Part shown: positions 1 to 64,000 of the stretch, piece after piece | Numbering within the stretch: the first letter of the stretch is position 1 | Layout: each line of letters begins with the position of its first letter | From: an uncultured Candidatus Saccharibacteria bacterium | GTDB taxonomy: Bacteria; Patescibacteriota; Minisyncoccia; Phycocordibacterales; UBA2100 | NCBI GenBank assembly: GCA_964623775.1 | Contig: CAZUVH010000001.1 | Location: 220,784 to 284,783 of the forward strand | Direction of reading: 5' to 3' | DNA length: 64,000 nucleotides | The notes under the pieces: model-generated | The model's input: the letters and a program-made list of their open reading frames with translations, nothing else | Told to the model about the DNA's origin: nothing | The model's database searches: none | Made by a program: the position numbers and the translations under genes

Positions 1-206
1 ACGCACTCCTTGAGAATGTCCTTGAACTTCGCGAGGATCTCATGACGCACGATCTTCTGCTTGTGCTGACGCAACTCGGACGGGAGGCGCTCGGTGAGCG
101 TCTCCGCGAGCTTGTCGAGATTGCCGGGCGGCTTCTGCCGACCGATGAGTGAGCGGACCGTGTCGGTCAGCCACTGGTCGAAGTTCGGTTTGCTCTGGGT
201 AGTCAT
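1..206 (-). CDS. hypothetical protein, partial (runs off window start); N-terminus MTTQSKPNFDQWLTD...
   Basis: Minus-strand ATG at 206 has an AAAGGAGGA Shine-Dalgarno 5 nt upstream; frame stays open to position 1; absent from the ORF track because it is truncated; no recognisable family. Confidence 0.45.
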   Translation of the reverse strand, partial: MTTQSKPNFDQWLTDTVRSLIGRQKPPGNLDKLAETLTERLPSELRQHKQKIVRHEILAKFKDILKEC

Positions 207-278
207 AGCGTCCTCCTTTTGAGTGGCGCAGGTGGGATTTCATAGACGGCCGCCATATGCGGCCGTCCGTACTCGGGT

Positions 279-902
279 TTACGCAGAATCTTTCGAGGAA
301 ACCACGCGCAGTTTTGCTTGTGGTTTCTTTTTGTTGGCAAGGCGCTCGAAATGCCTTTTGTCGGCTTGTCGTTCGAAGAAGATGCTTTGCTTCGTTTCGG
401 AAGCGATCGGCTCTTCGAAATTCACGCCGGTCGATGCGCGCGAATGCGCGCACGCATAGAACGCCTTGGGGTGATCCTTGATACCGAGGTGCCTGATGAT
501 GATCGCGTCCATGGCGAGGATCAGGAAGTACCACAGATTGTAGGTACTCGGATCATCGAACCACGGGACACTCGGGCAATACGGCAGGTAACCGAGCAGG
601 AAAAGACTGAGCGCCGCCTTGTGGATGCGCTGCCTGTTGACCTGCATATTCGGGCACTGCTTCGTGCCCGTAATCGGGCCGGCAATATACACGAACACAA
701 AGTATTTCGGGCTCGGCTCGGGAAAACCCTGTTCTCGAAGCCGCTTTTGCAGCCGCTTGAGATAACTGGGAGTGATGCCGAACGGTAATTTCTTTGAATT
801 GCCGACGATTTGTTCGAGCGACAATTTCATCACGCGTTCGATGATCTCACTGGTAGGAAGTTTCGTGAGATCCCCGAGAACATCATTTGTCGGTAACGTC
901 AT
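279..902 (-). CDS. DUF4406-like / nucleoside 2-deoxyribosyltransferase-like fold protein with ~80-aa N-terminal extension
   Basis: 207-aa ORF with AAGGAGG SD 6 nt upstream of the ATG at 902; motif VYIAGPITG...GY.PY.P...MDAIII resembles DUF4406/deoxyribosyltransferase-like proteins; overlapping plus-strand ORFs are Arg-rich and lack an RBS. Confidence 0.4.
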   Translation of the reverse strand: MTLPTNDVLGDLTKLPTSEIIERVMKLSLEQIVGNSKKLPFGITPSYLKRLQKRLREQGFPEPSPKYFVFVYIAGPITGTKQCPNMQVNRQRIHKAALSLFLLGYLPYCPSVPWFDDPSTYNLWYFLILAMDAIIIRHLGIKDHPKAFYACAHSRASTGVNFEEPIASETKQSIFFERQADKRHFERLANKKKPQAKLRVVSSKDSA

Positions 903-1197
903 CGCTACCTCCTTGTTGTTGGTTGATGTGAAGTCAAAGACCTCTTTGGAATTGTTGCAATTAAAAAACGCAGGCTATTCCTGCGTATTGCGACAACTCC
1001 ACTTTCCTGCGTGACATCCTTCGATGTGATGATAACTCTTCGAGACGAAGGTAAGCGCACGCATGCCGTCATTGTGGGATATATGATGAAGACCACAATG
1101 GGGGTTTATCCCCAGCCTTGTACACACCTTATCCACTTTTGCGAGGGATTGACACAGGAAGCTTTCGTTTTGGCGTAAAGTCTGTCATCATGTCGCT

Positions 1198-1710
1198 ATG
1201 AAAGGCCTTGAAAAAGTATCTTCACAAATACCTACGCGCAACACGTCGCTTGAACGTGGAGATGGTAAGCCGCTTCGTTTCGAAGATAAGCGGAGTCCCG
1301 ACTTTCCTTCGGCGTTCGATGCGGAGGCATTTCTACGAGATCTTAGTGTCGCCATGGACGGGAGTAAACTCTTCAAGGCAGGCATAACGAAATATGGTAA
1401 ATATTTTCAGCCCGGTACGGCAGAATCCGATCACTTCACTGAGAGCTTGCGCGATGCACAGGCTATTGCCGTCACGTTAGAAAACTGGAACAGAATGATG
1501 GGAATCACCAATGAAAGTCAGACTGTGGCGACCATTGATGCGATCATTGATAAAGACAATATAAAGAGGACGCAGATGCGATTTAACGAGGACGGCACAT
1601 ATCGGGCCGGGTCACTTACACAAACCCTTGTCGGGGACGAATTGAAAAAATTGCAAAGTGAGATGGAAGAATCCCTTATTTCCAATGATAATGAGTCACG
1701 TAATGTATGA
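1198..1710 (+). CDS. hypothetical protein (170 aa)
   Basis: Its stop overlaps the murA start in an ATGA arrangement at 1707-1710 (translational coupling); no recognisable domain; TAAAGT -10-like box 16 nt upstream. Confidence 0.55.
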   Translation: MKGLEKVSSQIPTRNTSLERGDGKPLRFEDKRSPDFPSAFDAEAFLRDLSVAMDGSKLFKAGITKYGKYFQPGTAESDHFTESLRDAQAIAVTLENWNRMMGITNESQTVATIDAIIDKDNIKRTQMRFNEDGTYRAGSLTQTLVGDELKKLQSEMEESLISNDNESRNV

Positions 1711-3011
1711 ACTATAAAGTGGTGGGCGGTAAATCGCTTTCAGGTAGCGTCGTTACGAATCGTTCAAAGAACGCTGCGGTGGCGCTCCTATGCGCGTCCC
1801 TGCTCAATCGCGGCACGACCACGCTCAAGCGTATGCCGCGCATCGAAGAGGTAAAGCGCCTCATCGAAGTCTTGCTCAGTATCGGAGTACACGTTGAATG
1901 GCAGGAGAGTGGCGATATCGTCATTACGCCGCCGGCGAATCTCGATTTATCCAAAATCAATCAGGAGGCGGCGAGCCGCACGCGATCGATTGCGATGTTT
2001 GTTGCGCCGCTCGCGCACCTTCTCGGCTCATTTGAATTACCTGCTCCCACGGGATGTGATCTCGGGAAGCGCTCGCTTGGTGCGCATATCGATGCGCTGC
2101 AAAAGCTCGGTATCGAAATCACCGGCAACGAAAATGCACATTCGTACCACGTGGAGACGAAAGACGTACATCCGGCGGAGATCATCATGTATGAAGCTTC
2201 TGACACGGGCGTCGAGAACGTCCTCATGGCTGCGGCGAAAATTCCTGGCACGACGACGATCAAATTCGCAAGCGCGAATTACATGGTGCAAGACCTCTGT
2301 GTTTTCTTGCAGCAGTGTGGCGTGAAGATCGATGGGATAGGCACGACGACGCTCGTGGTGACGGGAGTCAAGGATATCAATGCAAATCTGATCGGTATCC
2401 CGAGCGAAGACCCAATCGAATCGATGTTCTTCATCGCACTCGCGGCGACGACCGGCTCAGAAATCACGATTGAGCGTTGCCCGATGGATTTTCTTGAGCT
2501 TGAACTCTATACACTCTCGCAAATGGGCCTGGAATATACACGTGGGGAATCGTATGTCTCTGAAAACGGCCACACGATATTGCGTGACCTTGTGATAAAA
2601 AAATCAAATCTCGTGGGCGCACCGGAAAAGATCGCACCGCGCCCGTATCCGGGTATTAATATCGACAATCTTCCGTTTTTTGTGCCCGTGGCCACGCAGG
2701 CAAGAGGGAAGACCATGATTCACGACTGGGTCTACGATGGCCGCGCGAAGCACTATATGGAAATGGCGAAGCTCGGCGCAAAAATGGAAATGCTTGATCC
2801 GCATCGCGTCGTCATCGAGGGTCCGACCACATTGCATGCTGCGGTGATCGAAGCGCCGCCAGCGCTCCGACCCGCGACACTTCTCCTTATCGGGATGCTC
2901 GCGGCAGAAGGGGAGTCGATGCTCAAAAACGTGTATCCGATCTCCCGCGGCTACGAAAATCTCCACGAGCGCCTCGCCGCACTCGGCGCCTCTGTAGAGG
3001 CAGTGGAGTAG
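1707..3011 (+). CDS. murA: UDP-N-acetylglucosamine 1-carboxyvinyltransferase
   Basis: 434 aa; N-terminal KSLSGSV..SKNAAVALL motif and overall EPSP-synthase-like MurA architecture. Confidence 0.9.
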   Translation: MNYKVVGGKSLSGSVVTNRSKNAAVALLCASLLNRGTTTLKRMPRIEEVKRLIEVLLSIGVHVEWQESGDIVITPPANLDLSKINQEAASRTRSIAMFVAPLAHLLGSFELPAPTGCDLGKRSLGAHIDALQKLGIEITGNENAHSYHVETKDVHPAEIIMYEASDTGVENVLMAAAKIPGTTTIKFASANYMVQDLCVFLQQCGVKIDGIGTTTLVVTGVKDINANLIGIPSEDPIESMFFIALAATTGSEITIERCPMDFLELELYTLSQMGLEYTRGESYVSENGHTILRDLVIKKSNLVGAPEKIAPRPYPGINIDNLPFFVPVATQARGKTMIHDWVYDGRAKHYMEMAKLGAKMEMLDPHRVVIEGPTTLHAAVIEAPPALRPATLLLIGMLAAEGESMLKNVYPISRGYENLHERLAALGASVEAVE

Positions 3012-3343
3012 TGCTACTATTTGTAGATACAAGTTTTAAACTCTATATGGATCAAACAACAAGTCCCGTTTCACCTGCTAGCTCGGAGGTCACCTGGGCC
3101 ATCGCTGCCACTTTTTGGTGGGCGTGGTGCTGGCGCGCAGCGTTAGTAGGAATCGGTGGGGCAATGGCAATAGGCTTCGTATTCGGTTTTGTCGGCGTCA
3201 TACTGGGCGCAGATGTGGTCACGATAACGCTAGTTTCCCAGATCCTAGGGGGTATCCTCGGGATCGTAGTAGGCATATATTTTATAAAATCTCTTCTCAA
3301 TAAGGATTTCAAGACTTTTAAAGTGACTGTAACGCGTAAATAA
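3011..3343 (+). CDS. small hydrophobic membrane protein
   Basis: GTG at 3011 overlaps the murA stop TAG (3009-3011); alternative ATG at 3047; two predicted TM helices (WWAWCWRAALVGIGG..., GILGIVVGIYFI). Confidence 0.45.
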   Translation: MLLFVDTSFKLYMDQTTSPVSPASSEVTWAIAATFWWAWCWRAALVGIGGAMAIGFVFGFVGVILGADVVTITLVSQILGGILGIVVGIYFIKSLLNKDFKTFKVTVTRK

Positions 3344-3475
3344 ATCCCTGCTGATTGGATAAAAAATATGGGGATTGATAAATTCGTACAGTTTGCAAAG
3401 GACAAGGCTAAGGATGTCGTCGATGCACGCAATTTACATCTCAAAGATCCGGCGTTATCAAGTCAGTAAAGTATT

Positions 3476-3883
3476 ATGAGAGCAAATGCAAAGTCAGGTG
3501 GCGTGATGCTTGTGATGATTGGCCCCGTGCTTTCTATGGTCGCCTTCGCCTTCGTCAATCCCCCGATCGGAGGCCTACTTATTTTAATTGGTTTGTTACT
3601 TTGGGCAGCTGGAGTTCTCACGTTGATCTATGTCAAGGCGCGACTCTATGGGATCCGAGGCCTACCCCTTTCATTGGTTTTATTTATCGGTCTCGTTATC
3701 GTCACAATAGCAGATTATATTTCTGGTCTACACGCGCCCAACGACGGCATAAGGGGGCTGGAGCTCATTCCCCTCTTTTTTATCACCTTCATCGCGTTTG
3801 CCTTTTTGAATATCGCGCTTATACGAAATAAGCCAGGTTCTCTTGATGGATTCCTGCAGGCACTTCGGGATTATAAAGATTGA
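3476..3883 (+). CDS. integral membrane protein (4 predicted TM helices)
   Basis: 135-aa hydrophobic ORF; TAAAGT -10-like box 3 nt before the ATG, no SD. Confidence 0.5.
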   Translation: MRANAKSGGVMLVMIGPVLSMVAFAFVNPPIGGLLILIGLLLWAAGVLTLIYVKARLYGIRGLPLSLVLFIGLVIVTIADYISGLHAPNDGIRGLELIPLFFITFIAFAFLNIALIRNKPGSLDGFLQALRDYKD

Positions 3884-3916
3884 CTTGGAAATCCGTGGAG
3901 GCGGTAGAATAACCAC

Positions 3917-4171
3917 ATGAATCAAGCTTGGAAATGGGCGGCCGGAATTCTTGTCGCCATTTTTGTGTTTGGCGGAATGTATTTGAGCGGCTGTGGCGGG
4001 AATATCAATCCGCTTCATTGGACGGTCTCGTGGTACGCGTTTGCGACAGGGCCATCTGAGTATCTTCGCGAATTACATAATCTGTGCTCGTTCAAGCCAG
4101 TTACTCGTGAAGATGTGATGGGCGAGAAAGATCCACCTGCGCCGCTGCCGTCGGTGAATCCGTGGGATTGA
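3917..4171 (+). CDS. small membrane/lipoprotein-like protein
   Basis: 84 aa; N-terminal hydrophobic segment followed by LSGC lipobox-like motif; GGAGG 16 nt upstream. Confidence 0.4.
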   Translation: MNQAWKWAAGILVAIFVFGGMYLSGCGGNINPLHWTVSWYAFATGPSEYLRELHNLCSFKPVTREDVMGEKDPPAPLPSVNPWD

Positions 4172-4232
4172 AACATGTGGCGAGCTTGATTCGATGGAGT
4201 ATAACTGGCAAATCAACTAGAATAGTCACATT

Positions 4233-4314
4233 GGGCATGTGGCGGAATTGGTATACGCGTGCGTCTCAGAAGCGCATCCCGCAAGGGTTGGGAGTTCGAG
4301 TCTCCCCATGCCCA
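4233..4314 (+). tRNA. tRNA-Leu, anticodon CAG, class II with long variable arm
   Basis: Hand fold: acceptor GGGCATG/CATGCCC; D-stem GCG/CGC with loop GAATTGGTATA (G18G19 present); anticodon stem TGCGT/GCGCA, loop CTCAGAA; variable arm TCCCGCAAGGGTT; T-arm GGGAG-TTCGAGT-CTCCC; discriminator A; CCA not encoded. Confidence 0.85.
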
Positions 4315-4315
4315 C
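4297..4315 (+). repeat. 19-bp direct repeat copy 1 (CGAGTCTCCCCATGCCCAC), the 3' end of tRNA-Leu
   Basis: Identical 19-mer recurs at 4454..4472. Confidence 0.8.
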
Positions 4316-4430
4316 TCGCGAAGCGAGTGGCGTTCCGCATGCCTGCGCATGCGGAACTGGGGACGAGAAGGGCGGAGCGATGTCGCAAAAGCTTTTGCGA
4401 CCGCGAGCCGGGGTCGCGGAAATTCCGAGC
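4312..4430 (+). other. four consecutive GC-rich hairpins between tRNA-Leu and its 3'-end duplicate (possible att scar or structured RNA)
   Basis: CCACTCG-cgaag-CGAGTGG; GTTCCGCATGC-ctgc-GCATGCGGAAC (11-bp stem); TCGCAAAAG/CTTTTGCGA 18-bp perfect palindrome; CCGCGAG-ccgggg-TCGCGG; no T-tracts. Confidence 0.4.
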
Positions 4431-4453
4431 GGCGGCGATGAATTATTCGTGAC

Positions 4454-4472
4454 CGAGTCTCCCCATGCCCAC
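4454..4472 (+). repeat. 19-bp direct repeat copy 2 (duplicate of tRNA-Leu 3' end)
   Basis: Exact match to 4297..4315; no upstream tRNA body, so not a second tRNA. Confidence 0.8.
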
Positions 4473-4532
4473 AACAGAAGAGACTCGCCAACCACAACTT
4501 TCGCCGTCTTGGGAAAGGGTTGTTTCGCTTGC

Positions 4533-4540
4533 TGTATAAT
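4533..4540 (+). promoter_or_regulatory. extended -10 promoter element TGTATAAT upstream of the Cache-HAMP gene
   Basis: TGnTATAAT at 4533-4540; weak AAAGGA SD follows; ATG at 4566. Confidence 0.45.
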
Positions 4541-4565
4541 TTAAAAGGACATAGCAAACCCAAAA

Positions 4566-6152
4566 ATGATAAAAAAAATAACCGGGGTTTTTGCCCAAAT
4601 TTTCAACCAAAAAAGTATTAGGACTGAAGTCCTGGCGCTTTTGCTGTGCATTGTCTCAATATCAGTGATTGCCGTTATCTTTTTGGAAGTGAGCTCCATT
4701 TTGATATTGAGGGATAAGGCCCAGGAGACGACTTCTGTCGCCCTGCGCGGGGAGACAGAGAAACTTTTTAATGAACTCACCAAGGCGGCAGCCGAGAAAA
4801 ATGACCTGATTTTCCACGAGATAGCTACTGATGCCAGTAAGGCTGCAAAATACGCTGAAAACATCTTTGAGAACCCCCAAGCCTTTGTGCGGGGTTCCTA
4901 TTGGCGGTATGACGACCAGGTTTTCAGGGGCGACAAAGGGCAATATATGAATGGGGCGGACGATCTCTCTTCGGTTTTCATACCCAATCATGTTGTCATC
5001 ACCGATGATTTGAAAAAAAGAGTGGAATTGAGTGCGTATTTGGAGTTTATCTTTCCAAAAATTCTAGAAAAAAAACCAGATGCAGTAGCGATCTGGATGA
5101 TCGGCCACCAGGGAGAATCGAGATACTATCCTAATATAGGTCTTGGCAACATAGCGCCTCCAGACGAAAAAGTCACCGAAGAGGTTTTTTTCGTAATAGC
5201 TAATCCGGAAAATAACCCGGAGAAAGAAGTTGTTTGGACACCGGTCTATGATGATCCTGCAGGGCAGGGACTAATGATAACTGCCTCGGCGCCGATATAC
5301 ACAAAGCAAAAAGGTTTTATGGGAGTTTTGGGTATTGACGTTACCCTCACAAAAATACTTGAGAACGTTGAGGAATACAGCCCCATAGAGGACGCAGATT
5401 CGTTTATCATTGATGAGCGAGGATACGCCATTGCCCTATCAGACGAAGCGCACCAAGAACTCCTTGGGAGGAGTCCGGAAAAAAAAGAATTCGGCGTAGA
5501 TCTAAATGGAGTTACCAAGGAACTCGACTCAGTCATCAGTGAGATGAAAAAAGGCTCGACGGGCAATAAGACCATAACTTTGTGGGGCAGAGAACAGTAC
5601 ATTTCCTACGCTCCGATGAAGAGCACGAAATTTAGCCTTGGAATGTTCGTAGAAAAATCAGTGATGGAAAAAACAGCTACTGGTCTCGAAAAAGAAATGA
5701 ACAGTTCGGCCTGGGAAATGATTTTTTTCCGTCTCTTTCCCCTTAGTCTACTAATCCTTCTAGTCGCCTGGCTCGTAGTCTATTGGTACATGAACCACCG
5801 AATAACTCAGCCGCTGAGCAGTTTAACGAGGACAGCGGAAGAGTTGTCGGGTGGCAAAATGGAGGTCAGATCGGATATCGTCTCGGAAAATGAAATTGGA
5901 CAACTGGCGAAGGTGTTTAATCAGATGGCCGCGCAGCTCCAAGAGCACTATAGCGGCTTGCAGCAAAAGGTCGAAGAAAGAACAACTGAGGTTGAGAAGA
6001 CCAAAGGCAAAGTAGAGACAGTTAATCAAGAGTTGTTGAAAAAAGTGGAGGAGCTTGATCGAATAAATAAACTGATGATTGACCGGGAACTGAAGATGAT
6101 AGAAATGAAAAAAGAAGTAGAGGCTCTGAGGCAAGCTCAGGGTAAAAATTAA
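4566..6152 (+). CDS. Cache (dCache_1-like) / HAMP domain membrane sensor without recognisable output domain
   Basis: 528 aa; TM1 near the N-terminus, ~330-aa extracytoplasmic domain, TM2 (LFPLSLLILLVAWLVVYWY), canonical HAMP (RITQPLSSLTRTAEELSGG...IGQLAKVFNQMAAQL), then ~70-aa coiled coil; no kinase, MCP signalling or GGDEF domain. Confidence 0.6.
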   Translation: MIKKITGVFAQIFNQKSIRTEVLALLLCIVSISVIAVIFLEVSSILILRDKAQETTSVALRGETEKLFNELTKAAAEKNDLIFHEIATDASKAAKYAENIFENPQAFVRGSYWRYDDQVFRGDKGQYMNGADDLSSVFIPNHVVITDDLKKRVELSAYLEFIFPKILEKKPDAVAIWMIGHQGESRYYPNIGLGNIAPPDEKVTEEVFFVIANPENNPEKEVVWTPVYDDPAGQGLMITASAPIYTKQKGFMGVLGIDVTLTKILENVEEYSPIEDADSFIIDERGYAIALSDEAHQELLGRSPEKKEFGVDLNGVTKELDSVISEMKKGSTGNKTITLWGREQYISYAPMKSTKFSLGMFVEKSVMEKTATGLEKEMNSSAWEMIFFRLFPLSLLILLVAWLVVYWYMNHRITQPLSSLTRTAEELSGGKMEVRSDIVSENEIGQLAKVFNQMAAQLQEHYSGLQQKVEERTTEVEKTKGKVETVNQELLKKVEELDRINKLMIDRELKMIEMKKEVEALRQAQGKN

Positions 6153-6325
6153 AATAGTCATGGCGGCATAGGGAATACCGTACTTGCATACGAAGTATGC
6201 GACAAATTTTGCCACGGGTGCATGGCCAGCTCTTTTGCGGGGCAGACAGGCGCAAATTAATGTGCGATTGACTTTTTTGAAATAAGTGACATAGTAGCGC
6301 AGGACAAATAATGTAGGAGGGTCCG

Positions 6326-6877
6326 GTGGCCCAATCTCAGAGAGTACTCAGACGTGCAGGCAGGGTCCTGATGGTTGCCCTCGTCGTGCTGCTGGTCCTG
6401 GTGGAGGACATTCTCCGCTTTGCCGGCTTTGTCGTCCGTAAAATTCTCCCTGCCGACTTCGAGGAATACCTGCGAAGTAAGTCGAATGCTTTTGCATTCG
6501 GCGTCGTCGGAGTCGCGGCGGTCGTCTACGTCATCATCCACGCGGTTGAATACGACGCATTTTGGGCCGGATTTTATTGGACCGGTATCTCTCTCATGAT
6601 CTTCTCGAAGATCTATACCGTATCGGTACTTGGCTATCTCTGTCGCGTCTACTCCGATCGGCTGCTAGCCGTCTCGTGGATCAAGCGGACGTGGAATCTG
6701 TACCTTTCGGCGAAACAGTGGCTGAAGAGTTTTCAGTGGTACAAAATCGCTCATGCATTCGTCGTGCGCGTCAAAGAGGGGATGAAAGCGATGATCAGGA
6801 GATTCCGCGAGCGATTCCAGGGGAACTCTATGTTTGCGGTCGCCTGGCGGATCATCCGTATGCGCCGCCGTTCTTGA
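6326..6877 (+). CDS. hypothetical membrane protein
   Basis: GTG start with GGAGG SD 5 nt upstream; 3-4 predicted TM helices; followed by terminator. Confidence 0.55.
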   Translation: MAQSQRVLRRAGRVLMVALVVLLVLVEDILRFAGFVVRKILPADFEEYLRSKSNAFAFGVVGVAAVVYVIIHAVEYDAFWAGFYWTGISLMIFSKIYTVSVLGYLCRVYSDRLLAVSWIKRTWNLYLSAKQWLKSFQWYKIAHAFVVRVKEGMKAMIRRFRERFQGNSMFAVAWRIIRMRRRS

Positions 6878-6884
6878 TACAAAT

Positions 6885-6912
6885 GCCCTCCGTTTCGGAG
6901 GGCATTATATTT
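6885..6912 (+). terminator. rho-independent terminator
   Basis: GCCCTCCG-ttt-CGGAGGGC stem followed by ATTATATTT. Confidence 0.7.
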
Positions 6913-6939
6913 GACATGAATGTAATTTACATGTACAAT
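6911..6939 (+). promoter_or_regulatory. sigma70-type promoter
   Basis: TTGACA (6911-6916), 17-nt spacer, TACAAT (6934-6939); drives the 6988 gene. Confidence 0.65.
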
Positions 6940-6987
6940 ATTTAAAGTCATTCCGGCCATGAGGCCCAGAAAGCAGAGGAGAGTGCA

Positions 6988-7434
6988 ATGGAGACCAAGC
7001 GTTATACCTTTTCTGTCGGCAACGAAGTCAAGTTCACGGCGGCCGTAAAGGCCATCTTCAGCAACGACGCGGCGCATGAGGGCGACCACATCATCGTCGA
7101 GATTCGCGCCGTCCCACGTACCGAGAACGATCCCTTCTCGCCCAACTACATGGGCGCACAAGAGGGACAGGATGCCGTCGGCCACCATCAGCAGGTGCGC
7201 TTCGAAGGGCACGACAACTGGGTCAGCGGCGCATTGCTCGAGCCCACGCACGAGTGGAATTCGTTCGATCAGGCGATGTTCGCTCAAGGCCTCGATCAAT
7301 TCTTCGACGGACTTTTCGATGCTGCGAGGAAGGGCGACATCTCGTATCAAGAGATCGAGCAACGGTTCTTCCCCCCGGACATGCGATCTCGGGCCCGCGC
7401 AGCTGCCGAAGAACAGTTGGCCCTTGACCTCTGA
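6988..7434 (+). CDS. hypothetical protein (148 aa, acidic)
   Basis: GAGGAGAG SD upstream; consensus promoter upstream and terminator downstream; opposite-strand ORF 6751..7362 is Arg/Leu-rich antisense. Confidence 0.6.
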   Translation: METKRYTFSVGNEVKFTAAVKAIFSNDAAHEGDHIIVEIRAVPRTENDPFSPNYMGAQEGQDAVGHHQQVRFEGHDNWVSGALLEPTHEWNSFDQAMFAQGLDQFFDGLFDAARKGDISYQEIEQRFFPPDMRSRARAAAEEQLALDL

Positions 7435-7457
7435 ATCGTCGGCATATTCCTAAGTTC

Positions 7458-7489
7458 ACCGCCTCCTACTCGGGGGCGGTTCTTTTTTG
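7458..7489 (+). terminator. rho-independent terminator
   Basis: ACCGCCTCC-tact-CGGGGGCGGT hairpin followed by TCTTTTTTG. Confidence 0.7.
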
Positions 7490-7505
7490 TATCCCCGCAG
7501 CAGCT

Positions 7506-7534
7506 TTGACACCATTTTGGCGCGCGCCATACTT
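7506..7534 (+). promoter_or_regulatory. sigma70-type promoter placed for a leaderless transcript
   Basis: TTGACA (7506-7511), 17-nt spacer, ATACTT (7529-7534), 7 nt, ATG 7542; the TTG start in the ORF track is actually this -35 box. Confidence 0.55.
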
Positions 7535-7541
7535 TGGGGAT

Positions 7542-7982
7542 ATGACACATCATTATTTGCATGCAGATAAATTAGAAAAGTATAGTTTCTTGTGGTCGGA
7601 GGCTCGATTAATCATTGCAGCCGCGGCTCTCCTCATGGGAGGAGTACCGCCGCTCTTTTTGATCCTTCCCGCGTCGGCTTTCAGCGCGATGCTCCTCAAA
7701 GTGTGCTGGCTGATCTCGGGTGCGGCAGCCGTTTACCTCGCATACCGCTGGCACATGGCCAAGTACACGCTCTTGGGCAGGAAGGATTCGACGGACATGA
7801 CGGCATTCCTCGTCATGATCCTGTCTGGTATCAACCTCGGATGGACGGGCGTCTCTGGCAACAATTTCGGTATGTCGATTTGGTCCGGCCGATTCATTTT
7901 CATCGTGGTCGGCATTCTCTACCTCTGGGCAGCGTACTACCTCTGGAATAGATGGAACAAGGCTGGTAAGCGCCTCTTCTAA
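7542..7982 (+). CDS. membrane protein (4 predicted TM helices)
   Basis: ATG 7 nt downstream of the -10 box; hydrophobic 146-aa product; strong terminator downstream. Confidence 0.55.
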   Translation: MTHHYLHADKLEKYSFLWSEARLIIAAAALLMGGVPPLFLILPASAFSAMLLKVCWLISGAAAVYLAYRWHMAKYTLLGRKDSTDMTAFLVMILSGINLGWTGVSGNNFGMSIWSGRFIFIVVGILYLWAAYYLWNRWNKAGKRLF

Positions 7983-8000
7983 CCGTTCATAAAGAAAAAC

Positions 8001-8023
8001 TGCCCGAAGTCGGGCAGTTTTTG
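8001..8023. terminator. bidirectional rho-independent terminator
   Basis: CTGCCCGA-ag-TCGGGCAG flanked by an A-tract upstream and TTTTT downstream; sits between convergent genes. Confidence 0.75.
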
Positions 8024-8026
8024 TAA

Positions 8027-8692
8027 TTATCGAGTTTCTACGACCTCGACTCTCGCAGGTCCACGGAGAACCCGTGCAAATTTGTACTCGAATGTACCAG
8101 CCCAGAGTTCGATTATTTTTTCGGCGACCCATTTCGTTTTGAGAGCATCTTTGGGAACAGGAGCCCCGCTTCTTTCCCAGAATTGCGTGGACATCCCGCC
8201 CGGCCCAACCACCAATACTTTCCCGACCCTATCATCGAGCGATACGGAGTTGGCCAACATGCCGAGTCCAGCCTTAACAGCTGTATACATCGGCTCAAGT
8301 AAACGCGGAGTCCATTGCGACGTTGAAGTGATTGCAATGAAACCCGGGAGTACTTCTTGTGCATGAAGAATTTTCTGCAAAAAAAGCGCAGACGCAAGAA
8401 GACCTACTCGGTTCATTTTTTCAATGTCTGCGTCGCTCAAATCGCTAATCTTTCCTTCTTGGTAAAAGCCAGCAGCGTAGGCAAGTGTGTCTATACACGG
8501 CAGTTCGGTGAGAAGCTGGGTCACCCCTTGGCCGAGTGAATCAGAGTCCAGATCGAGTCGTAGAAATGTTACGCGGTCGTCTTTAGGATCGTGTCGGCCT
8601 GTCACAAAAACCTTGTTGTTTTTCGCGAAGATTAGGGCGATTTCCAGACCGAGACCTGAACTCCCGCCAATAACCAAAACGTTTTTTATCAT
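8027..8692 (-). CDS. short-chain dehydrogenase/reductase (SDR) family oxidoreductase
   Basis: VLVIGGSSGLGLEIA Rossmann motif, YTAVKAGL (YxxxK) catalytic motif; start chosen at MIKNV with GGGAGAA SD 8 nt upstream rather than the upstream ATG of the ORF track. Confidence 0.75.
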   Translation of the reverse strand: MIKNVLVIGGSSGLGLEIALIFAKNNKVFVTGRHDPKDDRVTFLRLDLDSDSLGQGVTQLLTELPCIDTLAYAAGFYQEGKISDLSDADIEKMNRVGLLASALFLQKILHAQEVLPGFIAITSTSQWTPRLLEPMYTAVKAGLGMLANSVSLDDRVGKVLVVGPGGMSTQFWERSGAPVPKDALKTKWVAEKIIELWAGTFEYKFARVLRGPARVEVVETR

Positions 8693-8766
8693 TACTCTGA
8701 TTCTCCCATCATTACGAAAAGAGCCAACTGGCACTCACTATACTGCAAAGGGAACGGAACGGATAT

Positions 8767-9201
8767 TTAGTGCGTAAATACAAAGACGAAGATCGATAGA
8801 GCTCCGTTTATGAGGCGATCGAATCCGTCGCTACTGGTCACGACGGTTGCGGCGATGCGCGGATCGACGTGCTTCTTTTCGGGACTCGGCTTTGGGGCGA
8901 TCTCAGGCATCGTGAGCATCGGCACCTTCTTCTCCGGCTTCAATGCCGGCATGCCCATTTCATCGATCGTGACCGGCTGCGGCATGATGGGCTCTTTCGG
9001 TGGCTTTGGCGCCTCGGGTAGCGTAGGGGGCACCAGTGCGGGGATTTTTGTCGGCTGTGCAACGCCAGTGATCGGCGCCGGCTTTTTGGGGGCAGAAGGG
9101 CTGGATTCTGGCACTGGGGCGGTGATGTACCACACATAGGCGACAACGAGCATTGTCGCTGCGAATATCTTCCAGAAGATCTTCGCGTTTTCTTTTGTCA
9201 T
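8767..9201 (-). CDS. Pro-rich membrane-anchored protein (last gene of the VirD4-like operon)
   Basis: N-terminal TM (IFWKIFAATMLVVAYVWYI), then PKKPAP...PKPPKEP...PKPSPEKK region; antisense Gly-rich ORF 8810..9139 is the mirror artefact; the strand choice is inference from operon context. Confidence 0.4.
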   Translation of the reverse strand: MTKENAKIFWKIFAATMLVVAYVWYITAPVPESSPSAPKKPAPITGVAQPTKIPALVPPTLPEAPKPPKEPIMPQPVTIDEMGMPALKPEKKVPMLTMPEIAPKPSPEKKHVDPRIAATVVTSSDGFDRLINGALSIFVFVFTH

Positions 9202-9235
9202 ACCCCGTATACCTGCAGTGTACGCACAATGAGTT

Positions 9236-10510
9236 TTAGCGCAATTGGTGTTGTAGAGTGGTCTCCACGAGCGCTCGGGGCCATCCATAGGCGAGCCGAT
9301 TGAGGGTCACCACCTTCTCGGTGATAGGCGAGGGAGGTGCCTCCTGGGGCGCGAGGCTTCTGCCCGAGAAAACCTCGCTCGTCTTGCCGTCGATCATGAG
9401 TTTTATATAGAAATTGAAACGTGGAAGGCCGAGGAAATCGGCTTCGTGGATCCCCGCCATCTCGCGCGAGAGGATTTTGGCATCCTCGACGCCCACTTCG
9501 AATGCGGCGAGCGTGCCCACGTTGCCGAGGACTGCGTCTTTGATATTTTCCGGCAGCTGCGAGAAATACTGGTTGGTGAGATGCATGCCGAGTCCATATT
9601 TACGTGATTCGCTGAGGAGGGAGGCAAACGTGTCTGTCGCAAAATTCTGAAACTCGTCGACGTAGAGGTAGAAGGGCGCGCGATCATCCGCCGATCTCTT
9701 GGCGCGCTTGAGAGTCGCTGCTTGTAGTCGAGACATAAGGATGAGGCCAAGCATGTGCGCGTTGATCTCGCCGATTTTCCCCTTCGAGAGGTTGCAAAGC
9801 ACGATTTTGCGATTGTCCATCATTTCGCCAAAATCGAACGAGCTCACGTGCTGGCTCATGATGTTGCGCATGAGCGCGTTGTTCATAAAGGGGCCGAATT
9901 TGGACATGAAGTAATTCAGCATTTCGCTCTTGTGGAAGTCCGACGTCTTCTGCATCTGCTTGGTCCAAAAGTCGATGACGAGAGGATCGGTGAGGTGCGC
10001 GCGTTTTTGCCGCTCGAATTCACGATCGACGAAGAGCCGGGGGATCTCGAGAATACTGCCGCCCTCAGGACCAGTCATCACGGTGAGCGCCGCGTTGCGC
10101 AACCAGTGTTCGAATTGCGGACCGATGACACCGGTTTTCTTGGGATCAAAGAGTTTGTAGAAAATCTGAATGCATTCGTTGACCAGGAAATCTTTCTCGA
10201 ATTCGTCGTGCGCCTCGAGGAGATTGAGCCCCATCGGGAATTCCGTATCGCTCGGATTGAAAAGCACCACATCCTGCAGCCGCTCACGCGGGATATGCGC
10301 GAGGAGCCAATCGATCGACTCTCCGTGTGGGTCGATATAGCAGGCGCCATCACCGTTTTCAATATCTTGGAGGCACATGTTTTGGAAGACTGTCGACTTA
10401 CCGACACCCGTCTTACCGATCATGTACATGTGGCGCAGACGATCGGCGGGCTTGAAGCCGATGAGATTTCTTTTGCCGCGATGGACGCTTTCGCCGATGT
10501 GAATGTTCAT
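9236..10510 (-). CDS. VirD4/TraG-like coupling-protein-type P-loop ATPase (TrwB_AAD_bind/DUF87-like), soluble, no N-terminal TM
   Basis: Walker A MIGKTGVGKST; YIDPHGE matches the coupling-protein DPKGE motif; Walker B FYLYVDEFQNF; start overlaps the upstream small gene (ATGA). Confidence 0.65.
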   Translation of the reverse strand: MNIHIGESVHRGKRNLIGFKPADRLRHMYMIGKTGVGKSTVFQNMCLQDIENGDGACYIDPHGESIDWLLAHIPRERLQDVVLFNPSDTEFPMGLNLLEAHDEFEKDFLVNECIQIFYKLFDPKKTGVIGPQFEHWLRNAALTVMTGPEGGSILEIPRLFVDREFERQKRAHLTDPLVIDFWTKQMQKTSDFHKSEMLNYFMSKFGPFMNNALMRNIMSQHVSSFDFGEMMDNRKIVLCNLSKGKIGEINAHMLGLILMSRLQAATLKRAKRSADDRAPFYLYVDEFQNFATDTFASLLSESRKYGLGMHLTNQYFSQLPENIKDAVLGNVGTLAAFEVGVEDAKILSREMAGIHEADFLGLPRFNFYIKLMIDGKTSEVFSGRSLAPQEAPPSPITEKVVTLNRLAYGWPRALVETTLQHQLR

Positions 10511-10746
10511 ATGAGTGAAATGTCGAGTTTTTTCTGGATAAAGTATTCGGACTTGAGCGTCTTGTTGAGTTCTTTCCGTACCGCCTCCGTCTTCGCGTCG
10601 GATTCGATCATGGCGACGAGCGATTGGTGTTCATACTCGATCTTCTTTTCGAGTGCGTGGAGAAGGGCAGGGCTGATATCGCGCGCCACTGAGGCGAGCA
10701 TGTCGCGGCGTTGCTCCACCATCTTTTGTGCGTGAGCGTGTGTCAT
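10507..10746 (-). CDS. small helical protein (79 aa), translationally coupled on both sides
   Basis: Start overlaps the Clp-like stop (ATGA) and its stop overlaps the VirD4-like start (ATGA). Confidence 0.5.
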   Translation of the reverse strand: MTHAHAQKMVEQRRDMLASVARDISPALLHALEKKIEYEHQSLVAMIESDAKTEAVRKELNKTLKSEYFIQKKLDISLI

Positions 10747-12401
10747 ACAGTGCCAAGGAGTGATTGGACTAATAAGGTCTCGCAGGTTTCCTCGACAAAT
10801 CGCTTCACGGGACGTGCTCCGAAGCGGGGATCTGAGAGGTGTGCGATCTTCTCTCGCATCGCGGCGGGTTCGATGTCGAATTGCACGCGATGTTTTGAGA
10901 GACGCTTCTCGATCTTCTTGATCTCAAGCTCGGCGATTGAGACGAGACTCTTGGTAGAGAGGGGATTGAAAATGAGCACAGCATCGAAACGGTTGATGAA
11001 TTCGAGTCGAAAAGTCTTGGCGAGTATGGGCAGGATCTTTTCTCGCACCACGGACTCATCGCCAAGATCGTCGCCATGCTCGAATGCCTGAAGTATTTCC
11101 GCGACACCCGTATTGGATGTCGCCATGACGATCGTGTTGCGTGCGTCGACTGTCTCATTCTGTCCGGAGGTGAGTCGGCCGTCGTCGAGTACCTGGAGGA
11201 AGATGTCGAAGACTTTTGGATGCGCTTTTTCTATTTCGTCGAGCAGGATGAGAGAGTACGGCTCTTTGCGCAACGCATTGGTGAGCGCGCCGCCCTCGTC
11301 GTAGCCCACGTATCCCGGCGGTGAGCCCACGAGCCTCTGCACCGTGTGATCTTGCTGGAATTCCGACATGTCGAATCGAGCAAAGCTCTCCGACCGACCA
11401 AACATTATCTCCGCGACGCACTTAGCGGTCTCTGTCTTGCCGACACCTGAGGGGCCGAGCATGAGGAACGACCCGAGCGGACGATTTGGATTACGTAGTC
11501 CGAGCTTTGCCCGCTGCAGAGTCGCGGCGATTTTCCTGATCGCACTGGATTGATCGACGATCCGCTCGTTGAGCCGCTCCTCGAGATCCTTCACTCCCGC
11601 GAGTTCATTCTGTGAGAGTTGCGATTCCGGTACGCCCGTTTTGGGTGCGACGACATGCGAGATCGCCTCGCGTGTGAGTACTCGCTGACTTTTCGAGGCG
11701 GCGTACGAAATACTTTCGTCGAGCAGGTGGATCGCCGACTGCGGCATTTGCCCAAGAGTGGGGAAGCGCTCGGTGTGCGCCACGATCTCTTGGAGCGATT
11801 CATCCGGTACGATCACGCGATGGCGCGCATTGAGGCGCGGCAATTTCTCCGAAAGTATTCGTGTGTGCTCTCCGGCGCTCTGTCCCTTGAGATTGATCAC
11901 CTCAAATTCCTGCACGAGCGACGGGTGCTCTTGTTCGAGCCAGGCAAATTCATGCGGTTCGAGTGTAAGGACGACATGCACGTGCTGATCTTTGAGCAGC
12001 TTTTTGTACAAGCGGTACATGCGATGCGTGAGCGTCGCATTGCGGGTGATTTCGCGGCCAAAATCGTCGACGAATATCACGCTATGCGGCACCTGCGAAA
12101 ATGCTTCCGCATACCGCTCTTCGAGTGCGCCGTCATTGTCGAGCGCGTAGAGATGCGAAGTATCAAATTGGAGGAGTGCATATGAGTCGTATTTTGCGTT
12201 ACCGCTCATGCGCTTCATCGCGCCATAGACAAGCATTGATTTGCCGATACCGTTTGGCCCCACGATGAGCGCATTATTTTTGATCCTCCGGCCGAAGACG
12301 CGGTAGAGGCGATCGATCTCACTTTCGCGCCCCACGATTTTCGGAAGCCGCGGAGCTTCTTGGCGGAGATTATAGTAGGCGATTTTTTTCGGATCAGTCA
12401 T
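10743..12401 (-). CDS. Clp/Hsp100-family double-AAA+ ATPase lacking N- and M-domains (ClpA/ClpB D2-like C-terminal half)
   Basis: D1 P-loop LIVGPNGIGKS and Walker B VIFVDDFG; D2 LMLGPSGVGKTETAK, GSPPGYVGYDEGG, SLILLDEIEKAHPKVFDIFLQVLDDGRLT are hallmark ClpA/B D2 signatures; only 552 aa. Confidence 0.7.
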   Translation of the reverse strand: MTDPKKIAYYNLRQEAPRLPKIVGRESEIDRLYRVFGRRIKNNALIVGPNGIGKSMLVYGAMKRMSGNAKYDSYALLQFDTSHLYALDNDGALEERYAEAFSQVPHSVIFVDDFGREITRNATLTHRMYRLYKKLLKDQHVHVVLTLEPHEFAWLEQEHPSLVQEFEVINLKGQSAGEHTRILSEKLPRLNARHRVIVPDESLQEIVAHTERFPTLGQMPQSAIHLLDESISYAASKSQRVLTREAISHVVAPKTGVPESQLSQNELAGVKDLEERLNERIVDQSSAIRKIAATLQRAKLGLRNPNRPLGSFLMLGPSGVGKTETAKCVAEIMFGRSESFARFDMSEFQQDHTVQRLVGSPPGYVGYDEGGALTNALRKEPYSLILLDEIEKAHPKVFDIFLQVLDDGRLTSGQNETVDARNTIVMATSNTGVAEILQAFEHGDDLGDESVVREKILPILAKTFRLEFINRFDAVLIFNPLSTKSLVSIAELEIKKIEKRLSKHRVQFDIEPAAMREKIAHLSDPRFGARPVKRFVEETCETLLVQSLLGTV

Positions 12402-12407
12402 ACATTA

Positions 12408-13922
12408 CTAGCCAGCGCGGCGCATGCTTATTCCGTTCAACGTGCGACGCGAAGTGGTCTGTACCGGAGTGTTGTCGTTTTGAGGTGGGGAATAGCGTGT
12501 CGGTCGCAGCACCTCGGGGTTCACAGATTCTCGTGTGGCGACAAAACGTGGAGTGGTCGGGATGCCGAGTGCGCGCTGTAGAATCTCCGCGCCAGTCATG
12601 ACACGTTCGCTCCTCGTCTCCTCTGCGGCAGGTATATCGATTGTCTCAGCTCGCGCAGGCTTTTCATGGGTAGTCTGTGCCGGGAGTCGCTCCCTCTCGA
12701 CCGAACTCCGTACCACATGGTCTTGCTCCCGTGTCTCACCACTGCTTTTGATATTGATTATTTCTTCGTGTCGCGCGCGATGTTCTCCGAGAGGGAGCGA
12801 CTCCCGGACCACTTCAACTTCTGGTTTTTCTGCAATCGAGAGCTCTGTTTCCTCGAGGCCTTTTTCTTCAACAATCCTCTGCTCCATCTTGGGGATCACC
12901 ACCTCGCGTATCAGTCGTGTGATCGGCTCATTGAAAAGGGGAGCTGGCTCGATTTTCACCGCGGCCTCGGGCGACTCAACGGCGAGCTCTTTTGACGCAG
13001 GGCTCGCTTCCTGTTCTTGTTGTGCAAGCTTAGCTTGCTCAACTGGCGGTTCGGCCCCTTTTTCTTCGACGCTCTCGACGAATACGGGGAGTGATTCAAA
13101 AATCTTTTCTCGCACGGGTTCTGGAGTAGGGGATTCGGGAGCCAAAAAGCGAGAGAGCCAGGATTTTTCTGCCACCTCCTCTTTTTCTTCTGCAATTTCT
13201 GGCGCAGCTTCGTTCACGATCGGCGTTTCAAAATACGTTTCAGCGGGTACTCCGCTATAAAAAGTCGTTTCATGCATGTGGGCGACTGTTTCTTGCACTA
13301 CTTCGATCTGCTCCTCCACTACTTCTTGTGGACTTTCGTGCCACTCGACATGGTGGTCCTTCTCGGAGCTTTCAGAAGTCTCTTCACCTTCAAATTCGTC
13401 ATCCTCTTCATCCTCTCCGATCATCGTCGAGCGGATTTCGTAGCTCACACTGCCATCGGGTGCGCGGAGAAGGTGCGTGACATGTAAAATCTCTTCGCCA
13501 GCGCGCTCCTCGATGTAATCGGGGAGGCGAATCATCGATTCACCGCTCTTCAAAAGCTCGAGCGTCTCGTGGTGCGCTGCGCGGTACCCGTCGTCGTACC
13601 CGCTGTCGATTTTCTCAGTGAGCGATTCTCCCGTACGCGTGTCGACTATCCCTTTGCCATCAAACATATACTCACCCGAGCTGCGGTGGGTGAGCTCCCA
13701 ATCCTCGATCTGGCCACCCTTGTGCTCCAAGATGTCTTGCAGCGCCGGGTCGTCTGTCTCTTTTGAAATTTCGGACTCGTCTTCAAAATCTTTCTCGTCA
13801 TTCTCAAAATCCTCCCGTGCTTTTTCAGCCTCGAGGTCTCTCTCGATATCGCGCAAAATCTCCTCATCTGTGTAGTGTTCTGTTTCGGTGGGCATATATA
13901 CAGCATTCAAAACTCCCGACAC
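12408..13922 (-). CDS. highly acidic Glu-rich low-complexity protein (first gene of operon)
   Basis: 504-aa ORF, GTG at 13922 or ATG at 13895; about 25% D/E; 6-nt gap to the Clp-like gene; no domain recognised. Confidence 0.45.
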   Translation of the reverse strand: MSGVLNAVYMPTETEHYTDEEILRDIERDLEAEKAREDFENDEKDFEDESEISKETDDPALQDILEHKGGQIEDWELTHRSSGEYMFDGKGIVDTRTGESLTEKIDSGYDDGYRAAHHETLELLKSGESMIRLPDYIEERAGEEILHVTHLLRAPDGSVSYEIRSTMIGEDEEDDEFEGEETSESSEKDHHVEWHESPQEVVEEQIEVVQETVAHMHETTFYSGVPAETYFETPIVNEAAPEIAEEKEEVAEKSWLSRFLAPESPTPEPVREKIFESLPVFVESVEEKGAEPPVEQAKLAQQEQEASPASKELAVESPEAAVKIEPAPLFNEPITRLIREVVIPKMEQRIVEEKGLEETELSIAEKPEVEVVRESLPLGEHRARHEEIINIKSSGETREQDHVVRSSVERERLPAQTTHEKPARAETIDIPAAEETRSERVMTGAEILQRALGIPTTPRFVATRESVNPEVLRPTRYSPPQNDNTPVQTTSRRTLNGISMRRAG

Positions 13923-14191
13923 GTGCCGGGGTCTAAATGTGTAAAGCGAGTGCTTCCACAGGGGACTTGGCGCGAGTCGAACATAGCCCTGAACGATCAG
14001 GGGAATGTGTGGGATCCGGCTTTACGGTTACGCGATAGCGAGGGAATTGCACCCTACTTCACCGACACACCTACGAAATGAATACCACGGTCATTATGAC
14101 ACCAGATCAGTATAGATATCTGTGGACAGTGTATTACATCACAGAGCCGCCTTTGTGTCCCTAGTCCCCGGTGCTATATTCGTGGAAATTT

Positions 14192-14785
14192 ATGAACCAG
14201 CCAACTGACCACGGTTCTCAAAAGCCGGACGAACTCTCATTGGCGAAAGACTTTCGCAACAATTCGCGTGAAATGCTTATGTTTGCCATGCGTCGAGGCT
14301 GCGAGTTGGCAGATGAGTTTACTCGCCTTGAGGTTCAGATCGCCGCACTCCTGTTTCCTGTTGCTGGAATCTTCCTCGCTTATTTTACAGCAGCCTCACT
14401 CGACACTAGTGTTACCGCCACGCTCATGCGATTAGGTTTTGCATTTGCTCTTTTCTTCCTAATTGCTTCGCTTGTAATGGGTCTCTTGCATATCAAGCGA
14501 AAAGAAAAGTTTTGGGACGAGGCCCATGTTGCTAGCGTCTCGCGCTTTGATCATTGGACAGCGATGCTGAAAAACGGCGGATCTTTTAAAGAGACCTACG
14601 AATTTCACAGTGGTGTGGGACTCGGTGCGTATGGCGTCAAAACTTCACCTGTATGGACTTGGATACTTCAGACGATTTTTCTCGCAATCGCGATAGGTCT
14701 TTTCTTCGTGTTGGCCATGGTGTTTCTGTTTGGTCATTTCACTAATCAACATGCCGCCCTCATTGAGCGCTCATTGGGCTTATAA
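14192..14785 (+). CDS. hypothetical membrane protein
   Basis: ATG at 14192 (ORF track uses GTG 14171); 4 predicted TM helices; followed by a strong terminator. Confidence 0.5.
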   Translation: MNQPTDHGSQKPDELSLAKDFRNNSREMLMFAMRRGCELADEFTRLEVQIAALLFPVAGIFLAYFTAASLDTSVTATLMRLGFAFALFFLIASLVMGLLHIKRKEKFWDEAHVASVSRFDHWTAMLKNGGSFKETYEFHSGVGLGAYGVKTSPVWTWILQTIFLAIAIGLFFVLAMVFLFGHFTNQHAALIERSLGL

Positions 14786-14837
14786 TATAATGATCACCCT
14801 ATGAAAGACGGTCGCATCATCACATGGTAATGAAAAA

Positions 14838-14858
14838 CCCCCAGAAATGGGGGTTTTT
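14838..14858 (+). terminator. rho-independent terminator
   Basis: CCCCCA-gaaa-TGGGGG followed by TTTTT. Confidence 0.8.
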
Positions 14859-14861
14859 CTA

Positions 14862-14869
14862 TGTATAAT
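14862..14869 (+). promoter_or_regulatory. TG-extended -10 box (TGTATAAT) for a leaderless murD transcript
   Basis: TATAAT at 14864-14869 lies 7 nt before the murD ATG (14877); no SD. Confidence 0.5.
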
Positions 14870-14876
14870 CATTCCG

Positions 14877-16193
14877 ATGAGTGGGTATGAAGAACTATTT
14901 CGTGGCAAGAAAATCACAGTCATGGGACTGGGGATGCTTGGGCGTGGGGTGGGGGATGTGGAATTTTTGGCGAGGTGTGGTGCGGAGGTACTGGTGACGG
15001 ATAAGAAAAGGGAGGGCGAGCTTGCCGAGTCGATCGAGCGTTTGCAGGAATTCCCCGATGTCACATTTCATCTCGGCGGCCACAAGATCGAGGATTTTCA
15101 GCATTGCGACATGGTGCTCAAGGCCGCTGGTGTACCGCTCGACTCACCGGAAATCGCGGCGGCACGTGCGGCCAATATTCCCGTGTATATGTCGACCGCA
15201 CTTTTTGCAAAATACGCTGCAGAAGCTGGGGCGATTGTCGTAGGGATTACCGGTACGCGCGGCAAATCGACGGTGACACACATGATTCATCATGGACTCG
15301 AGCACGTGGGGAAGCGCTCACACCTGGGCGGCAATGTGCGCGGCAAGTCCACGCTCGCGATGTTGCCGGAAATAGAGAAGGGTGATTATTGCGTCCTCGA
15401 GCTCGACTCGTGGCAGCTGCAGGGATTTGGCGATCTCAAGATTTCTCCGCACGTCGCCGTATTCACCAATCTGATGACCGATCACCTCAATTACTATCCG
15501 GACATGGAGACGTATTTTGCCGACAAGGCTGCTATTTTCAGATATCAAAAAGCGGGGGATGCGCTCGTAGTCGGAGGCGCGATAGAGGAGCGCATTGTGG
15601 CGGATCATCCGCCGGTTGTGCCCACGGTGCCGCCTGCGATACCGAAAGAATGGAAATTGCTCGTGCTCGGTGAGCACAATAGAGAGAACGCCGCGCTCGC
15701 TGCGGGCGCGCTTTTTGCGCTCGGGCTTTCGCAGGGCGAAGTGAGCGCTGCGCTGGGATCATTTGACGGGCTTGAGGGCAGGCTCCAGCTCGTGCGTGAG
15801 ATCGACGGCGTGATGATCTGCAACGACAACAACGCGACGACGCCGGAAGCGACGATCGCCGCGATCGCGACGCTCGCAGATGATGGAAAAAAGGTCATAT
15901 TGATCGTGGGAGGCGCAGACAAGAGTCTTGCGCTCGAAGACTTGGCGAGGACGATCAACGAACATGTCGCCGCCACGGTCACATTGAGTGGCACGGGCAC
16001 ACAAAAATTGGTACCGCTCCTGACCGCTCCCTGCGTCCCCGAAGAATCTCTGAGGAGTGCATTTCTGCACGCGATGCAGCTCGCAAAAAGCGGTGACATC
16101 ATTCTCTTCAGCCCCGCGTTCGCATCATTCGGGATGTTCCGCAACGAGTACGACCGCAACGATCAATTCTTGAAGATCGTCAAAGAATTTTAA
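14877..16193 (+). CDS. murD: UDP-N-acetylmuramoylalanine--D-glutamate ligase
   Basis: N-terminal ITVMGLGMLGRGV NAD-like fold, GITGTRGKST P-loop, LVLGEHNRENAALA; the ORF-track start at 14847 reads through the terminator, so ATG 14877 was chosen. Confidence 0.85.
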   Translation: MSGYEELFRGKKITVMGLGMLGRGVGDVEFLARCGAEVLVTDKKREGELAESIERLQEFPDVTFHLGGHKIEDFQHCDMVLKAAGVPLDSPEIAAARAANIPVYMSTALFAKYAAEAGAIVVGITGTRGKSTVTHMIHHGLEHVGKRSHLGGNVRGKSTLAMLPEIEKGDYCVLELDSWQLQGFGDLKISPHVAVFTNLMTDHLNYYPDMETYFADKAAIFRYQKAGDALVVGGAIEERIVADHPPVVPTVPPAIPKEWKLLVLGEHNRENAALAAGALFALGLSQGEVSAALGSFDGLEGRLQLVREIDGVMICNDNNATTPEATIAAIATLADDGKKVILIVGGADKSLALEDLARTINEHVAATVTLSGTGTQKLVPLLTAPCVPEESLRSAFLHAMQLAKSGDIILFSPAFASFGMFRNEYDRNDQFLKIVKEF

Positions 16194-16200
16194 ATAGAAA

Positions 16201-16223
16201 CCCCGCGGTATCCGCGGGGTTTG
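16201..16223. terminator. bidirectional terminator
   Basis: CCCCGCGG-tat-CCGCGGGG palindrome flanked by A- and T-tracts between convergent genes. Confidence 0.75.
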
Positions 16224-16234
16224 ATGTCTTTTCG

Positions 16235-16777
16235 TTATTGTCGGGCCTCGTTTTCTCGATCGATCCTGATCCATGTAGCTGCGCTCACGAAAACGTATGC
16301 GGCGTTGAGGAAGAAGAACACCCATGCGCCTGCGCTGTACGCGTAGATCACGAGGAACACGCCGCCGGCCGCCAACATAAGAAACGCACTCTGCCACGGC
16401 AGTGCCATAAGCCCGATGATGATCAGAAGGAGTCCGAGTGAGCCAATCCACGTCCACGTGTCGGTGATGCTTCCACTGACAGAGAGACCCGCACAGGTGA
16501 GTGCTGTGAACATAAGCATCGCTGGCACGCTTTTCTCTCGAGAAAATCCCAGCATCTGCGATCCGCTCCACATGCAGACGAGCACCTGGAGCAGGGCGAA
16601 GACGTCATTGTGCAGGAAAAGTTTCGCGTATATGGCGAGCACGAACGCACCGAGCATCGTGAATCCATCGCGGTATCGATCGGACGCGACGCCGATGATG
16701 ATCAGGATAAATGCTGCATAGGCGAGTCCGTTCCATGCGGTACTGATCGGCGATGTGAATCCCAGCAATTCCAACAT
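16235..16777 (-). CDS. integral membrane protein (5-6 predicted TM helices)
   Basis: 180-aa hydrophobic ORF; no family assigned. Confidence 0.5.
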   Translation of the reverse strand: MLELLGFTSPISTAWNGLAYAAFILIIIGVASDRYRDGFTMLGAFVLAIYAKLFLHNDVFALLQVLVCMWSGSQMLGFSREKSVPAMLMFTALTCAGLSVSGSITDTWTWIGSLGLLLIIIGLMALPWQSAFLMLAAGGVFLVIYAYSAGAWVFFFLNAAYVFVSAATWIRIDRENEARQ

Positions 16778-16850
16778 TGAGCTCTCCCGTGATGTTCTGC
16801 CGACATTAAAGCCGAGCAGGGGACGATGTCAACTGAATCAACAGATTCGA

Positions 16851-17120
16851 TTATGAACTCTGCGCAGGGACACGCTCGCGCAGGAGTGCGATGCCTTTTT
16901 GCATAGCTTCAGTGGTCTCGGGGTCTTTTTCGAGATCGACTATTGTCTGTTGAAGGACGCTGTCGATGCCGTTGCTGTTGTCGAAAAGGTACGAGGGGAA
17001 CTCTTGGAATTTTTCAAAATATTGCTGAAACGTTTTCTTTCGAACATCCGGATTTTTGCTCGTCGCGCCTTCTTTCAGGTCGGCAAAATTGAATTTTGGC
17101 TGTTTTTCCCTTTTTACCAT
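16851..17120 (-). CDS. hypothetical protein (approx. 89 aa)
   Basis: Start placed at ATG 17120 (MVKREKQPKF...) with a TACAAT box 8 nt upstream; the longer ORF-track start (17210) would overlap the divergent gene. Confidence 0.4.
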   Translation of the reverse strand: MVKREKQPKFNFADLKEGATSKNPDVRKKTFQQYFEKFQEFPSYLFDNSNGIDSVLQQTIVDLEKDPETTEAMQKGIALLRERVPAQSS

Positions 17121-17176
17121 TACGCGTATTGTAGCGCGTATTATTTTGCGCGATAGATAGCGGAAGAATGTCGCGT

Positions 17177-17184
17177 TGTATACT
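17177..17184 (+). promoter_or_regulatory. TG-extended -10 box (TGTATACT) for a leaderless transcript
   Basis: 7 nt upstream of ATG 17192; same geometry as murD. Confidence 0.45.
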
Positions 17185-17191
17185 GTTTTAT

Positions 17192-18073
17192 ATGCGTGAA
17201 GCATTTCCAAATAAGAACAAAGACGCGGCGGAAAAAAACTCCGAAGTTTTTGTCAGTGAGTGGGATAGGGAAATTCTCGAAAAAGGCGCGCATGGCGTTA
17301 TCTCGAAAATACTGGAAGATTTTGACGGGCCCCCTGACGTGATCGTATTACCAGAGACCTCAGCGCGACCACTTTTTTATGTGCTACGGCCAGTCTTTCA
17401 AAAGTTACAGGAGACCGGTGGTACTCAGATGCCGAGGTTTTATTTTTTTAATACAAAAAAGCCGAGCATAGCACTTTCCGTAGAGGAGCGTGCCAAAGGT
17501 GGTTTTGAAGACGAATACGTAACAATCGATTCAACCGAAGAATTACGGCGGCTCATTGAGGAAATGGGATATCCTCCGAATGTGACAGAACACCAATTGA
17601 AAGAAGCGGAACCCGAGAAAATGAAGGAGGCCAGGGATTTGATGAAAGAGCGCGCCCACGAAATCCTTGATCGTGCACCTGGTGCACGAATCGCAATCGT
17701 TGATGAATATGAATCGAATGGTTATACAGTTCGGGAAGTGCGCCGTGCTTTTTCGAATCCAGAGCTTCCAGCGTATTCAATTTTTGCAGATTATCCCACT
17801 CAGACTCATGCGGGCACGACCATTAATGCTAATCGCGAAGGTAACCCGCGACGCCACAACAAAGCAAAATTAACCTATTCCGATGAACCTGCCGTGGGTG
17901 TACAAAAAAATAAACATGAATTTTTTGAAAAATACACGTTAGCAATCAGGAATTCTCACGATCCGCAGGATTTAGAGCAACAAAAAGCAACTTTGCGAAA
18001 AGAATTGATAGTAGTTGGAGAAAAGGTTGCGAACACTATCTTAAAAGAAATATCCGACAAAAAGGCGGCATGA
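17192..18073 (+). CDS. phosphoribosyltransferase-like domain protein
   Basis: RIAIVDEYESNGYT matches the type I PRTase PRPP-binding motif (hhhhDD/E....G.T); stop overlaps the murC start (ATGA); start at MREAF rather than the ORF-track 17168. Confidence 0.4.
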   Translation: MREAFPNKNKDAAEKNSEVFVSEWDREILEKGAHGVISKILEDFDGPPDVIVLPETSARPLFYVLRPVFQKLQETGGTQMPRFYFFNTKKPSIALSVEERAKGGFEDEYVTIDSTEELRRLIEEMGYPPNVTEHQLKEAEPEKMKEARDLMKERAHEILDRAPGARIAIVDEYESNGYTVREVRRAFSNPELPAYSIFADYPTQTHAGTTINANREGNPRRHNKAKLTYSDEPAVGVQKNKHEFFEKYTLAIRNSHDPQDLEQQKATLRKELIVVGEKVANTILKEISDKKAA

Positions 18074-19350
18074 ACATTCCACAGAACATATATATGATCG
18101 GTATCGGCGGCATAGGGATGTCGGCGCTCGCGCAATTGCTGCGCCACCAGGGTCATGAGGTGTCGGGATCGGATCGCGAAGCATCGCCCGTCACTATGCT
18201 GCTCGTCGAGAAGGGTATCCATGTCGAGATCGGACAGAGCGAGAAAAATATCCCCGCAGGCTGCGAGCTCGTGATCTATAGCGACGCGGTACCCTCGAGT
18301 AATCCTGAGCGCGAACACGCCAAGAAAAAAGACATTCCTGAGATGCCGTACTTCGAAGCGCTCGGCGAAGTGACGAAAAATACCAAGACGATTGCCGTTG
18401 CGGGCACGCACGGCAAGACGACCGTGACGGGAATGCTCGCGAAGATTTTGGAATACGCAAAAAAGGAGCCGACAGCGATCGTGGGCTCGATTGTGCGTGA
18501 TTTTGGATCGAATTTCTTGCCGGGCACCGAAGATCTTTTCGTCGTCGAAGCGTGCGAGTACCGCGACCACCTGCTCAGGCTCTCGCCACACATTCTCGTG
18601 ATTACAAATCTTGAGCTCGATCACACGGATTACTTCCCAAATCTTGAAGCTCTGCAAAACACATTCAGAAAAGCAGTCGAGCGAGTCCCCGTCGACGGCG
18701 CGATCGTCGCAAATCCCTATGATCCGGTTGTTGCGGCTGTCCTCGGCCATGCGAAGGCACCCATAATCGACTACACGACGCAGACAGTGCCGCGGCTCGA
18801 GTTGATCGGCGAGTTTAATTCGCAAAACGCGCAGGCTGCAAAAGCGGCGGCTCGCACCGCATTTCCGCACCTGCAGGAAGAGTACACCGACCGCGCACTT
18901 CTCGAATTCAAGGGTTCGTGGCGCAGGTTTGAGTATCGCGGCGAGACGCCGAGCGGGGCCGTCGTGTACGACGATTATGCGCATCACCCGACGGCAATAA
19001 AGAAGACGATCGAGGCCGCACGCGAGAGATTCCCCGATAAGCGCATCATTGTCGCTTTCCACCCGCATCTGTATAGTCGCACCAAGAGTTTCCTCAACGA
19101 ATTCGCTGAAGCGCTCTCTGCGGCAGATGAGGCGATCGTGGCGCCCATATACGCTGCACGCGAGACACCTGATCCCGAGGTCTCCAATCACATACTCGCG
19201 AATCTCGCGCTGGGGAAAGGTGGGGATGTAATCGCACTCGATTCATTCGACGAGATCCGCGACCGACTGCTCGGTGAAGACAAAAATTCGCTCATCATCA
19301 CCATGGGCGCAGGCGATATCTACAAAGTCGCCGAACAAATCGCGGATTGA
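18070..19350 (+). CDS. murC: UDP-N-acetylmuramate--L-alanine ligase
   Basis: IYMIGIGGIGMSALAQLL N-terminus, AVAGTHGKTT P-loop, Mur ligase middle/C domains; 426 aa. Confidence 0.9.
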   Translation: MNIPQNIYMIGIGGIGMSALAQLLRHQGHEVSGSDREASPVTMLLVEKGIHVEIGQSEKNIPAGCELVIYSDAVPSSNPEREHAKKKDIPEMPYFEALGEVTKNTKTIAVAGTHGKTTVTGMLAKILEYAKKEPTAIVGSIVRDFGSNFLPGTEDLFVVEACEYRDHLLRLSPHILVITNLELDHTDYFPNLEALQNTFRKAVERVPVDGAIVANPYDPVVAAVLGHAKAPIIDYTTQTVPRLELIGEFNSQNAQAAKAAARTAFPHLQEEYTDRALLEFKGSWRRFEYRGETPSGAVVYDDYAHHPTAIKKTIEAARERFPDKRIIVAFHPHLYSRTKSFLNEFAEALSAADEAIVAPIYAARETPDPEVSNHILANLALGKGGDVIALDSFDEIRDRLLGEDKNSLIITMGAGDIYKVAEQIAD

Positions 19351-19371
19351 TGGCTGTGCTATTGTTTCCTC

Positions 19372-21219
19372 ATGGAAAAACAGAAGCATCCGCTCCATCT
19401 CAAAAATCCCGAGCTCCAGACTTCTGCCGAAGTGAACCGCGCAGTCAAGCGGCACGAACGTCACGATGATGAAAAGATCCCCAACAACCCCTCCGAACGC
19501 ATCGAGGCGTACATGGGTCGTCTCGAGAATGTCTTTCTCAATCCTGACGAGCGGACTCGCACGCGCAATCTGGAAATGTTCCGCGATAAAATATACGACG
19601 CGCTTATCATCAAAAAAGATAACTTTCCCGATTCGTATTTCGAACTTCAGAAACGCATCGCCCGTGAACGCGGCCAGAATATTGAAGTAATTCCGGCCGA
19701 TGTCCGCGAGCAGATGATGGACACCGCCATCGAGGATCAACGACATTCTCTCGACGCGTGGATGGAATATCTCACCTCGCCGAACGCCGTGTATCCAGCA
19801 TGGTTCAAATATTACGCATGGAATCAGATCATAAAGCTCTCGCAATTCGACAAAGAACGCGGCGAATTCAAGAAACGCACCGACTCCACCGTCGCTCCGT
19901 ATCCGGAAATCTATCGTGAACCTTTGGCCCAGATCGCCGATCTCTATGAGCGCGTAAAGGATAACAACAAAGATTCGGAAGCCCGTCGAGAATTCGACAG
20001 AAAATTTCCGGCTCTGTACGCCGAACTTATCTCAAAATCCCTCGCCGCTTCGATGGAGAACCGCGAGGAGGTTCGCGGACAATGGATAAAATACGAACAG
20101 GGGAACGATGAGGCCGCGCAAAAGCTGTTCGAGTCGCTCGAAGGAAAAGGAACCGGATGGTGTACCGCCGGCCGTTCGACCGCCGAAACGCAGATCGAGT
20201 CCGGCGACTTCTATGCGTACTATACGTACGGCAAAGATGGCACTCCAAGCCAGCCGCGCCTTGCCATCCGCATGGATGGAAAAGACAGGATTGGCGAGGT
20301 CAGAGGTATTCTTCCGCATCAGGGAGTGGAACCGGTCGTACAGGAAGTGCTCGACGACAAGCTCAAAGAATTCGGAGATGAGGCGGAGGTATATCGCAAA
20401 AAAAGCGAGGATATGCGACGTCTCACCTCCCTTGAGCGTGCATACGAAAAGGGCGAACAATTCACGAGGGATGATCTGGTTTTTTTGTATGAAATAAACT
20501 CAACTATTGATGGTTTTGGGTACAAAAAGGATCCTCGTATCGAAGAACTTCGCGCTGACCGGAATCTGGAGGAGGATATACTTACCATCTTTGAATGCGC
20601 AAAAGAGGAAATCGCTCACGTGCCGAGCGAAATAACCGAAAATACCAAAGCATATGTCGGACAGCTTGAGCCGGGCATTTTCCAGAAGCTTCCGGCAACT
20701 TTGGAGCATGTATATACGTCATTCCCCGAAAAGGAAATCCGACGTGAAAGTGTCGAAATCGGTGGCAAAACTACCGAGCAATTGATACACGAAATGGAAA
20801 AGGCCGATATTCACATTTCCGATTATGCGCGGAGCATGCTTCGAAACTCGAAAGAATTCATCCCAAAAAAAAATTCGGAGGACATGACGCTTATCCACCT
20901 CACGGTCGGTGATCTTGGCTTCAGAACGAGCGCGACCGCCGACCAGATATTCGAGCGGGCGCAACAGCTCGGTTTGGAACTTTGCCCGTCGGATACCGGT
21001 CCCAATTGGCGGCTAAAGTACCGCAATCAACCTTTGGGAGAATGGATCTGCATGGGCATGAAGCAAATAACCAGCTCTGATGGACTCCCAAGCATCTTCA
21101 TACTAGATCGCGGTGACGTTGGCTTGTGGCTGGCCACCGCCTCGGCGGAATTTGACCACAGGTGGAGTTCGGACAATGTGTTCATTTTCCGTCTCCGCAA
21201 GGCGTCTCCTGAATCTTAG
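19372..21219 (+). CDS. large hypothetical soluble protein (615 aa)
   Basis: Long uninterrupted ORF with balanced composition; no motif recognised; followed by a terminator-like hairpin. Confidence 0.55.
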   Translation: MEKQKHPLHLKNPELQTSAEVNRAVKRHERHDDEKIPNNPSERIEAYMGRLENVFLNPDERTRTRNLEMFRDKIYDALIIKKDNFPDSYFELQKRIARERGQNIEVIPADVREQMMDTAIEDQRHSLDAWMEYLTSPNAVYPAWFKYYAWNQIIKLSQFDKERGEFKKRTDSTVAPYPEIYREPLAQIADLYERVKDNNKDSEARREFDRKFPALYAELISKSLAASMENREEVRGQWIKYEQGNDEAAQKLFESLEGKGTGWCTAGRSTAETQIESGDFYAYYTYGKDGTPSQPRLAIRMDGKDRIGEVRGILPHQGVEPVVQEVLDDKLKEFGDEAEVYRKKSEDMRRLTSLERAYEKGEQFTRDDLVFLYEINSTIDGFGYKKDPRIEELRADRNLEEDILTIFECAKEEIAHVPSEITENTKAYVGQLEPGIFQKLPATLEHVYTSFPEKEIRRESVEIGGKTTEQLIHEMEKADIHISDYARSMLRNSKEFIPKKNSEDMTLIHLTVGDLGFRTSATADQIFERAQQLGLELCPSDTGPNWRLKYRNQPLGEWICMGMKQITSSDGLPSIFILDRGDVGLWLATASAEFDHRWSSDNVFIFRLRKASPES

Positions 21220-21273
21220 CGCTCCGATTTTTGTCTCTTTGCCTTCTGTTTTCGCAACTTTCTTCATTTCTTT

Positions 21274-21299
21274 CCGCCGCGATGGCGGGTAGGTTTTTT
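21274..21299 (+). terminator. putative rho-independent terminator
   Basis: CCGCC-gcgat-GGCGG followed by gtaggTTTTTT. Confidence 0.45.
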
Positions 21300-21768
21300 A
21301 CGAAAAAATTTCCGGTTCCGGATTGGGATTTTTTTCCTTAAAGACGAGGATTTTGTATCCGAAAAAATTTCCGAGAACGGATACCGGTATCGTCATGAGT
21401 ACTGCGATGTTTGCCCAAAGTTTTGGCGAGATTCCCTCCGGTGCGCCAAGAACATTTACCAAGAACGAAATAATGGCGACGTTGAGGAGGGCTACACTGC
21501 TGGAGACGGAGAAGAACAAGACGTATTCGCGACGCGCCGTCTCTTTATCTTTGACCTTAAACACCAAAAATTTATTCCAGAAGAATGAGTGCGTGACGAC
21601 GATCGCAAAGGTGATCAGTGAGAAGAACGTAATCTCGATACCCTCGGTGATGCCGGAGACCCACAGGAAGATGTTGAAAATACTGAGGCTGAGGACGGTG
21701 TTGAGTACGCCAACAAGCGCATACCGGACGAATTTCCAGCCCAAGATCTTCTGCAAGAGGAGATACAT
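21298..21768 (-). CDS. GtrA family protein (polysaccharide synthesis, flippase-associated)
   Basis: KFVRYALVGVLNTVLSLSIFNIFL...WNKFLVFK matches GtrA family; 4 TM helices; start at MYLLLQK (21768) rather than the ORF-track 21837. Confidence 0.65.
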   Translation of the reverse strand: MYLLLQKILGWKFVRYALVGVLNTVLSLSIFNIFLWVSGITEGIEITFFSLITFAIVVTHSFFWNKFLVFKVKDKETARREYVLFFSVSSSVALLNVAIISFLVNVLGAPEGISPKLWANIAVLMTIPVSVLGNFFGYKILVFKEKNPNPEPEIFS

Positions 21769-21855
21769 CCCAAAAGAATACGGGCCCAGGTGCCTAGTGT
21801 AAAGGCGGGCTCTGTTGCATAGACGCACGGTACGCATCCGTGATAGTGTCCACGC

Positions 21856-22554
21856 ATGGAAGAATCCGAAGAGTCAAAGGGCAAACTTTCAATAGTCGCG
21901 ACACCCATCGGCAATATGGGGGATATTACCTTTCGCGGTCTGTGGAATCTCAAGGAGTGCACGGCTATTTATGCAGAAGATACGCGGGAGATTTTGAAAT
22001 TGCTCAATCACTATGGTCTGCGCAAATCCGTATTTCGCCTCGACGCGGCAATGGAGGATAAGAAGGCGAAAGAGGTGATCGAAAAATTGGAGGCGGGCGA
22101 ACATATCTGCTACGTGACCGACGCCGGGACGCCGGGGATCTCAGATCCAGGGGCGAGGCTCGTCGCGCGCGTACGAAGGCTCGCACCGGACGTCGTGATC
22201 GACGCGATCCCGGGTGCTTCGGCGCTCACGGCTGCGATTTCGATCTCGGGCGCCGATCTCGATTCGTTTACCTTTCTCGGATTCTTGCCGCACAAAAAAG
22301 GCCGTCAGACCACTCTGAAACGAATCGCAAAAAGCGAGATTCCTGTGATCCTGTACGAATCTCCGCACCGGATTTTGAAACTCTTGAAAGAGCTTGAGGG
22401 TGTCGGCATTGAGAAAGTCTCGATCGGACGCGAGCTCACCAAGATGCACGAGGAAATGATAAGTGGCTCACCTAAAGAGCTCGCAAAAGATTTGGAGAAG
22501 CGAAAAGCAGTGAGAGGTGAGTTTGTCGTGATTGTCGAACCCAAAGGAGCTTAG
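21856..22554 (+). CDS. rsmI: 16S rRNA (cytidine1402-2'-O)-methyltransferase
   Basis: LSIVATPIGNMGDIT signature and tetrapyrrole-methylase fold length (232 aa). Confidence 0.85.
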   Translation: MEESEESKGKLSIVATPIGNMGDITFRGLWNLKECTAIYAEDTREILKLLNHYGLRKSVFRLDAAMEDKKAKEVIEKLEAGEHICYVTDAGTPGISDPGARLVARVRRLAPDVVIDAIPGASALTAAISISGADLDSFTFLGFLPHKKGRQTTLKRIAKSEIPVILYESPHRILKLLKELEGVGIEKVSIGRELTKMHEEMISGSPKELAKDLEKRKAVRGEFVVIVEPKGA

Positions 22555-23396
22555 AACGGCCGCGGTCTATCTATATCGTACTTTTTTGCCGCATCCTGAA
22601 ATGTTTCGGGGTATTGTTTCTGGCCTTCCTCGGAAAGACCGGACTTTTCGATAGCTTCATCAAAGGTCTCTACTTTCGGAGAGTGTCTCTCTTCGTTGAT
22701 AGTCCTCTTTTTCAACATACTCATATTTGCGTCCCTCCCTGGGAAAAACCGCGCTTTGCGTAGGTATGCCTGAGTATAGGGGAATAGTTTCCCACCGATA
22801 TCGAGGCCGGTAAAAAGATGACTCTGCCAACCGCCGGCAAATATCTCACCAGATATACTGTCGAAATTCTTAAGCTCTTTTCCTATTGGTGAAGAAAGAA
22901 GTTGGATCTGGGTATCCTTGTCGCTCAGCCGACTTTCCATGAGTGCTTGCAGCTCATTTTTCAGGTGCCATCCGAATCGTTTCCGAATGTAGTCTTTTTT
23001 GTAAATACTCTGTTCGCCAAAAGAGGTTATAGGGAATGTGACGCCCTCCTCTTTGACTTTTCTCTTGATCTCAGAATAGTAGGGACTCGATATAAAATCC
23101 GCTTCGTCGAAAAAGATGTGCAAATCGATGTCGGTCTTTTTCGCGGTTTCTTCGGTCAGCACTTTACCTTTTGTTAGAGAACCAAAAAGGGAAAAGGCGA
23201 GGTTAACTCCAGGAAACTTCTTTTGCAGTTCATCGCAAGATTCTTTGACAGCTTTGTACCGCTCGCGTGAGATCGGATCTTCGGAGATTTTGAAACGTTC
23301 AGGGGAAGGCGTGTAGGGTACTTTTTTCTGACGCTCCATGCTCATATCATCACAGTATACCAATATCGACGTATTCTTTGCGACGTGAAATCTCAC
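22551..23396 (-). CDS. nucleotidyltransferase (Pol-beta superfamily) domain protein
   Basis: FGSLTKGKVLTEETAKKTDIDLHIFFDEAD fits the GS..G....DxD NTase core; long C-terminal region unassigned; true start may be the internal MSMERQ. Confidence 0.4.
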   Translation of the reverse strand: MRFHVAKNTSILVYCDDMSMERQKKVPYTPSPERFKISEDPISRERYKAVKESCDELQKKFPGVNLAFSLFGSLTKGKVLTEETAKKTDIDLHIFFDEADFISSPYYSEIKRKVKEEGVTFPITSFGEQSIYKKDYIRKRFGWHLKNELQALMESRLSDKDTQIQLLSSPIGKELKNFDSISGEIFAGGWQSHLFTGLDIGGKLFPYTQAYLRKARFFPGRDANMSMLKKRTINEERHSPKVETFDEAIEKSGLSEEGQKQYPETFQDAAKKYDIDRPRPF

Positions 23397-23414
23397 CGTG
23401 GTATACTCCTTGCC

Positions 23415-23654
23415 ATGACAGCAGACGCACTCATTATTCTTGCGGGGACATTGGTCGCAGTAATCCCATTTCTCGGGTTTCCATCATCGTGGGATCGTGT
23501 GTTTTTCTTTGTGCTCGGAGTGTTTGTCGTCGCGCTCGGTATCGCGGTCAGGAGGAAGCAGGTAGCACACCGACCGGAGGTAAAGCCGACACTTTTTGCA
23601 GAAAGCCAGCCAAATCTTTCTGCTCAGAGTGTCCATCATGAAGCAGATAAGTAA
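23415..23654 (+). CDS. small membrane protein (2 predicted TM helices)
   Basis: Start at MTADALII; overlaps the start of the next gene. Confidence 0.35.
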   Translation: MTADALIILAGTLVAVIPFLGFPSSWDRVFFFVLGVFVVALGIAVRRKQVAHRPEVKPTLFAESQPNLSAQSVHHEADK

Positions 23655-24897
23655 ATTTGGGCGCAATAGTTTTGTTGCTATTGGCGGCATCGCGTTTGCG
23701 GGTGCAGGCATGACGATTGCAGCGTACACCGTGCCCTCACTTAGTCCCGAAGTCGCTTTCGTCCGGACACCGGCGGCAGTCGAGCAGGCATTGCCGGGGC
23801 CGCAAGAGCCCGAGAAGCCGGTCGTGACGCACATACCGACGCCTGTCCCCGTAAAAGCGATCTACATGACTCAGTGTGTCGTCGGCACGCCATCGTTTCG
23901 TGCTGATCTCGTGAAGCTCGTCGATGAGACCGAGCTCAATTCGATCATTATTGATATCAAGGATTTTACCGGGGGTATCGCATTTCCTGCGCCTGACGAC
24001 CCGCTTCTCAAGGATTACCGATCGACAAAGTGCGGAGCGGCCGACATGAAGGACTTCGTGCGATCATTGCACGACAAGGGTATTTACGTGATCGGGCGCA
24101 TCACTGTCTTCCAAGACCCTCTGCAGGCTTCCAAATACCCCGAGCTCGCAGTGCAGAAAAAAGGCGGCGGCGTCTGGCACGATCACAAAGGTCTTGCGTT
24201 TATCGACGTGGGTGCAAAAGCGCACTGGGATTACATTGTTGAGCTCTCGCGCTACTCGTATGAAGAAATCGGGTTTGATGAGCTCAATTACGATTACATC
24301 CGCTTTCCTTCGGATGGTCCGATGGACCAGGCAGTGTACAGCCACAGTGTGGCTCTGGGGAAATCAAAATCAGGAGCGCTCGAAGAATTTTTCAAATATC
24401 TCAACGAGAAAGTGAAGCCGATGGGCATCGTTACTTCCGCCGATCTTTTCGGCTACATAACGGTGCATGAAGACGACCTCGGTATTGGGCAGCTGCTCGA
24501 GCGTGCGCTGCCGCATTTCGACTACATAGCCCCGATGGTCTATCCATCTCACTACAACAGCGGCTTTGCGGGTGTGAAGAATGTGAATTCGAATCCGTAT
24601 CTCATCGTGTATGAGTCGATGAAGACGGCGGTCGAGCGCACGATCGCGACGACGACATCGGTCTATTTCCTAGGCGCTGTACCGATCGCTTCTACCTCCC
24701 CGCAGCTCTATCACAAGCCGGCGTATGACAAATCCAAAATGCGCCCGTGGCTCCAGGCATTTGATTATCCGGTGCCATATACGCCAAAGATGGTGGAGGA
24801 TCAGATCAGAGCAAATACCGACTCCGGCCTCGATTCGTATTTTATGTGGGATGCGGCCAATAAATACCGGAGCTTGCGCGAAGTGCTTGCTGAATGA
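23638..24897 (+). CDS. putative glycoside-hydrolase-like TIM-barrel protein (DUF4015/GHL-type), membrane-anchored
   Basis: N-terminal TM anchor, then VKAIYMTQCVVGT...NSIIIDIKD and later YDYIRFP blocks typical of putative-glycoside-hydrolase DUF4015 proteins. Confidence 0.45.
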   Translation: MKQISKFGRNSFVAIGGIAFAGAGMTIAAYTVPSLSPEVAFVRTPAAVEQALPGPQEPEKPVVTHIPTPVPVKAIYMTQCVVGTPSFRADLVKLVDETELNSIIIDIKDFTGGIAFPAPDDPLLKDYRSTKCGAADMKDFVRSLHDKGIYVIGRITVFQDPLQASKYPELAVQKKGGGVWHDHKGLAFIDVGAKAHWDYIVELSRYSYEEIGFDELNYDYIRFPSDGPMDQAVYSHSVALGKSKSGALEEFFKYLNEKVKPMGIVTSADLFGYITVHEDDLGIGQLLERALPHFDYIAPMVYPSHYNSGFAGVKNVNSNPYLIVYESMKTAVERTIATTTSVYFLGAVPIASTSPQLYHKPAYDKSKMRPWLQAFDYPVPYTPKMVEDQIRANTDSGLDSYFMWDAANKYRSLREVLAE

Positions 24898-24915
24898 ACG
24901 TGGTATTATTTCGCC

Positions 24916-25140
24916 ATGGAAAATTTTGAACAAGCAAAGAAAGTTGCGAGCCATGAATTGCCAGAACATTCGGGCATTAATGGATCTGAATTACAGCTGC
25001 CGACCCCGACACCGGAAATAGAAAAGAAACCGGAAATTTCACCGGCGGAGCTCAATGACCTCATTCAAAATCCAGAGAAACAGTGGGACAAAGACGAGGA
25101 GCGGGACAATCCTGCCAAAAAGGGACCAACAATTCACTAA
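24916..25140 (+). CDS. small acidic protein (74 aa)
   Basis: Followed by a perfect palindromic terminator. Confidence 0.4.
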   Translation: MENFEQAKKVASHELPEHSGINGSELQLPTPTPEIEKKPEISPAELNDLIQNPEKQWDKDEERDNPAKKGPTIH

Positions 25141-25153
25141 TTGAAAAAAATTA

Positions 25154-25182
25154 CCCGCCGCGAATAATTCGCGGCGGGTTTT
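25154..25182. terminator. bidirectional terminator
   Basis: CCCGCCGCGAAT-a-ATTCGCGGCGGG 12-bp stem flanked by A- and T-tracts. Confidence 0.8.
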
Positions 25183-25183
25183 G

Positions 25184-25753
25184 TTATGCGTATTCGGGGA
25201 GCGCCCGTATCGCAGGAAGGAGCTGTGAGATTCGCAGGTCGACGCCGATCGTTTGCCAGGCTTTTCTGACGACAAAAGGATTGCTGTCGGCGGTGGCCAA
25301 ATGGAGGAGTCTGAGAACAGCTTGAGTCTTGCCGCCGCCAAACCCGTCGCGTGTCGTCTCGAGAATTACCTTGTCGAGCACATTGTCGAGTACGTCCCGA
25401 CTCCTTGAGAATATAGGAGTCGCCAATAGTGTACGGGCGAAGTGATCTCTCTTGGCGGGTTCATCCGTGTAATTGAGCCCATCAATCAGCAATTCCCACA
25501 GGTATGCGCGAGTAATGGGAAGCGGATATGTGAGCTCATAAGGAATTTTTTGCATGAGCTCAATCGCCTTGTCGGCCACCTTGGTTATCACCGGTGGATA
25601 AGCGGGAATTCCATAAAAGCGTACGATTTTTTCGGCAACCTTCTTCAGCTCCTCATCATCCGCACTATCTTTAGCAAGGACGGCCTTTCCCACAAATATG
25701 AGCTCGTGGGCTTCGATTTGATTTTTTACCGGCACTTCGGTGACTGTAGTCAT
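25184..25753 (-). CDS. hypothetical protein (189 aa, helical)
   Basis: AAGGAGAA SD 6 nt upstream of the ATG at 25753. Confidence 0.55.
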   Translation of the reverse strand: MTTVTEVPVKNQIEAHELIFVGKAVLAKDSADDEELKKVAEKIVRFYGIPAYPPVITKVADKAIELMQKIPYELTYPLPITRAYLWELLIDGLNYTDEPAKRDHFARTLLATPIFSRSRDVLDNVLDKVILETTRDGFGGGKTQAVLRLLHLATADSNPFVVRKAWQTIGVDLRISQLLPAIRALPEYA

Positions 25754-25889
25754 GACATTCTCCTTGAGGGCCTAGACCCTCTTCTGGTGTCAGTGAGGTC
25801 GAAACCTCGGTTTGTGGACTCTGAAGCGGCGCGAACGACGCTTTGTCCGGGCGCATAAAACCATAAATTCTCCCGAGGAGCAATATTTT

Positions 25890-25898
25890 TGATATACT
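25890..25898 (+). promoter_or_regulatory. TG-extended -10 box (TGATATACT) for a leaderless transcript
   Basis: 6 nt upstream of ATG 25905; no SD. Confidence 0.45.
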
Positions 25899-25904
25899 TT
25901 CTAT

Positions 25905-28139
25905 ATGACACCTGGTCATCAGGATGATGATCGTCGCATTACCTACTTCGCGGCGACGCATACAAGAGGCAAGCGCGAAATGTTTGGCATTCGCGGTATT
26001 GATCGCAGCAAACACATCTACGTGATCGGTAAGACGGGTATGGGCAAATCGACCATGCTCGAAAACCTAGCTATACAGGACATTCAAAACGGGGAGGGCA
26101 TTGCCTTTATCGATCCGCACGGTTCTACCGCGGAAAAGCTCCTCGATTTCGTGCCGCACGATCGCATCAACGATGTCATCTATTTCGCGCCCTTTGATAC
26201 GGATCACCCAGTCGGCTTCAACGTGATGGAGGATGTGGGCTACGACAAGCGTCACCTCGTCGTCTCGGGCCTCATGGGCGCGCTCAAGCGCATCTGGGTG
26301 GACGCGTGGAGCGCTCGTATGGAATATATCTTGCAAAATACGTTGCTCGGACTTCTCGAGTATCCCGGCTCGACGTTGCTCGATGTGAATAGAATGCTCA
26401 CCAACAAAAATTTCCGCAACGCAGTCATTGAGAAGATCACTGACCCGATTGTGAAAGCTTTCTGGACCGACGAATTTGCCAATTTTACCGACACGTACAC
26501 ACGCGAAGCGACGCCGGCGATTCAGAACAAGATCGGCCAATTCGTCGCAAATCCGCTGATACGCAACATCGTCGGACAGCCGACATCCTCGTTTGATATC
26601 CGCAAAGCGATGGACGAAAAAAAGATTTTTATCGTCAACCTCTCAAAGGGCCGCATGGGCGAGACAAATGCATCGCTCCTCGGCTCGATGCTCACGGTCA
26701 AAATCTATCTCGCGTCGATGTCGCGCGCCGATGAACCGCCTACGCGCATGGCCAAGCTGCCACGATTCTTTTTCTACGTCGACGAATTCCAGTCGATGAT
26801 GAACGAAGCTTTCGCCGACATCCTCTCGGAATCGCGCAAATACAAACTCGCTCTCACTCTGGCCAACCAGTACATCGAACAAATGGAAGAGGAGGTGCGC
26901 GATGCCGTTTTCGGCAACGTCGGTACGCTGATCACGTTCCGCGTCGGCCCATTTGATGCGGAGGTGCTGAAGACCGTCTTTGAGCCCACGTTTACAGCGG
27001 AAGATTTGGTGGGGCTCGGGGTCGGGCAGATCTACCTTACCCTCATGATTGACGGCGTGGGCTCGCCGCCGTTTTCTGCCGAAACGATCCCTCCGATCGA
27101 AGCGCCGACGATCTCGTATCGTGAAGATGTCGTGACACAATCGCGTGAGAAATATGCGCGACCGCGCGCCGACGTGGAAGCGACGATCAGTCAAAAGCAA
27201 TCCGAGTTCGTCATGCCTCCGCCGGCACCGAAAGAAAAAAGATATGGAGGAGGGGGAGGCGGATTCAAGCCGACGCCGAGCCCCATAGAGCAGCGGCGCG
27301 CTGCTGCTCCTCGCGAAGAAGCCCTTGGCCGTAGCCAGACGGGCGAGGCGGGGAATTTTGACCGACGAACGGGGGAATTCGTCCGCAGGGAAGAGGAGTC
27401 GAATGATCGTGTCTACGTGCCACCTACTCGTCCGATGGCTTCGATGAATCCGCCGCAAGCAGGCGCCCCGCAGCAAAGCGTCGGGCATGCAGGGCAGGTC
27501 GCACCCCTCGGCCATAGACCTACGGGCGAGGCTCGCCCAGCAACACCACCTCCACCACCGCGCCCAGCGCAACCGACGGAGGAAGAAAAGCGCAATGCGC
27601 TACGCGCTGCGATATCGCTCGCGGGCCGCGCTTCGGCAGCGCCTCCCTCTCCAGCCACGGCAAAATCTCCGGCAGAGCTTCTGCGCGAACGTCTATCGGG
27701 CGGCGGCGGCCCAAAGATCCAGGCTCCCAAGCCTCCATCGCCACCACAGCAGAATCGACCGCAGCCGACTCCTGCTCCACGACCCGTGCACGCACCCCCT
27801 TCACCGCGCACACCACAAGCACAACCGGATCGTTCTTGGGATTCCGCTGCGCCCCTTGGCCGTAGCCAGACCCTCGGGCGTAACCCTATGGGCGAGTCGG
27901 GCGAGGCGCGGCCCGCACAGCCCCGCGAAGATCGACGTGAGCACAATCCAAATCCTCTTGGCCGTAACGCGGGCGAAACGCAACATACCCCCCGCGTAGA
28001 CACGTCTCAACAACAGGGAGCAGCACCGCGTCCGGAGATTCGACCGATGCCACCTGAACCGCCCAAGCAACAAGGAGCTAGCGAGGTCTCAATCGAAATG
28101 TTAAAACGGGTACTCAATGAGGTTAAAGACGATCAATAG
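25905..28139 (+). CDS. VirD4/TraG-like coupling-protein-type ATPase paralog with ~330-aa Pro/Gly/Ala-rich disordered C-terminal tail
   Basis: Walker A VIGKTGMGKST, FIDPHGS, Walker B FFYVDEFQSM; about 40% identity to the 9236..10510 product over the ATPase core; tail carries four PLGR-x(2-4)-GE repeats. Confidence 0.65.
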   Translation: MTPGHQDDDRRITYFAATHTRGKREMFGIRGIDRSKHIYVIGKTGMGKSTMLENLAIQDIQNGEGIAFIDPHGSTAEKLLDFVPHDRINDVIYFAPFDTDHPVGFNVMEDVGYDKRHLVVSGLMGALKRIWVDAWSARMEYILQNTLLGLLEYPGSTLLDVNRMLTNKNFRNAVIEKITDPIVKAFWTDEFANFTDTYTREATPAIQNKIGQFVANPLIRNIVGQPTSSFDIRKAMDEKKIFIVNLSKGRMGETNASLLGSMLTVKIYLASMSRADEPPTRMAKLPRFFFYVDEFQSMMNEAFADILSESRKYKLALTLANQYIEQMEEEVRDAVFGNVGTLITFRVGPFDAEVLKTVFEPTFTAEDLVGLGVGQIYLTLMIDGVGSPPFSAETIPPIEAPTISYREDVVTQSREKYARPRADVEATISQKQSEFVMPPPAPKEKRYGGGGGGFKPTPSPIEQRRAAAPREEALGRSQTGEAGNFDRRTGEFVRREEESNDRVYVPPTRPMASMNPPQAGAPQQSVGHAGQVAPLGHRPTGEARPATPPPPPRPAQPTEEEKRNALRAAISLAGRASAAPPSPATAKSPAELLRERLSGGGGPKIQAPKPPSPPQQNRPQPTPAPRPVHAPPSPRTPQAQPDRSWDSAAPLGRSQTLGRNPMGESGEARPAQPREDRREHNPNPLGRNAGETQHTPRVDTSQQQGAAPRPEIRPMPPEPPKQQGASEVSIEMLKRVLNEVKDDQ

Positions 28140-29049
28140 AGGGGCGGGTGAGCGCAAGCAGCAGAGTGAGTATTTCTTGCCTGCGGAACGCCACAAGGGT
28201 ACTTCCATTTTTCTAAGCAGATGCTCCGCTAAGAAAAATTGGTCGCTCGCTGCGTTCAGACAGGTCCTCGGCTTCAAAACACTCACCCTGCTGCTCACGC
28301 TTTGTTTGGTGGTGCCGGGGGCTGTAAGAGCCGAGATTGTGGTGACGGAAATCATGTACGATCTGCCGACAGGTTCGGATGCGGGCAGGGAATGGATCGA
28401 GGTATATAATTCCGGGCCAACCACTGTTGATCTCTCGGCACTGCGACTTTTTGAAAATGGTACGAATCACAAAATAAGTGGAGCCGGGACGCTGGCGCCG
28501 AATATGTATGCAGTCATCGCAGATAACCCTACGAAATTCAAGATAGATTGGCCGCAGTATTACGGACTACTTTTCGACAGCGCGTTTACACTTGGCAATG
28601 ACGGCGATTCGATCGAATTGCGCGACGCCAGTTCGACCGTGCATAGTGCCGCGACATTCACGAAATCGCTCGGCGCAGCAGGAGACGGAAATTCATTGAA
28701 TAAAGAGCCCAGTGGGTCGACGTTTGCGCCGCGCACTCCAACGCCTGGCGCGATGATGTCTCAAGATGTGGTCGCGCCGAAGACGAAGTCCGTTGTTGAG
28801 CAGAAGGTTGTCCAGAAGGAAACAGATACTACTGCCGTGCCAGAAAAAGAAGACTCGACGATCGCCAATACGCCGGTCGAGGTATCGGACGTCTCGCAAG
28901 TCGCAGCGGCGGTTGTCGCGAGTGACGATGCGACGCCTCCGTGGCAGTGGTGGCTTGCCGCCGGGCTCCTCGCCTCATCGACAGCCGGCGCTATCATATT
29001 TGCTCGCCGCTTCGCAAAAGATGAGTGGGATATTGTTGAAGAGAATTAA
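28117..29049 (+). CDS. lamin tail domain (LTD) protein with N-terminal signal/anchor and C-terminal TM
   Basis: EIVVTEIMYDLPTGSDAGREWIEVYNSGPTTVDLSALRL matches the LTD (PF00932) consensus; hydrophobic LTLLLTLCLVVPGAVRA and C-terminal WWLAAGLLASSTAGAIIF; the ATG overlaps the upstream gene by 23 nt and the true start is uncertain. Confidence 0.6.
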   Translation: MRLKTINRGAGERKQQSEYFLPAERHKGTSIFLSRCSAKKNWSLAAFRQVLGFKTLTLLLTLCLVVPGAVRAEIVVTEIMYDLPTGSDAGREWIEVYNSGPTTVDLSALRLFENGTNHKISGAGTLAPNMYAVIADNPTKFKIDWPQYYGLLFDSAFTLGNDGDSIELRDASSTVHSAATFTKSLGAAGDGNSLNKEPSGSTFAPRTPTPGAMMSQDVVAPKTKSVVEQKVVQKETDTTAVPEKEDSTIANTPVEVSDVSQVAAAVVASDDATPPWQWWLAAGLLASSTAGAIIFARRFAKDEWDIVEEN

Positions 29050-29849
29050 ATCCCGGAAGAATTGATCAGTCGCAAGAATTCCTTTTCTGTCTCAGGTGTG
29101 ATTGCTTGGAAGAATTGGGTCATAAGTGTATCGAGCCCCGTGTCCTCAATATAATGTTCGCGAGCATATTTCAAGTGATTCGCTGTAAACTCCTCTGCAC
29201 CTTTAAATCCGAAGTAATTTTTAAGTTGTGCCATTCGCTCCGCTATTTCATTCGGGCTACTCATGTACGCCTGTAGTCCCCCCGAAATTTTACCGTCCGC
29301 CTCTGCTTCAACTGCAAGAGGGTCAAAAAGTTGCGCACGATCAGAATCAGCTTTTGTATATGTGATCAGATCAAAATTAAATCCGGGAGCAAAGTATTCG
29401 CGCAAACCCCCATAACGTCGTACCTTGTGGCCTTTTTCATGTGCCTCTACAGCACTCATCTTTTTTGGGTCCTGCAGTTTCCCGTGCGGCATCCATGCAG
29501 CCGGCATAGTGCTACTATCGGGACCCCTCTCTTCAAAATTTATCGGAGTAGAGGTCTCAATTTCTTCCAAGCTCTTTAAAAATTTCTGGGTTATCTCTTC
29601 GCGTGTTTTGTGTATATATGGTTCAGCCGGACCCCGTTTAATTTTTCCCGCCTCATCCTTAATTAGCTTTCTTCGCATCGAAGGTCGGCCAAGCTCCGCT
29701 TTCTCCAAAAGATCGATCACCTGCTTTTGAATCACAGGGTTTCTGAGTCGTTGGAAGAGAAGAAGCGATTCATTGCCTTCGTAATTTGCTTGTCTCGCCA
29801 CTTCCTCCATAGAAGGTTCTTTTGGTGTATTTCGTGGTATTTCTCGCAT
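29046..29849 (-). CDS. hypothetical protein with HExxH motif (possible metallopeptidase)
   Basis: VEAHEKGH motif; TATACT box 8 nt upstream of the ATG; convergent 4-nt overlap with the LTD gene. Confidence 0.45.
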   Translation of the reverse strand: MREIPRNTPKEPSMEEVARQANYEGNESLLLFQRLRNPVIQKQVIDLLEKAELGRPSMRRKLIKDEAGKIKRGPAEPYIHKTREEITQKFLKSLEEIETSTPINFEERGPDSSTMPAAWMPHGKLQDPKKMSAVEAHEKGHKVRRYGGLREYFAPGFNFDLITYTKADSDRAQLFDPLAVEAEADGKISGGLQAYMSSPNEIAERMAQLKNYFGFKGAEEFTANHLKYAREHYIEDTGLDTLMTQFFQAITPETEKEFLRLINSSGI

Positions 29850-29894
29850 CACGGCTCAGTATACCCGTTCCTTTTCTTGGTGTAATCTGGGGTT

Positions 29895-30764
29895 ATGGCA
29901 GAAAAAGAGACAGTGGTTGTGACAGGTGGCGCGGGGCTTATCGGCCCGAGCCTAATCGAGCTTTTGCTCAAGAAGTACCACGTGGTCTCACTCGACAATT
30001 ACTTCATCGGCAAAAAAGAGAATCATATCGAGGGTGCAGAATACGTGGAAGGGCACACGAAAGATATTGAGCAATTATTGGCGACCGTCGACCCGAAGAT
30101 TATTTTTCACCTTGGGGAGTATTCGCGCGTCGAGCAGAGCTTCGACGATCTTGAGGAAGTATGGGAGAGTAACGTGCACGGTACATTTCGCGTTTTCGAT
30201 TTTTGGCGCAAGAAAAAGTGCAAACTCGTCTATGCTGGATCAAGCACGAAATTTGCGGACGGTGGACTCGGCAGATATCAAAGCCCGTATGCATGGATGA
30301 AAGCGACCAACACGGAACTCGTTCAGAATTTTGGCAATTGGTTCAAGCTTTCATACGCGATCACATATTTTTACAACAACTACGGACCACGCGAACTCTC
30401 CGAAGGGCCGTACGCATCTGTGATCGGGAGGTTCAAGCAGCAGTATTGGGCAGGAGAGCCGATCTCAGTCGTCGCTCCTGGTACGCAGAAGCGTAATTTC
30501 ACCTATGTAGGTGATACAGCGCGTGCGCTTTTCATGATTGGAGAAGGCGGGCAAGGTGATGAGTACGGTATTGGAAGCCCGGAGTCGTATACCGTTTTAG
30601 AGATAGCAAAAATGTTCTCTGACAACATCCACATGCTTCCCGAGCGGCAGGGGAATCGCATGGATTCGGTCGTCGACACAACACGCATCGAAAAAGAATT
30701 TGGCTGGAAGCCGGAGATGACGGTACGGCAGTATATTGAGTCGCTCAAACAACGGAAGCAATAG
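29895..30764 (+). CDS. NAD-dependent epimerase/dehydratase family protein (extended SDR)
   Basis: VTGGAGLIG Rossmann motif, YAWMK (YxxxK); 289 aa. Confidence 0.7.
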   Translation: MAEKETVVVTGGAGLIGPSLIELLLKKYHVVSLDNYFIGKKENHIEGAEYVEGHTKDIEQLLATVDPKIIFHLGEYSRVEQSFDDLEEVWESNVHGTFRVFDFWRKKKCKLVYAGSSTKFADGGLGRYQSPYAWMKATNTELVQNFGNWFKLSYAITYFYNNYGPRELSEGPYASVIGRFKQQYWAGEPISVVAPGTQKRNFTYVGDTARALFMIGEGGQGDEYGIGSPESYTVLEIAKMFSDNIHMLPERQGNRMDSVVDTTRIEKEFGWKPEMTVRQYIESLKQRKQ

Positions 30765-30812
30765 TTGGCTTTAAATAGGGGTATTTTAGGTATGGACAAG
30801 CACTGTCTAATG

Positions 30813-30821
30813 TGATATAAT
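30813..30821 (+). promoter_or_regulatory. TG-extended -10 box (TGATATAAT)
   Basis: Upstream of the 30859 gene, which has a CCGGAGG SD. Confidence 0.5.
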
Positions 30822-30858
30822 ATTAAATAGTTAATTTAGACTCAAACCGGAGGCTCTC

Positions 30859-31305
30859 ATGGGCTGGCTTACACAGTCGTTCATCGCGGTCGCGTTTTTG
30901 ACGCCCGCGTGGCTTGCGATCCCGTTTTTCCAAAGGAATTTCGGGGTTTCGGCAGGCGCGTTTCTCGTCTGGTATTTCGTCGGCACATCGCTCTCGGTCG
31001 CACTCTTCGGAGTGCCCCGGCAAGCGCTCGTGCCTTCGGTACCGCTCGTGGTCGCGATCACGGTCGTCGGCTGCGTATTCGGTGGTATTGCCAACGGTTC
31101 GCTTTTCAGCGCCGTTGCCGGTGCGCCGAATCCGGGTCTTGCTGTCGCTATCTCAAATGGTGCAGCACTGACGACGTTCGTTGCCGCAGTCGTATTCTCA
31201 CGATTATGGCCGACGCACTTTGCTGCCGCGGAGTTCAGTATCCAATCACTGATCGGCGCGGTACTTATCGTCGCCGGGGCGGCACTCATCGCAATCAAAT
31301 CCTGA
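30859..31305 (+). CDS. small 4-TM membrane protein, EamA/DMT-like (ArnE/ArnF-like lipid-sugar flippase subunit candidate)
   Basis: 148 aa, four hydrophobic helices, located inside the glycan cluster; the function is inference. Confidence 0.4.
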   Translation: MGWLTQSFIAVAFLTPAWLAIPFFQRNFGVSAGAFLVWYFVGTSLSVALFGVPRQALVPSVPLVVAITVVGCVFGGIANGSLFSAVAGAPNPGLAVAISNGAALTTFVAAVVFSRLWPTHFAAAEFSIQSLIGAVLIVAGAALIAIKS

Positions 31306-31362
31306 TCAGCCTGATTTTCCAGACGCGCGAGCAGTAGCTCGCGCGTCTCTCTTCTTTTCTAT

Positions 31363-32598
31363 ATGATTACTGCAATGAAGCGTGTCCTCATCTTTTCACT
31401 CGCATACCAGCCGTACGTAGGCGGCGCGGAGATTGCGATCAAAGAGATTACGAACCGTATCGGTTCCGGTGAATATATTTTCGATCTCATTACGCTCCGC
31501 TTTGATCGCAAGCTGCCTCGCGTGGAGCGCATCGGCAATGTGAATGTGCATCGCATTGGATTTGCCGCAGATAATCCAAAAGTATCCGATCGGGCGATTC
31601 CGTTCATGCTGAGGCTCTCAAAAATCCTCTTCCCGGTGACGTCGTTCATAAAAGCAGTCTCGCTTCATCGCAGGTATAACTACAGTTTGGTCTGGGCGAT
31701 GATGGCCAATCACGCCGGATTCGGTGCTCTTTTTTTCAAGCTGATGCATCCGAAGGTGTCGTACCTGCTTGAACTACAAGACGGTAACTCACTCGAGCAG
31801 GTAAAAAAGCGACAGCCGATTCTGCGCTTCCTCTGGCCGCTCTATAGCCTTATCTACACGAAAGCCAATGCGATTAAGGCGATCTCGAAATTCATAGAAC
31901 GATTGGCACGTGATGCTGGGTATCATGGGCGCATCGAAGTCATTCCCAATGGCGTCGATACCGCAAAATTCTCAGCTCCCGTTCCCGAGAGTCGTCTGCA
32001 GGAACTGAAGGCGAGATACGGTAAACACATGGGTGACATTTTCCTCTTTACCGCCTCGCGGCTTGTGCTCTCGCGCGGCGTCGAAGACGTCATTCGCGCC
32101 CTCCGACATCTCCCGCTTGAGGTGAAATTTCTGATTGCGGGCGACGGGGAAGATCGCGACAAGTTGGAGCAAATCGCAAAAGATTGCGGCGTCGAGGGAC
32201 GTGTTATTTTTGCGGCTCATATTGAGCACAAAGATCTTCCTGCGCTTCTCAAAATCTCCGACATCTTCGTACGCCCTTCGATAATCGAGGGCATGGGCAG
32301 CGCTTTCATCGAGGCATTTGCAGCCGGCATACCGGTCGTCGCGACGCCGGTGGGCGGCATACCGGATTTCCTTTTTGATCCCGAGCGCACGCCTGGTGTT
32401 GAGCAGACAGGGGTCTTCTGCAATCCGCGCGATCCCGAATCGGTCGCACGTGCCGTCAAGCGCTACCTCGATGACCCGCAGCTTGTCGCGACCGTTGTCA
32501 AAAACGCAAAAGCGCTTGTGGACGACAAGTACGATTGGGACATGATTTCATTCGCGCAAAAAAACCTCTTTGATACTTTGATTTTGAATGGCAAGTAG
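31363..32598 (+). CDS. glycosyltransferase family 4 (GT-B)
   Basis: EGMGSAFIEAFAAGIPVVATPVGG (EX7E motif); alternative start at 31375 (MKRVLIFS). Confidence 0.8.
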   Translation: MITAMKRVLIFSLAYQPYVGGAEIAIKEITNRIGSGEYIFDLITLRFDRKLPRVERIGNVNVHRIGFAADNPKVSDRAIPFMLRLSKILFPVTSFIKAVSLHRRYNYSLVWAMMANHAGFGALFFKLMHPKVSYLLELQDGNSLEQVKKRQPILRFLWPLYSLIYTKANAIKAISKFIERLARDAGYHGRIEVIPNGVDTAKFSAPVPESRLQELKARYGKHMGDIFLFTASRLVLSRGVEDVIRALRHLPLEVKFLIAGDGEDRDKLEQIAKDCGVEGRVIFAAHIEHKDLPALLKISDIFVRPSIIEGMGSAFIEAFAAGIPVVATPVGGIPDFLFDPERTPGVEQTGVFCNPRDPESVARAVKRYLDDPQLVATVVKNAKALVDDKYDWDMISFAQKNLFDTLILNGK

Positions 32599-32617
32599 CC
32601 CATGGTAGGCTCGGTGC

Positions 32618-33616
32618 ATGAAAACGAGAAAAACAATACTCGTGACCGGAGCGGCTGGTTTTATTGGCTTCCATCTCACGCGGAGGCTTCTTAAGGACGG
32701 TTATTGTGTGGTCGGCGTGGATTGTATCTCGGACTACTATGACGTGCGTCTAAAAAACAGACGTCTAGCCATCTTAAAAAAAGAGAAGGCATTTACATTC
32801 GTAAAAAAATCCGTCGCAGATTACGCGTCGATTGACCGCATCGTAAAAAAGGTGAGACCAGATGATATCGTGCATCTCGCGGCACAGGCTGGCGTACGTT
32901 ACTCCCTCGTCAATCCTTGGATATATGCGGATGCGAACTATTTGGGCACCATGAACATGTTCGAGACGGCGCGTCGCAACAACCTTCCGCGTGTTATCTA
33001 TGCGTCATCAAGCTCAGTATACGGAGCCAACAAAGAAATGCCGTTCAAAGAGAGTGATCGGACCGATTTACCCGTCTCCATCTACGGCGCGTCAAAGCGT
33101 GGCAATGAGATTCTCGCGCGCTCGTACCATCATCTTTTTGGCCTCGAGGTTATCGGGCTCCGATTTTTCACAGTGTATGGCCCCTGGGGCAGGCCTGACA
33201 TGGCGCTCTACAAGTTCGCGCGCCGCATACTGCAGGGTCAGCCCATAGAACTCTACAACCACGGACACATGAAGCGCAGTTTTACGTATATTGATGACAT
33301 TGTGGAAGCCATTGTGAGCGTAATAAAAAGTACCCCGAAAGGACGGTATGAGCTCTACAATGTCGGTGGAGCGGAGGCTGTTTCGCTTATCAAATTCGTC
33401 CAACTCATTGAAAAAACGCTCGGCATGAAAGCAAAAAAAATAATGAAACCGCTCCAGATGGGGGATGTCCCAGAGACTGTCGCCGACACGACGAAAGCGG
33501 AGCGTGAGCTCGGCTACAAAGCCAAGACCTCGATCGAGGAGGGCATCGCACAGTTCTCAAAGTGGTTCCTTGAAAACAAGAAATTCACGCTTTCCCTGAA
33601 AGAGCCGAAGCAGTAG
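32618..33616 (+). CDS. NAD-dependent epimerase, UDP-glucuronate 4-epimerase-like
   Basis: ILVTGAAGFIGFHLTRRLL...DYYDVRLK N-terminus and YGASK catalytic motif resemble the Cap1J/LpsL-type UDP-GlcA epimerases. Confidence 0.6.
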   Translation: MKTRKTILVTGAAGFIGFHLTRRLLKDGYCVVGVDCISDYYDVRLKNRRLAILKKEKAFTFVKKSVADYASIDRIVKKVRPDDIVHLAAQAGVRYSLVNPWIYADANYLGTMNMFETARRNNLPRVIYASSSSVYGANKEMPFKESDRTDLPVSIYGASKRGNEILARSYHHLFGLEVIGLRFFTVYGPWGRPDMALYKFARRILQGQPIELYNHGHMKRSFTYIDDIVEAIVSVIKSTPKGRYELYNVGGAEAVSLIKFVQLIEKTLGMKAKKIMKPLQMGDVPETVADTTKAERELGYKAKTSIEEGIAQFSKWFLENKKFTLSLKEPKQ

Positions 33617-33625
33617 GATTAGGCA

Positions 33626-34612
33626 ATGCGGGTTGTTATTGCCACAGGAATTTATCCCCCCGAAGTAGGGGGTCCCGCACTGTATGCGCAGGGGGTCGAG
33701 CGTGCTCTCGTGGAGATGGGACACATAGCACCACGTGTCGTATTCAGTGCTTTGAAAAAATATCCCCCCGGGATACGACATTTGGTGTATTTATGGAAGC
33801 TCTTTTTCATGGCGCGCGGAGCTGATGCCATTTTCGCGTTCGATACATTTAGTGCCGGAGTCCCGGCAGCACTGGTGGGTTCGATACGTCGCATACCAGT
33901 CGTTGTTCGGGTGGGAGGGGATTTCGTCTGGGAACATTATATTGAGCGTACGCATGAGCGTATGCCGCTCTCAGAATTTTATCGCAGTAAGCGACCACTC
34001 AACTGGACAGAACGAATCGCTTTTTACCTCGTGAGCTGGATGATCGGTCGCTCAAAGCTTGCATTTAATACCGAGTGGCTTCTCGAGATTTGGCGCGAGC
34101 CGTATCGAATACAAGCTTCACGTGCAGTTGTGGCCCCCAATGTGATCGGCGAGCGCCTGCCGTCTATTGGGACAGATAATACGATATTGCTTTACGGTAG
34201 AAATATTGCGCTCAAGAATTCCGATGCTTTCAAGCGTGCGTTTGAAAAAGCACGCTCGCACGGCGTTACCCTTGAGCTCGAAGAGGGCAGAGTTACGCAC
34301 GAAGAACTGATAGAACGAATTCGACATGCCTATGCGATTGCGGTACCTTCGATATCTGATGTCGCGCCGAATACGGTCATTGATGCGATACGCTGCGGCA
34401 AGCCTTTCATTCTCACGAAATACTCCGGATATGCCGAACGTTTCGGTCGACTTGGTGTAGTGGTCGACCCATTGTCCGAGGACGATATGGCAGAAGGTAT
34501 CAAGAAGATTGCGGATGACGAGACCTACAAATCCCTTGCGTCACGCATCGCAGATTTCAAGGAGGTGCGCACCTATAGAGACGTCGCGGAAGAGTTTCTC
34601 AAGCTCCTCTAG
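33626..34612 (+). CDS. glycosyltransferase (GT-B fold, GT1/GT4-like)
   Basis: Two-Rossmann-domain organisation and co-location in the cluster; divergent sequence. Confidence 0.45.
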   Translation: MRVVIATGIYPPEVGGPALYAQGVERALVEMGHIAPRVVFSALKKYPPGIRHLVYLWKLFFMARGADAIFAFDTFSAGVPAALVGSIRRIPVVVRVGGDFVWEHYIERTHERMPLSEFYRSKRPLNWTERIAFYLVSWMIGRSKLAFNTEWLLEIWREPYRIQASRAVVAPNVIGERLPSIGTDNTILLYGRNIALKNSDAFKRAFEKARSHGVTLELEEGRVTHEELIERIRHAYAIAVPSISDVAPNTVIDAIRCGKPFILTKYSGYAERFGRLGVVVDPLSEDDMAEGIKKIADDETYKSLASRIADFKEVRTYRDVAEEFLKLL

Positions 34613-35340
34613 TTTGTTTTGTGAGCCTTGATGATGAGGCCCGTCCCAATGAAGGAAAGTATTGAGTGATCAAGTTTTTCGAATATTTTTGATTGAAGAA
34701 CGGTCGTTCGGTGAAATATACGGTCAAGCGGATAGGGGATGAGCTTGAAATTGTAATAGATCGAGTAGTCGGTCGCGAAACCATTTTCCGAAAGTAGTGC
34801 GACTGCGCGGCTCATTGTGTATTCGCGATGTGTCACGCTACCAGGTCTCGGGCCCTTAAAAAGTCGTACGACCCAGAGAAGTATTCGGTTAAAGGCGCGA
34901 TACGGGCTTGTGTAATTCGGGAAGGTGATTATAAGGGTGCCGTTTGGCTTCAGGATACGCGAAGCCTCTTTGAGAAATTTATTTTCGTCCTCGAGGTATT
35001 CAATAAGTCCCATAGCGGTCGCGATGTCGAATCGGCTGTCCTCAAATGGTAATTCGTACGCATCGCCAACAACCGCTTCTACGTCAGGAAATTCCTCTTT
35101 AGCCCTTGCTATCATTTCGGGCGCCGCGTCGACACACGCGACCGTACAGCCTTTGTCACGGAGCGCTTGTACCATGACCCCGGGGCCCGACGCGATATCA
35201 ACGACGCTTTTCCCGTCTTCAACAAGCGCAAGCACTTTTTCGCGACGTACCCGAAATTGGTAACCCTCCGCCGTTTCTCGCTCGTATTCTGCACGGTACG
35301 CCCTACTTTTTTTATTGAAATACGTTACTTCGTTTCGCAT
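34609..35340 (-). CDS. class I SAM-dependent methyltransferase
   Basis: VVDIASGPGVM motif I and LKPNGTLIITFPN motif; convergent 4-nt overlap with the upstream GT. Confidence 0.7.
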   Translation of the reverse strand: MRNEVTYFNKKSRAYRAEYERETAEGYQFRVRREKVLALVEDGKSVVDIASGPGVMVQALRDKGCTVACVDAAPEMIARAKEEFPDVEAVVGDAYELPFEDSRFDIATAMGLIEYLEDENKFLKEASRILKPNGTLIITFPNYTSPYRAFNRILLWVVRLFKGPRPGSVTHREYTMSRAVALLSENGFATDYSIYYNFKLIPYPLDRIFHRTTVLQSKIFEKLDHSILSFIGTGLIIKAHKTN

Positions 35341-36310
35341 ATTTTTTCAGTGATTTCAAAAATAATCTCACACCTGAGGCTATTGCTGCAAATGCTGGCG
35401 TGTCGTCCGACATATCCATGACCATGCGTCGGAGCCGGTACCTTTTTGTATCTTTTGTATTAGTGCCCTCAAGGGTTGTAAGGGCGTGTGTAAACCGGCC
35501 CTCTTCGAGCACGCGCTCAACAGTATCATTCCAATCGCCCGGTTGCCCGTTGGGGTAGGCAAACACGCCCGAGAGAGTCACGCCTTCCGACTCAAGCGCC
35601 TCCTTGGATCCGCTGATTTCACTTCGGACACACTCCGTTGATTCAAGAGAAAGGATGGGGTGACTTTTTGTGTGAGCTCCATATGTAATGGAGTGGTCCG
35701 CCATTTCCAGTATTTCTTCATGCGCGAGAGGGGCGTATACAGCTCGGTCGCCACTGAAGTCGGTGAGTGCCGCCCCGGACTCTTTTTCAAAGGATTGGAG
35801 GCGCGCTTCGCGCTCATCGGTCGATAGTTTCTTCAGCTCATTTCGCAAGCGAATGTCGAGCCGGATCTTCTCGGCACTACTCTCTGACCGCATCCCGGTT
35901 GCATATTCGAGTCGATCGACCCAGAGAGGTTTTTTCCCGAGCACAAAATCGGTTGCGAGAAACATCGTCGCGGGAACACCGATATCTTTCAAAATGGGAA
36001 ACGCGTGCGTATAAAAATTACGATAACCGTCGTCGAACGTGATTACGAGTGAATACGGCGGAAGTGTGCCAGTTTCCATTCGCGAGATCGCGTCATCGAG
36101 ACCCAGAATCGTATAGTGTCGCCTGAAGTAGTGTACCTGTCTTTCAAAATGCTTTGGTGCGATGAACTTGCCGCGATAATTGTAGATGCCCGGTCCCTTT
36201 TGCGGAGCCACACCGTGATAGAGTAGGATGGTTAACTCATGCCTATGGACGAATCGAAGCACAGCGGCGAAGCCCGTATAGAAGAACATAATGAGAAGAA
36301 AACGCCCCAT
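35312..36310 (-). CDS. polysaccharide deacetylase (carbohydrate esterase family 4, NodB homology)
   Basis: ITFDDGY motif 1 and AHTKSHP His motif; overlaps the downstream methyltransferase by 29 nt. Confidence 0.75.
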   Translation of the reverse strand: MGRFLLIMFFYTGFAAVLRFVHRHELTILLYHGVAPQKGPGIYNYRGKFIAPKHFERQVHYFRRHYTILGLDDAISRMETGTLPPYSLVITFDDGYRNFYTHAFPILKDIGVPATMFLATDFVLGKKPLWVDRLEYATGMRSESSAEKIRLDIRLRNELKKLSTDEREARLQSFEKESGAALTDFSGDRAVYAPLAHEEILEMADHSITYGAHTKSHPILSLESTECVRSEISGSKEALESEGVTLSGVFAYPNGQPGDWNDTVERVLEEGRFTHALTTLEGTNTKDTKRYRLRRMVMDMSDDTPAFAAIASGVRLFLKSLKKYAKRSNVFQ

Positions 36311-37396
36311 TCCTCGGATAGTATCCCATTTTCACTCATTTCAGTAGGCACAGAGACTGCGCTTTTCGATCGGCAATCACGCGTGCGCGAGCGTATTCTC
36401 ATGTACGCAAGACGATTCAAAAAAACCGACATGATCGTTATGTGCGGTCGCCGGTATGCAAAAGAACATGTCGGATCCGTCACCCTTCATCCCACGAATT
36501 CGTACACGCCGCCCCTCAGATTGCTCGATGCAGTTAGGATCGGCCGCACGATCAGGGGTGCGGACATTGTCACCACACAAGACCCTTTCGAGACCGGCCT
36601 CGCCGCATGGATCATCGCGCAAGCGAAAGGATTGCCACTCCATGTACAGGTTCACACTGATCTTTTTTCGCCCGCGTACGGTGCACTCAACCTGAAGAAT
36701 CGTATTCGCGTCAAAATAGCGAGATTTGTGCTACGGAGGGCCACGCGCATCCGCGTCGTATCAGCACGAATAAAACGATCAATTGAAGAGCAACTCAGCC
36801 CGACAGCCACCATTACCGTTTTACCGATATTCACCGATATCGAGCGGTTTAAACATGCGCCGTTTGATCGTGATTTGATTCAACGATTTTCCGCATTCAC
36901 CAAAAAAATTCTGGTGGTGTCACGGCTCGAGCCGGAAAAGAACGTCGCGCTCGCGATCCGGTCATTTGCAATGGCAGCGCCGAAAGACGCGTGCCTCATT
37001 ATTGTCGGCGGCGGCACTCTTCGCGCTTCACTCGGGAAAACGGTAGCCGAACTTAAAATAGCCAACCGCGTCTTTTTCGAAAATCCGGCCGATGTTGCGC
37101 TGTACTATAAACTGGCCGATCTTGTCCTCGTACCGTCTCACTACGAAGGATATGGCCTTGTCGTTTTGGAAGCGCTCGCGGCAGGCAAGCCGGTTCTTTC
37201 GACTGACGTCGGTGTTTCAAGAGAGTCAGGGGCACTTATCGCTACACGCGACACTTTTGCGGATTCTCTCCGAGAATGGTTTAAAAGCGGCCCTCGAGTG
37301 GGTCATATGGGGCCGTACCCATACAGAAATTTCGAAGAATACGTAAGTGCATATTGTGAAGATATTGCGGCGTGCATGAGCGGAAAAGGAAAATAA
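36239..37396 (+). CDS. glycosyltransferase family 4
   Basis: EGYGLVVLEALAAGKPVLSTDVG (EX7E); the listed start overlaps the divergent deacetylase start by 72 nt, so the true start may be internal (for example M at 36401). Confidence 0.7.
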   Translation: MPMDESKHSGEARIEEHNEKKTPHSSDSIPFSLISVGTETALFDRQSRVRERILMYARRFKKTDMIVMCGRRYAKEHVGSVTLHPTNSYTPPLRLLDAVRIGRTIRGADIVTTQDPFETGLAAWIIAQAKGLPLHVQVHTDLFSPAYGALNLKNRIRVKIARFVLRRATRIRVVSARIKRSIEEQLSPTATITVLPIFTDIERFKHAPFDRDLIQRFSAFTKKILVVSRLEPEKNVALAIRSFAMAAPKDACLIIVGGGTLRASLGKTVAELKIANRVFFENPADVALYYKLADLVLVPSHYEGYGLVVLEALAAGKPVLSTDVGVSRESGALIATRDTFADSLREWFKSGPRVGHMGPYPYRNFEEYVSAYCEDIAACMSGKGK

Positions 37397-37450
37397 GGGT
37401 TACAATCCCGCCCTTTCCCGGAAAGAAAGGGCGGGATACAATGCCATCTT

Positions 37451-39409
37451 ATGGCTAAGCCACTGATCGGTTTCATAGGTCAGGGATACATCGGTAAGAA
37501 TTATGCCGATGATTTTGAGCGTCGCGGATACGAGACGGTCCGTTATGCGCTCGAGGAGCCGTATCGCGCCAATAAAGAAAAGATCAAGGATTGTGATTAT
37601 GTATTTATCGCCGTACCGACCCCGACGACCCCGGAAGGTTTCAGTGCGCATATCGTAAAGGATGCGATCGGGCTTGTGGGAAAAGGTAAAACTGCCGTCA
37701 TCAAATCGACGATTGTTCCCGGCACCACCAAGAAGTTTCAGGAGGATTACCCGGATCGTACCGTCGTCTACTCGCCGGAATTTTTGAGTGAAGCGACAGC
37801 TGCACACGACGCAGCGCATCCCTACATGAACGTTGTTGGTCTTACGAAAGACACCGCGGAGCAAAAAGCAAAAGCCGCGGAAATTCACGCTATTCTTCCG
37901 GAAGCCCCTTTCTCGCACACATGTACGAGCACCGAGGCCGAGATCGTCAAATATTCACACAACGGCGCTGCATACACCCAAATTATTTTTTTCAATTTGA
38001 TGTATGAGCTCGCAAAGCAAAAGGGATGTGATTGGGAAGCCATTCAACAAGCACTCGAGCATGATCCGTGGATTCCGAGCAGGTACGCGCGTCCGGTCCA
38101 CAAAAGTGGGCGCGGCGCAGGCGGTCATTGTTTTATTAAGGACATAGCAGCAATTCGTCGTGAGTATGAGAAACATTTCGCAAACTCTTCAGGTGTCGCT
38201 GTGTTCGACGCGATGGAGAAGAAGAATATCGACCTTTTACGTTCTTCGGACAAAGATCTCGATCTCCTTTCGGATGTGTACGGAACTTCCGTTCTCGAAG
38301 GTAAATTCCAGAAGCAAGAAGTAGAGAAATTGAGTTCGCTACGCGGACACATGAAGGTGCTTGTCTGTACGGAAGCAATTGACCAGTCAGATCCGCTGCT
38401 CGGATTCTTTCATCGGTGGCTTGAGGAATTCGCCCGCCACGCGCATCGCGTGCACGTGATCTGCCTCGGCTACGGCGGGGGAAGATTGCCGGGCAACGTG
38501 ATCGAACATTCTCTCGGTAAAGAATCAATGACCGGTGCGCGTCTTTGGAAGCGCGCGCTCTACTCGCTGAAGCTTCTGCGTCACGCGTGGAATAACAGTG
38601 ATGATTACGAGACTGTCCTCGTTCATCTCTCGCCGGAATACCTGCTCGTCGCTGGTCTCTTGTGGCGCATGCTCGGTAAGCGCGTCGGCTTTTGGTACAA
38701 CGATAGTGAGGGCAGTTGGAGGGTGCGTGCGGCGATCTCGCTCGCCGACGTTGTGTTCTATTCGAATCCCGATTCTTACGCTGCAGGATATTCGCACGCC
38801 CGCAAGATACCAATGGGCGTCGACGTTGATATGTACGCCAAAGACCACCTGAGAGAGCCCGACTCACTGCTCTTCCTCGGACGCATCTCTCCGGCAAAAC
38901 ACCTCGACGAGGTCTTCAGGGCTCTCTCGAGGCTCAAGAAGCATTCGACGCTCGATGTATATGGGACACCGGGGCCGGGCAATGCCGATTATGCTCGCGA
39001 CCTCCAGGTACGTTTCCAGAGCCTCGAGAAGAGTGGCGCACTGCGCTATCGCGGTGCCGTAGCGCACGCAGAGACACCCTCTGTATATGGCACACATGAT
39101 ATTTTCATTCACACGGGTACGCTTCGCGGATTCAATAAGACACTCCTCGAAGCAATAGCGGCTGGAAACATCGTCGTCACCTCGGAGCCCAGTATGCGCG
39201 GTGTCGTCAGTGATTCCTTGTTTGTCAAAGAACCCACAGAGTCGGCGGTAGCGGCAGCGATCAATACCGCCCTCTCACTCTCTGAGACGCAAAAAAGTGA
39301 AGAGCGCTCTCGCTTACGAGCCTATGTTAGACGCGAGCACTCGCTTTCTTCGGTCGTGCCTGTCATGCTTGAAATGCTCGCGCGCCCAGGTGGTGAGGCG
39401 AATACCTAA
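37451..39409 (+). CDS. fusion: UDP-glucose/GDP-mannose dehydrogenase family (N-terminal ~300 aa) plus GT-B glycosyltransferase-like domain (C-terminal ~340 aa)
   Basis: IGFIGQGYIGKNYA NAD-binding motif, GGHCFIKD catalytic-Cys motif; C-terminal half (VLVCTEAIDQSDPLLGFFHRWLEEFARHAHRVHVICL...) is a paralog of the next gene. Confidence 0.65.
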   Translation: MAKPLIGFIGQGYIGKNYADDFERRGYETVRYALEEPYRANKEKIKDCDYVFIAVPTPTTPEGFSAHIVKDAIGLVGKGKTAVIKSTIVPGTTKKFQEDYPDRTVVYSPEFLSEATAAHDAAHPYMNVVGLTKDTAEQKAKAAEIHAILPEAPFSHTCTSTEAEIVKYSHNGAAYTQIIFFNLMYELAKQKGCDWEAIQQALEHDPWIPSRYARPVHKSGRGAGGHCFIKDIAAIRREYEKHFANSSGVAVFDAMEKKNIDLLRSSDKDLDLLSDVYGTSVLEGKFQKQEVEKLSSLRGHMKVLVCTEAIDQSDPLLGFFHRWLEEFARHAHRVHVICLGYGGGRLPGNVIEHSLGKESMTGARLWKRALYSLKLLRHAWNNSDDYETVLVHLSPEYLLVAGLLWRMLGKRVGFWYNDSEGSWRVRAAISLADVVFYSNPDSYAAGYSHARKIPMGVDVDMYAKDHLREPDSLLFLGRISPAKHLDEVFRALSRLKKHSTLDVYGTPGPGNADYARDLQVRFQSLEKSGALRYRGAVAHAETPSVYGTHDIFIHTGTLRGFNKTLLEAIAAGNIVVTSEPSMRGVVSDSLFVKEPTESAVAAAINTALSLSETQKSEERSRLRAYVRREHSLSSVVPVMLEMLARPGGEANT

Positions 39410-39413
39410 AACA

Positions 39414-40451
39414 ATGACAAAAGGTCACAGACTTTTGATAGTCACACAGGCGGTTGATCTCGACAGTCCCGTATTAGGGTTCTTTCATCGGTGGATAGAA
39501 GAGATCGCAACCCACTTCGAGAGCGTAGTTGTCATCTGCCTGTTCGAGGGTCGCCATTCACTCCCGCAAAATGTCGAAGTATTTTCGCTCGGCAAAGAAA
39601 AAAGGGAAGCCTATAAACCAGAATATGCGCAAAGATTTTTAGCGCTCGTGTGGGGACTACGAGGTCGTTACGACAGTGTATTTGTGCACATGAATCTGGA
39701 GTACGTTCTTCTTGCTGGCTGGCTCTGGATGTTGCTCAGGAAGCCCGTCTACCTCTGGCGTAATCACTATCAGCGGAGTCCATTCATGGGTTTCGCCGCT
39801 TTTTTCTGCAAAAAAATGTTTTGTACGTCTGAGTATTCGTACAATGCAAAATATAAAAAAACAGTGCTCATGCCGCTTGGTATCGACACAGATACGTTCA
39901 AGCCCCTCGACTTACCGCGCTTGCAATCGGTCCTATCGATCGGACGCATCGCGCCCTCAAAGCAGCTTGAAATCCTGATCGATGCGATCGCCCTTCTCGC
40001 AAAAGACAATATCAAATTAGGGACGCACATATATGGCGAGGCATTGCCCCAGGATATGAAGTATCTTGCGGATTTAAAAAAACGCGCACAAGGTGCTCGG
40101 ATTGAACATCTGATTGAATTCCATCCGGGCGTGCGTAATAGCGATACCCCGGCACTTTACAGTGCGCACGAAATATTCGTGAACTGCAGTAGAAGCGGTA
40201 TGTACGATAAGACAATCTTTGAGGCTCTCGCGTGTGGCGCGCTCTCGATAGCATCGAGCGGAGACTATGCTGATGTTGCGGACAAACGACTCACTTTTGA
40301 TGGCACTCCAGAAAGCCTCGCCGACACCCTCAAGATCATGCTCAAGCTGTCGGCAGAGGAGAGGGCGAATATACGAAACGAGTCACGGGGACTGGTCGAA
40401 AAGAATAGTGTACGTGCCCTTGGCCGTAGGCTAGCCGAAGAGGTACAATAA
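39414..40451 (+). CDS. glycosyltransferase-like protein, paralog of the C-terminal domain of the preceding fusion
   Basis: LLIVTQAVDLDSPVLGFFHRWIEEIATHFESVVVICL aligns with the fusion's C-half; start at MTKGH (39414), 4 nt after the upstream stop. Confidence 0.6.
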   Translation: MTKGHRLLIVTQAVDLDSPVLGFFHRWIEEIATHFESVVVICLFEGRHSLPQNVEVFSLGKEKREAYKPEYAQRFLALVWGLRGRYDSVFVHMNLEYVLLAGWLWMLLRKPVYLWRNHYQRSPFMGFAAFFCKKMFCTSEYSYNAKYKKTVLMPLGIDTDTFKPLDLPRLQSVLSIGRIAPSKQLEILIDAIALLAKDNIKLGTHIYGEALPQDMKYLADLKKRAQGARIEHLIEFHPGVRNSDTPALYSAHEIFVNCSRSGMYDKTIFEALACGALSIASSGDYADVADKRLTFDGTPESLADTLKIMLKLSAEERANIRNESRGLVEKNSVRALGRRLAEEVQ

Positions 40452-40457
40452 GCCACC

Positions 40458-41993
40458 ATGCGATTTCTAAGGATCAACTGGTTGCCGCTCATTGTGGTTG
40501 GGATGGGTTTTTGCGCTTCACTCGCGCTTGCGCTCGCCCCCCTCAATTTTCTTCTCTTGAATACGATTCCAGATGATTCTTTTTATTACTTTCAGATCGC
40601 TCGAAATATCGTCCACGGCCTCGGCTCCACATTTGATGGGATAAATCTCACGAACGGCTATCACCCGCTCTGGATGCTCCTTCTTCTGCCAATATTTGCG
40701 TATTTTTCGTCACCTGTCGTAATGGATGTAGCGCCCATCCATGCCGCGTTGTCGCTCTCCGCGGTATTCAACGCCGGGATCGGATTGGTGCTTTTCGTAA
40801 TTATTTCACGATACACGTCGAACGCTTGGATAAAAGCTCTCGCCCTTGGTGCTTGGTTTTTCAACCCCTTCAATCTGTATTCGATGGCTGACGGGCTTGA
40901 GACGGCTCTTTCAATACTGCTCATCGCGTCATTTTTCCTCACCGCACTACGTTTTCAGGATCGGAGGACCTTGAGAAGCCTTGCCCTCGTGGGTGTTGTC
41001 GCAGGCTTTATGATGCTCGCGCGCCTCGATAATGTTTTTTATTTTCTTATGTTTCTCTCGTGGCTCGTATATGACGGTGGTATACGCGCTAGCATGCGCA
41101 ACGTACTGTTTGTCGGGGTCATTGCATCGATTGTTGTCTCGCCATGGCTCTTGTGGAATTTTTTCACGTTTGGCATGTTCCTCACATCTGCTTCCGCAGC
41201 ATATACGATCGTTAATCACCGAATCATCTATCAGGACAATGGGGAAACGCTTTTTCAGACATTGAAGGCCATCGTATTCATGACTGACTATTCACTGCGA
41301 CAATTTGTCATCCCACGGACAGGAGCGCCGTCAGTTTTCTTCACACTTCTCGGATTGACTGCGATTTGGTTTATGTTGGCTGAGGGACGATTACGCAGTT
41401 TCATTCGATCAATACCGCTCGAGCTTTTTCTCGTTGGGGGATGGGCGCTGATCTTCATCGCGAATGCCAGTATCCGATGGTCTCCTCGCGAATGGTACTT
41501 TGTCGCGCTCAACTTTTTTATTGCGATATGGATTGCCTGGCTTTTAGAAAAGTTACGGGAGAGCGGAAAGTTGCGCATGAGCTTGGTTGCGCTCGTCGCG
41601 TGCTTTGTCGCAGCGCTCTACTTTATAAGTTGGGAAAAATATCTTCACAACGCTTACAGTAATAGTCCGCAAGTCCTCGAAGCAACGCTCTGGATGAACG
41701 ACAATCTTCCAAAAGGCTCGGTCATTGGCGCCTTTAATGCGGGGATGGAGGGGTATTTTTCCACGAATCGTTTAATTAATTTGGATGGACTTGTGAACAA
41801 TGAGGCGTACGAGGCGATACGCGACAGGCGGCTGTGGGGCTATGTGAAAGAGGAGAGAATCGAATATCTCGCCGATCAAGGGAAACATGTCCAGTACCGA
41901 ATGAGAAGCTCTTTAGGTATTCCGAATGTTCTCGACGAGCTTGAAATTTTGCACGAGACAGCTGGAGGACCCGCTGTGTACAGGATCAAATAA
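40458..41993 (+). CDS. polytopic membrane protein, putative GT-C-type glycosyltransferase
   Basis: About 12 TM helices; DD motif in the first loop (IPDDSFYYFQIARNI) and a soluble C-terminal domain; the fold assignment is inference. Confidence 0.4.
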   Translation: MRFLRINWLPLIVVGMGFCASLALALAPLNFLLLNTIPDDSFYYFQIARNIVHGLGSTFDGINLTNGYHPLWMLLLLPIFAYFSSPVVMDVAPIHAALSLSAVFNAGIGLVLFVIISRYTSNAWIKALALGAWFFNPFNLYSMADGLETALSILLIASFFLTALRFQDRRTLRSLALVGVVAGFMMLARLDNVFYFLMFLSWLVYDGGIRASMRNVLFVGVIASIVVSPWLLWNFFTFGMFLTSASAAYTIVNHRIIYQDNGETLFQTLKAIVFMTDYSLRQFVIPRTGAPSVFFTLLGLTAIWFMLAEGRLRSFIRSIPLELFLVGGWALIFIANASIRWSPREWYFVALNFFIAIWIAWLLEKLRESGKLRMSLVALVACFVAALYFISWEKYLHNAYSNSPQVLEATLWMNDNLPKGSVIGAFNAGMEGYFSTNRLINLDGLVNNEAYEAIRDRRLWGYVKEERIEYLADQGKHVQYRMRSSLGIPNVLDELEILHETAGGPAVYRIK

Positions 41994-42012
41994 TTGTGGT
42001 ACGGTGCGGCCG

Positions 42013-43305
42013 ATGGTCCGATTCACCGAACTTGATCCGGCTGCCTTTAAGGGGGCGATTGTAATCGTGGATATCGACGGTACGCTCACGAACGATCGCA
42101 ATACGGAGGTTGACCAGACTGCGAAGCGTCAGCTTATGACTATCGCAGCGCAGGCGAGTGTCTACCTCTGCTCCAATAGCTCAAGTACCGCGCGATTTTG
42201 GCAGCTTGCGAGAGAGACCGGTACGGTATATCTCGGTACGACACTTCGAAAGCCCGACCCTCGTATACTGAAATTGATTCCTGACATCGCCGACAGACGT
42301 ATTGTAGTGATTGGTGACAAGCATCTGACCGATGGGCGGTTTGCGAAAAAAATCGGTGCCGAATTTGTGCACATCTCTCGCGTTACGCATGAGTCCGATC
42401 GGGCAGTGGTTACATTTACCTATCTCATTGACGATCTTTTTACCGCGGGCTTGCGTAAGCTTCACGTCGTCACCCCATATATCCAATTGATGAGGCCGAT
42501 GCAGTGGGTAAAAAATCTGCTCGTCTTTGCCCCCATATTTTTTGCGCACCAAGTATTCAATACTTCGATTCTCGCGAGTGGCGTGCTCGCATTCATTGTG
42601 TTCTCACTCTCTGCGAGCGCTGTATACGTGATGAATGATCTCGCGGACAAAGAGGGTGATCGCGCGCACCCGAGGAAGCGATTCCGTCCGATTGCCCGCG
42701 GTGCCGTCAACGAGACGAAAGCGACCGCGTTCATTGCAATGCTTCTTGCGGTTGCGGCGATTGCACTTGCATTCGTGCCTGCACTTTTGCCCGTGGCACT
42801 GATCTACTTTGGTCTGAATGTCATGTATTCATTCCGTCTCAAGCACGTCGCAGTAGTCGATGTGCTTCTTGTCGCGATCTTTTATATCTTGCGTGTGATT
42901 GCCGGTGGCATGGCCACCGACCTCCCGCTCTCGCCGTGGATTATCTTGTGCGTGCTCTTCGGTTCACTTTTTATTATTGTCGGAAAGCGTCGCGCCGAAG
43001 CACAGCTTACGTCAAAGCGTTCCGTTCTCGATTCATATTCTCCGCAAGCCCTCGATGCGATGCTTAATGTCACCGCGGGACTTGCGATAATCTCATACGG
43101 GCTCTATTCAATTCTCGGACACAACTCACCGCAGCTTGTCTATTCGACGATCTTCGTCGCGTTTGTTTTTTTGCGCATGCTCAATGATATCTACATGCGA
43201 CCGAGCGACGCCGAGGCCCCCGAGCTGCTTGTATTTAAGGACCGATGGATTCTTGCCTCCTTCGCGGGCTGGGTCATGTACGTGTTTTGGATTTTTTATT
43301 TCTAG
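42013..43305 (+). CDS. fusion: HAD-family phosphatase domain plus UbiA-family prenyltransferase (decaprenyl-phosphate phosphoribosyltransferase-like)
   Basis: N-terminal IVIVDIDGTLT (HAD motif I) and VVIGDK (motif IV-like); C-terminal RPMQWVKNLLVFAPIFFA, NDLADKEGD (NDxxDxxxD), HPRKRFRPIARG; 7-8 TM helices. Confidence 0.65.
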   Translation: MVRFTELDPAAFKGAIVIVDIDGTLTNDRNTEVDQTAKRQLMTIAAQASVYLCSNSSSTARFWQLARETGTVYLGTTLRKPDPRILKLIPDIADRRIVVIGDKHLTDGRFAKKIGAEFVHISRVTHESDRAVVTFTYLIDDLFTAGLRKLHVVTPYIQLMRPMQWVKNLLVFAPIFFAHQVFNTSILASGVLAFIVFSLSASAVYVMNDLADKEGDRAHPRKRFRPIARGAVNETKATAFIAMLLAVAAIALAFVPALLPVALIYFGLNVMYSFRLKHVAVVDVLLVAIFYILRVIAGGMATDLPLSPWIILCVLFGSLFIIVGKRRAEAQLTSKRSVLDSYSPQALDAMLNVTAGLAIISYGLYSILGHNSPQLVYSTIFVAFVFLRMLNDIYMRPSDAEAPELLVFKDRWILASFAGWVMYVFWIFYF

Positions 43306-43341
43306 CTTTTCATCCTGGTCGTAGTGCGCTACGCTGACGCA

Positions 43342-44379
43342 ATGGCAAGGTACTTCATCACAGGTGGCGCCGGTTTCCTCGGCATCAATATGGTGCGTCA
43401 TCTTCTCAAGAACGGACACCTTGTCACATCGTACGATCTTGCACCGTTTGACTACCCGGAGCGCGCGCATATAACCGAAGTAACGGGCGATATACGCGAC
43501 AAGGATAGGCTTGCGGCGAGCATGAAGGATATCGACATTGTCATTCACACGGCCGCGGCACTCCCGCTGTACTCAGCAGAAGATATTCGCTCGACCGATA
43601 TCGACGGCACACGCAACGTTCTCGAAGTAGCAAAGCAGAGTGGAGTTTCTCGCGTGATCCACATATCCTCGACGGCTGTCTATGGGATACCGGATCACCA
43701 TCCGCTGTATGAACACGATGCGCTCAAAGGTGTCGGCGAATACGGCAAAGCGAAAATTGCCGCTGAGGAGATCTGCCTTGAATATCGCAAGCACGGCATG
43801 TGCGTGCCCATTATCAGACCCAAATCATTCATCGGTCCTGAGCGGCTCGGCGTGTTTGCACTCTTCTATGATTGGGCAGCCGATGGTCATGGGTTCCCCA
43901 TGATCGGCAGCGGGCGCAATCGGTATCAACTCCTCGACGTTGAGGATTTGTGCGACGCGATCTATCTGTGCGCCACGAAGGACATGAATTCGGTGAATGA
44001 TACGTTCAACATCGGTGCCGAGGAGTTTACGACGATGAGGGAGGACTACCAGGCCGTGCTCGACCGTGCGGGTTTTGGCAAGAAGATTACCGGATTGCCG
44101 GCCGCGCCTGCCATATGGACTCTGCGCATCCTTGAGGCCATGCATCTCTCGCCGCTCTATAAATGGGTTTATGAGACCGCCTCGAAAGACAGTTTCGTTT
44201 CTATCGATAAGGCCAAGCATAAACTCGGCTTCAAGCCAAAATTTTCCAATAAAGACTCGCTGATACGCAACTACGAATGGTACGTTTCGCACCGCAACGA
44301 ATTCAAGAATGCGAGCGGCGTATCGCACCGCGTACCATGGAAGCAGGGGATTCTCTCCATTGCCAAAGTTTTTTTCTAA
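43342..44379 (+). CDS. NAD-dependent epimerase/dehydratase (SDR), candidate lipid-linked-pentose 2'-epimerase
   Basis: ITGGAGFLG, YGKAK (YxxxK); adjacent to the HAD-UbiA fusion; the epimerase role is inference. Confidence 0.6.
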   Translation: MARYFITGGAGFLGINMVRHLLKNGHLVTSYDLAPFDYPERAHITEVTGDIRDKDRLAASMKDIDIVIHTAAALPLYSAEDIRSTDIDGTRNVLEVAKQSGVSRVIHISSTAVYGIPDHHPLYEHDALKGVGEYGKAKIAAEEICLEYRKHGMCVPIIRPKSFIGPERLGVFALFYDWAADGHGFPMIGSGRNRYQLLDVEDLCDAIYLCATKDMNSVNDTFNIGAEEFTTMREDYQAVLDRAGFGKKITGLPAAPAIWTLRILEAMHLSPLYKWVYETASKDSFVSIDKAKHKLGFKPKFSNKDSLIRNYEWYVSHRNEFKNASGVSHRVPWKQGILSIAKVFF

Positions 44380-47219
44380 CCTTCCTTGCGACCAGTGACG
44401 ATAAAAAGCGCGCCTTCGTTGGCGATCGAGCTGAGCCAGGATATTTGCGTGGCTGCGCGAGCGACGCTACTTCCAGGCAAAGTCCGTTTAAACAGATCCT
44501 CACCGGTCTTACTGCCGTCGGTACCCATGATTGAGGGATATGCATTGAGATACGAGACCTTGTTCTCGTCGAACCACTCCATCACTTCACCTATTGAATG
44601 CCATGTTTCGTGCGGGTTGTAGTACTGGTCTTTGACCCAGATATCAGCCTTGCGAGCGTCGCGGATACGATTGCGCACGACGTAGTCGATCTTCGTGCCA
44701 AAGACTCTGATGAGCTTCGAGCGGATCCAGGTGGGGATTCGCGCGTAGCTGTTGTAGAGGCCAACGACGATGAGCCCGCCTGGCTTTGCCTTCTTCACAA
44801 TTTCCGCGAATGCTTTGCGAGCGTCTTTCGTATGGTGAAGTACGCCGGAGGAGATGACGACATCAAATGAATTGTCTTCAATGCCAAGATCGAAAATGTT
44901 CATTTGTACAAAGCCCACGCGCGGTACTGCGTTCTTGATCTTGTGATCGATCGCGAGTTTAAGGCTCGAAAGCGAAAGGTCGATGCCGAGGACGTGGTTA
45001 TTGTTGAGTGAGAGGAAGTGCGAGAGCTGGCCGGTACCGCATCCGCATTCGAGAACAAGTTTGTTGAAACCGATCGATTCAAGCAGGCCTTTGGCAAAAG
45101 GATTTTTCTCACCCCGGACGACGAGGTCTCCAAAATTTTGCACACCGTCGTAATTTGGGAATGGATTTTCTTCGTAGAACGCCTTTATTTTGCCCGTCAC
45201 GGGATCTTTCTCTTCCGAATCGATGCCAGTAAGGAGTGATGGCACACCGTCTTGATCACTAAGTCGTTTTCCTTTGGCATGGAAGGCGCCATCGGATCGT
45301 GTCACACTTGCGCCACCTAGATCCCGCGGCGTCTTCAAATGTTTGAGAAGTGGCTCCGGAATCAAGCCGTCTCCTTGTTTTGTACCCACTGCCAACTGGT
45401 CTTTCTTGAGCAGTACGACGTTGCCTATTACGAGAGCATCCATCTCTGTCATCATGAAACAGCGATATGCATCTTCCGGCGTCATTACGATTGGTTCGTC
45501 CCGGACGTTGAAGCTTGTGTTGACCACCACACCGTATCCGGTCAGTTTTTTAAATTCCTGAAGGAGACTCCAGAAGCGCTCATTCGTTTGTTTGGAAACG
45601 GTCTGAACGCGTGCCGAGTAATCAAGGTGCGTGACCGCCGGAATATCGGAGCGCAGGGCGTTGAGACGCTCTGTGAGCGAGCCGTCAGTTTTGCCCGGCA
45701 ATCGTCGCGACTTTTTTACCGGCACGGTGAAAAGCATGTAAGGCGACGTCCCTTTCATGTCGAAATACTCCGTTGCGTCCTCTTCGAGGACAGCAGGAGC
45801 AAATGGCCTGAAGCCTTCGCGGTATTTGATATCGAGATTCAGTTTCTTTTGCATGACAGGGCTCCGTGCATCGGCGAGAACACTGCGATTGCCGAGTGCG
45901 CGGGGCCCCCATTCCATCCTGCCTTGCATCCAGCCCACGATGTTGCCGTCAGCAAGGAGTTGAGCTGTTTGCGCGTACACCTCACCGACATCTTTGTGTG
46001 CCGTAAAATGTGCCCCAAATCTCTGCAGGATGCGCACAGTGTCGGCATCCTCGTATGAGGGTCCAAAATATGAGCCCGACATAGAGTCATGCTTGTCGAT
46101 CGTCCGTCTGCCATCAAAGGTGAGATAGTGGGCGATGAGTGCTGAGCCGAGTGCGCCGCCAGCATCACCAGCAGCTGGCTGTACCCACACGTGATCAAAG
46201 ATTCCCGCGTCACGGATTTTTGCATTAGCGACACAATTGAGGGCGACACCGCCTGCCATGACGAGGTTTCTCGAACCCGTAAGTTTTTTTGCGGTCCTCG
46301 CAAGGCGCAGCATCACTTCTTCCGTGACTTCTTGCGCAGCGAGCGCGAGATCCATATATTCCTCTTTGAGATCGTCGTCCGTTTTGCGTGCAGGGAAGCC
46401 AAAAAGTGCCTCCCATTTTTCGTCATTGACGGTGCGCAGTGTTGTCGCAAAAGTGAAATACGACATGTTGAGATAGAGCGAGCCATCGTCCTTGAGGTCA
46501 ATGAGCTCCTTGTAGATACGATTTTTGAAACTGAGCACACGCTCACTACCTTTTTTGCCGTACGGGGCGAGGCCCATGAGTTTATATTCGCCGTCATTTA
46601 TTTTGAAACCGCAGTAGTAGGTAAAAGCTGAGTAGAGGAGGCCAAGCGAGTGAGGAAAGTGCATCTCCTTCAATATCTCAATCTCCTTGCCCTTACCTCT
46701 GCCAATTGTCGTGGTCGCCCATTCGCCTACGCCGTCGACCGTAAGAATCGCGGCTTCCTCAAAGGGTGATGGGTAAAAGGCGCTCGCGGCATGCGAGAGG
46801 TGGTGCTCAGGAAAAAGGAGGCGTGGCTTACTCGGCAGCTTCCTGCCCTCTATCTTCTCGAGCTCTGAAATAAGGTTGCGGCGCGTGAAGATTTTTTCTT
46901 TGATCCAGATTGGCATCGCTCGTGTAAAGCTGACAAATCCTTGTGGCGCATAGCGATGGTATGTCTCAAGCAAACGTTCAAATTTGAGGATTGGCTTATC
47001 GTAGAAGACGATCGCATCGAGCTCGGAAGGCTTGAGACCATACTCTTCAAGCATCCAACGGACAGCGCGCGCGGGGAATGACTCGTCATTTTTCTTCCGG
47101 CTAAAGCGTTCTTCGCTTGCAGCCGCGACTATTTTACCGTCGATGAGGAGCGCTGCTGCTGCGTCGTGGTAGTAGGCAGAGATGCCCAGTATTACGGTTC
47201 TGCGGCTGGAAGAGTTCAT
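44376..47219 (-). CDS. fusion: NodU/CmcH-family carbamoyltransferase (N-terminal ~600 aa) plus class I SAM methyltransferase (C-terminal ~300 aa)
   Basis: ILGISAYYHDAAAALLIDGKIVAAASEERFSRKKND carbamoyltransferase N-terminus; C-terminal VLECGCGTGQLSHFLS and KPGGLIVVGLYN methyltransferase motifs; 947 aa. Confidence 0.75.
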   Translation of the reverse strand: MNSSSRRTVILGISAYYHDAAAALLIDGKIVAAASEERFSRKKNDESFPARAVRWMLEEYGLKPSELDAIVFYDKPILKFERLLETYHRYAPQGFVSFTRAMPIWIKEKIFTRRNLISELEKIEGRKLPSKPRLLFPEHHLSHAASAFYPSPFEEAAILTVDGVGEWATTTIGRGKGKEIEILKEMHFPHSLGLLYSAFTYYCGFKINDGEYKLMGLAPYGKKGSERVLSFKNRIYKELIDLKDDGSLYLNMSYFTFATTLRTVNDEKWEALFGFPARKTDDDLKEEYMDLALAAQEVTEEVMLRLARTAKKLTGSRNLVMAGGVALNCVANAKIRDAGIFDHVWVQPAAGDAGGALGSALIAHYLTFDGRRTIDKHDSMSGSYFGPSYEDADTVRILQRFGAHFTAHKDVGEVYAQTAQLLADGNIVGWMQGRMEWGPRALGNRSVLADARSPVMQKKLNLDIKYREGFRPFAPAVLEEDATEYFDMKGTSPYMLFTVPVKKSRRLPGKTDGSLTERLNALRSDIPAVTHLDYSARVQTVSKQTNERFWSLLQEFKKLTGYGVVVNTSFNVRDEPIVMTPEDAYRCFMMTEMDALVIGNVVLLKKDQLAVGTKQGDGLIPEPLLKHLKTPRDLGGASVTRSDGAFHAKGKRLSDQDGVPSLLTGIDSEEKDPVTGKIKAFYEENPFPNYDGVQNFGDLVVRGEKNPFAKGLLESIGFNKLVLECGCGTGQLSHFLSLNNNHVLGIDLSLSSLKLAIDHKIKNAVPRVGFVQMNIFDLGIEDNSFDVVISSGVLHHTKDARKAFAEIVKKAKPGGLIVVGLYNSYARIPTWIRSKLIRVFGTKIDYVVRNRIRDARKADIWVKDQYYNPHETWHSIGEVMEWFDENKVSYLNAYPSIMGTDGSKTGEDLFKRTLPGSSVARAATQISWLSSIANEGALFIVTGRKEG

Positions 47220-47238
47220 ACAAAGAGTCCGAGTCTGT

Positions 47239-47388
47239 TTAGAATATCGTGTAGATGAACGGTGCTACAGCCGATGACCCCGCGACCACAACAAGCGAAC
47301 CCGCGACCAAAAGCACAATGAGTGCCGGTAAAAGCCAAAATTTTTTCCGCTCCCTCAGAAATCCCCACATGTCCTTCAAAAAGTCCAT
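47239..47388 (-). CDS. DUF5989/SxtK-like small membrane protein (49 aa), not in the supplied ORF track
   Basis: MDFLKDMWGFLRERKKFWLLPALIVLLVAGSLVVVAGSSAVAPFIYTIF: a K/R cluster then TM then APFIYTxF is the signature of the small proteins that accompany SxtJ-like and carbamoyltransferase genes; 14 nt after the SxtJ-like stop, 20 nt before the carbamoyltransferase start. Confidence 0.55.
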   Translation of the reverse strand: MDFLKDMWGFLRERKKFWLLPALIVLLVAGSLVVVAGSSAVAPFIYTIF

Positions 47389-47402
47389 TGTATTTAAGTT
47401 AA

Positions 47403-47774
47403 CTAATAAGGCCTCTCAATTTTATCCGCTGTAGTCCATCCATTCCTGTCAACGAAGGCACTTGCTCGTTCCGGATGTGGCACGAGATCTCTCGCGTCGC
47501 CTTTTATGAAACGAAGCATGTAGCCGATCGGTGTAATAATCGCGAAAAAAACAAGACCAAAGAATATTTTGCTCACTATCTTTTGAAGAAGTTCAGCAAG
47601 CTTTAGCCATGCGTACCCGAGCGGCCATAAAACTTTCGGAAAAAAAAGGAGTGCTACAAGAATGAATGAGGTGGCTGCGAAAGCCCACGCCGTCCCTTTG
47701 TATCCAAAATAGAGAAAAATGAGAGAGAAGATAATCCCTGTGTCACGGACCCATTTTTCGTTCATTTCTGGCAT
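47403..47774 (-). CDS. SxtJ-like small membrane protein
   Basis: 123 aa, 3 TM helices; position upstream of the carbamoyltransferase with a DUF5989-like gene between, as in saxitoxin sxtI/J/K-type triads. Confidence 0.5.
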   Translation of the reverse strand: MPEMNEKWVRDTGIIFSLIFLYFGYKGTAWAFAATSFILVALLFFPKVLWPLGYAWLKLAELLQKIVSKIFFGLVFFAIITPIGYMLRFIKGDARDLVPHPERASAFVDRNGWTTADKIERPY

Positions 47775-47818
47775 GGCGAGAGTATAACAGGGGGGTTTTC
47801 TTTATCAAACGAGGCGGT

Positions 47819-49066
47819 ATGATGGCACACATGCGAAATTTTCTGGCGAACACGATACTCGTGCTCCTCAGTATTTTCGGGGCCATCGTTCTTGTCGATG
47901 TACTCCTCCACTTCTCGCAAGTCCAATATCGATACGTAAGTCCCCAGGCTCCGAAAGGGTACTTCCAGTTTGATCCGGAGCTCGGGTATGACATTGTCCC
48001 AAATTTCGCGACTAGCACGCACCGTTTCTCGGATTTGAATTACCCGATGTGGGGGAACTCGATCGGCTGTTTTGATACTGAATATGACGGTTCGACACCG
48101 TACATATATGTGGGCGGCGACAGTATGGCCTGGGGTTTCGCACGACTGGAGGATAAGTGGGGCAAGAAAGTTCAGAATCTGCTCGGTATTCGCACCGTGA
48201 CCTGTGGCGTCAACGGATTCGGGGCACGGCAAGAAGTGATCAAGGCGCGTCGCACGATTTCCAAATTACCAGAGCCTCCGAAAGTCATGATTGTCACATA
48301 CTTCAACAACGATGTCGGCGATGATACGGTGTTTCCGAATTACAACATCGTTGACGGGTACGTTGTGTTCGGACAGGGTCAATGCTCCTTGGAGCAAAAA
48401 TTAGAGATCTCGCCGCTTGAAGCTACGAGTACATGCAATGTTGCGCCAATGAAATATCCGTGGTTCCAGTATTTCAAATTCAAGCTCGGATTGAATTCCG
48501 TGTTATACAGCATGGTTTCGCAATCGTTTGGCAAAAAGATCAAAAGTGCTTTGCAGCCATACAAAGATCACCTGGGCTTTTTGAGTCCAATTTTTCCGTG
48601 GCTCGTACCGCCGAAGCCGACCGAGGTGGAGAAAGAGATTGCCGTGCAGCAGACCAACACCGACCTCGTGTGGAAATTCCACGAAAGTAACGTTCTCGCC
48701 ATGAAGAAACTAGCCGATTCGTACGGTGCGAAACTCATGTTCATTGTGATACCGGATGATGAGTCGGTGTATGCGACGAGTACGAAACCTGAGTGGATTA
48801 CGCAGCGAATGGTCACCTTCCTCAAGGCCAATAACATCCACCATATTGATCTCTGGCGGGATTTTCATGATCGTAATCATGGTAAAGAGCGTACGTTCTT
48901 CTGGCCGCTCAATGGTCACATCAATGTCGAGGGCAATCAATTGACCGGTCTGCTGGTAACGAAATACGTGCTTGAAAATCGATTGATCGATCTCGAAACA
49001 AGCGCCGAGATACTGAAATCGATCAATGAGGAAATTGACCGTGATTTTCCCGTTATCACGAAATAA
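47819..49066 (+). CDS. SGNH/GDSL-like hydrolase family protein, membrane-anchored
   Basis: N-terminal TM anchor; YIYVGGDSMAWG (GDS block); AGGCGG SD 3 nt upstream. Confidence 0.45.
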   Translation: MMAHMRNFLANTILVLLSIFGAIVLVDVLLHFSQVQYRYVSPQAPKGYFQFDPELGYDIVPNFATSTHRFSDLNYPMWGNSIGCFDTEYDGSTPYIYVGGDSMAWGFARLEDKWGKKVQNLLGIRTVTCGVNGFGARQEVIKARRTISKLPEPPKVMIVTYFNNDVGDDTVFPNYNIVDGYVVFGQGQCSLEQKLEISPLEATSTCNVAPMKYPWFQYFKFKLGLNSVLYSMVSQSFGKKIKSALQPYKDHLGFLSPIFPWLVPPKPTEVEKEIAVQQTNTDLVWKFHESNVLAMKKLADSYGAKLMFIVIPDDESVYATSTKPEWITQRMVTFLKANNIHHIDLWRDFHDRNHGKERTFFWPLNGHINVEGNQLTGLLVTKYVLENRLIDLETSAEILKSINEEIDRDFPVITK

Positions 49067-50174
49067 ACGCAAGGATAGCTCGAGCCCGAGCACCCCACGT
49101 GTATTTTTTCACTTCTTCTTTTGCGCGTGCAGCCTTCAGGCGCGCCTCGTCGGGATGGGATAGAGCGTATTCAATTTGCATTGCAAGAGAATGCTCATCA
49201 TCGGGGGTAAACCAAAAAGCCGTTTCATCCGATAAAATTTCGCGTATGCTCGGTAGATCCGACGCTACAATCGGCACACCTGCGGCCATGTACTGAAAAA
49301 GCTTAAGCGGAGAAGTATAAAGCGACGAAATCTTTGATTTTGCACTGTTGGGCAGCACAAGTACGTCTGCGCTCATGAGGTATTGTGGGATCGCTTCACG
49401 GGCCTGGTATCCGACAACGTGCACGTAGGGATGTGCGTATGTCTTTTTAAATTCGGCGAGCTCATGATCTACTCCTCCCATAAGTACCGTTTCTATTTCG
49501 TGCGATGCGATGGACGCCGCTCTGGCCAGTACGTCGGCGCCCTTCCATGTATAAAAATGTCCCGTATAGAGCGCAATTTTCTTTTCGGGATTCACATTGT
49601 ATTTTTCCCATATCTGGCGAGAAGGCTGAATATCAAACTCGCTGAGATCGACCGCATCCGGTGCGACTATGATTTTGTCTGCGGGGGTACCGAGCTCGAT
49701 CAGTGCCGACTTTAGACCCGCACTAATAACAACGACTTTGTGCGAACGCGAGATTGCACGTCTAAATAAGAATGTCTTGTCGGGGATATTGTGAATTTCG
49801 AGTACGATATTTGAAGATCGGGCGATGAGGGCAATCTGGTAGTCGCGCGTGTATACAATTGTCCCCGCATATTTCTTTACCCATACAAAGAAAAGAAACG
49901 TGATTTGATCGAGAGAGAATGAGACGCGCGATTTCTCGAATCTACTGAGAAGATCAGTTGACCAAAGTCTGGTAAGGGAAAAATTACGCTTGATCCCGTA
50001 GTATTCAAACGGGTCGCTCTTGAGGATGCCGTGATGACGCGTGGGCACAGCTAATTCAACGAGATGCCCCTCTGATGCGAATTGCTCGCACATCTTCATT
50101 ATTGCGTAGCCGTGTGCCCTGCCGGTTGGAAGACGTACGAGTGTGACGTAAGATATCTTGGTCGGCCGCTGCAT
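49056..50174 (-). CDS. glycosyltransferase family 4
   Basis: GT-B two-domain layout; C-terminal LFQYMAAGVPIVASD EX7E-like region. Confidence 0.65.
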   Translation of the reverse strand: MQRPTKISYVTLVRLPTGRAHGYAIMKMCEQFASEGHLVELAVPTRHHGILKSDPFEYYGIKRNFSLTRLWSTDLLSRFEKSRVSFSLDQITFLFFVWVKKYAGTIVYTRDYQIALIARSSNIVLEIHNIPDKTFLFRRAISRSHKVVVISAGLKSALIELGTPADKIIVAPDAVDLSEFDIQPSRQIWEKYNVNPEKKIALYTGHFYTWKGADVLARAASIASHEIETVLMGGVDHELAEFKKTYAHPYVHVVGYQAREAIPQYLMSADVLVLPNSAKSKISSLYTSPLKLFQYMAAGVPIVASDLPSIREILSDETAFWFTPDDEHSLAMQIEYALSHPDEARLKAARAKEEVKKYTWGARARAILAFIS

Positions 50175-50275
50175 ACAAAGAACTATACCCCGTTAGAAAG
50201 ACAGGTAAAAGATTAATTAAAAATACTATGAAACCACTATCAGTAATCTCCCGAACTTTCTAACGGGGTATACCC

Positions 50276-51151
50276 ATGAATCGCATTGCTCACAAAATAC
50301 TTTTCACTCTGCTTCGGCCATTGCGGGGCCTCGGTCTGCGAAGATTTTCCATCGTTCGAAAAATTCTCGGGTCACTCAAAGAAAATATCGCGATAGTGCG
50401 CGGTCACACCATGTATCTGGATCCGGCAGATTTCGCCGTGTCCGAAGAAATAAGCAAAGGAGACTACGAGTCATCGGAGGTTTCCGTAGTGACGAAGCTC
50501 ATAAAGCCCACGGACACGATTCTTGATCTTGGGGCGAATATCGGGTATTTCACCATGCTCTTCTCTGACCTCGCGTCGAGTGGAAATGTGCACGCTTTCG
50601 AGCCGTCTCCGAGAACGTTCGGATTTTTACAGAAAAATATCAGCGCGAATGGCATGAAAAATGTGGTACTTCACGAGACAGCAGTCGGAGAACATGACGG
50701 TGAAGCCGATTTGTACATAAACGAGTACAACAGGGGAGATAATCGCGTATACCCGTCTTTCAACGCGAAAGGAGTACGGATCCGTATGTCGAAGGTGGAC
50801 AGCATCATTCCTTCAAATACGAAAGTGGACATGATCAAAATCGATATTCAGGGATTTGAGGTCCATGCGCTTCGTGGCATGGAGCGTGTCTTGCGCGAGA
50901 ATCCTGCGCTCTACATGCTCGTCGAATGTTGGCCAAAGGGGTTGCAGAAGGCCGGCAGTTCAGTCGAGGCACTTTTTAGTGTACTCGAGTCAGAGGGTTT
51001 TTCGTGGTGTTTTATCGACGATGAAAAACAAGCACTACGCAGGGTAGAAAAAGAGGAGATTGTTAAAAAATTTCCTGCCGACCAAGACGCATATGCAAAT
51101 CTCTTGTGTTGGAAGGGGAAGGCGCTTCCTGAATCGATTGCCGTCACGTAG
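50276..51151 (+). CDS. FkbM family methyltransferase
   Basis: ILDLGANIGYFT and IKIDIQGFE blocks typical of FkbM-type methyltransferases. Confidence 0.7.
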   Translation: MNRIAHKILFTLLRPLRGLGLRRFSIVRKILGSLKENIAIVRGHTMYLDPADFAVSEEISKGDYESSEVSVVTKLIKPTDTILDLGANIGYFTMLFSDLASSGNVHAFEPSPRTFGFLQKNISANGMKNVVLHETAVGEHDGEADLYINEYNRGDNRVYPSFNAKGVRIRMSKVDSIIPSNTKVDMIKIDIQGFEVHALRGMERVLRENPALYMLVECWPKGLQKAGSSVEALFSVLESEGFSWCFIDDEKQALRRVEKEEIVKKFPADQDAYANLLCWKGKALPESIAVT

Positions 51152-51174
51152 CTGTTGCCTAGAAATATCTGAAC

Positions 51175-52170
51175 GTGACTGGTAAGGGGATTCGTGGCAA
51201 AATCTCCTCTATGTGGTGGGGAAAGAAAGAACAGAAAAAAGACGCCCCGACTATTCTAATTACAGGGGGGCTCGGGTTTATTTTTTCGCACGTCACCGAA
51301 TACTATGTCAAGAAGGGGTGGAATGTTGTCGTTGTCGACAACCTATCCGAAGGGAGCAACCCTAGCATCGTCGACGGTTCTTTCAAGCACATTAATGCTC
51401 ACATGGCGAAACTTGATGTGGTGGAAAAAATCGTGAGAGAACAACCCGACTATATCGTGCACGCGGCGGCGATTACTGATGTTGATTATTCCATCCGAGA
51501 GCCGCGCCGCACCTTTGAGAAAAATGTGCAGGGGACGACGCATGCTTTCGAGGCTGCGCGGCAATTACCGCAGCTGCGGAAAATCATGTATGTATCCACT
51601 GATGAGATCTACGGAGAATGCGACCATCCAATGCGCGAGGATGAGATGTTGGCGCCGCGAAGCCCGTATGCGTGCTCAAAGGCCGCTGGCTCACTCATGC
51701 GCACGGCATACGAGAATACGTATTCCAATTTGAGCGGCAAGACAGTTGAAATACGCCCGTGTAACGCATTTGGTCCGCGGCAGGATACGCCGAAGATACT
51801 TTCACGCATCAAGCACAGTCTCAATACGAATGAGCCCATCCCGCTTCACAATGAGGGAAAAGGGTATCGCGAATTTCTGTACGTAAAGAATATCCCGACC
51901 GCGGTCGATCTCGTGCTTCATCAAGGGGAAGGGGTCTACAATGTCGGCAGCGGTGTCGGATTTACCGTCACGGACCTTTTACAAAAAGTGGAGGATGTGA
52001 CCGGTAAGAAAATAGCGACAACACCGCACCAGCGGCCTGGTATGGATATGAAGTACCAAACGGACTCCTCTCGCATACGAGCGCTCGGGTGGAAGCCTGA
52101 ATATTCCTTTGAAGAGGGCCTTAAAGAATACTTATCGCTTCCAGAAGACAAACCATGGAGCGAAAGATGA
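51175..52170 (+). CDS. NAD-dependent epimerase/dehydratase (dTDP-glucose 4,6-dehydratase-like)
   Basis: ILITGGLGFIFSH, YACSKAAGS (YxxxK); internal start MWWGKKEQ is possible. Confidence 0.65.
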   Translation: MTGKGIRGKISSMWWGKKEQKKDAPTILITGGLGFIFSHVTEYYVKKGWNVVVVDNLSEGSNPSIVDGSFKHINAHMAKLDVVEKIVREQPDYIVHAAAITDVDYSIREPRRTFEKNVQGTTHAFEAARQLPQLRKIMYVSTDEIYGECDHPMREDEMLAPRSPYACSKAAGSLMRTAYENTYSNLSGKTVEIRPCNAFGPRQDTPKILSRIKHSLNTNEPIPLHNEGKGYREFLYVKNIPTAVDLVLHQGEGVYNVGSGVGFTVTDLLQKVEDVTGKKIATTPHQRPGMDMKYQTDSSRIRALGWKPEYSFEEGLKEYLSLPEDKPWSER

Positions 52171-53261
52171 AAATTCTTTTTTCTGTACCACGATTCAGTG
52201 TAGGTGGTGCGGAAAAATTTCTCATACATCATCTCTCCTCGATTGACAGGGAGAAGTATGAAGTGACGCTCGTGACCATTTTCGACGAGCAAAAAGATTC
52301 TTCGTGCGCAGATCAGGTACATATCGATCATTGTTTCCGTGCACGTTCGACATGGGACTTCCGTGCATTTCTCAAGATGATTTCGTATGTAAAGGAGGGA
52401 CGCTTCGACGCCGTTGTCACCCACCTTTTTACAGCCAATTTGCTTATACGTATCGCGGCGATTGTCGCCCGGGTGCCGGTCATCATAAGTTACGAACACA
52501 ATATTTATCCCAACAAGCGGTATTGGCAGATTGTTGTAGACAAAATCCTTTCGTGGTTCACCGATCGCATCATCGTCGACTCCGATGCCGCAAAGACATT
52601 CACCGCAAGGCAAGAGTACATCCCGCTCAGAAAGTTTCTGACAATAATAATCCCGCCCCTCCTGGACGATAGACCGCGTCGGTCTCGTGACCAGGTACTA
52701 TCGGAGCTGGGAATTCCAAACGATGCGCTTATTGTTGTTACGGTGAGTCGCCTCGTCGTGGATAAGGGGCACAAATATCTAGTGGCTGCGACGCCAGAGG
52801 TGCTCAAAAAATATCCAAATGTCTATTTTCTCGTAGGGGGCTGGGGCCCCCTCAAAGAAGAGCTTGAGGCGCAGGTGAGGAGGCTTAACGTCGGCGAGCA
52901 TGTGCGCATTCTGGGCAGGGTAGATGGGCAAGAATTCACTTCAATTGCCGATCTCTACGTCGACCCCTCCATATCGACCGATCTCCCCATCGGCATCATG
53001 GAAGCAATGACAAAAGGTAAGGCGATTGTGGCCACGATGGTCGGTGAAATACCGAACTTCGTTCAGGATGGTAAAACTGGGCTCATCGTACCGCCCGCGA
53101 ATCCGTTAATGCTTGCGGCCGCCATTGACCGAATGCTCGGCGACGCATCGCTCCGAAAGCAATATGGGGCTGCAGCTAGGGTGAAAGTGGATGAATACTC
53201 TCTCGATAATTATATGCGGACATTTGATGAGCTGATATATGCGTTGGTACGAAAAAATTAA
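52167..53261 (+). CDS. glycosyltransferase family 4
   Basis: MKILFSV start overlaps the upstream stop as ATGA; LPIGIMEAMTKGKAIVATMVG EX7E region. Confidence 0.7.
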   Translation: MKILFSVPRFSVGGAEKFLIHHLSSIDREKYEVTLVTIFDEQKDSSCADQVHIDHCFRARSTWDFRAFLKMISYVKEGRFDAVVTHLFTANLLIRIAAIVARVPVIISYEHNIYPNKRYWQIVVDKILSWFTDRIIVDSDAAKTFTARQEYIPLRKFLTIIIPPLLDDRPRRSRDQVLSELGIPNDALIVVTVSRLVVDKGHKYLVAATPEVLKKYPNVYFLVGGWGPLKEELEAQVRRLNVGEHVRILGRVDGQEFTSIADLYVDPSISTDLPIGIMEAMTKGKAIVATMVGEIPNFVQDGKTGLIVPPANPLMLAAAIDRMLGDASLRKQYGAAARVKVDEYSLDNYMRTFDELIYALVRKN

Positions 53262-54906
53262 ATCATTTGCAAAGAGGGAGTGGCCTCTGCTCTCAATACT
53301 TGTACTTGCGTTCTTGCTCCGTGTAGTCGGAGTTGGGTATGGACTACCGCTCACGGTCGTCAATGATGAGACGCATTTTACTTTTGCCGCGCTCCAGATG
53401 ATGCAATCACAAACACTTATACCTGCGCTTCAGCCGGAATTTTTCCAGAGCATCCTCCCGTATCCCGTGTATCTTTCGTACATTCTCCTCATTCCGTTCG
53501 TGCTCATACTTGGATTCAAGTTTTTGCTTTGGCAGGGGAGTACAGCGATGTTGCAGGCGCATCTTCTCACGGACCTCTCGGTGTTCTTCATCACTGCGCG
53601 CTTATTTAGCGTGCTCCTCGGTGTACTTTCCGTTTATCTCGTATACCGCATTAGTGAAGCTGTATTCAGGTCGCGTGTAGCTGCTGCTGCAGCAGCTTTT
53701 CTGCTCTCGACGAGCCTGCTCCATGTAGCGCTCTCAATGGTGGGAAGAAATTGGATGCCGATATCGTTCATTTTCTTACTCGTCCTCTATGTGCTCACGA
53801 AAAGCGATTTGGGCGTACGTCGGCGATACCTGCTCGTTTTCATCATCGCGGGTATAGGTATGGGGATTTCGTCGTTCGTGGTACTCGCGCTCGTTATGGC
53901 GGGAATCTTCTATCTCCTATTTGACTCTGCGGGGCTGCGGCGGATACGGCAGGATTTGCCGCTCATGGGTCTCAGTGCGCTTATATTCCTTGCTCTTGCG
54001 GTCATCCCAAACTTTTTGTGGCGCTCGGGAAATACGTTTACGAAGGATATTTCGATTTATAATTCGAAGTCTCTCGTTGGATTCTTATCAAGTCCCTTAG
54101 AAACGCTCTCACAACTCGCATACTCGGAGACCGTCCTCATGAGCCTTTTTGTAGTCGGGGCAATTTTACTCTTCAGGCAGCATCGACGCTGGGTCGCCTT
54201 CCTCACTTCATGGTTTTTGCTCTATTCGTTCATTTTTTATTACGCGTTCAGGTTCGAGCCCCGATTTTTCTTGCCGCTTGTCCCTATTTTTGCAATCGCG
54301 GGCGGATACGCACTTTCACAGCTATGGGGACGACGCGCAGCATCTGTCCTTGCACTTGTACTTCTCTCCATTCCGCTTTTCGCCGCCCTTCGTCTATCGC
54401 AGCTTTCTCTGCAAGGGGACACGCGTGAGCAGGCGCGTGCGTGGGCGCTCCGGCATCTTGCGTCCGACGATAAATTGCTCGTGTATTCTTCAGCGCTTCA
54501 CATTCCGACTGATGCGGCTGCAGTTGAGGAGCTGAGAGCTATTGATCCAAACGCACTCCGTAAGATCGATGATGCAGATGCGACGCTTGATCGAAAAGAC
54601 AATTTTCACGTGCTCAACAATCTTACGTCGCTCATCGACACGCCATTCATGGTTGACTTGCCCACATATGCTCGAGATCAGGGATACGCGCATTTTCTTC
54701 TTGAGCCCCGTTCTCTCGTGGGTGCGGGAGCGACCACTACTGCGGCGCTCAACTCCTTGGTTAGTCGAGGCAATCTCGTGGCTCGTTTCGATGGGTTTGA
54801 TGCGCGCATGTCCATTTGGGAGAGTGCTTTCCTCGATTCCTTCATGCGATTATTTACTGACAAGATGTTGGGACCCGACATCTTTATATATGAACTTCAT
54901 AACTAA
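53239..54906 (+). CDS. GT-C glycosyltransferase (ArnT/PMT-like, GT39/83-type)
   Basis: VVNDETHFTFAA DE motif in the first periplasmic loop; about 11 TM helices plus a C-terminal soluble domain. Confidence 0.6.
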   Translation: MRWYEKIKSFAKREWPLLSILVLAFLLRVVGVGYGLPLTVVNDETHFTFAALQMMQSQTLIPALQPEFFQSILPYPVYLSYILLIPFVLILGFKFLLWQGSTAMLQAHLLTDLSVFFITARLFSVLLGVLSVYLVYRISEAVFRSRVAAAAAAFLLSTSLLHVALSMVGRNWMPISFIFLLVLYVLTKSDLGVRRRYLLVFIIAGIGMGISSFVVLALVMAGIFYLLFDSAGLRRIRQDLPLMGLSALIFLALAVIPNFLWRSGNTFTKDISIYNSKSLVGFLSSPLETLSQLAYSETVLMSLFVVGAILLFRQHRRWVAFLTSWFLLYSFIFYYAFRFEPRFFLPLVPIFAIAGGYALSQLWGRRAASVLALVLLSIPLFAALRLSQLSLQGDTREQARAWALRHLASDDKLLVYSSALHIPTDAAAVEELRAIDPNALRKIDDADATLDRKDNFHVLNNLTSLIDTPFMVDLPTYARDQGYAHFLLEPRSLVGAGATTTAALNSLVSRGNLVARFDGFDARMSIWESAFLDSFMRLFTDKMLGPDIFIYELHN

Positions 54907-55366
54907 CGTCCTTCAAAAGGTAGCCAATACAGTGGGGCTCGGCGGACACTTTGAAGCACACAAGCACCATGTCCCGCGCATGGGCCGCGTCATGATCGTT
55001 GGCGGTATCGGAGCCATACTTCAAACGATTATTTTCGAAATTCTCGGCATTTGGCTCAGGCTGGTCGCGCCGAGTACGGCGACCTTGATCGGAGCTTTGG
55101 CTGCGACCCTTTCCAATTTTCTCCTCAATGAGCGTTTTAATTTCCACGACGTCGTCGATCATGCAAAGCCGAAGTATCGACGCATGCTCAAGTTTTACTT
55201 TGTGGGTCTCGGATCCCTGGCCACTCAGTGGACGTGCGTATTTATTGCAGAGCAATTCACGCACGACGCCCTGTTACTGAACCTTGCCTTCATTGTAGGC
55301 GTTGGTATCGGTTTTTTCTTCAACTACACGGGCTACTATTTCTTCGTGTGGCGGAGAAAGAATTAA
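54890..55366 (+). CDS. GtrA family protein
   Basis: MNFITNV start overlapping the upstream gene end by 17 nt; 4 TM helices; second GtrA paralog in the window. Confidence 0.55.
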   Translation: MNFITNVLQKVANTVGLGGHFEAHKHHVPRMGRVMIVGGIGAILQTIIFEILGIWLRLVAPSTATLIGALAATLSNFLLNERFNFHDVVDHAKPKYRRMLKFYFVGLGSLATQWTCVFIAEQFTHDALLLNLAFIVGVGIGFFFNYTGYYFFVWRRKN

Positions 55367-55386
55367 TCTTTCTTGAAAGGTAATTG

Positions 55387-56835
55387 CTACATCGTCCTCT
55401 CAAATCTGATGAGTCTCCGTATGTGCGGTAAAAGCATGCTTATGCCGAGGCCAGCGAGGAGTAAAAGAAATGGTTCCGCAACCATGCGATACCGCGTATC
55501 ATCGCTGATCGGGCCAATCATGAGTGCATATGCATTGATGAGGGCGAATGCGCAGAGGACCCAGAGCGCCTGTTTATCCCGTCGCTTTGTCCAGGTGTAG
55601 AGTGAAACCAGTGCCGCATAGAGCGCAGAAAGATACACGATGACCCATCCAAGCCGCTCCAGCAGTCGTGGAATATGTGTGAATGTCTGGACGAATGCCT
55701 CGTGCCAACGCTTTTGCGTGATGAGACCCCATGCGCCCTCTCCCCTCGGGGGATCGCCGTCCAAGATACCGAATTGATACATGTGGTATTGCACATTGAC
55801 GATGCTTGAAGTCACGAAGAGTTGTGCAGATTTAAAAAGATAGAATGCGACGAATTGGAAAGGACGTTCGACAATTCTTTCCATTGAGATTTCGTCGAGC
55901 CGCTCCACATATTGGAACTGTCGCAAAATTATTTCGTCGCTAGTCCCAAATTCGCGTTCACTGCGCACCCTCTGTATTTCCTGGTAATTGACACCAGTGC
56001 GGATTTGTTCAAGGAGCACCGTGTGGAACGCATAGAATTGCCATGCGCGCGACGAAGCAAACGCGAAATGACCCGCTTGGATATAGTTGCGCATCATCCA
56101 CGGACTCATTATCAAAAAAGCGGTAAAAAGGAAAATCATCGCGTTTCTAAGTGCGATTTTCCATGACTCTGAGTGCGCGAACGCCATGGCTGCAATAATA
56201 GGCGCGAGATAATATCCGACGGGACGTACGTAGATGGAGAGACCAAACAAAACTCCAGCAACGAGAACAGGCAGCCACCAACGTCGATGCGTGGCGCCGA
56301 TTGCGTACACGCTACCGATAAAAAGAAGCATAAAAAATGATTCACTGATCGGTATCCATGCAGCGTATATGACGATCGGGTCGATCATATAGATTAGAGC
56401 TGCAGCGAGCGCTATTGACCTTCTGAAATATCTAACACCAATCAGGTATATGAGTGCGACAGTGCAGGCCGTGAATGCTATTTGGAAGAACGGGACAATG
56501 AGTAATGTGCCGAACACCAGCATCACAAAAACAAAAAAAGCAGGGTATCCGGGTACGCGCCCAGCTTCGAGCGGGTATGAGGGCGAAACAGCGAAGCGGT
56601 GGTCGTTGATCATACTCTCCGCGAGATGTTTATATTCGATCGTGTCGGCGTAGTCTGGGAGTTCGAGCCCGATCATTTTTTCTGGCGAGGCACCGTTTGA
56701 CGATGCGATGAGAAAAAGTACGGTGAAGATAATGAGGTAGAGGAAAATACACGCACTCCCGAGGAGGCGCGCAATTTGCATGTCTGTGCGAGGTCGTCTC
56801 AAGATGCTAACGACGTCCATAAGGGTATCGGGCAT
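55387..56835 (-). CDS. GT-C glycosyltransferase-like polytopic membrane protein (PMT_2/ArnT-like)
   Basis: 482 aa, about 11 TM helices, periplasmic loop after TM1; within the glycosylation cluster. Confidence 0.5.
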   Translation of the reverse strand: MPDTLMDVVSILRRPRTDMQIARLLGSACIFLYLIIFTVLFLIASSNGASPEKMIGLELPDYADTIEYKHLAESMINDHRFAVSPSYPLEAGRVPGYPAFFVFVMLVFGTLLIVPFFQIAFTACTVALIYLIGVRYFRRSIALAAALIYMIDPIVIYAAWIPISESFFMLLFIGSVYAIGATHRRWWLPVLVAGVLFGLSIYVRPVGYYLAPIIAAMAFAHSESWKIALRNAMIFLFTAFLIMSPWMMRNYIQAGHFAFASSRAWQFYAFHTVLLEQIRTGVNYQEIQRVRSEREFGTSDEIILRQFQYVERLDEISMERIVERPFQFVAFYLFKSAQLFVTSSIVNVQYHMYQFGILDGDPPRGEGAWGLITQKRWHEAFVQTFTHIPRLLERLGWVIVYLSALYAALVSLYTWTKRRDKQALWVLCAFALINAYALMIGPISDDTRYRMVAEPFLLLLAGLGISMLLPHIRRLIRFERTM

Positions 56836-56839
56836 TGTA

Positions 56840-57814
56840 TCACTTCGTCAGGAAAATTCTCCAACTCATGCCTCGTCGTTGCGTCACTTGGTATTGGCTG
56901 ATTCCAGCTGACTCTAGCCAATCAGTGATATTGTCGCGCGAGATGTAGTGCGTGATCGGGGTGATCAATTGGTCGTAGGGGGTATTCCAAATTTCTTTGA
57001 AAGGGAAGTCGAACCACATATGCACATATGCAGCCATTGGCAGTTTTTCATACAGCTTCGGTGCTATGGCATGAATCGGTCGATAAACGAGTTTCGTTAC
57101 AAGGTATACCGGGAGTGTGATGAACCACGAGATAATGAGCAGCAGTCCCTCCGGTATTTTTGAGGTCACGTACCTTCGTAAAGGCTCGACGGTGTAGCGG
57201 ACAAGTCCGGTTCCCTCGTAGCCGTATACCCATACCGACATTGAGCCGCCTGGTTTGACCAGCGATACAAGTTTTAGAAAACCCTCTTTGGGATCTGGTA
57301 GGTGATGAAGCACTCCTACGCTGTATACATAATCAAAGCTCTCGGGTTTGAAGGGAAGTCGTCGTATGTCGCCGCGGATCAGTTGAATTTTTTCCGGATG
57401 CTTCGCGTGTGTGGGGATGTAGCGACGGGCGGACGCGATTGATCCCGTGCCGTAGTCAACCGCCGCGATCATCCTTGCACCAAAACTTTCGGCGATTACG
57501 GAGTGTTTACCCTTTCCGCACCCGGCGTCGAGCACTAATTTGTCTTTAAAAAACTCTGGCTTGACCGGATGTATCCAATCCAAGAACTGATCCCTGTATA
57601 TATCGTAATTATCGTCAAATTTTTCCCACTCATATCCAAATCTCTCGGCAGTCAGACTGCTTTGATCCTGGATTTCGTCCGGCACCATCATTGGCACTCC
57701 TTCTGTCACAGGGAAAGTTGAACTACAGTTACCGCATACGAACACCCCGCTCCCCATACGAAGATCACCCCTGCATTTCGGACAAGCAATCAGATCGATT
57801 ATTTCCTGTGTCAT
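56840..57814 (-). CDS. class I SAM methyltransferase with N-terminal Trm112-like zinc ribbon
   Basis: CPKCRGDL...CGNC zinc-ribbon; VLDAGCGKG motif I; LVKPGGSMSV. Confidence 0.65.
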   Translation of the reverse strand: MTQEIIDLIACPKCRGDLRMGSGVFVCGNCSSTFPVTEGVPMMVPDEIQDQSSLTAERFGYEWEKFDDNYDIYRDQFLDWIHPVKPEFFKDKLVLDAGCGKGKHSVIAESFGARMIAAVDYGTGSIASARRYIPTHAKHPEKIQLIRGDIRRLPFKPESFDYVYSVGVLHHLPDPKEGFLKLVSLVKPGGSMSVWVYGYEGTGLVRYTVEPLRRYVTSKIPEGLLLIISWFITLPVYLVTKLVYRPIHAIAPKLYEKLPMAAYVHMWFDFPFKEIWNTPYDQLITPITHYISRDNITDWLESAGISQYQVTQRRGMSWRIFLTK

Positions 57815-57855
57815 GGCGATGTTTGAAACATACTATCATTCAATTCACTCCAGTT

Positions 57856-57880
57856 AAAAACCCCGCCTTTCGGCGGGGTT
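57856..57880 (-). terminator. rho-independent terminator after the FN3 gene
   Basis: CCCCGCC-gaaa-GGCGGGG then TTTTT on the minus strand. Confidence 0.7.
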
Positions 57881-57899
57881 GCAGGAATAATTCAAATGA

Positions 57900-59651
57900 C
57901 TACTGCGCCGGCTTTATGGCTAGCACCACCTGATCGATGTCGCCTACGAGAGACCAATTCGTAGTCATTGACTCCGCGCCGGCAGAGGAGGCAGCGTTCT
58001 TTTGTGAGCCCGTATTTGGACCGAGGAAATCAAGATCTCGGAAGAAATACGTCTGCGACTCGCTGGTGCCGTACGTGGACACTACAACGTCCTGATTGGC
58101 TTGCGCGTTAGGACCGGCATAATATCCGGTACCGAGCAGCAAGTCTTTTCCAACTGTAGTTGTTACATTAGTAGTTTGCGAAGAAGTTATATTGCCATTG
58201 TAGGTAACCTTATAATCGTCCACTGGATTCGTTTGGGCTGCATTGTGGAGAGTCATAACGTAATAATTCAGAGTATATCCACCCGAACCATCCGTATAGG
58301 AAACACTAAACTGACCTGATGTAGGATTTGTCAGATACCCCATTGCCCATCCAGCACGATTCGACGTACCTGTTGCGGTCACAATCGTGAGACTTTGCCC
58401 ATTGAGCATTGCAGACGGAAGCCCCGCAGAGAGTTGAGAGCCCGTGGCGAATATTGCTACGAATAATTTGCTCGCGCCTCCTGATGGAACCGTGTAGCTG
58501 AACGATTGTGTGGTCGTCCCAGTCTTTTGATGAGCAGTGAATGGAAGATCGTCCATGATAGAGGGGGGTGCATCAATGGTCGCCGAAACGGTATTACTGT
58601 ACGCAGATTCTCCAGCAAGTCCTAACGCACGGACTTTGTAATAGTACGTTCCATTCGCAAGACCTGGATCAATATATGTTGTTACATTCGGGCTTGTTGT
58701 CGCGATTTGAGACATTGAACTTGTCGAGAGGCCGCGTTCGATAGAGTAGGCGATTTCGACTCCCGAATTGTCTGTCCAATTAAGGATTACGTTTGTTGAA
58801 GATGCCGTGGCCGTAAGGTTCGTGGGTAAAGCTATTATCGTAGTTGTCGTGGCGTAGTTGCTGTAATTTGAGTATGCGCCTGAATTAAACGTGCGGACAC
58901 GATGATAGTATGTAGTACCCTCGCTCAATCCTAAATCGAAGTATGTGGTAACACCCGCGCTTGTTGTTGCGACCGCAGTCCAATTCACGACGTCAGTGCT
59001 TCTCTCTAAATTAAAGCCGTCCTCAACCGTGCTGTTGTCATCCCACGTTAATCGGATCATAGATGTTGATGTGGAAAGACCAGATAAATTGGAGGGTGCG
59101 GTAAGAGGAGAGTATGTGATGACAGTGCTCAGCCGTGAAAGTCGCGCGCCCTTTGTGCTTGATGTAAGTACCGCACCAGTCTCAAGAGTTGAACCAGAAG
59201 ATTTTACATGCGAGAGGCTGCTAAAAGTGGTTGTGCTAAGTTCTACAGGCGTAGTGCCGGTGAGAGAATAGCTTCCCGAGTCGGCGCTATTTACTCCATT
59301 GAACCGATAGAAAACGTTCATTACGGGATTCGTGCCGCCAGCATTTGCGCGGGAGGCGCACGGTTTGATTGCGATTGCCGTAATTACTGCACCGTTGGGT
59401 ATGGATGTGAGACTCACGCCGTAAGAGTCACGATTCCCAATAGTGTTCGTTGAATTGTGGTCCGTCGTACCGTTGCAGGTAGTTTCATCCACAAGCACGA
59501 AATGCGACGAACCCGTTTTTGGAGTCCATTGCGTGTAAAAACCATCGGACGTTGGCATGAGAGTTCCGCTCGTCGCTGCTGAGACAACCGATGCTGTGAA
59601 AAACGCTAGTAAAGCGATGCCTGAGATTCCGCCGATATGTTTTTTATTCAC
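57900..59651 (-). CDS. secreted Ser/Thr-rich protein with two fibronectin type III domains
   Basis: Signal peptide (GISGIALLAFFTASVVSAAT); FN3 repeats (IRLTWDDNSTVEDGFNLERS...YYHRVRTFN and ILNWTDNSGVEIAYSIERG...YYYKVRALG); GTG start; 583 aa. Confidence 0.6.
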   Translation of the reverse strand: MNKKHIGGISGIALLAFFTASVVSAATSGTLMPTSDGFYTQWTPKTGSSHFVLVDETTCNGTTDHNSTNTIGNRDSYGVSLTSIPNGAVITAIAIKPCASRANAGGTNPVMNVFYRFNGVNSADSGSYSLTGTTPVELSTTTFSSLSHVKSSGSTLETGAVLTSSTKGARLSRLSTVITYSPLTAPSNLSGLSTSTSMIRLTWDDNSTVEDGFNLERSTDVVNWTAVATTSAGVTTYFDLGLSEGTTYYHRVRTFNSGAYSNYSNYATTTTIIALPTNLTATASSTNVILNWTDNSGVEIAYSIERGLSTSSMSQIATTSPNVTTYIDPGLANGTYYYKVRALGLAGESAYSNTVSATIDAPPSIMDDLPFTAHQKTGTTTQSFSYTVPSGGASKLFVAIFATGSQLSAGLPSAMLNGQSLTIVTATGTSNRAGWAMGYLTNPTSGQFSVSYTDGSGGYTLNYYVMTLHNAAQTNPVDDYKVTYNGNITSSQTTNVTTTVGKDLLLGTGYYAGPNAQANQDVVVSTYGTSESQTYFFRDLDFLGPNTGSQKNAASSAGAESMTTNWSLVGDIDQVVLAIKPAQ

Positions 59652-59830
59652 AAAGATCTAAAGGATTAAAATAATCCTCGTATTATTGCACGGTCTCCAT
59701 GAAGCCTGATCGGTGTCTTGTGTATAAAATATTAAGCAGCATTCAAATAAAAAGACGTGATACAACAATCAGAAGATAACTGCAGGCCATGGATAAGACC
59801 AATTTTCAGACTTTGCTCTAATGACAATCA

Positions 59831-59856
59831 AAAAAGCCCCACCAAGAAGGTGGGGC
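59831..59856 (-). terminator. rho-independent terminator
   Basis: GCCCCACC-ttctt-GGTGGGGC then TTTTT on the minus strand. Confidence 0.7.
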
Positions 59857-59864
59857 CCAAGTTG

Positions 59865-60539
59865 TCAGGCGCTGTCGCGCCAATCAAGGTACGCGAGGAC
59901 GGTTTCCGCATCCACGAGATCGCCTTTTTCGTGATACGTATGGATTCTCCGTATCTCTTTCGCGATCACGTCGGACCGTTTAGCCGAAGGCTCATTCTGG
60001 GAGTGCTTCATCGGCTCGTTCCAATCGAGTGGACAGCCGACCTGGTTGTAAACTTTCAGCTCCGGGTACTCTTTCAAGAGAACGGACACAACGGTGATGA
60101 AGGCACGGAGTTGGTGGAAGGGCGTGGCGGTAATGATTATCTTTTTCCAACCCTTTTCTTTAATGTAATTCACCATCGCGGTCAATTCCGTCAGTGTGTT
60201 GGCCGGTCCGCGAACGTCGAACGATTCGACGGTAGGAATGTCGATATCGGAACGATCTAGTTTATCCATCCAAACGGATGCTCCAGCATATCCGCACATT
60301 TCTTCTGTTGCATCGATGTTGTTGGAGACGACCAGTCGGCCGATGGGGCTCGAGCCGCAATGTCTGTCGAGGACAGAATTTTCATTGTCGCGCGTTTGTG
60401 CGACAAGATACGCAGCATCGGGTCTACCTGTTGACCACGGGTAAGGATCGCTCATCACTCGGATGGCGAGTTCCGTTAGTTTCGATTCGTTGATCACGTC
60501 GCTCTCCGCTGATCTGAAGTGGCAAAATTCTGCGTGCAA
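59865..60539 (-). CDS. YdcF/DUF218 (ElyC/SanA-like) family protein
   Basis: 224 aa; the central region resembles DUF218 proteins associated with envelope polymer synthesis; low confidence. Confidence 0.35.
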   Translation of the reverse strand: MHAEFCHFRSAESDVINESKLTELAIRVMSDPYPWSTGRPDAAYLVAQTRDNENSVLDRHCGSSPIGRLVVSNNIDATEEMCGYAGASVWMDKLDRSDIDIPTVESFDVRGPANTLTELTAMVNYIKEKGWKKIIITATPFHQLRAFITVVSVLLKEYPELKVYNQVGCPLDWNEPMKHSQNEPSAKRSDVIAKEIRRIHTYHEKGDLVDAETVLAYLDWRDSA

Positions 60540-60559
60540 TTATAGCATTTATAGTCCAA

Positions 60560-61348
60560 ATGTCAAGTTATAGATTGATATTACACAAGGAGTCAGCTAG
60601 AATCCGCTGCATGTGGAACAACAAGTCGGTATCCGTGGTGATGCCGACATATCGCGAAAAAGACTCCATCAAAGCGAAGATCGAGGACTTTTTGGCTACC
60701 GGATTGGTAGACGAAGTGATCGTTTGCAACAACAATGCCGAGGCGGGTACTGATGATGAAATTCGGAAAATCAAATCCGATAAGATCAAAATTATATATG
60801 AAAAGAGGCAAGGTTATGGGTATGCACTGCAGTCGGCGCTTCTCGGTGCGACAGGAGATCTCGTCGTAAGTATCGAGCCCGATGCGACGTATATAGGGAA
60901 GGACTTGAAGCGATTTCTCGTCCTCTCGGAAGATTTTCCAGTCGTTTTCGGTTCCCGAGTCATTAGGAAAACAATCAATCCCGAATGGGGTTATTGGCGC
61001 CGCGAGGTGAACTTTCTATACGGCACACTCATCCATCTTTTATTTAACACAAACACGATCACTGATATCGGGTGTACGTATAAATTAATGAAACGAGAAG
61101 TGATCCATGCGCTCGCGCCGCATTGGCGACATGGCTCGTCTCTTTTTGCGACTGAGCTCTTGCTACTGACGATAGCAAAGGGCAACAAGTTCATAGAGAT
61201 ACCGGTGACTTTTGAGGCGCGCGTCGGCGGCTCCTCGGTAATCGGCAGTAATTGGAAGTTGGCCAAGCTTGGCCTGGAAGGGTTGTGGCAGATCGTTGCG
61301 GCCTGGGTCAGATGGCTGATCCATGGTAAAAATCTGGAACATGTGTAG
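60560..61348 (+). CDS. glycosyltransferase family 2, polyprenyl-phosphate sugar synthase (DPM1/GtrB-like)
   Basis: VSVVMPTYREKD, DxD-type region in DLVVSIEPDATY; ~250-aa catalytic domain without a long TM tail; alternative start ATG 60611. Confidence 0.7.
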   Translation: MSSYRLILHKESARIRCMWNNKSVSVVMPTYREKDSIKAKIEDFLATGLVDEVIVCNNNAEAGTDDEIRKIKSDKIKIIYEKRQGYGYALQSALLGATGDLVVSIEPDATYIGKDLKRFLVLSEDFPVVFGSRVIRKTINPEWGYWRREVNFLYGTLIHLLFNTNTITDIGCTYKLMKREVIHALAPHWRHGSSLFATELLLLTIAKGNKFIEIPVTFEARVGGSSVIGSNWKLAKLGLEGLWQIVAAWVRWLIHGKNLEHV

Positions 61349-62888
61349 CATCGCGGGAATCATCGGAGGAACTGGCGTCGACAAGATGCTTGCGGTCCAG
61401 ACGCATCGTGCGCCTGACGAAAGCGGTGTCTATCGCGAAAAAAATCTGGAGCTCGGCATGGGCCGTCTCAAGATCATCGATCTGAAGTCTCCAGGTCTTT
61501 CACCGTACCAAGAGGATGGGTACGTGCTGTGCTACAACGGCGAAATCTACAACTATATCGAGCTCAAAAAAGATCTTGAAAAGCTTGGGTGGAAATTCCA
61601 TACAACGTCCGACACTGAGGTGTTGATGAAGTCGTGGCGCGAGTGGGGAGTGAAGATGTTCGACAAGCTCAACGGCATGTTCGCGTTTGCGATCTACGAC
61701 CCCAAGAAGAAGAAATTGCTGCTCGGACGCGATATCGCGGGCGAGAAGCCGTTGTATTACTATCATCGTGGAAATAAATTTGTATTTACTTCCGAAGCAA
61801 AGGCGCTTCCAGAGGTACTTGATTTGAAGCCGAGAGAGGACGAATTTTTTGAAGCCTTCCAGCACTGCTTCGTGACGACGCTCTGGAAAGATGTGATGGA
61901 ACTGCCACCCGCACACTATCTCGAATACGATATCGCCAAGAATTCAAAAAAGATCGTTGAATACTGGAAATTCGTGCCGCGTGCAATCAATTTGAAGACG
62001 GTACAGGAGGAGCTTGAAAGTCTTCTTGAGGATTCCGTAAAGCTTCGTTTTCGAAGCGATGTTCCTGTCGGGATCTATTATTCCGGCGGTATCGACTCTT
62101 CGCTCATCGATACATTTCATACGTACGACCACAAATTCTACTTTGACAATACTGCGAAAGGGATGGAGAAAGAATTTTTCAGCAAAATTCCACAGGTGCT
62201 CCACCACCTCGATTTCCCCGTCGGGTCATTCGGATTCTTCGGCATGTGGAAGCTGGCCGAAATGGCGAGTAAAAAAGTGCGCGTGATCATCTCCGGTGAA
62301 GGCGCCGACGAACTTTTTGGCGGATACGTACGATATTTGCCGATTGCTCGCGAATACGAGCTTCGTAAAAAATTTCCTTCCTACAATTATCTCTTCGGTA
62401 AATATTTCAATGACGATTACCTCACGGCCTTTGCCAAGATTACGGCGCGCAATGACAATGTGGATTTTGTAAAGGAGAAATTGCGTCCCTATTTTGAAAT
62501 GTTCGACGATCCGGTCAATGCGATGGGTTTTGCCGATTTCAAGCTGATCTTTCCGAGTCTCCTCCAGATGGGCGATCGTATGGCGGGCGCCTTTGGGATC
62601 GAAAATCGCTGCCCATTTCTTGACCGCCGTCTTATCGAATTCGGCTTCAGCTTGCCGCCGGAATATAAGATTGATACTCTTGAGCCGAAGGTCCTGCTGC
62701 GACGGATCGCGGAGAAGCGTGGCTTGGTAGAGCCGCTCCGTATGGAAAAACGCGGCATGTCTGTCCTCTACAACAAGTGGAAGGGCATTCCGGGCTGGGA
62801 TCGCACGCACTACTTCGAATTTCTCAAATCTACATGGCACAAAAATCATCAAAAAAAACAGTCGGGAAGAAAGGGAAGGTCCTCGTAA
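61341..62888 (+). CDS. asparagine synthase (glutamine-hydrolysing) family amidotransferase
   Basis: MCSIAGIIGG N-terminal nucleophile Cys; YYSGGIDSS PP-loop. Confidence 0.75.
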   Translation: MCSIAGIIGGTGVDKMLAVQTHRAPDESGVYREKNLELGMGRLKIIDLKSPGLSPYQEDGYVLCYNGEIYNYIELKKDLEKLGWKFHTTSDTEVLMKSWREWGVKMFDKLNGMFAFAIYDPKKKKLLLGRDIAGEKPLYYYHRGNKFVFTSEAKALPEVLDLKPREDEFFEAFQHCFVTTLWKDVMELPPAHYLEYDIAKNSKKIVEYWKFVPRAINLKTVQEELESLLEDSVKLRFRSDVPVGIYYSGGIDSSLIDTFHTYDHKFYFDNTAKGMEKEFFSKIPQVLHHLDFPVGSFGFFGMWKLAEMASKKVRVIISGEGADELFGGYVRYLPIAREYELRKKFPSYNYLFGKYFNDDYLTAFAKITARNDNVDFVKEKLRPYFEMFDDPVNAMGFADFKLIFPSLLQMGDRMAGAFGIENRCPFLDRRLIEFGFSLPPEYKIDTLEPKVLLRRIAEKRGLVEPLRMEKRGMSVLYNKWKGIPGWDRTHYFEFLKSTWHKNHQKKQSGRKGRSS

Positions 62889-63757
62889 CAGGGGCCTCCG
62901 GTTTCATTGCTTCTACATTGATACCCGCTTTTTTGAAGGCGGGTTATGAGGTTACGGGTATCGATCGGCTCGATTGCGAGCATATCCCGAAGCAAAAAGG
63001 ATTTACGTTTAAAAAGATGGACGTCGCCGATCTCGATTCGGTCAAAGGATTTGATTATGTGGTCAGTCTCGCTTTCGCGACGAATATCCCAAAGTCAATT
63101 CTCGATCCGGTCGGTACGACCTACAACAACCTCGATCTCGGTGTGAAAATACTTGAGCTTTCAAGAGAGGCGGGAGTAAAGAAATTCATCTATCCGTCTA
63201 CCGCTTCACTCTATGGCAATCAACCGCTTCCGTGGAAAGAAGACATGAAAGTGTATCCGAACGAGCCGTACTCGCTTCAGAAATACGCTATGGAGCGATT
63301 TTGCGAATACTATGCGAATACGAGGGGATTACCGACCGTTGTCTTCCGACTCTTCCAAGTATTCGGTGAAAATCAGAGAAACGATACGGCGCTGTACAAG
63401 TTTTACCAGTGCCGCAAAGAGGGTAAGCCGATCCCGATTACACAGACGACCGCGCAGGCCGGCTTCAAGGGCGCAAAAAGAGATTTCATCTACACGGGAG
63501 ACATTGCTGAGGCATTCATGATGGCGATGGAATCAGACAGGGTGGGCAAGGGGGAGATTATCAATCTTTGTTCCGGCTACAACTACACGATTCGCGAGGT
63601 CGCAGAATTGATCAGTGATAAAATTGAATTCATTCCAAAGCGCGGATTTGAACTCGACGAGCATCTTGGGACGCCAGCAAAGGCAAAGAAGCTGCTCGGC
63701 TGGAAGGCGCACACGGATATCAAGGATTGGATGAAGCGATACGTGAAAACCATTTAA
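62834..63757 (+). CDS. NAD-dependent epimerase/dehydratase family protein
   Basis: VLVTGASGFIAS, YSLQK (YxxxK); the start overlaps the asnB-like 3' end by ~55 nt. Confidence 0.65.
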   Translation: MAQKSSKKTVGKKGKVLVTGASGFIASTLIPAFLKAGYEVTGIDRLDCEHIPKQKGFTFKKMDVADLDSVKGFDYVVSLAFATNIPKSILDPVGTTYNNLDLGVKILELSREAGVKKFIYPSTASLYGNQPLPWKEDMKVYPNEPYSLQKYAMERFCEYYANTRGLPTVVFRLFQVFGENQRNDTALYKFYQCRKEGKPIPITQTTAQAGFKGAKRDFIYTGDIAEAFMMAMESDRVGKGEIINLCSGYNYTIREVAELISDKIEFIPKRGFELDEHLGTPAKAKKLLGWKAHTDIKDWMKRYVKTI

Positions 63758-63776
63758 TACCTAACATGCTTACACA

Positions 63777-64000
63777 CTACGATTATTGCCGGATGTGTGG
63801 CTCGAAGAAGCTATCGAAGTTTCTTGATCTTGGCGATCAGCCACCTCCAAATCGCAATATACCGCCGAATTCGTGGCAGAAAGAGCCGGAACCGATTTAT
63901 CCTCTGCAGGTGTGGTTTTGTCACGACTGCGCACTCGTTCAGCTATGCGATATACCCTCGAAAGAAGAGATGTTCAGTGATTATCAATTTCTCTCGACTG
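63777..64000 (+). CDS. C-methyltransferase-like protein with N-terminal zinc-binding domain, partial (3' end beyond window)
   Basis: CRMCGSKKLSKFLDLGDQPP...YPLQVWFCHDCALVQL matches the putative-zinc-binding N-domain of sugar C-methyltransferases (TcaB9/NovU type). Confidence 0.5.

Follow-up and report, generated by a model that had tools for sequence, protein, structure and literature searches.

Tyrosine integrases that target tRNA genes typically duplicate the segment of the gene running from the T-loop to the 3' end. The R2 retrotransposon carries a 5' HDV-like ribozyme whose P1 helix can form with upstream 28S rRNA sequence; the Mauriceville and Varkud retroplasmids of Neurospora capture mitochondrial tRNA sequence and use homology to integrate at the tRNA gene; and the primer-binding sites of retroviruses are complementary to the 3' end of a tRNA. 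The ribozyme of the R2 retrotransposon is mentioned in PMC3414825. The theta ribozymes, which are minimal HDV-like ribozymes, sit downstream of phage tRNAs (PMC10879173), and small non-autonomous bacterial repeats, such as Correia and REP/BIME, are surveyed in PMC11602168.

Compared with these systems here is a tRNA-Leu(CAG) gene that is followed by an exact duplicate of its own 3' end and that lies within a 64-kb stretch of DNA (termed here the window), on a contig whose source metagenome is SRR12822863. Positions 4316-4472 of the window (or, equivalently, 4297-4453) make up one complete copy of a structured, conserved mini-element that occurs in Patescibacteria, termed here the module. The reading favored below, to which a probability of roughly 0.55 is assigned, is that the module inserts as a structured, non-autonomous element, is transcribed together with the tRNA and duplicates ~19 nt of its target. 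No prior description of it was found in the literature searched, most subscription journals being outside the scope of that search; the module is apparently undescribed, lack of a published description not being proof of novelty.

Searches of Rfam 15 found nothing but tRNA in window positions 3000-6000 (E ≤ 1), no match on any module in eight module-bearing loci (E ≤ 5) and, for a 126-nt module alone (E ≤ 10), two chance matches of at most 16 bits. The Rfam models of the hammerhead, HDV, twister, twister-sister, pistol and hatchet ribozymes, of group I and group II introns, and of tmRNA, YrlA and Drum matched no module. BLAST searches of phages and plasmids with the module likewise gave no match; within IMG/VR the repeated 19-mer, which was sought as a viral attP, is absent, and a core 15-mer yields 120 matches, all due to chance and none of which passes the HMM.

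The duplicated tRNA end and the module in the window

The tRNA-Leu(CAG) gene is itself intact (Table 1). Its end is called at 4314 or 4315 (ARAGORN and the Rfam tRNA model), where 4314 corresponds to the discriminator A73 and 4315 to C74; an encoded CCA is absent beyond C74. The first copy of the repeat, R1, spans the end of the T-loop, the 3' strands of the T-stem and of the acceptor stem, A73 and C74. The repeated 19-mer, CGAGTCTCCCCATGCCCAC, occurs exactly twice in 64 kb, versus ~0.01 occurrences expected by chance; two matches arose in none of 100 shuffles of the window, and no third copy was found there with up to three mismatches allowed. ARAGORN, Rfam and the exact repeat search thereby agree with the first-pass annotation, which had described a tRNA-Leu(CAG) with a 19-bp duplicate of its 3' end.

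The 138 bp between the two copies are ORF-less, do not recur elsewhere in the window, and fold better than their own shuffles (z = -3.9). Four hairpins had been noticed in this spacer, of which the 11-bp stem is real (4332-4342 pairs with 4347-4357), as is a palindrome that measures 20 nt (4382-4401) rather than the 18 bp given. The fourth (CCGCGA..TCGCGG), however, is not a conserved helix: in the covariation-supported fold its bases fall in the 3' strand of P2, in J23 and in the 5' strand of P3. The description of the spacer as free of T-tracts holds only approximately, inasmuch as TTTT occurs at 4393-4396, within the palindrome. A covariance model of the family matches window positions 4355-4472 over its full length (1-96) with 71.1 bits (E = 2e-18), and all conserved family positions are present in the window copy.

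Table 1. Parts of the tRNA-Leu(CAG) locus and its module, in window coordinates (AR, anti-repeat)
Feature	Position	Strand	Description	Basis or relation
tRNA-Leu(CAG)	4233..4314	+	intact	ARAGORN; Rfam RF00005, 56.3 bits, E = 9e-11
R1	4297..4315	+	19-mer, copy 1	= tRNA nt 56-74
hp1	4315..4327	+	mini-hairpin CTCGC-GAA-GCGAG from the tRNA 3' end	fold
AR, distal part	4328..4331	+		complementary to acceptor end GCC(C)AC of R1 and R2
hp2	4332..4357	+	11-bp branch hairpin between acceptor part and T-stem part of AR	
AR, proximal part	4358..4364	+	TGGGGAC, P1 5' strand	complementary to GTC(TC)CCCA of R1 and R2
J12	4365..4370	+	joining strand GAGAAG	
P2	4371..4409	+	GGC/GCC base, internal loop GGA opposite GA, long-form covarying hairpin	holds palindrome 4382-4401
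J23	4410..4411	+	joining strand GG	
P3	4412..4454	+	GGTCGCGG-AAATTC..tip..GAATT-A-TTCGTGACC	conserved G·U pair, bulged A
R2	4454..4472	+	19-mer, copy 2	identical 19/19 to R1
J31	4455-4456	+	joining strand GA	inside R2
P1	3' strand from 4457	+	closing helix	4328-4331 + 4358-4364 paired with R2

Some of these parts vary across the family and others hardly do. GCGAAGC-type hairpins occupy the hp1 position also in the short modules L009, L075, L094 and L016 (L numbers designate the loci compared); hp2 is optional; and the split anti-repeat of the window, the distal part of which reads GTGGC when G4327 is included, recurs in L094, L051 and L207. The G-A-A of J12 is nearly invariant family-wide, and the internal loop of P2 is conserved. 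The last base pair of P3 uses C4454, which is the first base of R2. Because the AR can pair with either R1 or R2, the transcript has two nearly iso-energetic computed folds (-113.5 versus -119.2 kcal/mol), the R1:AR fold being the computed minimum-free-energy structure.

A family with a shared core and tRNA-specific ends

Among the matches listed, the module has ~44 copies in ~30 MAGs of Patescibacteria (Paceibacteria), made up of ~35 copies in 100 loci, identified with nhmmer and a covariance model, and of 9 metagenome loci. The latter come from a metagenome scan with CGAGSCGGGGTCGCG, in which true modules are found in 9 of the 120 loci among the matches listed and in which the remaining matches listed are mostly chance occurrences in GC-rich DNA. 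(L001 is from the same genome as the window, with 7401 of 7401 positions identical, and has no comparison value.) Matches to the 19-mer, too, occur almost only in Patescibacteria MAGs. The module nearly always lies 15-130 nt downstream of a tRNA gene, and behind tRNAs it is always on the strand of the gene; its host tRNAs are those for Leu (four anticodons), Val, Ile, His, Arg (three), Ser and Asp, and it sits behind at least 12 different tRNA species. One copy follows rplL rather than a tRNA. Whole units are 115-190 nt long, and one MAG carries at least four copies within 16 kb (L094 and L078).

The core is a Y-shaped three-way junction that lies between AR and R2, that consists of P2, P3 and purine-rich joining strands, and that is closed by a local AR:R helix. 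Family-wide, P2 has a GCC/GGC base and a G-S-A / G-A internal loop, whereas P3 has the form GGUCG...UGACC with a G·U pair and a bulged A; the joining strands are GAGAAR or TCGAAR (6 nt), RG (2 nt) and GA (2 nt). Pairing is observed in 93.9% of core cells versus 71.0% in shuffles, none of 500 of which reaches the observed value, and it falls to 35-47% when the partners are slid. Compensatory changes occur in 24 of the 27 core pairs (for P3, in 15 of its 16), and ~25 nucleotides are near-invariant. One P3 pair (G4416·U4450 in the window) is G·U in 35 of 42 aligned matches, and this strand-specific, nearly invariant pair places the structure on the tRNA-sense strand. Type-B copies occur behind tRNAs with an encoded CCA, and their P1 starts within the last 4-9 nt of the tRNA, so that the tRNA 3' end adjoins the junction; that end is separated from the junction by 19 bp in type A versus only 4-6 nt in type B. 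A terminator, where present, comes after R2 (several loci).

In contrast to this shared core, AR and R2 are rewritten for each tRNA. The module often ends in R2, a copy of nt 56-74 of its own tRNA that is identical at 19 of 19 positions for Leu(CAG), Val(TAC), Ile(GAT), His(GTG), Leu(CAA) and Leu(TAG); farther upstream in the module, an AR of up to 21 nt is complementary to the same tRNA bases that R2 copies, and ~40 nt of the element (copy plus anti-copy) match each tRNA. Downstream of tRNA-Leu(CAG), there is no AR at any site that lacks the core. In L086, L087, L107, L037 and L051 a mutated or truncated R2 stands beside a perfect R1, and the downstream duplicates are degenerate in type-B and rplL copies. 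Between L009 and L094 the distal part of R2 shows 0/19 differences, compared with ~9/65 in the core and about one third in the flank; this distal part is conserved even where the AR falls short of pairing it.

Two simple origins for the AR were rejected. It is not a remnant of the 5' strands of a second tRNA copy: complementarity of the AR extends to T-loop bases 54-60 and to positions 73-74, for which the 5' half of a tRNA would contain no complement. Nor do R1, hp1 and AR represent a pre-existing terminator palindrome, given that the AR is never found without the core and that the original trailer follows R2, not R1.

Module presence varies between related genomes. Among 108 species that share this tRNA-Leu(CAG) 3' end, ~11 have the module at that gene and the others are without it--a mixed outcome for the pattern that the first-pass annotation had set against mobility, namely an identical arrangement in all relatives with no variant lacking it. 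This distribution identifies the module neither as a universal trailer nor as a one-off scar. In L009 and L094, tRNA-Leu directly adjoins tRNA-Val (an empty site); in WY2.bin144 (L064 and L059, which are joined via a 75-nt exact overlap) a Leu module lies between those two tRNAs, with the repeat as its exact boundary (a filled site). Within L083 a type-A module is nested between tRNA-Ile and a type-B module, and type B stands alone in other genomes; whole units occur in tandem in L143, L127 and L050; and in L187 the core comes straight after the rplL stop codon and is followed by a duplicate of the final 20 nt of rplL that matches them at 18 positions. The Leu core of WY2.bin144 shares 97% identity with the SKS1.bin80 Val core but only ~80-85% with other Leu cores. 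Orthologous modules are also kept, with compensatory changes, at Val (three genomes), Ile type B (at least six) and Leu(GAG) (at least five). As a separate observation, partial 3' copies of tRNA-Leu(CAG) are present in L014, L052, L035, L036, L046, L103 and L104.

Insertion, processing and splicing as explanations

Among the origins that had been proposed for the repeat from the window alone, a miniature element fits best, in view of the patchy presence, the clean repeat-bounded indels, the tandem units and the rplL copy that duplicates 20 nt. The proposal of a co-transcribed structured trailer is compatible with the placement on the tRNA strand, with the strand-specific G·U and with the terminator after R2 where there is one. 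An insertion element of this kind would enter at gene 3' ends and duplicate ~17-21 nt of its target; at tRNA genes the duplicated stretch would extend from T-loop position 56 to the 3' end, with R1, the upstream copy, keeping the tRNA whole and R2 being the displaced copy. The element would be transcribed with the tRNA as a structured trailer, and selection on the single-stranded fold would maintain the core, which might serve either as the recognition target of a trans-acting mobilisation machinery or as a self-processing activity that makes insertion harmless. None of the module copies has a linked gene for a transposase, integrase or reverse transcriptase, and a Pfam scan of 20 ORFs in the first 18 kb, including those that flank the tRNA, found none either.

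Certain features bear on how far this explanation reaches. Plain target-site duplication fails to explain why an AR of up to 21 nt matches each new tRNA, and conservation of the distal part of R2 is not predicted by passive duplication. That modules have long been retained at orthologous tRNAs while acquiring compensatory substitutions is at least as consistent with an RNA useful to its host as with a parasite. Moreover, the clean indels could have arisen as losses, through R1-R2 recombination, instead of as gains, and the 97% identity of the paralogous Leu and Val cores could reflect gene conversion.

The main alternative, which is proposed only tentatively, is that the module is instead a host-beneficial cis-acting RNA within the tRNA precursor, a processing or folding device and possibly a new self-cleaving ribozyme or a binding site for a processing enzyme. 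The AR would hold R1 transiently until displacement of R1 by R2 released the folded tRNA or timed its 3' maturation, in which case the repeat would be a functional competitor strand rather than a by-product of insertion. Near-invariance at ~25 nt combined with strong covariation is typical of ribozymes and aptamers, yet known ribozyme models in Rfam give no match. The location directly 3' of tRNAs on the same strand, the persistence of orthologous modules across genera with compensatory changes, the conservation of distal R2 beyond what pairing with the AR needs, and the two alternative folds of similar energy all agree with such a device; only ~10% of the species with this exact tRNA-Leu 3' end have it, however, with close relatives differing, and the tandem, nested and degenerate copies resemble the dynamics of repeat elements. 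Theta ribozymes that trim tRNA 3' ends offer a precedent (PMC10879173), and in type B the P1 begins so near the tRNA terminus as to bring it close to the junction, which also favors this reading; but because junction distances differ between types A and B, one fixed cleavage geometry cannot release both. Finally, the rplL copy duplicates the end of a protein-coding gene, where no tRNA function is served.

Known ribozyme architectures and several other candidates were considered and rejected. An HDV-like or theta ribozyme requires a P1 3' strand of ~7 nt plus P1.1, whereas only 2 nt (GG) separate the hairpins; since the 7-nt strand is missing at this point, no HDV-like double pseudoknot can be threaded (manual threading, inferred from the alignment). 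For the hammerhead, the CUGANGA motif is absent, the joining strands are 6/2/2 nt and the Rfam models are silent. The hairpin ribozyme, the k-turn and group II domain V were also threaded manually and none fits; P3 does superficially resemble domain V, with a 9-bp lower stem, a G·U and a bulge in the 3' strand, but spacing and bulge size differ. A CRISPR array is contradicted by the presence of only two repeat copies and by a 'spacer' that is the conserved part. (A weak CRISPR-DR7 match at 4118-4174, with E = 0.27, lies upstream of the repeat and is due to chance.)

An unlikely but more novel reading is that the Y-shaped core represents a small catalytic RNA of a new class and is part of an element that propagates itself, in which the AR acts as a guide, cuts are made 5' of R1 and of R2, and a ~157-nt RNA is released that re-enters tRNA genes as DNA. 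The AR would then pair with the tRNA 3' end in a manner analogous to a primer-binding site; the unit-length RNA of ~157 nt may circularise; and its copying into DNA would rewrite both AR and R from whichever tRNA was used. Such an element would be a bacterial counterpart, in CPR, of ribozyme-bearing retrozymes, of SINEs, or of viroid-like circles that also pass through a genomic phase.

More improbable still is an intron-like insertion in the T-loop, with R2 as the true 3' exon and R1-hp1-AR-core (4297-4453) as the segment removed. The core would be presented by the AR with both sites, 5' of R1 and 5' of R2, at which cuts would be made; a ligase, for instance of the RtcB type, would then join the exons, with release of a unit-length RNA that may be circular. 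In the computed R1:AR fold both candidate splice sites do lie at the three-way junction, and the tandem arrays resemble multimers processed to monomers; splicing, however, is unnecessary because R1 already completes the tRNA. Identity between R2 and R1 is maintained even in the acceptor part, which the AR leaves unpaired in short forms, but in the five loci noted above R2 is mutated or truncated beside a perfect R1, and the degenerate type-B and rplL duplicates could restore no gene product. No intron model matches. For a group I intron, which calls for U at -1 and a terminal G, the 'intron' ends in C at register 0, and the rule fails at every register of the repeat: the last exon base equals the last intron base at any register, so that U and G cannot both hold. 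Intron_gpI is silent on the module and finds a genuine intron elsewhere (L083:1256-1540). Also rejected was an archaeal BHB intron or split tRNA, with the 19-mer being found almost only in Patescibacteria MAGs and the tRNA being complete without splicing. (Homologues of a neighbouring sensor gene are labelled 'Nanoarchaeota/archaeon'.)

The excision or deletion scar that had been suggested first, with the repeats as attL and attR of an integrase-borne island in tRNA-Leu that was mostly deleted to leave 138 bp, is effectively refuted: although the 19-mer covers the integrase-type segment from T-loop to 3' end, and the partial tRNA-Leu(CAG) 3' copies in related genomes suggest a recombination hot spot, this reading is unsupported because the spacer is a complete member of a conserved, covarying family found behind many tRNAs, with members at other tRNAs in other genera, not random leftover DNA, and, in addition, a random internal deletion would leave no anti-repeat matching the att core, none of the 20 ORFs scanned in the first 18 kb is an integrase, no third att copy exists in 64 kb, and the 19-mer is in no viral contig of IMG/VR.

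Implications and comparison with known systems

If the insertion-element reading is true, a structured RNA element with no match in Rfam 15 or in the literature searched is present in several copies per genome in CPR/Patescibacteria, the module-bearing members of which have strongly streamlined genomes of ~1 Mb. For RNA biology, this makes the core a candidate new ribozyme, aptamer or protein-binding fold that is directly testable in vitro. For the study of mobile elements, it presents a duplication of 17-21 nt with target-derived closing stems, for which no known transposase, integrase or intron mechanism accounts. There are practical consequences as well: duplicated tRNA 3' ends in CPR genomes are not automatically island boundaries, and tRNA trailers can break contigs, as happened at the repeated module where L064 and L059 were split.

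With tRNA-targeting integrative elements the module shares a direct repeat from T-loop to 3' end (here 19/19), an upstream copy that keeps the tRNA intact with a displaced downstream copy, and variable presence. Unlike them, it is only 115-190 nt long, has neither cargo nor an adjacent or internal recombinase gene, and combines an internal anti-repeat with a covariation-supported fold and the same core behind at least 12 tRNA species. MITEs, Correia, REP and BIME are similarly small, ORF-less, multi-copy, intergenic, polymorphic in their insertion and transcribed into hairpin RNA (transcription of the module being inferred). The module differs from MITEs, however, in sharing no conserved terminal inverted repeats among its copies, AR and R2 being target-derived and different at every site; in a duplication of 17-21 nt rather than a short, fixed one of 2-10 nt; and in an interior that is kept by compensatory evolution, not by recent amplification.

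Among catalytic RNAs, theta ribozymes are likewise small structured RNAs directly 3' of a tRNA gene on the same strand, but the module is a three-way junction without a nested pseudoknot and duplicates the tRNA 3' end, which theta ribozymes do not. The R2 retrotransposon lacks neither an HDV-like pseudoknot nor a reverse-transcriptase ORF, both of which are missing from the module, whose host is bacterial and for which any cleavage is putative; on the insertion reading, nonetheless, both would be co-transcribed insertions in which element sequence pairs with upstream host sequence in a core helix. Lastly, retroplasmids and retroviruses provide an analogy only, and only for the retargeting of AR and R2: the module is ~150 nt long and has no linked reverse transcriptase, but, like the tRNA-derived sequence of retroplasmids and like primer-binding sites, it carries sequence that copies or complements the last ~18-19 nt of a tRNA and that can be rewritten from the tRNA used.

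Duplicated tRNA end and its chromosomal setting

The single tRNA in the window, on which ARAGORN and the Rfam tRNA model agree, is tRNA-Leu(CAG), whose discriminator A73 lies at 4314 and whose CCA-like end is limited to one more base, C4315. Positions 56-74 of this tRNA form a 19-mer, CGAGTCTCCCCATGCCCAC, that is found in two exact copies (R1 and R2 in the table) and at no other site in the 64 kb, even when up to three mismatches are allowed; shuffled sequences gave a mean of 0.01 matches, which bears out the duplicated tRNA 3' end reported in the first-pass annotation. These statistics exclude a chance origin of the repeat, and an assembly error is excluded by an identical second assembly (L001; L-numbers denote comparison loci or contigs, mostly from Patescibacteria MAGs) together with independent family members. 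The spacer between the copies folds more strongly than its own shuffles (z = -3.9). Three of the four hairpins first described there are real helices of the element, but the fourth, CCGCGA..TCGCGG, does not form a conserved helix; the 11-bp stem stands, as does the palindrome, but at a length of 20 nt rather than 18.

Features of the tRNA-Leu(CAG) element in the window and, where available, their form
Feature	Window positions	Form
tRNA-Leu(CAG)	4233-4314	
R1	4297-4315	first copy of the tRNA 3'-end 19-mer
hp1	4315-4327	CTCGC-GAA-GCGAG
AR (anti-repeat), distal part	4328-4331	
hp2	4332-4357	
AR, proximal part	4358-4364	
P1		AR paired with R2
J12	4365-4370	GAGAAR or TCGAAR
P2 (long form, contains palindrome)	4371-4409	GCC/GGC base, G-S-A / G-A internal loop, topped by a covarying hairpin whose length varies
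J23	4410-4411	RG
P3	4412-4454	16 bp, GGUCGCGG..CCGUGACC, bulged A; final pair uses first C of R2
J31	4455-4456	GA, equivalent of G57 and A58 in the T-loop copy
R2	4454-4472	second copy of the 19-mer

The genes flanking the element are chromosomal (upstream a MurA-like EPSP-synthase-fold enzyme, downstream a Cache/HAMP sensor), and no integrase was found among them. The sensor (4566-6152, plus strand) is a 528-aa dCache/HAMP protein that lacks a kinase domain; the homologues nearest to it (50-57% identity) are mostly histidine kinases of ~750 aa, several of them labelled as archaeal (DPANN) MAG proteins, which suggests truncation, exchange between CPR bacteria and DPANN archaea, or both, or else mis-binning. 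These archaeal labels prompted consideration of archaeal tRNA introns, an idea dropped when a scan of one genome per GTDB species found the 19-mer at 108 loci, nearly all of them in Patescibacteria (Paceibacterota, Kaiser-, Adler-, Nomura- and Lloydbacteria, and MAGs labelled Saccharibacteria); the host is therefore a CPR bacterium. Farther downstream, a minus-strand gene run (9236-13922) comprises, besides a small ORF, genes for a weakly TrwB/TraG-like coupling-protein ATPase of 424 aa, a ClpB-like double-AAA protein of 552 aa and a product of 504 aa that matches nothing in Pfam; it may be a defence or conjugation-derived cassette, and the 19-mer does not bracket it. At the end of a small ORF upstream of the tRNA (4118-4174, plus strand), a match to the CRISPR-DR7 covariance model (22.9 bits, E = 0.27, below the gathering score) was taken as chance, there being one copy and no array.

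A conserved fold with ends rewritten for each tRNA

The 19-mer is present twice in 5 of the 108 loci, and the spacers of three of these comparison loci (L026, L052 and L064) align with that of the window across the final ~80 nt, sharing the pattern GGGAGAC-GAGAAG-GCCGSAG-[hairpin]-CGAG-GCGGGG-TCGCGG-AAATT[hairpin]AATT-AT-CCGTGAC, followed by the 19-mer, with covarying hairpins. An HMM seeded with these four sequences (the window included) found many additional copies of the module, 15-130 nt downstream of other tRNAs and without exception on the tRNA strand, each ending in ..GTGAC and a 19-nt copy of the 3' end of its own tRNA. This repeat is CGAGTCCTGTATCGCCCAC for Val(TAC) (L009, L059, L094) and CGATTCCTTCCTGGCGCAC for Ile(GAT) (L083); it matches its own tRNA at 19/19 positions for His(GTG) (L030, L051, L021), Leu(CAA) (L144) and Leu(TAG) (L143), and it shows small changes, or a hairpin inserted after CGA, for Leu(GAG), Arg(TCT), Arg(GCG), Arg(CCT), Ser(TGA) and Asp(GTC). 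In two Arg modules (L016:4532-4651, minus strand; L091:5687-5800, plus strand) an extra small hairpin of the CCG-UAAU-CGG type in R2 after CGA converts the three-way into a four-way junction.

Every core is preceded by an anti-repeat that complements those tRNA bases--GTGGC-[hp2]-TGGGGAC in the window, GTGTGGGGCTCG in the His module and GTGCCCA-[hairpin]-GGAGAGGACTCGAA in the Leu(GAG) module--which frequently also complements T54 and T55, giving ..TCGAA. In the 100-odd tRNA-Leu(CAG) loci, downstream sequence that complements the tRNA end over more than a chance length occurs only together with the core.

RNAalifold, applied to eleven short-form modules, yields a three-way junction (see table), and the corresponding covariance model has 42 matches in 100 loci, the window scoring 71.1 bits (E = 2e-18). 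In the alignment of these matches, which is fitted to the model and thus biased towards structure, 93.9% of pairing cells are paired, as against 71.0 ± 0.9% in shuffles (0 of 500 attain the observed value) and 35-47% when partners are slid by 1-3 columns, and 24 of 27 pairs show compensatory changes; given the effect size and the slid controls, an alignment artefact is unlikely. In 35 of the 42 aligned matches a particular P3 pair is G·U, which on the opposite strand would be a C·A mismatch; this assigns the fold to the tRNA-sense strand, whether as RNA or as single-stranded DNA. About 25 positions of the module are near-invariant.

Because AR can pair with either R1 or R2, there are two competing folds: one with an intact tRNA and a closed module (computed at -113.5 kcal/mol), and one in which the 5' part of the tRNA pairs with R2, leaving R1 and AR to form a long hairpin (-119.2 kcal/mol). 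Of the two, co-transcriptional folding should give preference to the former; the computed energies alone do not decide the cellular fold.

Rfam 15 contains no family that matches the module, as judged by searches with window positions 3000-6000 (E ≤ 1), eight module-bearing loci (E ≤ 5) and one module alone (E ≤ 10), and the full-text literature searched, whose coverage is incomplete so that a prior description is possible, contained no account of the element. The family is absent from Rfam 15 and the searched literature; it is well defined and common in Paceibacteria.

Patchy, duplicative and nested distribution

At tRNA-Leu(CAG) the arrangement recurs in ~11 of 108 species: the search of relatives proposed initially does find it, but not in every relative. 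In L009 and L094, tRNA-Val starts 0-2 nt after tRNA-Leu(CAG), between which WY2.bin144 has a full Leu module with edges at exactly the 19-nt repeat. The Leu core of this MAG shares 97% identity with the Val core of SKS1.bin80, a genome without a Leu module, and only ~80-85% with other Leu cores; the division into long-form and short-form cores cuts across tRNA identity. The two WY2.bin144 contigs (L064 and L059) end and begin inside the repeated module with 75 identical overlapping bases, its near-identical Leu and Val modules having evidently broken the assembly; other CPR assemblies may be fragmented by such tRNA trailers too. Between L009 and L094 the Val module differs at ~9 of 65 core positions, with paired changes, and at 0 of 19 positions of R2, the downstream flank having diverged by about a third.

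A second arrangement (type B, as distinct from the window's type A) lies behind tRNAs with an encoded CCA (L078, L039, L082, L095 and, on the minus strand, L026). Here P1 is a capped, terminator-like hairpin whose 5' strand begins in the final 4-9 nt of the tRNA; next comes the core, ending GTGACC-ACA.., and the 3' flank bears a recognisable degenerate copy of the P1 5' strand in L078 and L082, and a match limited to its first few nucleotides in L039 and L083. Both types share the order copy, hairpin, anti-copy, core, copy, with the downstream copy decayed in type B. A type-B module stands alone behind tRNA-Ile in L039, L082, L053 and L050, and also in L054, whose examined region stops short of the upstream tRNA; in L083 a type-A module is nested between tRNA-Ile and the type-B module. 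This Kaiserbacteria contig also carries a bona fide group I intron (1256-1540, plus strand; Rfam 75 bits) ~1 kb downstream of the 16S rRNA 3' end, presumably inside the 23S rRNA gene, and ahead of the tRNA-Ile with its two modules at 5082. Tandem units, with a second hp1-AR-core after R2, occur in L143, L127 and L050, and L206 has two modules, the first degenerate.

One site is not a tRNA: in L187 the core begins 7 nt past the rplL stop codon; next come AAGGTTACGCTCAAGTAACT, which matches the final 20 nt of rplL at 18 of 20 positions, and after it the rplL terminator, P1 (GUAAC:GUUAC) being provided by the palindromic target itself. Visible terminators likewise come after R2 in L094, L051, L019 and L016, which places the module, as judged from these sites, inside the transcription unit.

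Another kind of 3'-fragment duplication is seen downstream of intact tRNA-Leu(CAG) in many Patescibacteria genomes (L014:4395-4485, minus strand; L052:4084-4240; L035, L036, L046, L103, L104, L108), where a short, often TCAGTTCAGAA-like linker precedes a frequently degenerate partial tRNA-Leu copy spanning the anticodon stem to the 3' end and interrupted, exactly at the T-loop and directly 5' of C56, by unrelated hairpins or AT-rich inserts. These fragments could reflect integrase sites of the anticodon-loop type, or tandem tRNA copies that have decayed. One of them (L011:2450-2640, minus strand) contains the conserved core between its anticodon and variable arms, and a separate small hairpin in the T-loop after TTCGA. 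Behind tRNA-Leu(CAG) in L050 (7061-7300, plus strand), a different core of ~66 nt lies between a perfect 12-nt anti-repeat, GGGAGACTCGAA, and another tRNA 3' end, and the entire 153-nt unit begins to repeat in tandem; the copy/anti-copy architecture may thus not be tied to a single core family.

A probable structured mini-element and its alternatives

The conserved single-strand fold on the tRNA strand, the rewriting of AR and R2 for each tRNA, the patchy, duplicative and nested distribution and the associated 17-21-nt duplicate of the upstream gene end, a protein-coding gene included, are more in keeping with an insertion element than with a dedicated host device; the window feature is therefore most likely an intact, non-autonomous, structured mini-element. 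Among the first-pass readings, a miniature element or structured trailer survives and a scar does not, the spacer being a conserved module rather than debris. R1 would keep the tRNA whole, R2 would be the displaced duplicate, and the element would be carried within the tRNA transcript; selection could hold the core through recognition by a trans-acting enzyme or through self-processing. No mobilising enzyme was linked to any module copy. Retroelements rewrite primer-binding sites from the priming tRNA, and Neurospora retroplasmids capture tRNAs; by analogy, either process could explain the retargeting of AR and R2.

A serious rival, though a clearly less probable one, is a precursor element useful to the host, such as a processing ribozyme or a folding switch, as the number of invariant bases, the long-term retention of the module and the conservation of the unpaired part of R2 would lead one to expect; the copy behind rplL, the 10% occupancy and the difference between types A and B in the distance from junction to tRNA end speak against it. 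An intron-like arrangement in which R2 is the true 3' exon has a neat geometry but is improbable, being contradicted by genomes in which R2 has decayed and R1 is perfect. The scar of an excised island is effectively excluded.

The family is open to immediate experimental testing. It resembles four known systems in part but fails the tests that define each of them. No HDV or hammerhead core was found in it; its co-transcription and its pairing with host sequence upstream recall the R2 ribozyme, and its position recalls theta ribozymes. It follows the attL/attR duplication logic of tRNA-targeting islands, but without a recombinase, and is like MITEs in size and polymorphism, but without their shared terminal repeats.

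Follow-up and report, generated by a model that had tools for sequence, protein, structure and literature searches.

Across the 64,000-nt stretch of DNA analyzed here (the window), about 26 of 63 genes (∼40%, a share drawn from 64 kb rich in glycosylation genes that may not hold genome-wide and is ∼15–20% in related loci) carry a TANNNT hexamer a few nucleotides upstream of the start codon. The share is higher next to divergent intergenic regions, where about 14 of 22 genes are boxed (∼64%). We consider it likely, with a probability of about 0.8 judged from sequence features, that these boxes are sigma-70-type −10 elements driving leaderless mRNAs, in which transcription would begin at the ATG itself. 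A first-pass annotation had proposed this reading from eight sites, all of which were found in the sequence with minor corrections, although the total is about 26 and not 8. The sharp position of the box, its TGn and −35 features, a bias towards ATG, the absence of Shine-Dalgarno (SD) sequences, the hairpin and divergent contexts and the recurrence of the arrangement in relatives all point to leaderless transcription.

The gene map was made by codon-usage scoring of open reading frames (ORFs), which gave 63 genes with a complete 5′ end at a window GC content of ∼51%. Their products include MurA, MurD and a MurC-like ligase, two TrwB/VirD4-like ATPases and a ClpB-like AAA protein, and from ∼29.8 kb on there is a long glycosylation cluster with epimerases, GT1, GT2 and GT4 glycosyltransferases, PMT_2, UbiA, a carbamoyltransferase and methyltransferases. 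The best relatives of the window MurD (14877–16193) come from uncultured Patescibacteria metagenome-assembled genomes at 57–64% identity, among them Kaiserbacteria, Paceibacterota and Parcubacteria as well as bins labelled Saccharibacteria. A minus-strand cluster at 9236–12401, comprising a TrwB/VirD4-like ATPase, a 79–105-aa protein and the ClpB-like AAA+ ATPase, is syntenic in two other Patescibacteria contigs (L025 8494–11686 and L028 12888–16150), and the second, longer TrwB-like gene (25905–28139) is followed by a lamin-tail-domain protein. The 652-aa protein of 37451–39409 fuses a UDP-glucose/GDP-mannose dehydrogenase N domain, lacking profile positions 1–70 (the Rossmann start), to a GT1 glycosyltransferase. 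Rfam and ARAGORN searches of the window returned tRNA-Leu (4233–4315) as the sole RNA gene and no riboswitch or leader RNA, so the short upstream regions are not explained by such RNAs.

The distance of TANNNT was scored for every candidate start among the first 30 codons of each gene, at spacers of 0–30 nt. The hexamer lies at spacer 6 in 13/63 genes, at spacer 7 in 10/63 and at spacer 8 in 4/63, with 23/63 genes covered by spacers 6–7 together, while each other spacer has about 2 genes and this background level holds throughout spacers 0–5 and 9–30. When only the first in-frame ATG was considered and the upstream sequence ignored, 18/63 genes had a box at spacer 6–8, compared with 3.6 ± 1.8 genes, and never more than 11, in 5000 shuffles of the upstream regions. 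Internal in-frame ATGs were preceded by a box in 9/382 cases with no peak, and in a position table built without reference to any motif, A occupies −11 in 52% of genes. With 34 genes, the non-CPR murD loci offered too small a sample for a negative control, and 50 kb of Escherichia coli K-12 of similar GC content was taken instead; the identical pipeline gave a broad SD peak there and no TANNNT peak (0/40, 1/40 and 0/40 annotated starts).

These data bear directly on whether composition could create the pattern, with AT-rich intergenic DNA and upstream stop codons yielding TANNNT near starts by chance. Two hexamers do touch an upstream stop codon (33626 and 40458), as such an origin would predict, but they are the only two, and on that count we rejected a stop-codon artefact. 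An origin in chance is in any case scarcely credible and was likewise rejected, since the peak is restricted to spacers 6–8, the observed count was never reached by the shuffles, the E. coli control of like GC has no peak and the peak reappears with independent gene calls in relatives. The positional profile also removed one of the sites first proposed as leaderless: TAAAGT-3-ATG is present at 3476, but its spacer of 3 lies off the peak and the example was rejected; here transcription may instead start near 3479 and serve an AGGTGG-led ATG at 3506.

At the site from which the analysis started, upstream of 7542, the terminator hairpin of the preceding gene confines the whole promoter to ∼60 nt (Table 1). 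The arrangement reads TTGACA-17-ATACTT-7-ATG, or alternatively TTGACA-18-TACTTT with a spacer of 6. The gene (7542–7982) encodes a 146-aa conserved membrane protein with homologues in Patescibacteria only, including Ryanbacteria and Kaiserbacteria. The N-termini of 18 homologues fall 0–4 residues from Met 7542, and none of the 18 has a counterpart to the 12-residue extension that would result from the TTG at 7506; the public protein collection likewise holds the 146-aa product from ATG 7542 and lacks the 158-aa form. In an orthologue on contig L025 (71% protein identity) the promoter can be aligned, with a −35 island (GTATCCCCG..CTTTGACACC) and a −10 island (GCCATACTTT) conserved, the spacer between them diverged and the ATG retained 6 nt past TACTTT. 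The earlier proposal that the TTG at 7506 is a −35 hexamer and no start codon is therefore upheld by the homologues, by the public call and by retention of the hexamer in L025. The public call of that orthologue begins ATGAATATG (L025 2085–2093), and its second ATG aligns with window position 7542; by this alignment the call probably includes two codons too many.

The boxed ATG could in principle be no start at all, with the boxes being true promoters whose mRNAs begin with an untranslated AUG and an ordinary leader, and translation starting further downstream. Start codons were assigned computationally, most of these genes have an in-frame ATG or GTG further down, and 3476, with its spacer of 3 and its AGGTGG before ATG 3506, fits such an arrangement. 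This is nonetheless quite improbable for the boxed genes as a whole. Homologues support the boxed starts at 7542, murD 14877 and 17120: murD relatives align from residue 1, and tblastn matches to 17120 in L001, L003 and L015 start at Met 17120. Pfam domains begin at residues 5–15 of the predicted proteins at 29895, 32618, 43342, 21856, 60611, 21768 and 31375. Moreover, an ATG of no importance would have no peak positioned relative to it, and these genes show no SD further down.

In the opposite direction, boxes lying inside longer correct ORFs had been named as an outcome that would count against leaderless initiation. For 7542, 14877 and 17120 the homologues speak against this, 14/26 boxed sites have no in-frame start upstream and for the rest it is the position of the Pfam domain that argues for the boxed ATG. 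Longer alternative starts are available at 21768, 42013 and 23345, and we regard the starts at 21768, 23345, 42013 and 47831 as moderately uncertain. Because tblastn against the fetched loci found no orthologues for nine disputed starts (17168, 3476, 29852, 40458, 42013, 47819, 23396, 60560 and 21837), these were assigned by geometry and Pfam alone. Taking the longest ORF at face value misplaces the start of about 12 window genes into the promoter, for example at 7506, 14847, 17168, 31363 and 47819.

Some further starts drew our attention. With both first ATGs in use, 36239(+) (GT4) and the divergent 36310(−) (polysaccharide deacetylase) would share 72 nt (36239–36310); as the GT4 domain is not reached until about residue 38, the plus-strand start may be wrong, and a good alternative start was not found. 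Two epimerases (51175–51260 and 62777–62840) have Rossmann domains beginning at residue 27 from GTG 51175 and at residue 16 from ATG 62834, and their longest-ORF starts are probably too long; neither a −10 box nor an SD was found at any obvious alternative start.

Since boxes were selected by the T, A and T of the hexamer only, the TGn extension and the −35 element count as independent tests of promoter character. A canonical TGn extension is found in 8/26 boxes (25905, 19372, 21856, 23415, 24916, 32618, 42013 and 47774), as against 5.2% of all 1141 TANNNT hexamers in the window (p = 3e-5), and G stands at −14 in 18/26. The first-pass annotation had described the boxes as often TG-extended, which is correct for the canonical TGaTATACT of 25905, whereas at 14877 and 17192 the TG abuts the hexamer (e.g. 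TG-TATAAT). The best −35 match at 16–19 bp reaches at least 4/6 in 14/26 boxes (54%, against a baseline of 16.5%) and is poor in about half of them. Full promoters are seen at 7542 (TTGACA-18-TACTTT), 3917 (TTGACT-19-TAGAAT), 47774 (TTGATA-16-TATACT), 60611 (TTGATA-17-TAGAAT) and 21768 (TTTACA-17-TATTCT). A consensus promoter scanner returned 10 sites in the window against 16.7 expected, and is uninformative by itself because it demands a good −35. The letters conserved in the box are T−12, A−11 and T−7, and the box precedes 25/101 ATG candidates compared with 2/79 GTG or TTG candidates.

The genomic context of most boxes is that of transcription-unit starts. Stable hairpins lie directly upstream of the boxes at 7542, 14877, 31375 and 37451, and fourteen boxes face divergent genes, so that these two contexts place 18/26 at unambiguous unit starts. 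Only 45 nt separate the ATG of 29849(−) from that of 29895(+), and 71 nt separate the ATG of 17120(−) from that of 17192(+); each interval holds the boxes of both genes and leaves no space for leaders. The remaining 8/26 boxes lie in same-strand gaps of 6–36 nt without a terminator, and no box was found in the genes of the map that overlap their neighbour.

Two of the divergent regions also contain inverted repeats. A perfect 17-nt repeat, CTTTCTAACGGGGTATA, occurs at 50184–50200 (−) and 50256–50272 (+), where 0.04 would be expected by chance. The two copies extend into the −10 positions of a divergent gene pair, 50174(−) (GT1) and 50276(+) (FkbM-type methyltransferase), one copy per gene; a duplicated promoter module and a paired operator are both conceivable. 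The hexamer of the plus-strand copy, TATACC, lies only 1 nt from the ATG, making the start of 50276 doubtful. At 17121–17140, in the region shared with 17192, an inverted repeat TACGCG...CGCGTA flanks the TACAAT of 17120(−) and is a possible operator. The first-pass annotation gave this TACAAT a spacer of 8, which the sequence corrects to 7.

Table 1. Boxed sites, associated hairpins and SD-led genes for contrast (window coordinates; numbers within motif strings are spacers in nt)
Positions	Strand	Feature	Remark
3880–3919	+	TTGACT-19-TAGAAT-6-ATG 3917, 84-aa ORF	No in-frame start upstream
6268–6328	+	TTGACT-16-CATAGT (6268–6295), AGGAGG (6315–6320), GTG 6326	Contrast: leadered, SD-led
6911–6990	+	TTGACA-17-TACAAT (6911–6939), AGAGGA (6975–6980), ATG 6988	Contrast: ∼40-nt leader
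7458–7480	+	Terminator hairpin and T-run of upstream gene (6988–7434)	Strong, intrinsic
7506–7544	+	−35 TTGACA (7506–7511), −10 CATACTTT (7528–7535), ATG 7542	Flagged site
14833–14858	+	Terminator hairpin AAAAACCCCC/GGGGGTTTTT	ORF-track ATG 14847 in loop
14864–14879	+	TATAAT-7-ATG 14877, murD	
17118–17133	−	TACAAT-7-ATG 17120, 89-aa protein	
17179–17194	+	TATACT-7-ATG 17192	Divergent from 17120
19360–19374	+	TGcTATTGT-6-ATG 19372	21-nt gap to upstream gene
21766–21780	−	TTTACA-17-TATTCT-6-ATG 21768, GtrA-like	ATG 21837 possible instead, hence moderate confidence
21844–21858	+	TGaTAGTGT-6-ATG 21856, RsmI-type methylase	
23343–23359	−	TGgTATACT-8 (or TACTGT-6)-ATG 23345	
23402–23417	+	TGgTATACT-7-ATG 23415	
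24904–24918	+	TGgTATTAT-6-ATG 24916	
25751–25764	−	AGGAGA-5-ATG 25753	Contrast
25890–25907	+	TGaTATACT-6-ATG 25905, TrwB/VirD4-like ATPase	
29847–29863	−	TATACT-8-ATG 29849	Or spacer 5 to GTG 29852
29883–29897	+	TAATCT-6-ATG 29895, epimerase	Domain from residue 7
30849–30861	+	GGAGG-5-ATG 30859	Contrast
31321–31348	+	Terminator hairpin	T-rich tail reaching next −10 box
31362–31377	+	TATGAT-7-ATG 31375, GT4 glycosyltransferase	ORF-track ATG 31363 within −10 box
32606–32620	+	TGgTAGGCT-6-ATG 32618, epimerase/dehydratase	
33614–33628	+	TAGGAT-6-ATG 33626	Ambiguous because hexamer begins with upstream stop codon and contains SD-like AGGA core
36308–36323	−	TACTAT-7-ATG 36310, polysaccharide deacetylase	
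37405–37453	+	Hairpin (37405–37437) into TACAAT (37437–37442)-8-ATG 37451	
40444–40460	+	TACAAT-8-ATG 40458, PMT_2 glycosyltransferase	One-base overlap with upstream stop codon; 6-nt gap
42000–42015	+	TGgTACGGT-7-ATG 42013, UbiA family	Longer ORF starts available, hence moderate confidence
43330–43344	+	TACGCT-6-ATG 43342, epimerase	Domain from residue 5
47772–47786	−	TTGATA-16-TGtTATACT-6-ATG 47774	
47818–47833	+	TATGAT-7-ATG 47831	ORF-track ATGs 47819 and 47822 inside box
50172–50187	−	TATAGT-7-ATG 50174, GT1	
60575–60613	+	TTGATA-17-TAGAAT-7-ATG 60611, GT2	Domain from residue 8

The boxed genes had been said to lack an SD, and the single exception is 33626, where an AGGA overlaps the box. 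About ten other genes carry GGAG at a rigid spacer of 5–6, the spacer being 6 in nine (206, 902, 6326, 6988, 16777, 25753, 30859, 52167 and 60497 are GGAG-led), so that SD-led and box-led genes coexist as proposed. Running the suggested comparison of TANNNT and SD frequencies over the window thus gave a box peak at spacers 6–8 and a GGAG peak in other genes. Of the classical SDs first listed, those at 206, 902, 6326 and 25753 were confirmed; 8692 has a weak one (GGGAG, spacer 10). The GGAG-led genes have longer upstream gaps, and 6326 and 6988 have a consensus promoter 30–50 nt upstream. Where a gene overlaps its upstream neighbour in an ATGA-type junction, neither box nor SD is present, and translation is presumably coupled. 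A leader need not come with a strong SD: the gene for a dCache and HAMP sensor protein (4566–6152) has TGTATAAT upstream, a leader of ∼27 nt and no SD better than a weak AAGGA.

The same arrangement recurs in other Patescibacteria. The murD orthologues have a box at spacer 6 before ATG or GTG starts in seven loci (TATAGT in L001, TAAGAT in L004, TATAGT in L005, TATATT in L007, TAGGAT in L010, and TACAAT in L015 and L016), and orthologues of 17120 have TACAAT-6 (L001), TACAAT-7 (L003) and TAGAAT-6-GTG (L015). Across seven related contigs with independent gene calls, TANNNT lies at spacer 6 in 24/175 genes compared with a background of ∼3.5; these boxes are mainly TATAAT, TACAAT and TATACT, the boxed starts are ATG in 31/31 cases and the median upstream gap is 76 nt for boxed genes versus 26–27 for the others. 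Naive ORFs in sixteen murD loci also gave this peak, with 14/98 at spacer 6 and 8/98 at spacer 7. In the S10 ribosomal-protein operon, TAATCT-6-ATG is conserved before rpsS in a 9-nt gap (L029 14012–14030 and L030 15330–15348), and this could be either an internal promoter or the one case pointing to a translational role of the motif.

A translational role is the remaining alternative to be weighed, in which TANNNT would be no promoter but a non-SD signal for initiating translation on mRNAs that have a leader or are polycistronic, much like the A/T-rich ‘group B’ motif of Bacteroidota. The eight boxes in terminator-free same-strand gaps and the conserved rpsS box inside its operon are what such a signal would produce. 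The enrichment of TGn and −35 elements, however, concerns sigma-factor features that have no ribosomal role, and the conserved letters are precisely T−12, A−11 and T−7. Most boxes (18/26) are at unambiguous unit starts and the motif never occurs in neighbour-overlapping genes, while the boxed genes of relatives have the larger upstream gaps; in addition, the rigidly spaced SD of other genes indicates that the anti-SD is in use. Together these observations make a purely translational signal very improbable.

Under the leaderless reading, a sigma-70 holoenzyme would bind the −10 box (TANNNT, often TGn-extended, with a −35 that is usually weak to good) and start transcription at, or no more than 1–2 nt from, the A of the ATG. 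Transcription normally starts 6–7 nt downstream of the −10 hexamer (PMC6028130), so with spacers of 6–7 nt the A of the ATG would be +1, and the spacer-8 sites 29849, 37451 and 40458 may have leaders of 1–2 nt instead of none. The resulting mRNAs would have neither a 5′ leader nor an SD, and the ribosome with initiator tRNA would bind the 5′-terminal AUG directly, as in Deinococcus-Thermus and Actinobacteria. The eight boxes in gaps of 6–36 nt would then be internal promoters whose −35 lies inside the upstream coding region, giving each such gene its own translatable leaderless mRNA.

This reading has practical consequences, as gene-start annotation in CPR metagenome bins hinges on the initiation model, and TGnTANNNT followed by 6–7 nt and ATG would be a simple promoter rule for gene expression in those few CPR systems that can be cultured. 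A predominance of leaderless initiation in these ultra-small, host-dependent bacteria, if true, would have implications for mRNA recruitment by their reduced ribosomes and for the idea of leaderless initiation as the ancestral mode. The mode might be linked to the reduced ribosomes and fewer biogenesis factors of Patescibacteria; it has been noted that they retain YchF, which is tied to leaderless translation (PMC12641178). A full-text literature search of incomplete coverage returned no paper linking leaderless initiation with CPR or Patescibacteria. The architecture itself is already known from Actinobacteria and Deinococcus-Thermus, and what is new is only the lineage and perhaps the extent. 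We tentatively suggest, at a little short of even odds, that Patescibacteria of the Paceibacteria/Kaiserbacteria type are a third large bacterial lineage, after Actinobacteria and Deinococcus-Thermus, whose first genes rely mainly on leaderless initiation, approaching one −10 box per gene even in gaps of 6–36 nt.

Compared with known systems, the window shares with archaeal ‘group D’ genomes transcription from the start codon (as we read it) and the lack of an SD, but promoters there consist of a TATA box and BRE at about −26, in place of a sigma-70 −10 box spanning −12 to −7. Like Bacteroidota ‘group B’, it has many genes without an SD; the group B motif, however, precedes all genes, operon-internal ones included, and so is no promoter, whereas here the motif is absent from overlapping or coupled genes, stands at unit starts and has −10, TGn and −35 features. 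Leaderless GTG starts are common in mycobacteria, and in this respect the window differs, as its boxed starts are nearly all ATG.

Closer parallels are found in Actinobacteria, where the ‘group C’ genomes (M. tuberculosis, M. smegmatis, Corynebacterium and Streptomyces) have leaderless mRNAs for 25–50% of transcription units, with a Pribnow box 6–8 nt from the first genes of operons and an SD at 6–8 nt otherwise (PMC6028130). GeneMarkS-2 predicts leaderless transcription for M. tuberculosis as a member of this group (PMC6028130). The window resembles these genomes in having a −10 box before some genes and an SD before others, and differs in its GC content of 51%, as code-11 group C genomes are almost all high-GC (bioRxiv 10.1101/2022.07.25.500264). 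In Deinococcus-Thermus, a ‘−10 region adjacent to ORFs’ is described for D. radiodurans, D. deserti and T. thermophilus in PMC12340547 and in de Groot 2014 as cited in PMC6028130, and ∼30% of ORFs are boxed, often with a weak −35 (PMC12340547). Upstream regions of D. radiodurans contain both TANNNT and GGAG motifs, and TANNNT was shown there by experiment to mark leaderless transcription (PMC12340547). The window, a Patescibacteria/CPR sequence known from sequence alone, repeats this pairing, with TANNNT at a fixed few nucleotides before ATG and GGAG as the second motif, and over its 64 kb the boxed share of genes, and still more that of divergent first genes, is at least as high as that of Deinococcus-Thermus.

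Follow-up and report, generated by a model that had tools for sequence, protein, structure and literature searches.

A VirD4-like ATPase with a disordered C-terminal tail and its membrane-anchored LTD partner in Candidatus Saccharibacteria

Introduction

The locus raises the question of why a VirD4-like ATPase with a long disordered tail is encoded directly ahead of a lamin-tail-domain (LTD) surface protein, and whether the two proteins work together. The window (the whole 64,000-nucleotide stretch that was analysed) contains both genes on the plus strand, and the two reading frames are as the initial annotation described them: 25905..28139 for the ATPase (744 aa) and 28117..29049 for its partner (310 aa). 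The ATPase is a soluble VirD4/TrwB/DotL-like P-loop protein with a core at aa 1–432 and a disordered tail at aa 433–744. VirD4-like genes are common in these bacteria. Quiñonero-Coronel et al. (2025) counted 5,713 Patescibacteria homologs, mostly far from virB4, and the ATPase gene very probably belongs to this catalogue of orphan homologs (PMC12102498). The accessible part of that paper does not describe the tail architecture, a downstream partner with an LTD or helix-hairpin-helix (HhH) domain, or a cytosolic motif. A pairing with a surface protein across many ultra-small CPR bacteria may hint at the role of these widespread orphan motors.

The ATPase core

The core contains a Walker A motif, GKTGMGKS (aa 42–49; 26028..26051, plus strand), and a Walker B motif, FFYVDE (aa 289–294; 26769..26786, plus strand), both read from the translation. 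In a 118-sequence alignment, the Walker A columns are invariant, as are V292, D293, and E294. Two Pfam families match above their cutoffs, TrwB_AAD_bind with 35.2 bits (cutoff 20.5) and T4SS-DNA_transf with 25.1 (cutoff 20.1). Scores against the NCBIfam coupling-protein models are all far under cutoff, for example 42.6 against 366, and Pfam FtsK_SpoIIIE gives no match at E ≤ 0.01. A phmmer search of the PDB leads to TrwB at E = 3e-4. The AF2 model of the core has a pLDDT of 85–97 over about aa 50–290 and a helical block at aa 113–237. Its best solved folds in Foldseek are DotL (6sz9_A, 5e-8), Cagβ (8dol), and TrwB (1e9s), followed by HerA; the coupling-protein structures match with a probability of 1.0 and TM scores by target of 0.45–0.55, at a sequence identity of only 11–16%. 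The coupling-protein fold, a nucleotide-binding domain with an inserted all-alpha domain, is present in the AF2 model and in the Foldseek matches.

The P-loop domain with its helical insertion and the Walker motifs make the ATPase similar to the type IV coupling proteins VirD4, R388 TrwB, DotL, and Cagβ. In contrast to these, it lacks an N-terminal transmembrane (TM) domain; Walker A already begins at residue 42. No TM segment was found in the entire protein, and the highest 19-residue KD window (1.46) falls in a core beta-strand. The ATPase also differs in having a long tail that is disordered and a dedicated partner that spans the membrane once, in its chromosomal location, and in the absence of neighbouring T4SS or relaxase genes. 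VirB4, VirB6, relaxase, and ComEC genes are absent from the 64-kb window, and neither the window nor the flanks of related loci show a T4SS or relaxase association. Median identity across 80 species is 85% for the ATPase core, 58% for the neighbouring DUF4015 and epimerase proteins, and 36% for the LTD partner. The far better conservation of the core indicates a constrained chromosomal gene and not mobile-element cargo. The ATPase is best explained as a chromosomal, domesticated descendant of the type IV coupling proteins (VirD4/TrwB/DotL lineage, FtsK-HerA P-loop superfamily) that lost the N-terminal TM domain and gained a disordered C-terminal tail of about 310 aa.

The C-terminal tail

The tail (27198..28136, plus strand) is rich in proline, alanine, arginine, and glycine (18.5% P, 11.5% A, 10.8% R, and 8.9% G over aa ~431–744) and has a net charge of +11. 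For most of the tail AF2 gives a pLDDT under 50; the remainder is close to that value or lower, with the exception of three short helices. Mean column conservation is 0.24, compared with 0.90 for the core. The earlier description, in which this protein is the second VirD4-like paralog and its tail is disordered, is borne out. The proline run PPPPPRP is present as reported, while the glycine run has six residues and not five. Tails of 140–400 aa occur in all of about 180 orthologs; among the 150 best representatives of 50%-identity clusters, 84 have a tail.

Within the tail, it is the three AF2 helices that are conserved; they coincide with its conservation peaks and had gone unnoticed in the initial annotation. 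Helix 1 (aa 559–574; 27579..27626, plus strand) has the consensus R-x-A-L-R-A-A-I-x-x-A-R and a conservation of 0.6–0.9 in 183 orthologs. Helix 2 (aa 586–597, modelled as helical over aa 589–597; 27660..27695, plus strand) has the consensus P-x-R-S-P-A-D/E-I/L-L-R-E and a conservation of 0.7–0.99. The C-terminal helix (aa 726–741, modelled over aa 730–741; 28080..28127, plus strand) reads SEVSIEMLKRVLNEVK in this protein. Its family consensus is G-E-V-S-x-E-x-L-x-R-V-L-x-G, also given as E-V-S-x-E-x-L-K/R-x-V-L, and the motif is retained in orthologs as far as 50% core identity.

The initial annotation placed four LG(R/H)..GE repeats in the tail. The repeats are real. LG[RH] units occur once each at aa 473, 534, and 684 and twice at aa 650/656, which makes five units at four sites. 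All lie on the plus strand: copy 1 is ALGRSQTGEA (27322..27349), copy 2 is PLGHRPTGEA (27505..27532), copies 3 and 4 overlap in tandem as PLGRSQTLGRNPMGESGEA (27853..27898), and copy 5 is the shorter PLGRNAGE (27954..27977). At the DNA level they form a 28-nt family starting at 27322, 27505, 27853, and 27871, with the shorter copy at 27954. Copy 1 is ancestral in close relatives, one of which (P0002) has EALGHRPTDEAGTFDRRTGEFVRREE at the equivalent place.

Two other readings of the tail bear on these observations. The repeats could be functional short linear motifs, such as multivalent docking sites, and the key feature of the tail. They are non-random, as none of 20,000 composition-preserving shuffles reached four copies (maximum two), and the copies, while differing by several synonymous and non-synonymous changes, keep the peptide pattern. 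However, 116 of 119 other orthologous tails lack them: at least one [AP]LG[RHK] unit is found in only three, and the wider LG..GE pattern in only two. The repeats therefore do not hold as a conserved feature. They fall in spacer segments that are unconserved and cannot be aligned across the family, with an AF2 pLDDT below 50, and the 75–100% identity of the DNA copies fits recent duplication. A motif function is accordingly very improbable, and the repeats are best explained as a recent, lineage-specific amplification in unconstrained spacer and not as the functional core of the tail. The tail as a whole could also be an assembly or frameshift artefact; in favour are a GC content that rises to 0.587 over 26–28 kb and long shadow ORFs on the opposite strand. 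The GC rise is explained by the codons for proline, alanine, glycine, and arginine. Two separate sequencing runs, SRR12822863 and SRR12808459, gave independent assemblies of one and the same 744-aa protein, so the tail is not a frameshift product, and the conserved C-terminal helix closes the tail of every ortholog without a change of frame. The chance of an artefact is practically negligible.

The LTD partner

The partner (28117..29049, plus strand) is predicted to be a Sec-exported, C-terminally anchored LTD surface protein. Its ATG start overlaps the end of the ATPase gene by 23 nt, in agreement with the overlap first noted. In an independent assembly, a gene caller settled on this start as well. 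The protein begins with MRLKTINR, which agrees with MKLKAISR and MAFVKTNR in orthologs, although this stretch is at the same time the 3′ end of the ATPase gene read in another frame. A TTG at 28177 offers another possible start. The hydrophobic core of a signal peptide with an AxA-type site follows at 28273..28332 (plus strand), as KTLTLLLTLCLVVPGAVRA and then E, with KD windows above 1.6 at aa 49–62 and an AF2 helix at aa 53–65. The site itself reads GAVRA/EIVV, the slash marking the predicted cleavage position. Ortholog partners have AxA/Q directly ahead of the LTD.

The LTD ectodomain (aa 71–206; 28327..28734, plus strand) matches Pfam LTD (PF00932) with 49.7 bits (cutoff 34.3) and an E-value of 5.5e-13. 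AF2 models it as a beta-sandwich over aa 74–206 with a pLDDT of 92–96. Its best PDB matches in Foldseek are the tails of lamins B1, A/C, and B2, with TM(target) values of 0.59–0.63 for B1 and A/C. The identification of the next gene as an LTD surface protein is upheld. A low-complexity extracellular stalk (aa 207–275; 28735..28941, plus strand) separates the domain from the membrane; it has a pLDDT of 47–57, lacks secondary structure in the model, and is unconserved in the alignment. A Gly/Ala/Ser-rich TM helix (aa 276–299 in AF2; 28942..29013, plus strand) then reads WW-LAAGLLASSTAGAIIFA-RRF, with W278 in at least 90% of sequences. Of the hydrophobic anchors proposed for both ends, this C-terminal helix stands, whereas the N-terminal one is probably a cleaved signal peptide.

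The protein ends in the cytosolic tail AKDEWDIVEEN (aa 300–310; 29014..29046, plus strand), which is conserved in the alignments with the consensus K-x-E-W-D-I-(I/V)-E-E. W304 is invariant and I306 nearly so. An invariant tryptophan in a tail of about ten residues implies a cytoplasmic binding partner. Only one protein in the 64-kb window has an E-W-D-I-type C-terminus, and 59 of the 62 matches to the motif in 1.05 Mb of related loci are the partner itself. A sorting signal of the LPXTG, PEP-CTERM, or GlyGly-CTERM kind, in which many proteins of a genome end in a signature motif, a TM helix, and a basic cluster, was considered for this C-terminus and rejected: the conserved acidic segment continues past the TM helix and the RR, such an ending occurs in one protein of the window only, and NCBIfam gives no match to the partner.

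The ectodomain varies among orthologs. In 59 partners, the N-terminal module is LTD in 49 and HHH_3 in five, and some have a Big_1-like Ig domain. The HHH_3 domains are ComEA-type with E-values down to 1e-21; Pfam finds none in the partner of this window. A PKD domain follows the module in 36 of the 59. The TM helix and the cytosolic W-x-I-(I)-E-E tail are retained through these swaps, so that the constant part of the partner is this C-terminal module and not the LTD on which the first description centred.

Linkage of the two genes

Recurrence of the pair was one of the checks proposed for the locus. Among 72 species loci whose ATPase gene is complete, 67 have the partner downstream in the same orientation. 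It often overlaps the ATPase gene or follows at a short gap (−4 to +24 nt), and it still directly follows ATPases of only 50–51% identity. Starting instead from metagenomic LTD proteins, the ATPase is found upstream in 30 of 31 that have a C-terminal TM helix and an acidic-aromatic tail, compared with 1 of 10 that lack the C-terminal TM helix. The difference between motif-bearing partners and all other metagenomic LTD proteins is significant (Fisher p = 5e-5). Against this, the scoring found no acidic-aromatic tail in about nine metagenomic partners that lie beside an ATPase, though two of them have variant forms of it. The partner is probably co-transcribed with the ATPase gene.

The neighbours of the pair in the window and in related loci include Mur ligases, DUF4015, an epimerase, and glycosyltransferases. 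The upstream neighbour (23596..24897, plus strand) is a putative DUF4015 glycosyl hydrolase (Pfam 3.6e-86). It occupies this place in 43 of 80 loci and is likewise present in a locus where the ATPase is only 45% identical; it may be a third component of the module.

Explanations for the pairing

Conserved adjacency could arise from gene order in a cell-envelope island, with the ATPase serving an unrelated cytoplasmic role such as DNA or protein remodelling. The synteny of DUF4015 and of the epimerase, which lies downstream in 60 of 80 loci, means that part of the linkage could be frozen gene order. No partner is present downstream at three species loci (L015, L053, and L079), although the terminal helix of the ATPase is retained there, and L079 is the closest relative by core identity (90%). 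ATPase-partner fusions are also absent among 270 homologs. Yet the adjacency of the two genes is the most conserved of all, with frequent start/stop overlaps. It survives ectodomain swaps and 50% divergence of the ATPase, and tracks the C-terminal TM-plus-tail module and not the LTD as such. The cytoplasmic contact implied by the partner's invariant tryptophan also argues against mere neighbourhood, and this reading is distinctly unlikely. The ATPase might instead be an ordinary coupling protein, encoded at a distance from the VirB4-type T4SS that Patescibacteria have elsewhere in their genomes, with the LTD protein as the surface adhesin of that system or as a substrate whose acidic tail is a recognition signal. 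Both its fold and its Pfam family place it with coupling proteins, the recognition of C-terminal signals by coupling proteins is an established principle, and a distant relative on an Embleya plasmid is part of a true monoderm T4SS cluster that also encodes PrgI, a relaxase, and a VirB4-like ATPase. However, the ATPase lacks the N-terminal TM domain by which coupling proteins dock to the channel, T4SS genes are absent from the 64-kb window, and the partner's signal peptide points to Sec export, so it would not be a T4SS substrate in the usual sense. PMC12102498 has evidence on both sides: coupling-protein genes are often far from virB4, but only 148 of the 5,713 homologs are near it, and the Ca. 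S. epibionticum homolog is not essential while the T4SS genes are. A T4SS role is therefore unlikely.

The explanation favoured here, at somewhat better than even probability, is a domesticated coupling-protein motor that a surface receptor, possibly a DNA-binding one, recruits to the membrane. The earlier idea that the ATPase is tethered near the surface protein fits the data; the function itself is inferred. The partner would be exported by Sec and would present a putatively ligand-binding LTD ectodomain on a floppy stalk, held by the Gly/Ala-rich helix. Its cytosolic tail of 10–15 residues may bring the ATPase, presumably a hexamer, to the membrane and thereby replace its missing anchor. 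The disordered tail of the ATPase and its terminal helix may act as a flexible tether or an adaptor-docking arm. Since the terminal helix of the ATPase and the cytosolic tail of the partner are both acidic, it is not obvious that they would bind each other directly.

Extracellular DNA appears to be the most likely ligand, on the grounds that ComEA-type HhH replaces the LTD in orthologs and that the two domains take equivalent accessory positions in secreted DNases. If so, the pair could form a DNA-capture and translocation module. LTD and duplicate HhH domains occupy equivalent positions in those enzymes and possibly have an analogous function (PMC4486849). DNA binding by bacterial LTDs is putative, and the LTD of ExeM is dispensable for extracellular DNA degradation in vivo (PMC6085458). 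Adhesion to the host surface is the main alternative, and the Ig-like module of some partners fits adhesion better. Because a single-pass helix is unable to form a DNA channel, translocation would require further components. A bolder proposal, which is unlikely, is an undescribed two-component trans-envelope machine of CPR bacteria, in which the motor docks on the receptor's W-x-I-I-E-E tail and couples the capture of DNA or a host ligand to ATP-driven translocation. The receptor would be an LTD or ComEA-type HhH followed by PKD, with DUF4015 as the cell-wall hydrolase of the module. Such a machine would let the cell scavenge nucleotides or interact with a host without recourse to the canonical T4SS and Com systems.

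Relation to known systems and to the paralog

F-plasmid TraD and DotL have disordered C-terminal tails, with TraD binding TraM and DotL binding adaptors (IcmSW/LvgA). The ATPase may be alike in that its coupling-type motor is followed by a disordered extension ending in a conserved, partly acidic docking motif. It differs in having three conserved helices in its tail, which has no sequence similarity to theirs. FtsK/SpoIIIE belongs to the same superfamily and has a long Pro/Gln-rich disordered linker that joins the motor to the membrane-associated part. In the ATPase, which lacks the N-terminal polytopic membrane domain of FtsK/SpoIIIE, the order is reversed, with an N-terminal motor and a C-terminal linker, and the membrane element is a separate protein. 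ComEA is N-terminally anchored. It resembles the five orthologous HHH_3 partners in being membrane-anchored and outward-facing, whereas the partner in this window has an LTD in place of HhH and is anchored at its C-terminus, where a conserved cytosolic tail follows. Neither comEC nor comFA lies near the pair. The LTDs of secreted nucleases (ExeM and halophile DNases) share the partner's Pfam domain and its extracellular location, are interchangeable with HhH, and have PKD alongside, but the partner lacks a nuclease domain (PMC4486849, PMC6085458).

The first VirD4-like paralog of the window (9236..10510, minus strand, 424 aa) shares the ATPase core, as the initial annotation had claimed, with 39% identity over 416 aa (E = 1e-100). 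It has no tail and belongs to another operon, where a ClpB-like AAA+ gene and a 79-aa ORF precede it and a small membrane/Pro-rich protein follows.

Core, fold and ancestry of the ATPase

The gene at 25905..28139 (plus strand; 744 aa in the ORF listing) had been read as a second VirD4-like paralog. This holds, as BLASTP aligns its product with that of 9236..10510 (minus strand in the ORF listing) at 39% identity over 416 aa (E = 1e-100), and the alignment stops exactly where the tail begins. The Pfam family TrwB_AAD_bind is matched above its gathering score by both paralogs, and T4SS-DNA_transf by the long one; the scores of the ATPase against the NCBIfam coupling-protein models are far under their cutoffs. 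Walker A (GKTGMGKS) and Walker B (FFYVDE) are both intact, and hydropathy of the translations gives no transmembrane segment in either paralog. The sole sequence relative in the PDB is TrwB (E = 3e-4). Foldseek places the ATPase model nearest to DotL (6sz9_A, 5e-8), Cagβ (8dol) and TrwB (1e9s, 1gl6, 1gki), followed by HerA. The ATPase therefore has a type IV coupling-protein fold, which belongs to the FtsK-HerA superfamily.

More remote homologs, with 25-40% identity, were located on 389 plasmids, among them plasmids of Streptomyces, Bacillus, and haloarchaea. On an Embleya plasmid, the homologous domain forms the C-terminal part of an 812-aa protein, the cluster of which is a genuine monoderm type IV secretion system (T4SS) with a PrgI-family protein, a VirB4-like ATPase, a relaxase, and an NlpC/P60 hydrolase. 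The position of this homolog in a T4SS cluster supports, by sequence relationship, a descent of the ATPase from conjugative coupling proteins. When all 1.84 billion cluster representatives were scanned, 21,220 clusters proved to be related, and 5,690 of these reach E <= 1e-30. Of the 150 best representatives, 84 consist of an N-terminal core with a tail of at least 100 aa, and 44 have an extension of ~350-450 aa ahead of the core.

The core (25905..27200) also matches phrog_5156, a phage family of unassigned function, at 5e-58, as well as gp156 of the Bacillus jumbo phage G (29% identity) and proteins of CP-51-like phages. Judged by these similarities, the family extends to large Firmicutes phages. 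On the alphaproteobacterial Sulfitobacter mediterraneus plasmid NZ_CP081110.1 (99994-101181; locus L084), a soluble homolog of 395 aa has 40.6% identity to the core (E = 4e-84), which is far nearer than the other plasmid matches. It adjoins transposases and a recombinase, and may represent a horizontal transfer of the CPR-type soluble form. A defence-system reading was set aside, the PADLOC matches being weak only (mad8 5e-15, HerA). A TATACT hexamer is found 8 nt 5' of the ATPase ATG (25890..25907) and is absent from the consensus promoter scan output. No Shine-Dalgarno-like sequence is seen at normal spacing from this ATG, and the transcript could be leaderless or have a very short leader.

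The C-terminal tail

The tail (aa ~431-744) comprises 18.5% proline, 11.5% alanine, 10.8% arginine, and 8.9% glycine, with a net charge of +11. A misassembled tail is refuted by the identical 744-aa protein on contigs from two different runs and by the tails of 140-400 aa in ~180 of ~180 orthologs. The alignment of these orthologs contains four conserved islands. The first (aa 431-448) adjoins the end of the core, and the others are aa 563-575 (R-x-A-L-R-A-A-I-x-x-A-R), aa 586-597 (P-x-R-S-P-A-D-I-L-R-E), and aa 726-738 (G-E-V-S-x-E-x-L-x-R-V-L-x-G). An AlphaFold2 model built from 118 sequences has pLDDT 85-97 over aa 50-290 of the core. The tail is mostly below pLDDT 50, with exactly three predicted helices (559-574, 589-597, and 730-741), which coincide with islands 2-4. 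The motif of the C-terminal helix is still kept in orthologs with only 50% identity in the core. This tail organisation resembles the C-terminal docking tails of F-plasmid TraD and of DotL.

The spaced LG(R/H)..GE repeats described in the initial annotation exist; four sites carry five LG[RH] units in total. The DNA encoding them is a 28-nt repeat family with copies 75-100% identical, and in 20,000 residue shuffles the count never rose to four copies. Tandem Repeats Finder detected no tandem array in the tail; the units are dispersed and are seen by a dispersed-repeat search. They are lineage-specific, with even one unit in only three other orthologs, and they sit in tail segments that do not align across the family. 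The closest relatives have only copy 1, within a locally conserved block EALG[RH]xxTxEAG[TN]FDRRTGEFVRREE. The repeats are an incidental feature.

A distant tailed homolog of 981 aa (P0299) has an acidic-aromatic motif ..EEDDDFEIVIMD.. inside its own disordered tail at residues ~690-700, and also ends in the usual terminal helix ..REVPEDLLKSILE. The internal motif could be a chance occurrence or an internalised partner-like motif.

The partner protein

The next gene (28117..29049, plus strand, 310 aa) starts at an ATG 23 nt inside the ATPase ORF. That it overlaps the ATPase stop and encodes a lamin-tail-domain (LTD) protein agrees with the earlier reading, LTD being assigned by both Pfam and the predicted fold. 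The product comprises a long N-region and a hydrophobic signal-peptide core ending ..GAVRA|EIVV, an LTD beta-sandwich at aa 71-206 (pLDDT 92-96; best PDB matches, the tails of lamins B1 and A/C), a disordered stalk, a Gly/Ala/Ser-rich helix at aa 276-299, and a cytosolic end AKDEWDIVEEN.

The overlapping start at 28117 is plausible, because the MRLKTINR encoded there matches the starts of the closest partner orthologs, MKLKAISR and MAFVKTNR, which are followed directly by the hydrophobic core. The same nucleotides (28117..28139) are also an alternative reading frame of the last ATPase codons. Since these codons encode the conserved terminal helix, the likeness is no independent evidence for the start. 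Compared to the closest orthologs (P0122-P0126, 56-69% identical), the partner has an insertion of ~47 aa between MRLKTINR and the signal-peptide core (28141..28280). This is either an unusually long N-region, or the start lies at TTG 28177. A basic N-terminal extension of partners (K-F-L-R-K-..; overlaps in loci L009-L028) was discarded as a feature, as hand translation indicates that it is apparently the alternative frame of the ATPase C-terminal helix codons.

In an alignment of 59 partners, W304 is invariant, and W278 and I306 occur in at least 90%. Pfam finds LTD in 49/59, PKD in 36/59, and the ComEA-type HHH_3 in 5/59. Individual scans give architectures in which a signal peptide is followed by LTD, HHH_3, or a Big_1-like Ig domain, then PKD, a weak LTD-like region, the stalk, the transmembrane helix, and the tail. 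A profile of the last 50 residues, too short for a collection of 5.8 billion proteins, gave no match there at E <= 1e-3. The 64-kb window contains a single instance of the C-terminal motif. A regex search of related loci (1.05 Mb) gave 62 matches, of which 59 are the partner and three are spurious. With this distribution, and with no NCBIfam model matching the partner, a general C-terminal sorting signal was rejected.

Linkage of the two genes

Eighty loci, each representing a different GTDB species and all from genomes of the Kaiserbacteria/Paceibacteria type, were compared for the pairing. In 57 of the 80, a tblastn match to the LTD protein lies just downstream of the ATPase on the same strand. 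The central result came from the loci without such a match, where the same position encodes a signal-peptide protein with another ectodomain and the same C-terminal module, consisting of WW, a Gly/Ala-rich transmembrane helix, RR, and K-x-E-W-D-I-(I/V)-E-E. Altogether, the ATPase-partner pair recurs in 67 of the 72 loci with a complete ATPase gene. Three of the others clearly lack the partner, and two were assigned to neither group, L046 having too little downstream sequence and L024 having about 1.4 kb downstream in which no partner ORF was detected. Relative to the ATPase stop, the partner usually starts at -4, +3, +9, or up to +24 nt; in seven loci one gene is inserted between the two. When 25600-29300 was scanned for promoters and terminators, the number of sites was that expected by chance, and none lay on the plus strand between the genes, which does not contradict co-transcription.

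In a reciprocal test, metagenome contigs were scanned from the partner side by LTD patterns (seed, 11 close sequences), which gave 80 loci including many unrelated LTD proteins as a control. Counting was restricted to loci with at least 2.5 kb upstream or a detected ATPase. LTD proteins with a C-terminal transmembrane helix and acidic-aromatic tail ([DE][WYF]x[IL][IV][ED]) have the ATPase upstream in 30/31 cases, and those lacking the C-terminal helix in 1/10, a case that is an artefact of the scoring. A Fisher test of motif-bearing partners versus all other LTD proteins gives p = 5e-5. Comparative genomics supports the coupling proposed earlier. The downstream gene is near-obligate and tightly spaced, and its product is a C-terminally anchored surface protein. 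Core identity of the ATPases at these loci varies between 88% and 51%, and the partner tail drifts from E-W-D-I-I-E-E to E-Y-T-I-I-E-E, D-F-E-I-I-D, and D-I-E-I-L-E. At 50.7% ATPase identity, a gene for a signal peptide and LTD begins 44 nt past the stop. At 45%, the order Mur ligase, TP_methylase, DUF4015, ATPase, LTD-PKD-LTD is retained, and the partner starts 287 nt downstream and has no acidic tail.

Several observations argue against a strict coupling of the pair. The partner is clearly absent from the locus in three species (L015, L053, and L079). Several partners are without the acidic tail. In a check for co-variation of the ATPase terminal motif with the partner tail, two ATPases ending ..PGxNxKF (L153, L156) were paired with partners that have no acidic-aromatic tail, and so were five to six ATPases with the normal helix. 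The putative glycosyl hydrolase DUF4015 and the epimerase are syntenic too, no ATPase-LTD fusion exists among 270 homologs, and both candidate interacting peptides are acidic.

Gene neighbourhood and conservation

The surroundings in the window are devoted to cell-envelope biosynthesis, with MurA-like, Mur ligase, DUF4015, epimerase, and glycosyltransferase genes. VirB4, VirB6, relaxase, type IV pilus, and ComEC genes are absent from the 64 kb. Median identity over the 80 species is 85% for the ATPase core, 58% for the flanking DUF4015 and epimerase, and 36% for the LTD protein. The ATPase is the most conserved of the three genes in 35/35 loci with both flanking genes. This higher conservation relative to its neighbours indicates a constrained chromosomal gene and not the cargo of a mobile element.

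Two opposite-strand genes without family matches, 25184..25753 and 29046..29852 (both minus), flank the pair. Of the 80 species loci, only L079 shares them, and L079 belongs to the three loci without an LTD partner. Both genes resemble lineage-specific insertions in an otherwise conserved DUF4015-ATPase-partner-epimerase order.

Proposed function

The ATPase is a coupling-protein-type motor free of transmembrane segments, and its disordered tail bears three conserved helices. It probably works like the coupling proteins and descends from them, but the N-terminal membrane domain and the T4SS/relaxase context, which help to define that class, are both missing; for this reason it is not filed as a canonical coupling protein. 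In the partner, what stays constant is the membrane helix and, on the cytosolic side, a short tail whose tryptophan is invariant. In the proposed mechanism, the soluble motor docks on this cytosolic tail and is thereby brought to the membrane. Such docking would replace the lost transmembrane domain of the ATPase, with the ATPase tail possibly acting as a flexible tether or adaptor arm.

The favoured candidate ligand of the partner is extracellular DNA, because LTD and ComEA-type HhH domains replace each other in the ectodomain. LTD and HhH, with PKD, are alternative accessory modules of secreted DNases, and for the two domains a functional analogy in DNA binding has been suggested (PMC4486849). 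The role of LTD in the nuclease ExeM is still not settled (PMC6085458). The Ig-like ectodomain variants are in line with adhesion as the alternative to DNA binding. If the DNA-receptor reading is true, the pair would represent a new route of nucleic-acid acquisition for bacteria unable to synthesise nucleotides, and a clear example of how conjugation machinery can be exapted for a core role on the chromosome.

According to a 2025 survey, 2,918 Patescibacteria genomes have 5,713 VirD4-like homologs, about two per genome, of which only 148 are near virB4; the survey leaves the function of the orphan ATPases open (PMC12102498). A literature search found no description of the LTD/HhH partner, the cytosolic motif, or the tail helices, and turned up only PMC12102498, whose accessible text catalogues orphan homologs. 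One orphan VirD4-like family now has a defined architecture, comprising a motor without transmembrane segments, a disordered tail with three helices, and a partner with an invariant cytosolic motif. The question of orphan-ATPase function is thus directly testable.

The paralog operon and a sister subfamily

Disordered tails with a different ending, ..PGQxΦKF, are found in a sister subfamily of the soluble VirD4-like ATPases, which has a DUF8128 gene immediately upstream and no LTD partner. It was seen in L167 (2732-6250), L170, and L171, and in the proteins P0277, P0286, P0289, P0298, and P0323. The N-terminal extension of ~350-450 aa in 44 of the best 150 representatives and the first ~410 positions of phrog_5156 are suspected to be DUF8128.

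The paralog at 9236..10510 lies in its own tightly packed minus-strand operon (8767..13922). The order is a very acidic 504-aa protein with no Pfam match, a ClpB-like AAA+ protein (10743..12401, minus), a 79-aa ORF, the paralog, and a small membrane/Pro-rich protein (longest ORF 8767..9288, minus; the gene call in another assembly is 144 aa). In L171, a tail-bearing relative is likewise followed by a ClpB-like gene.
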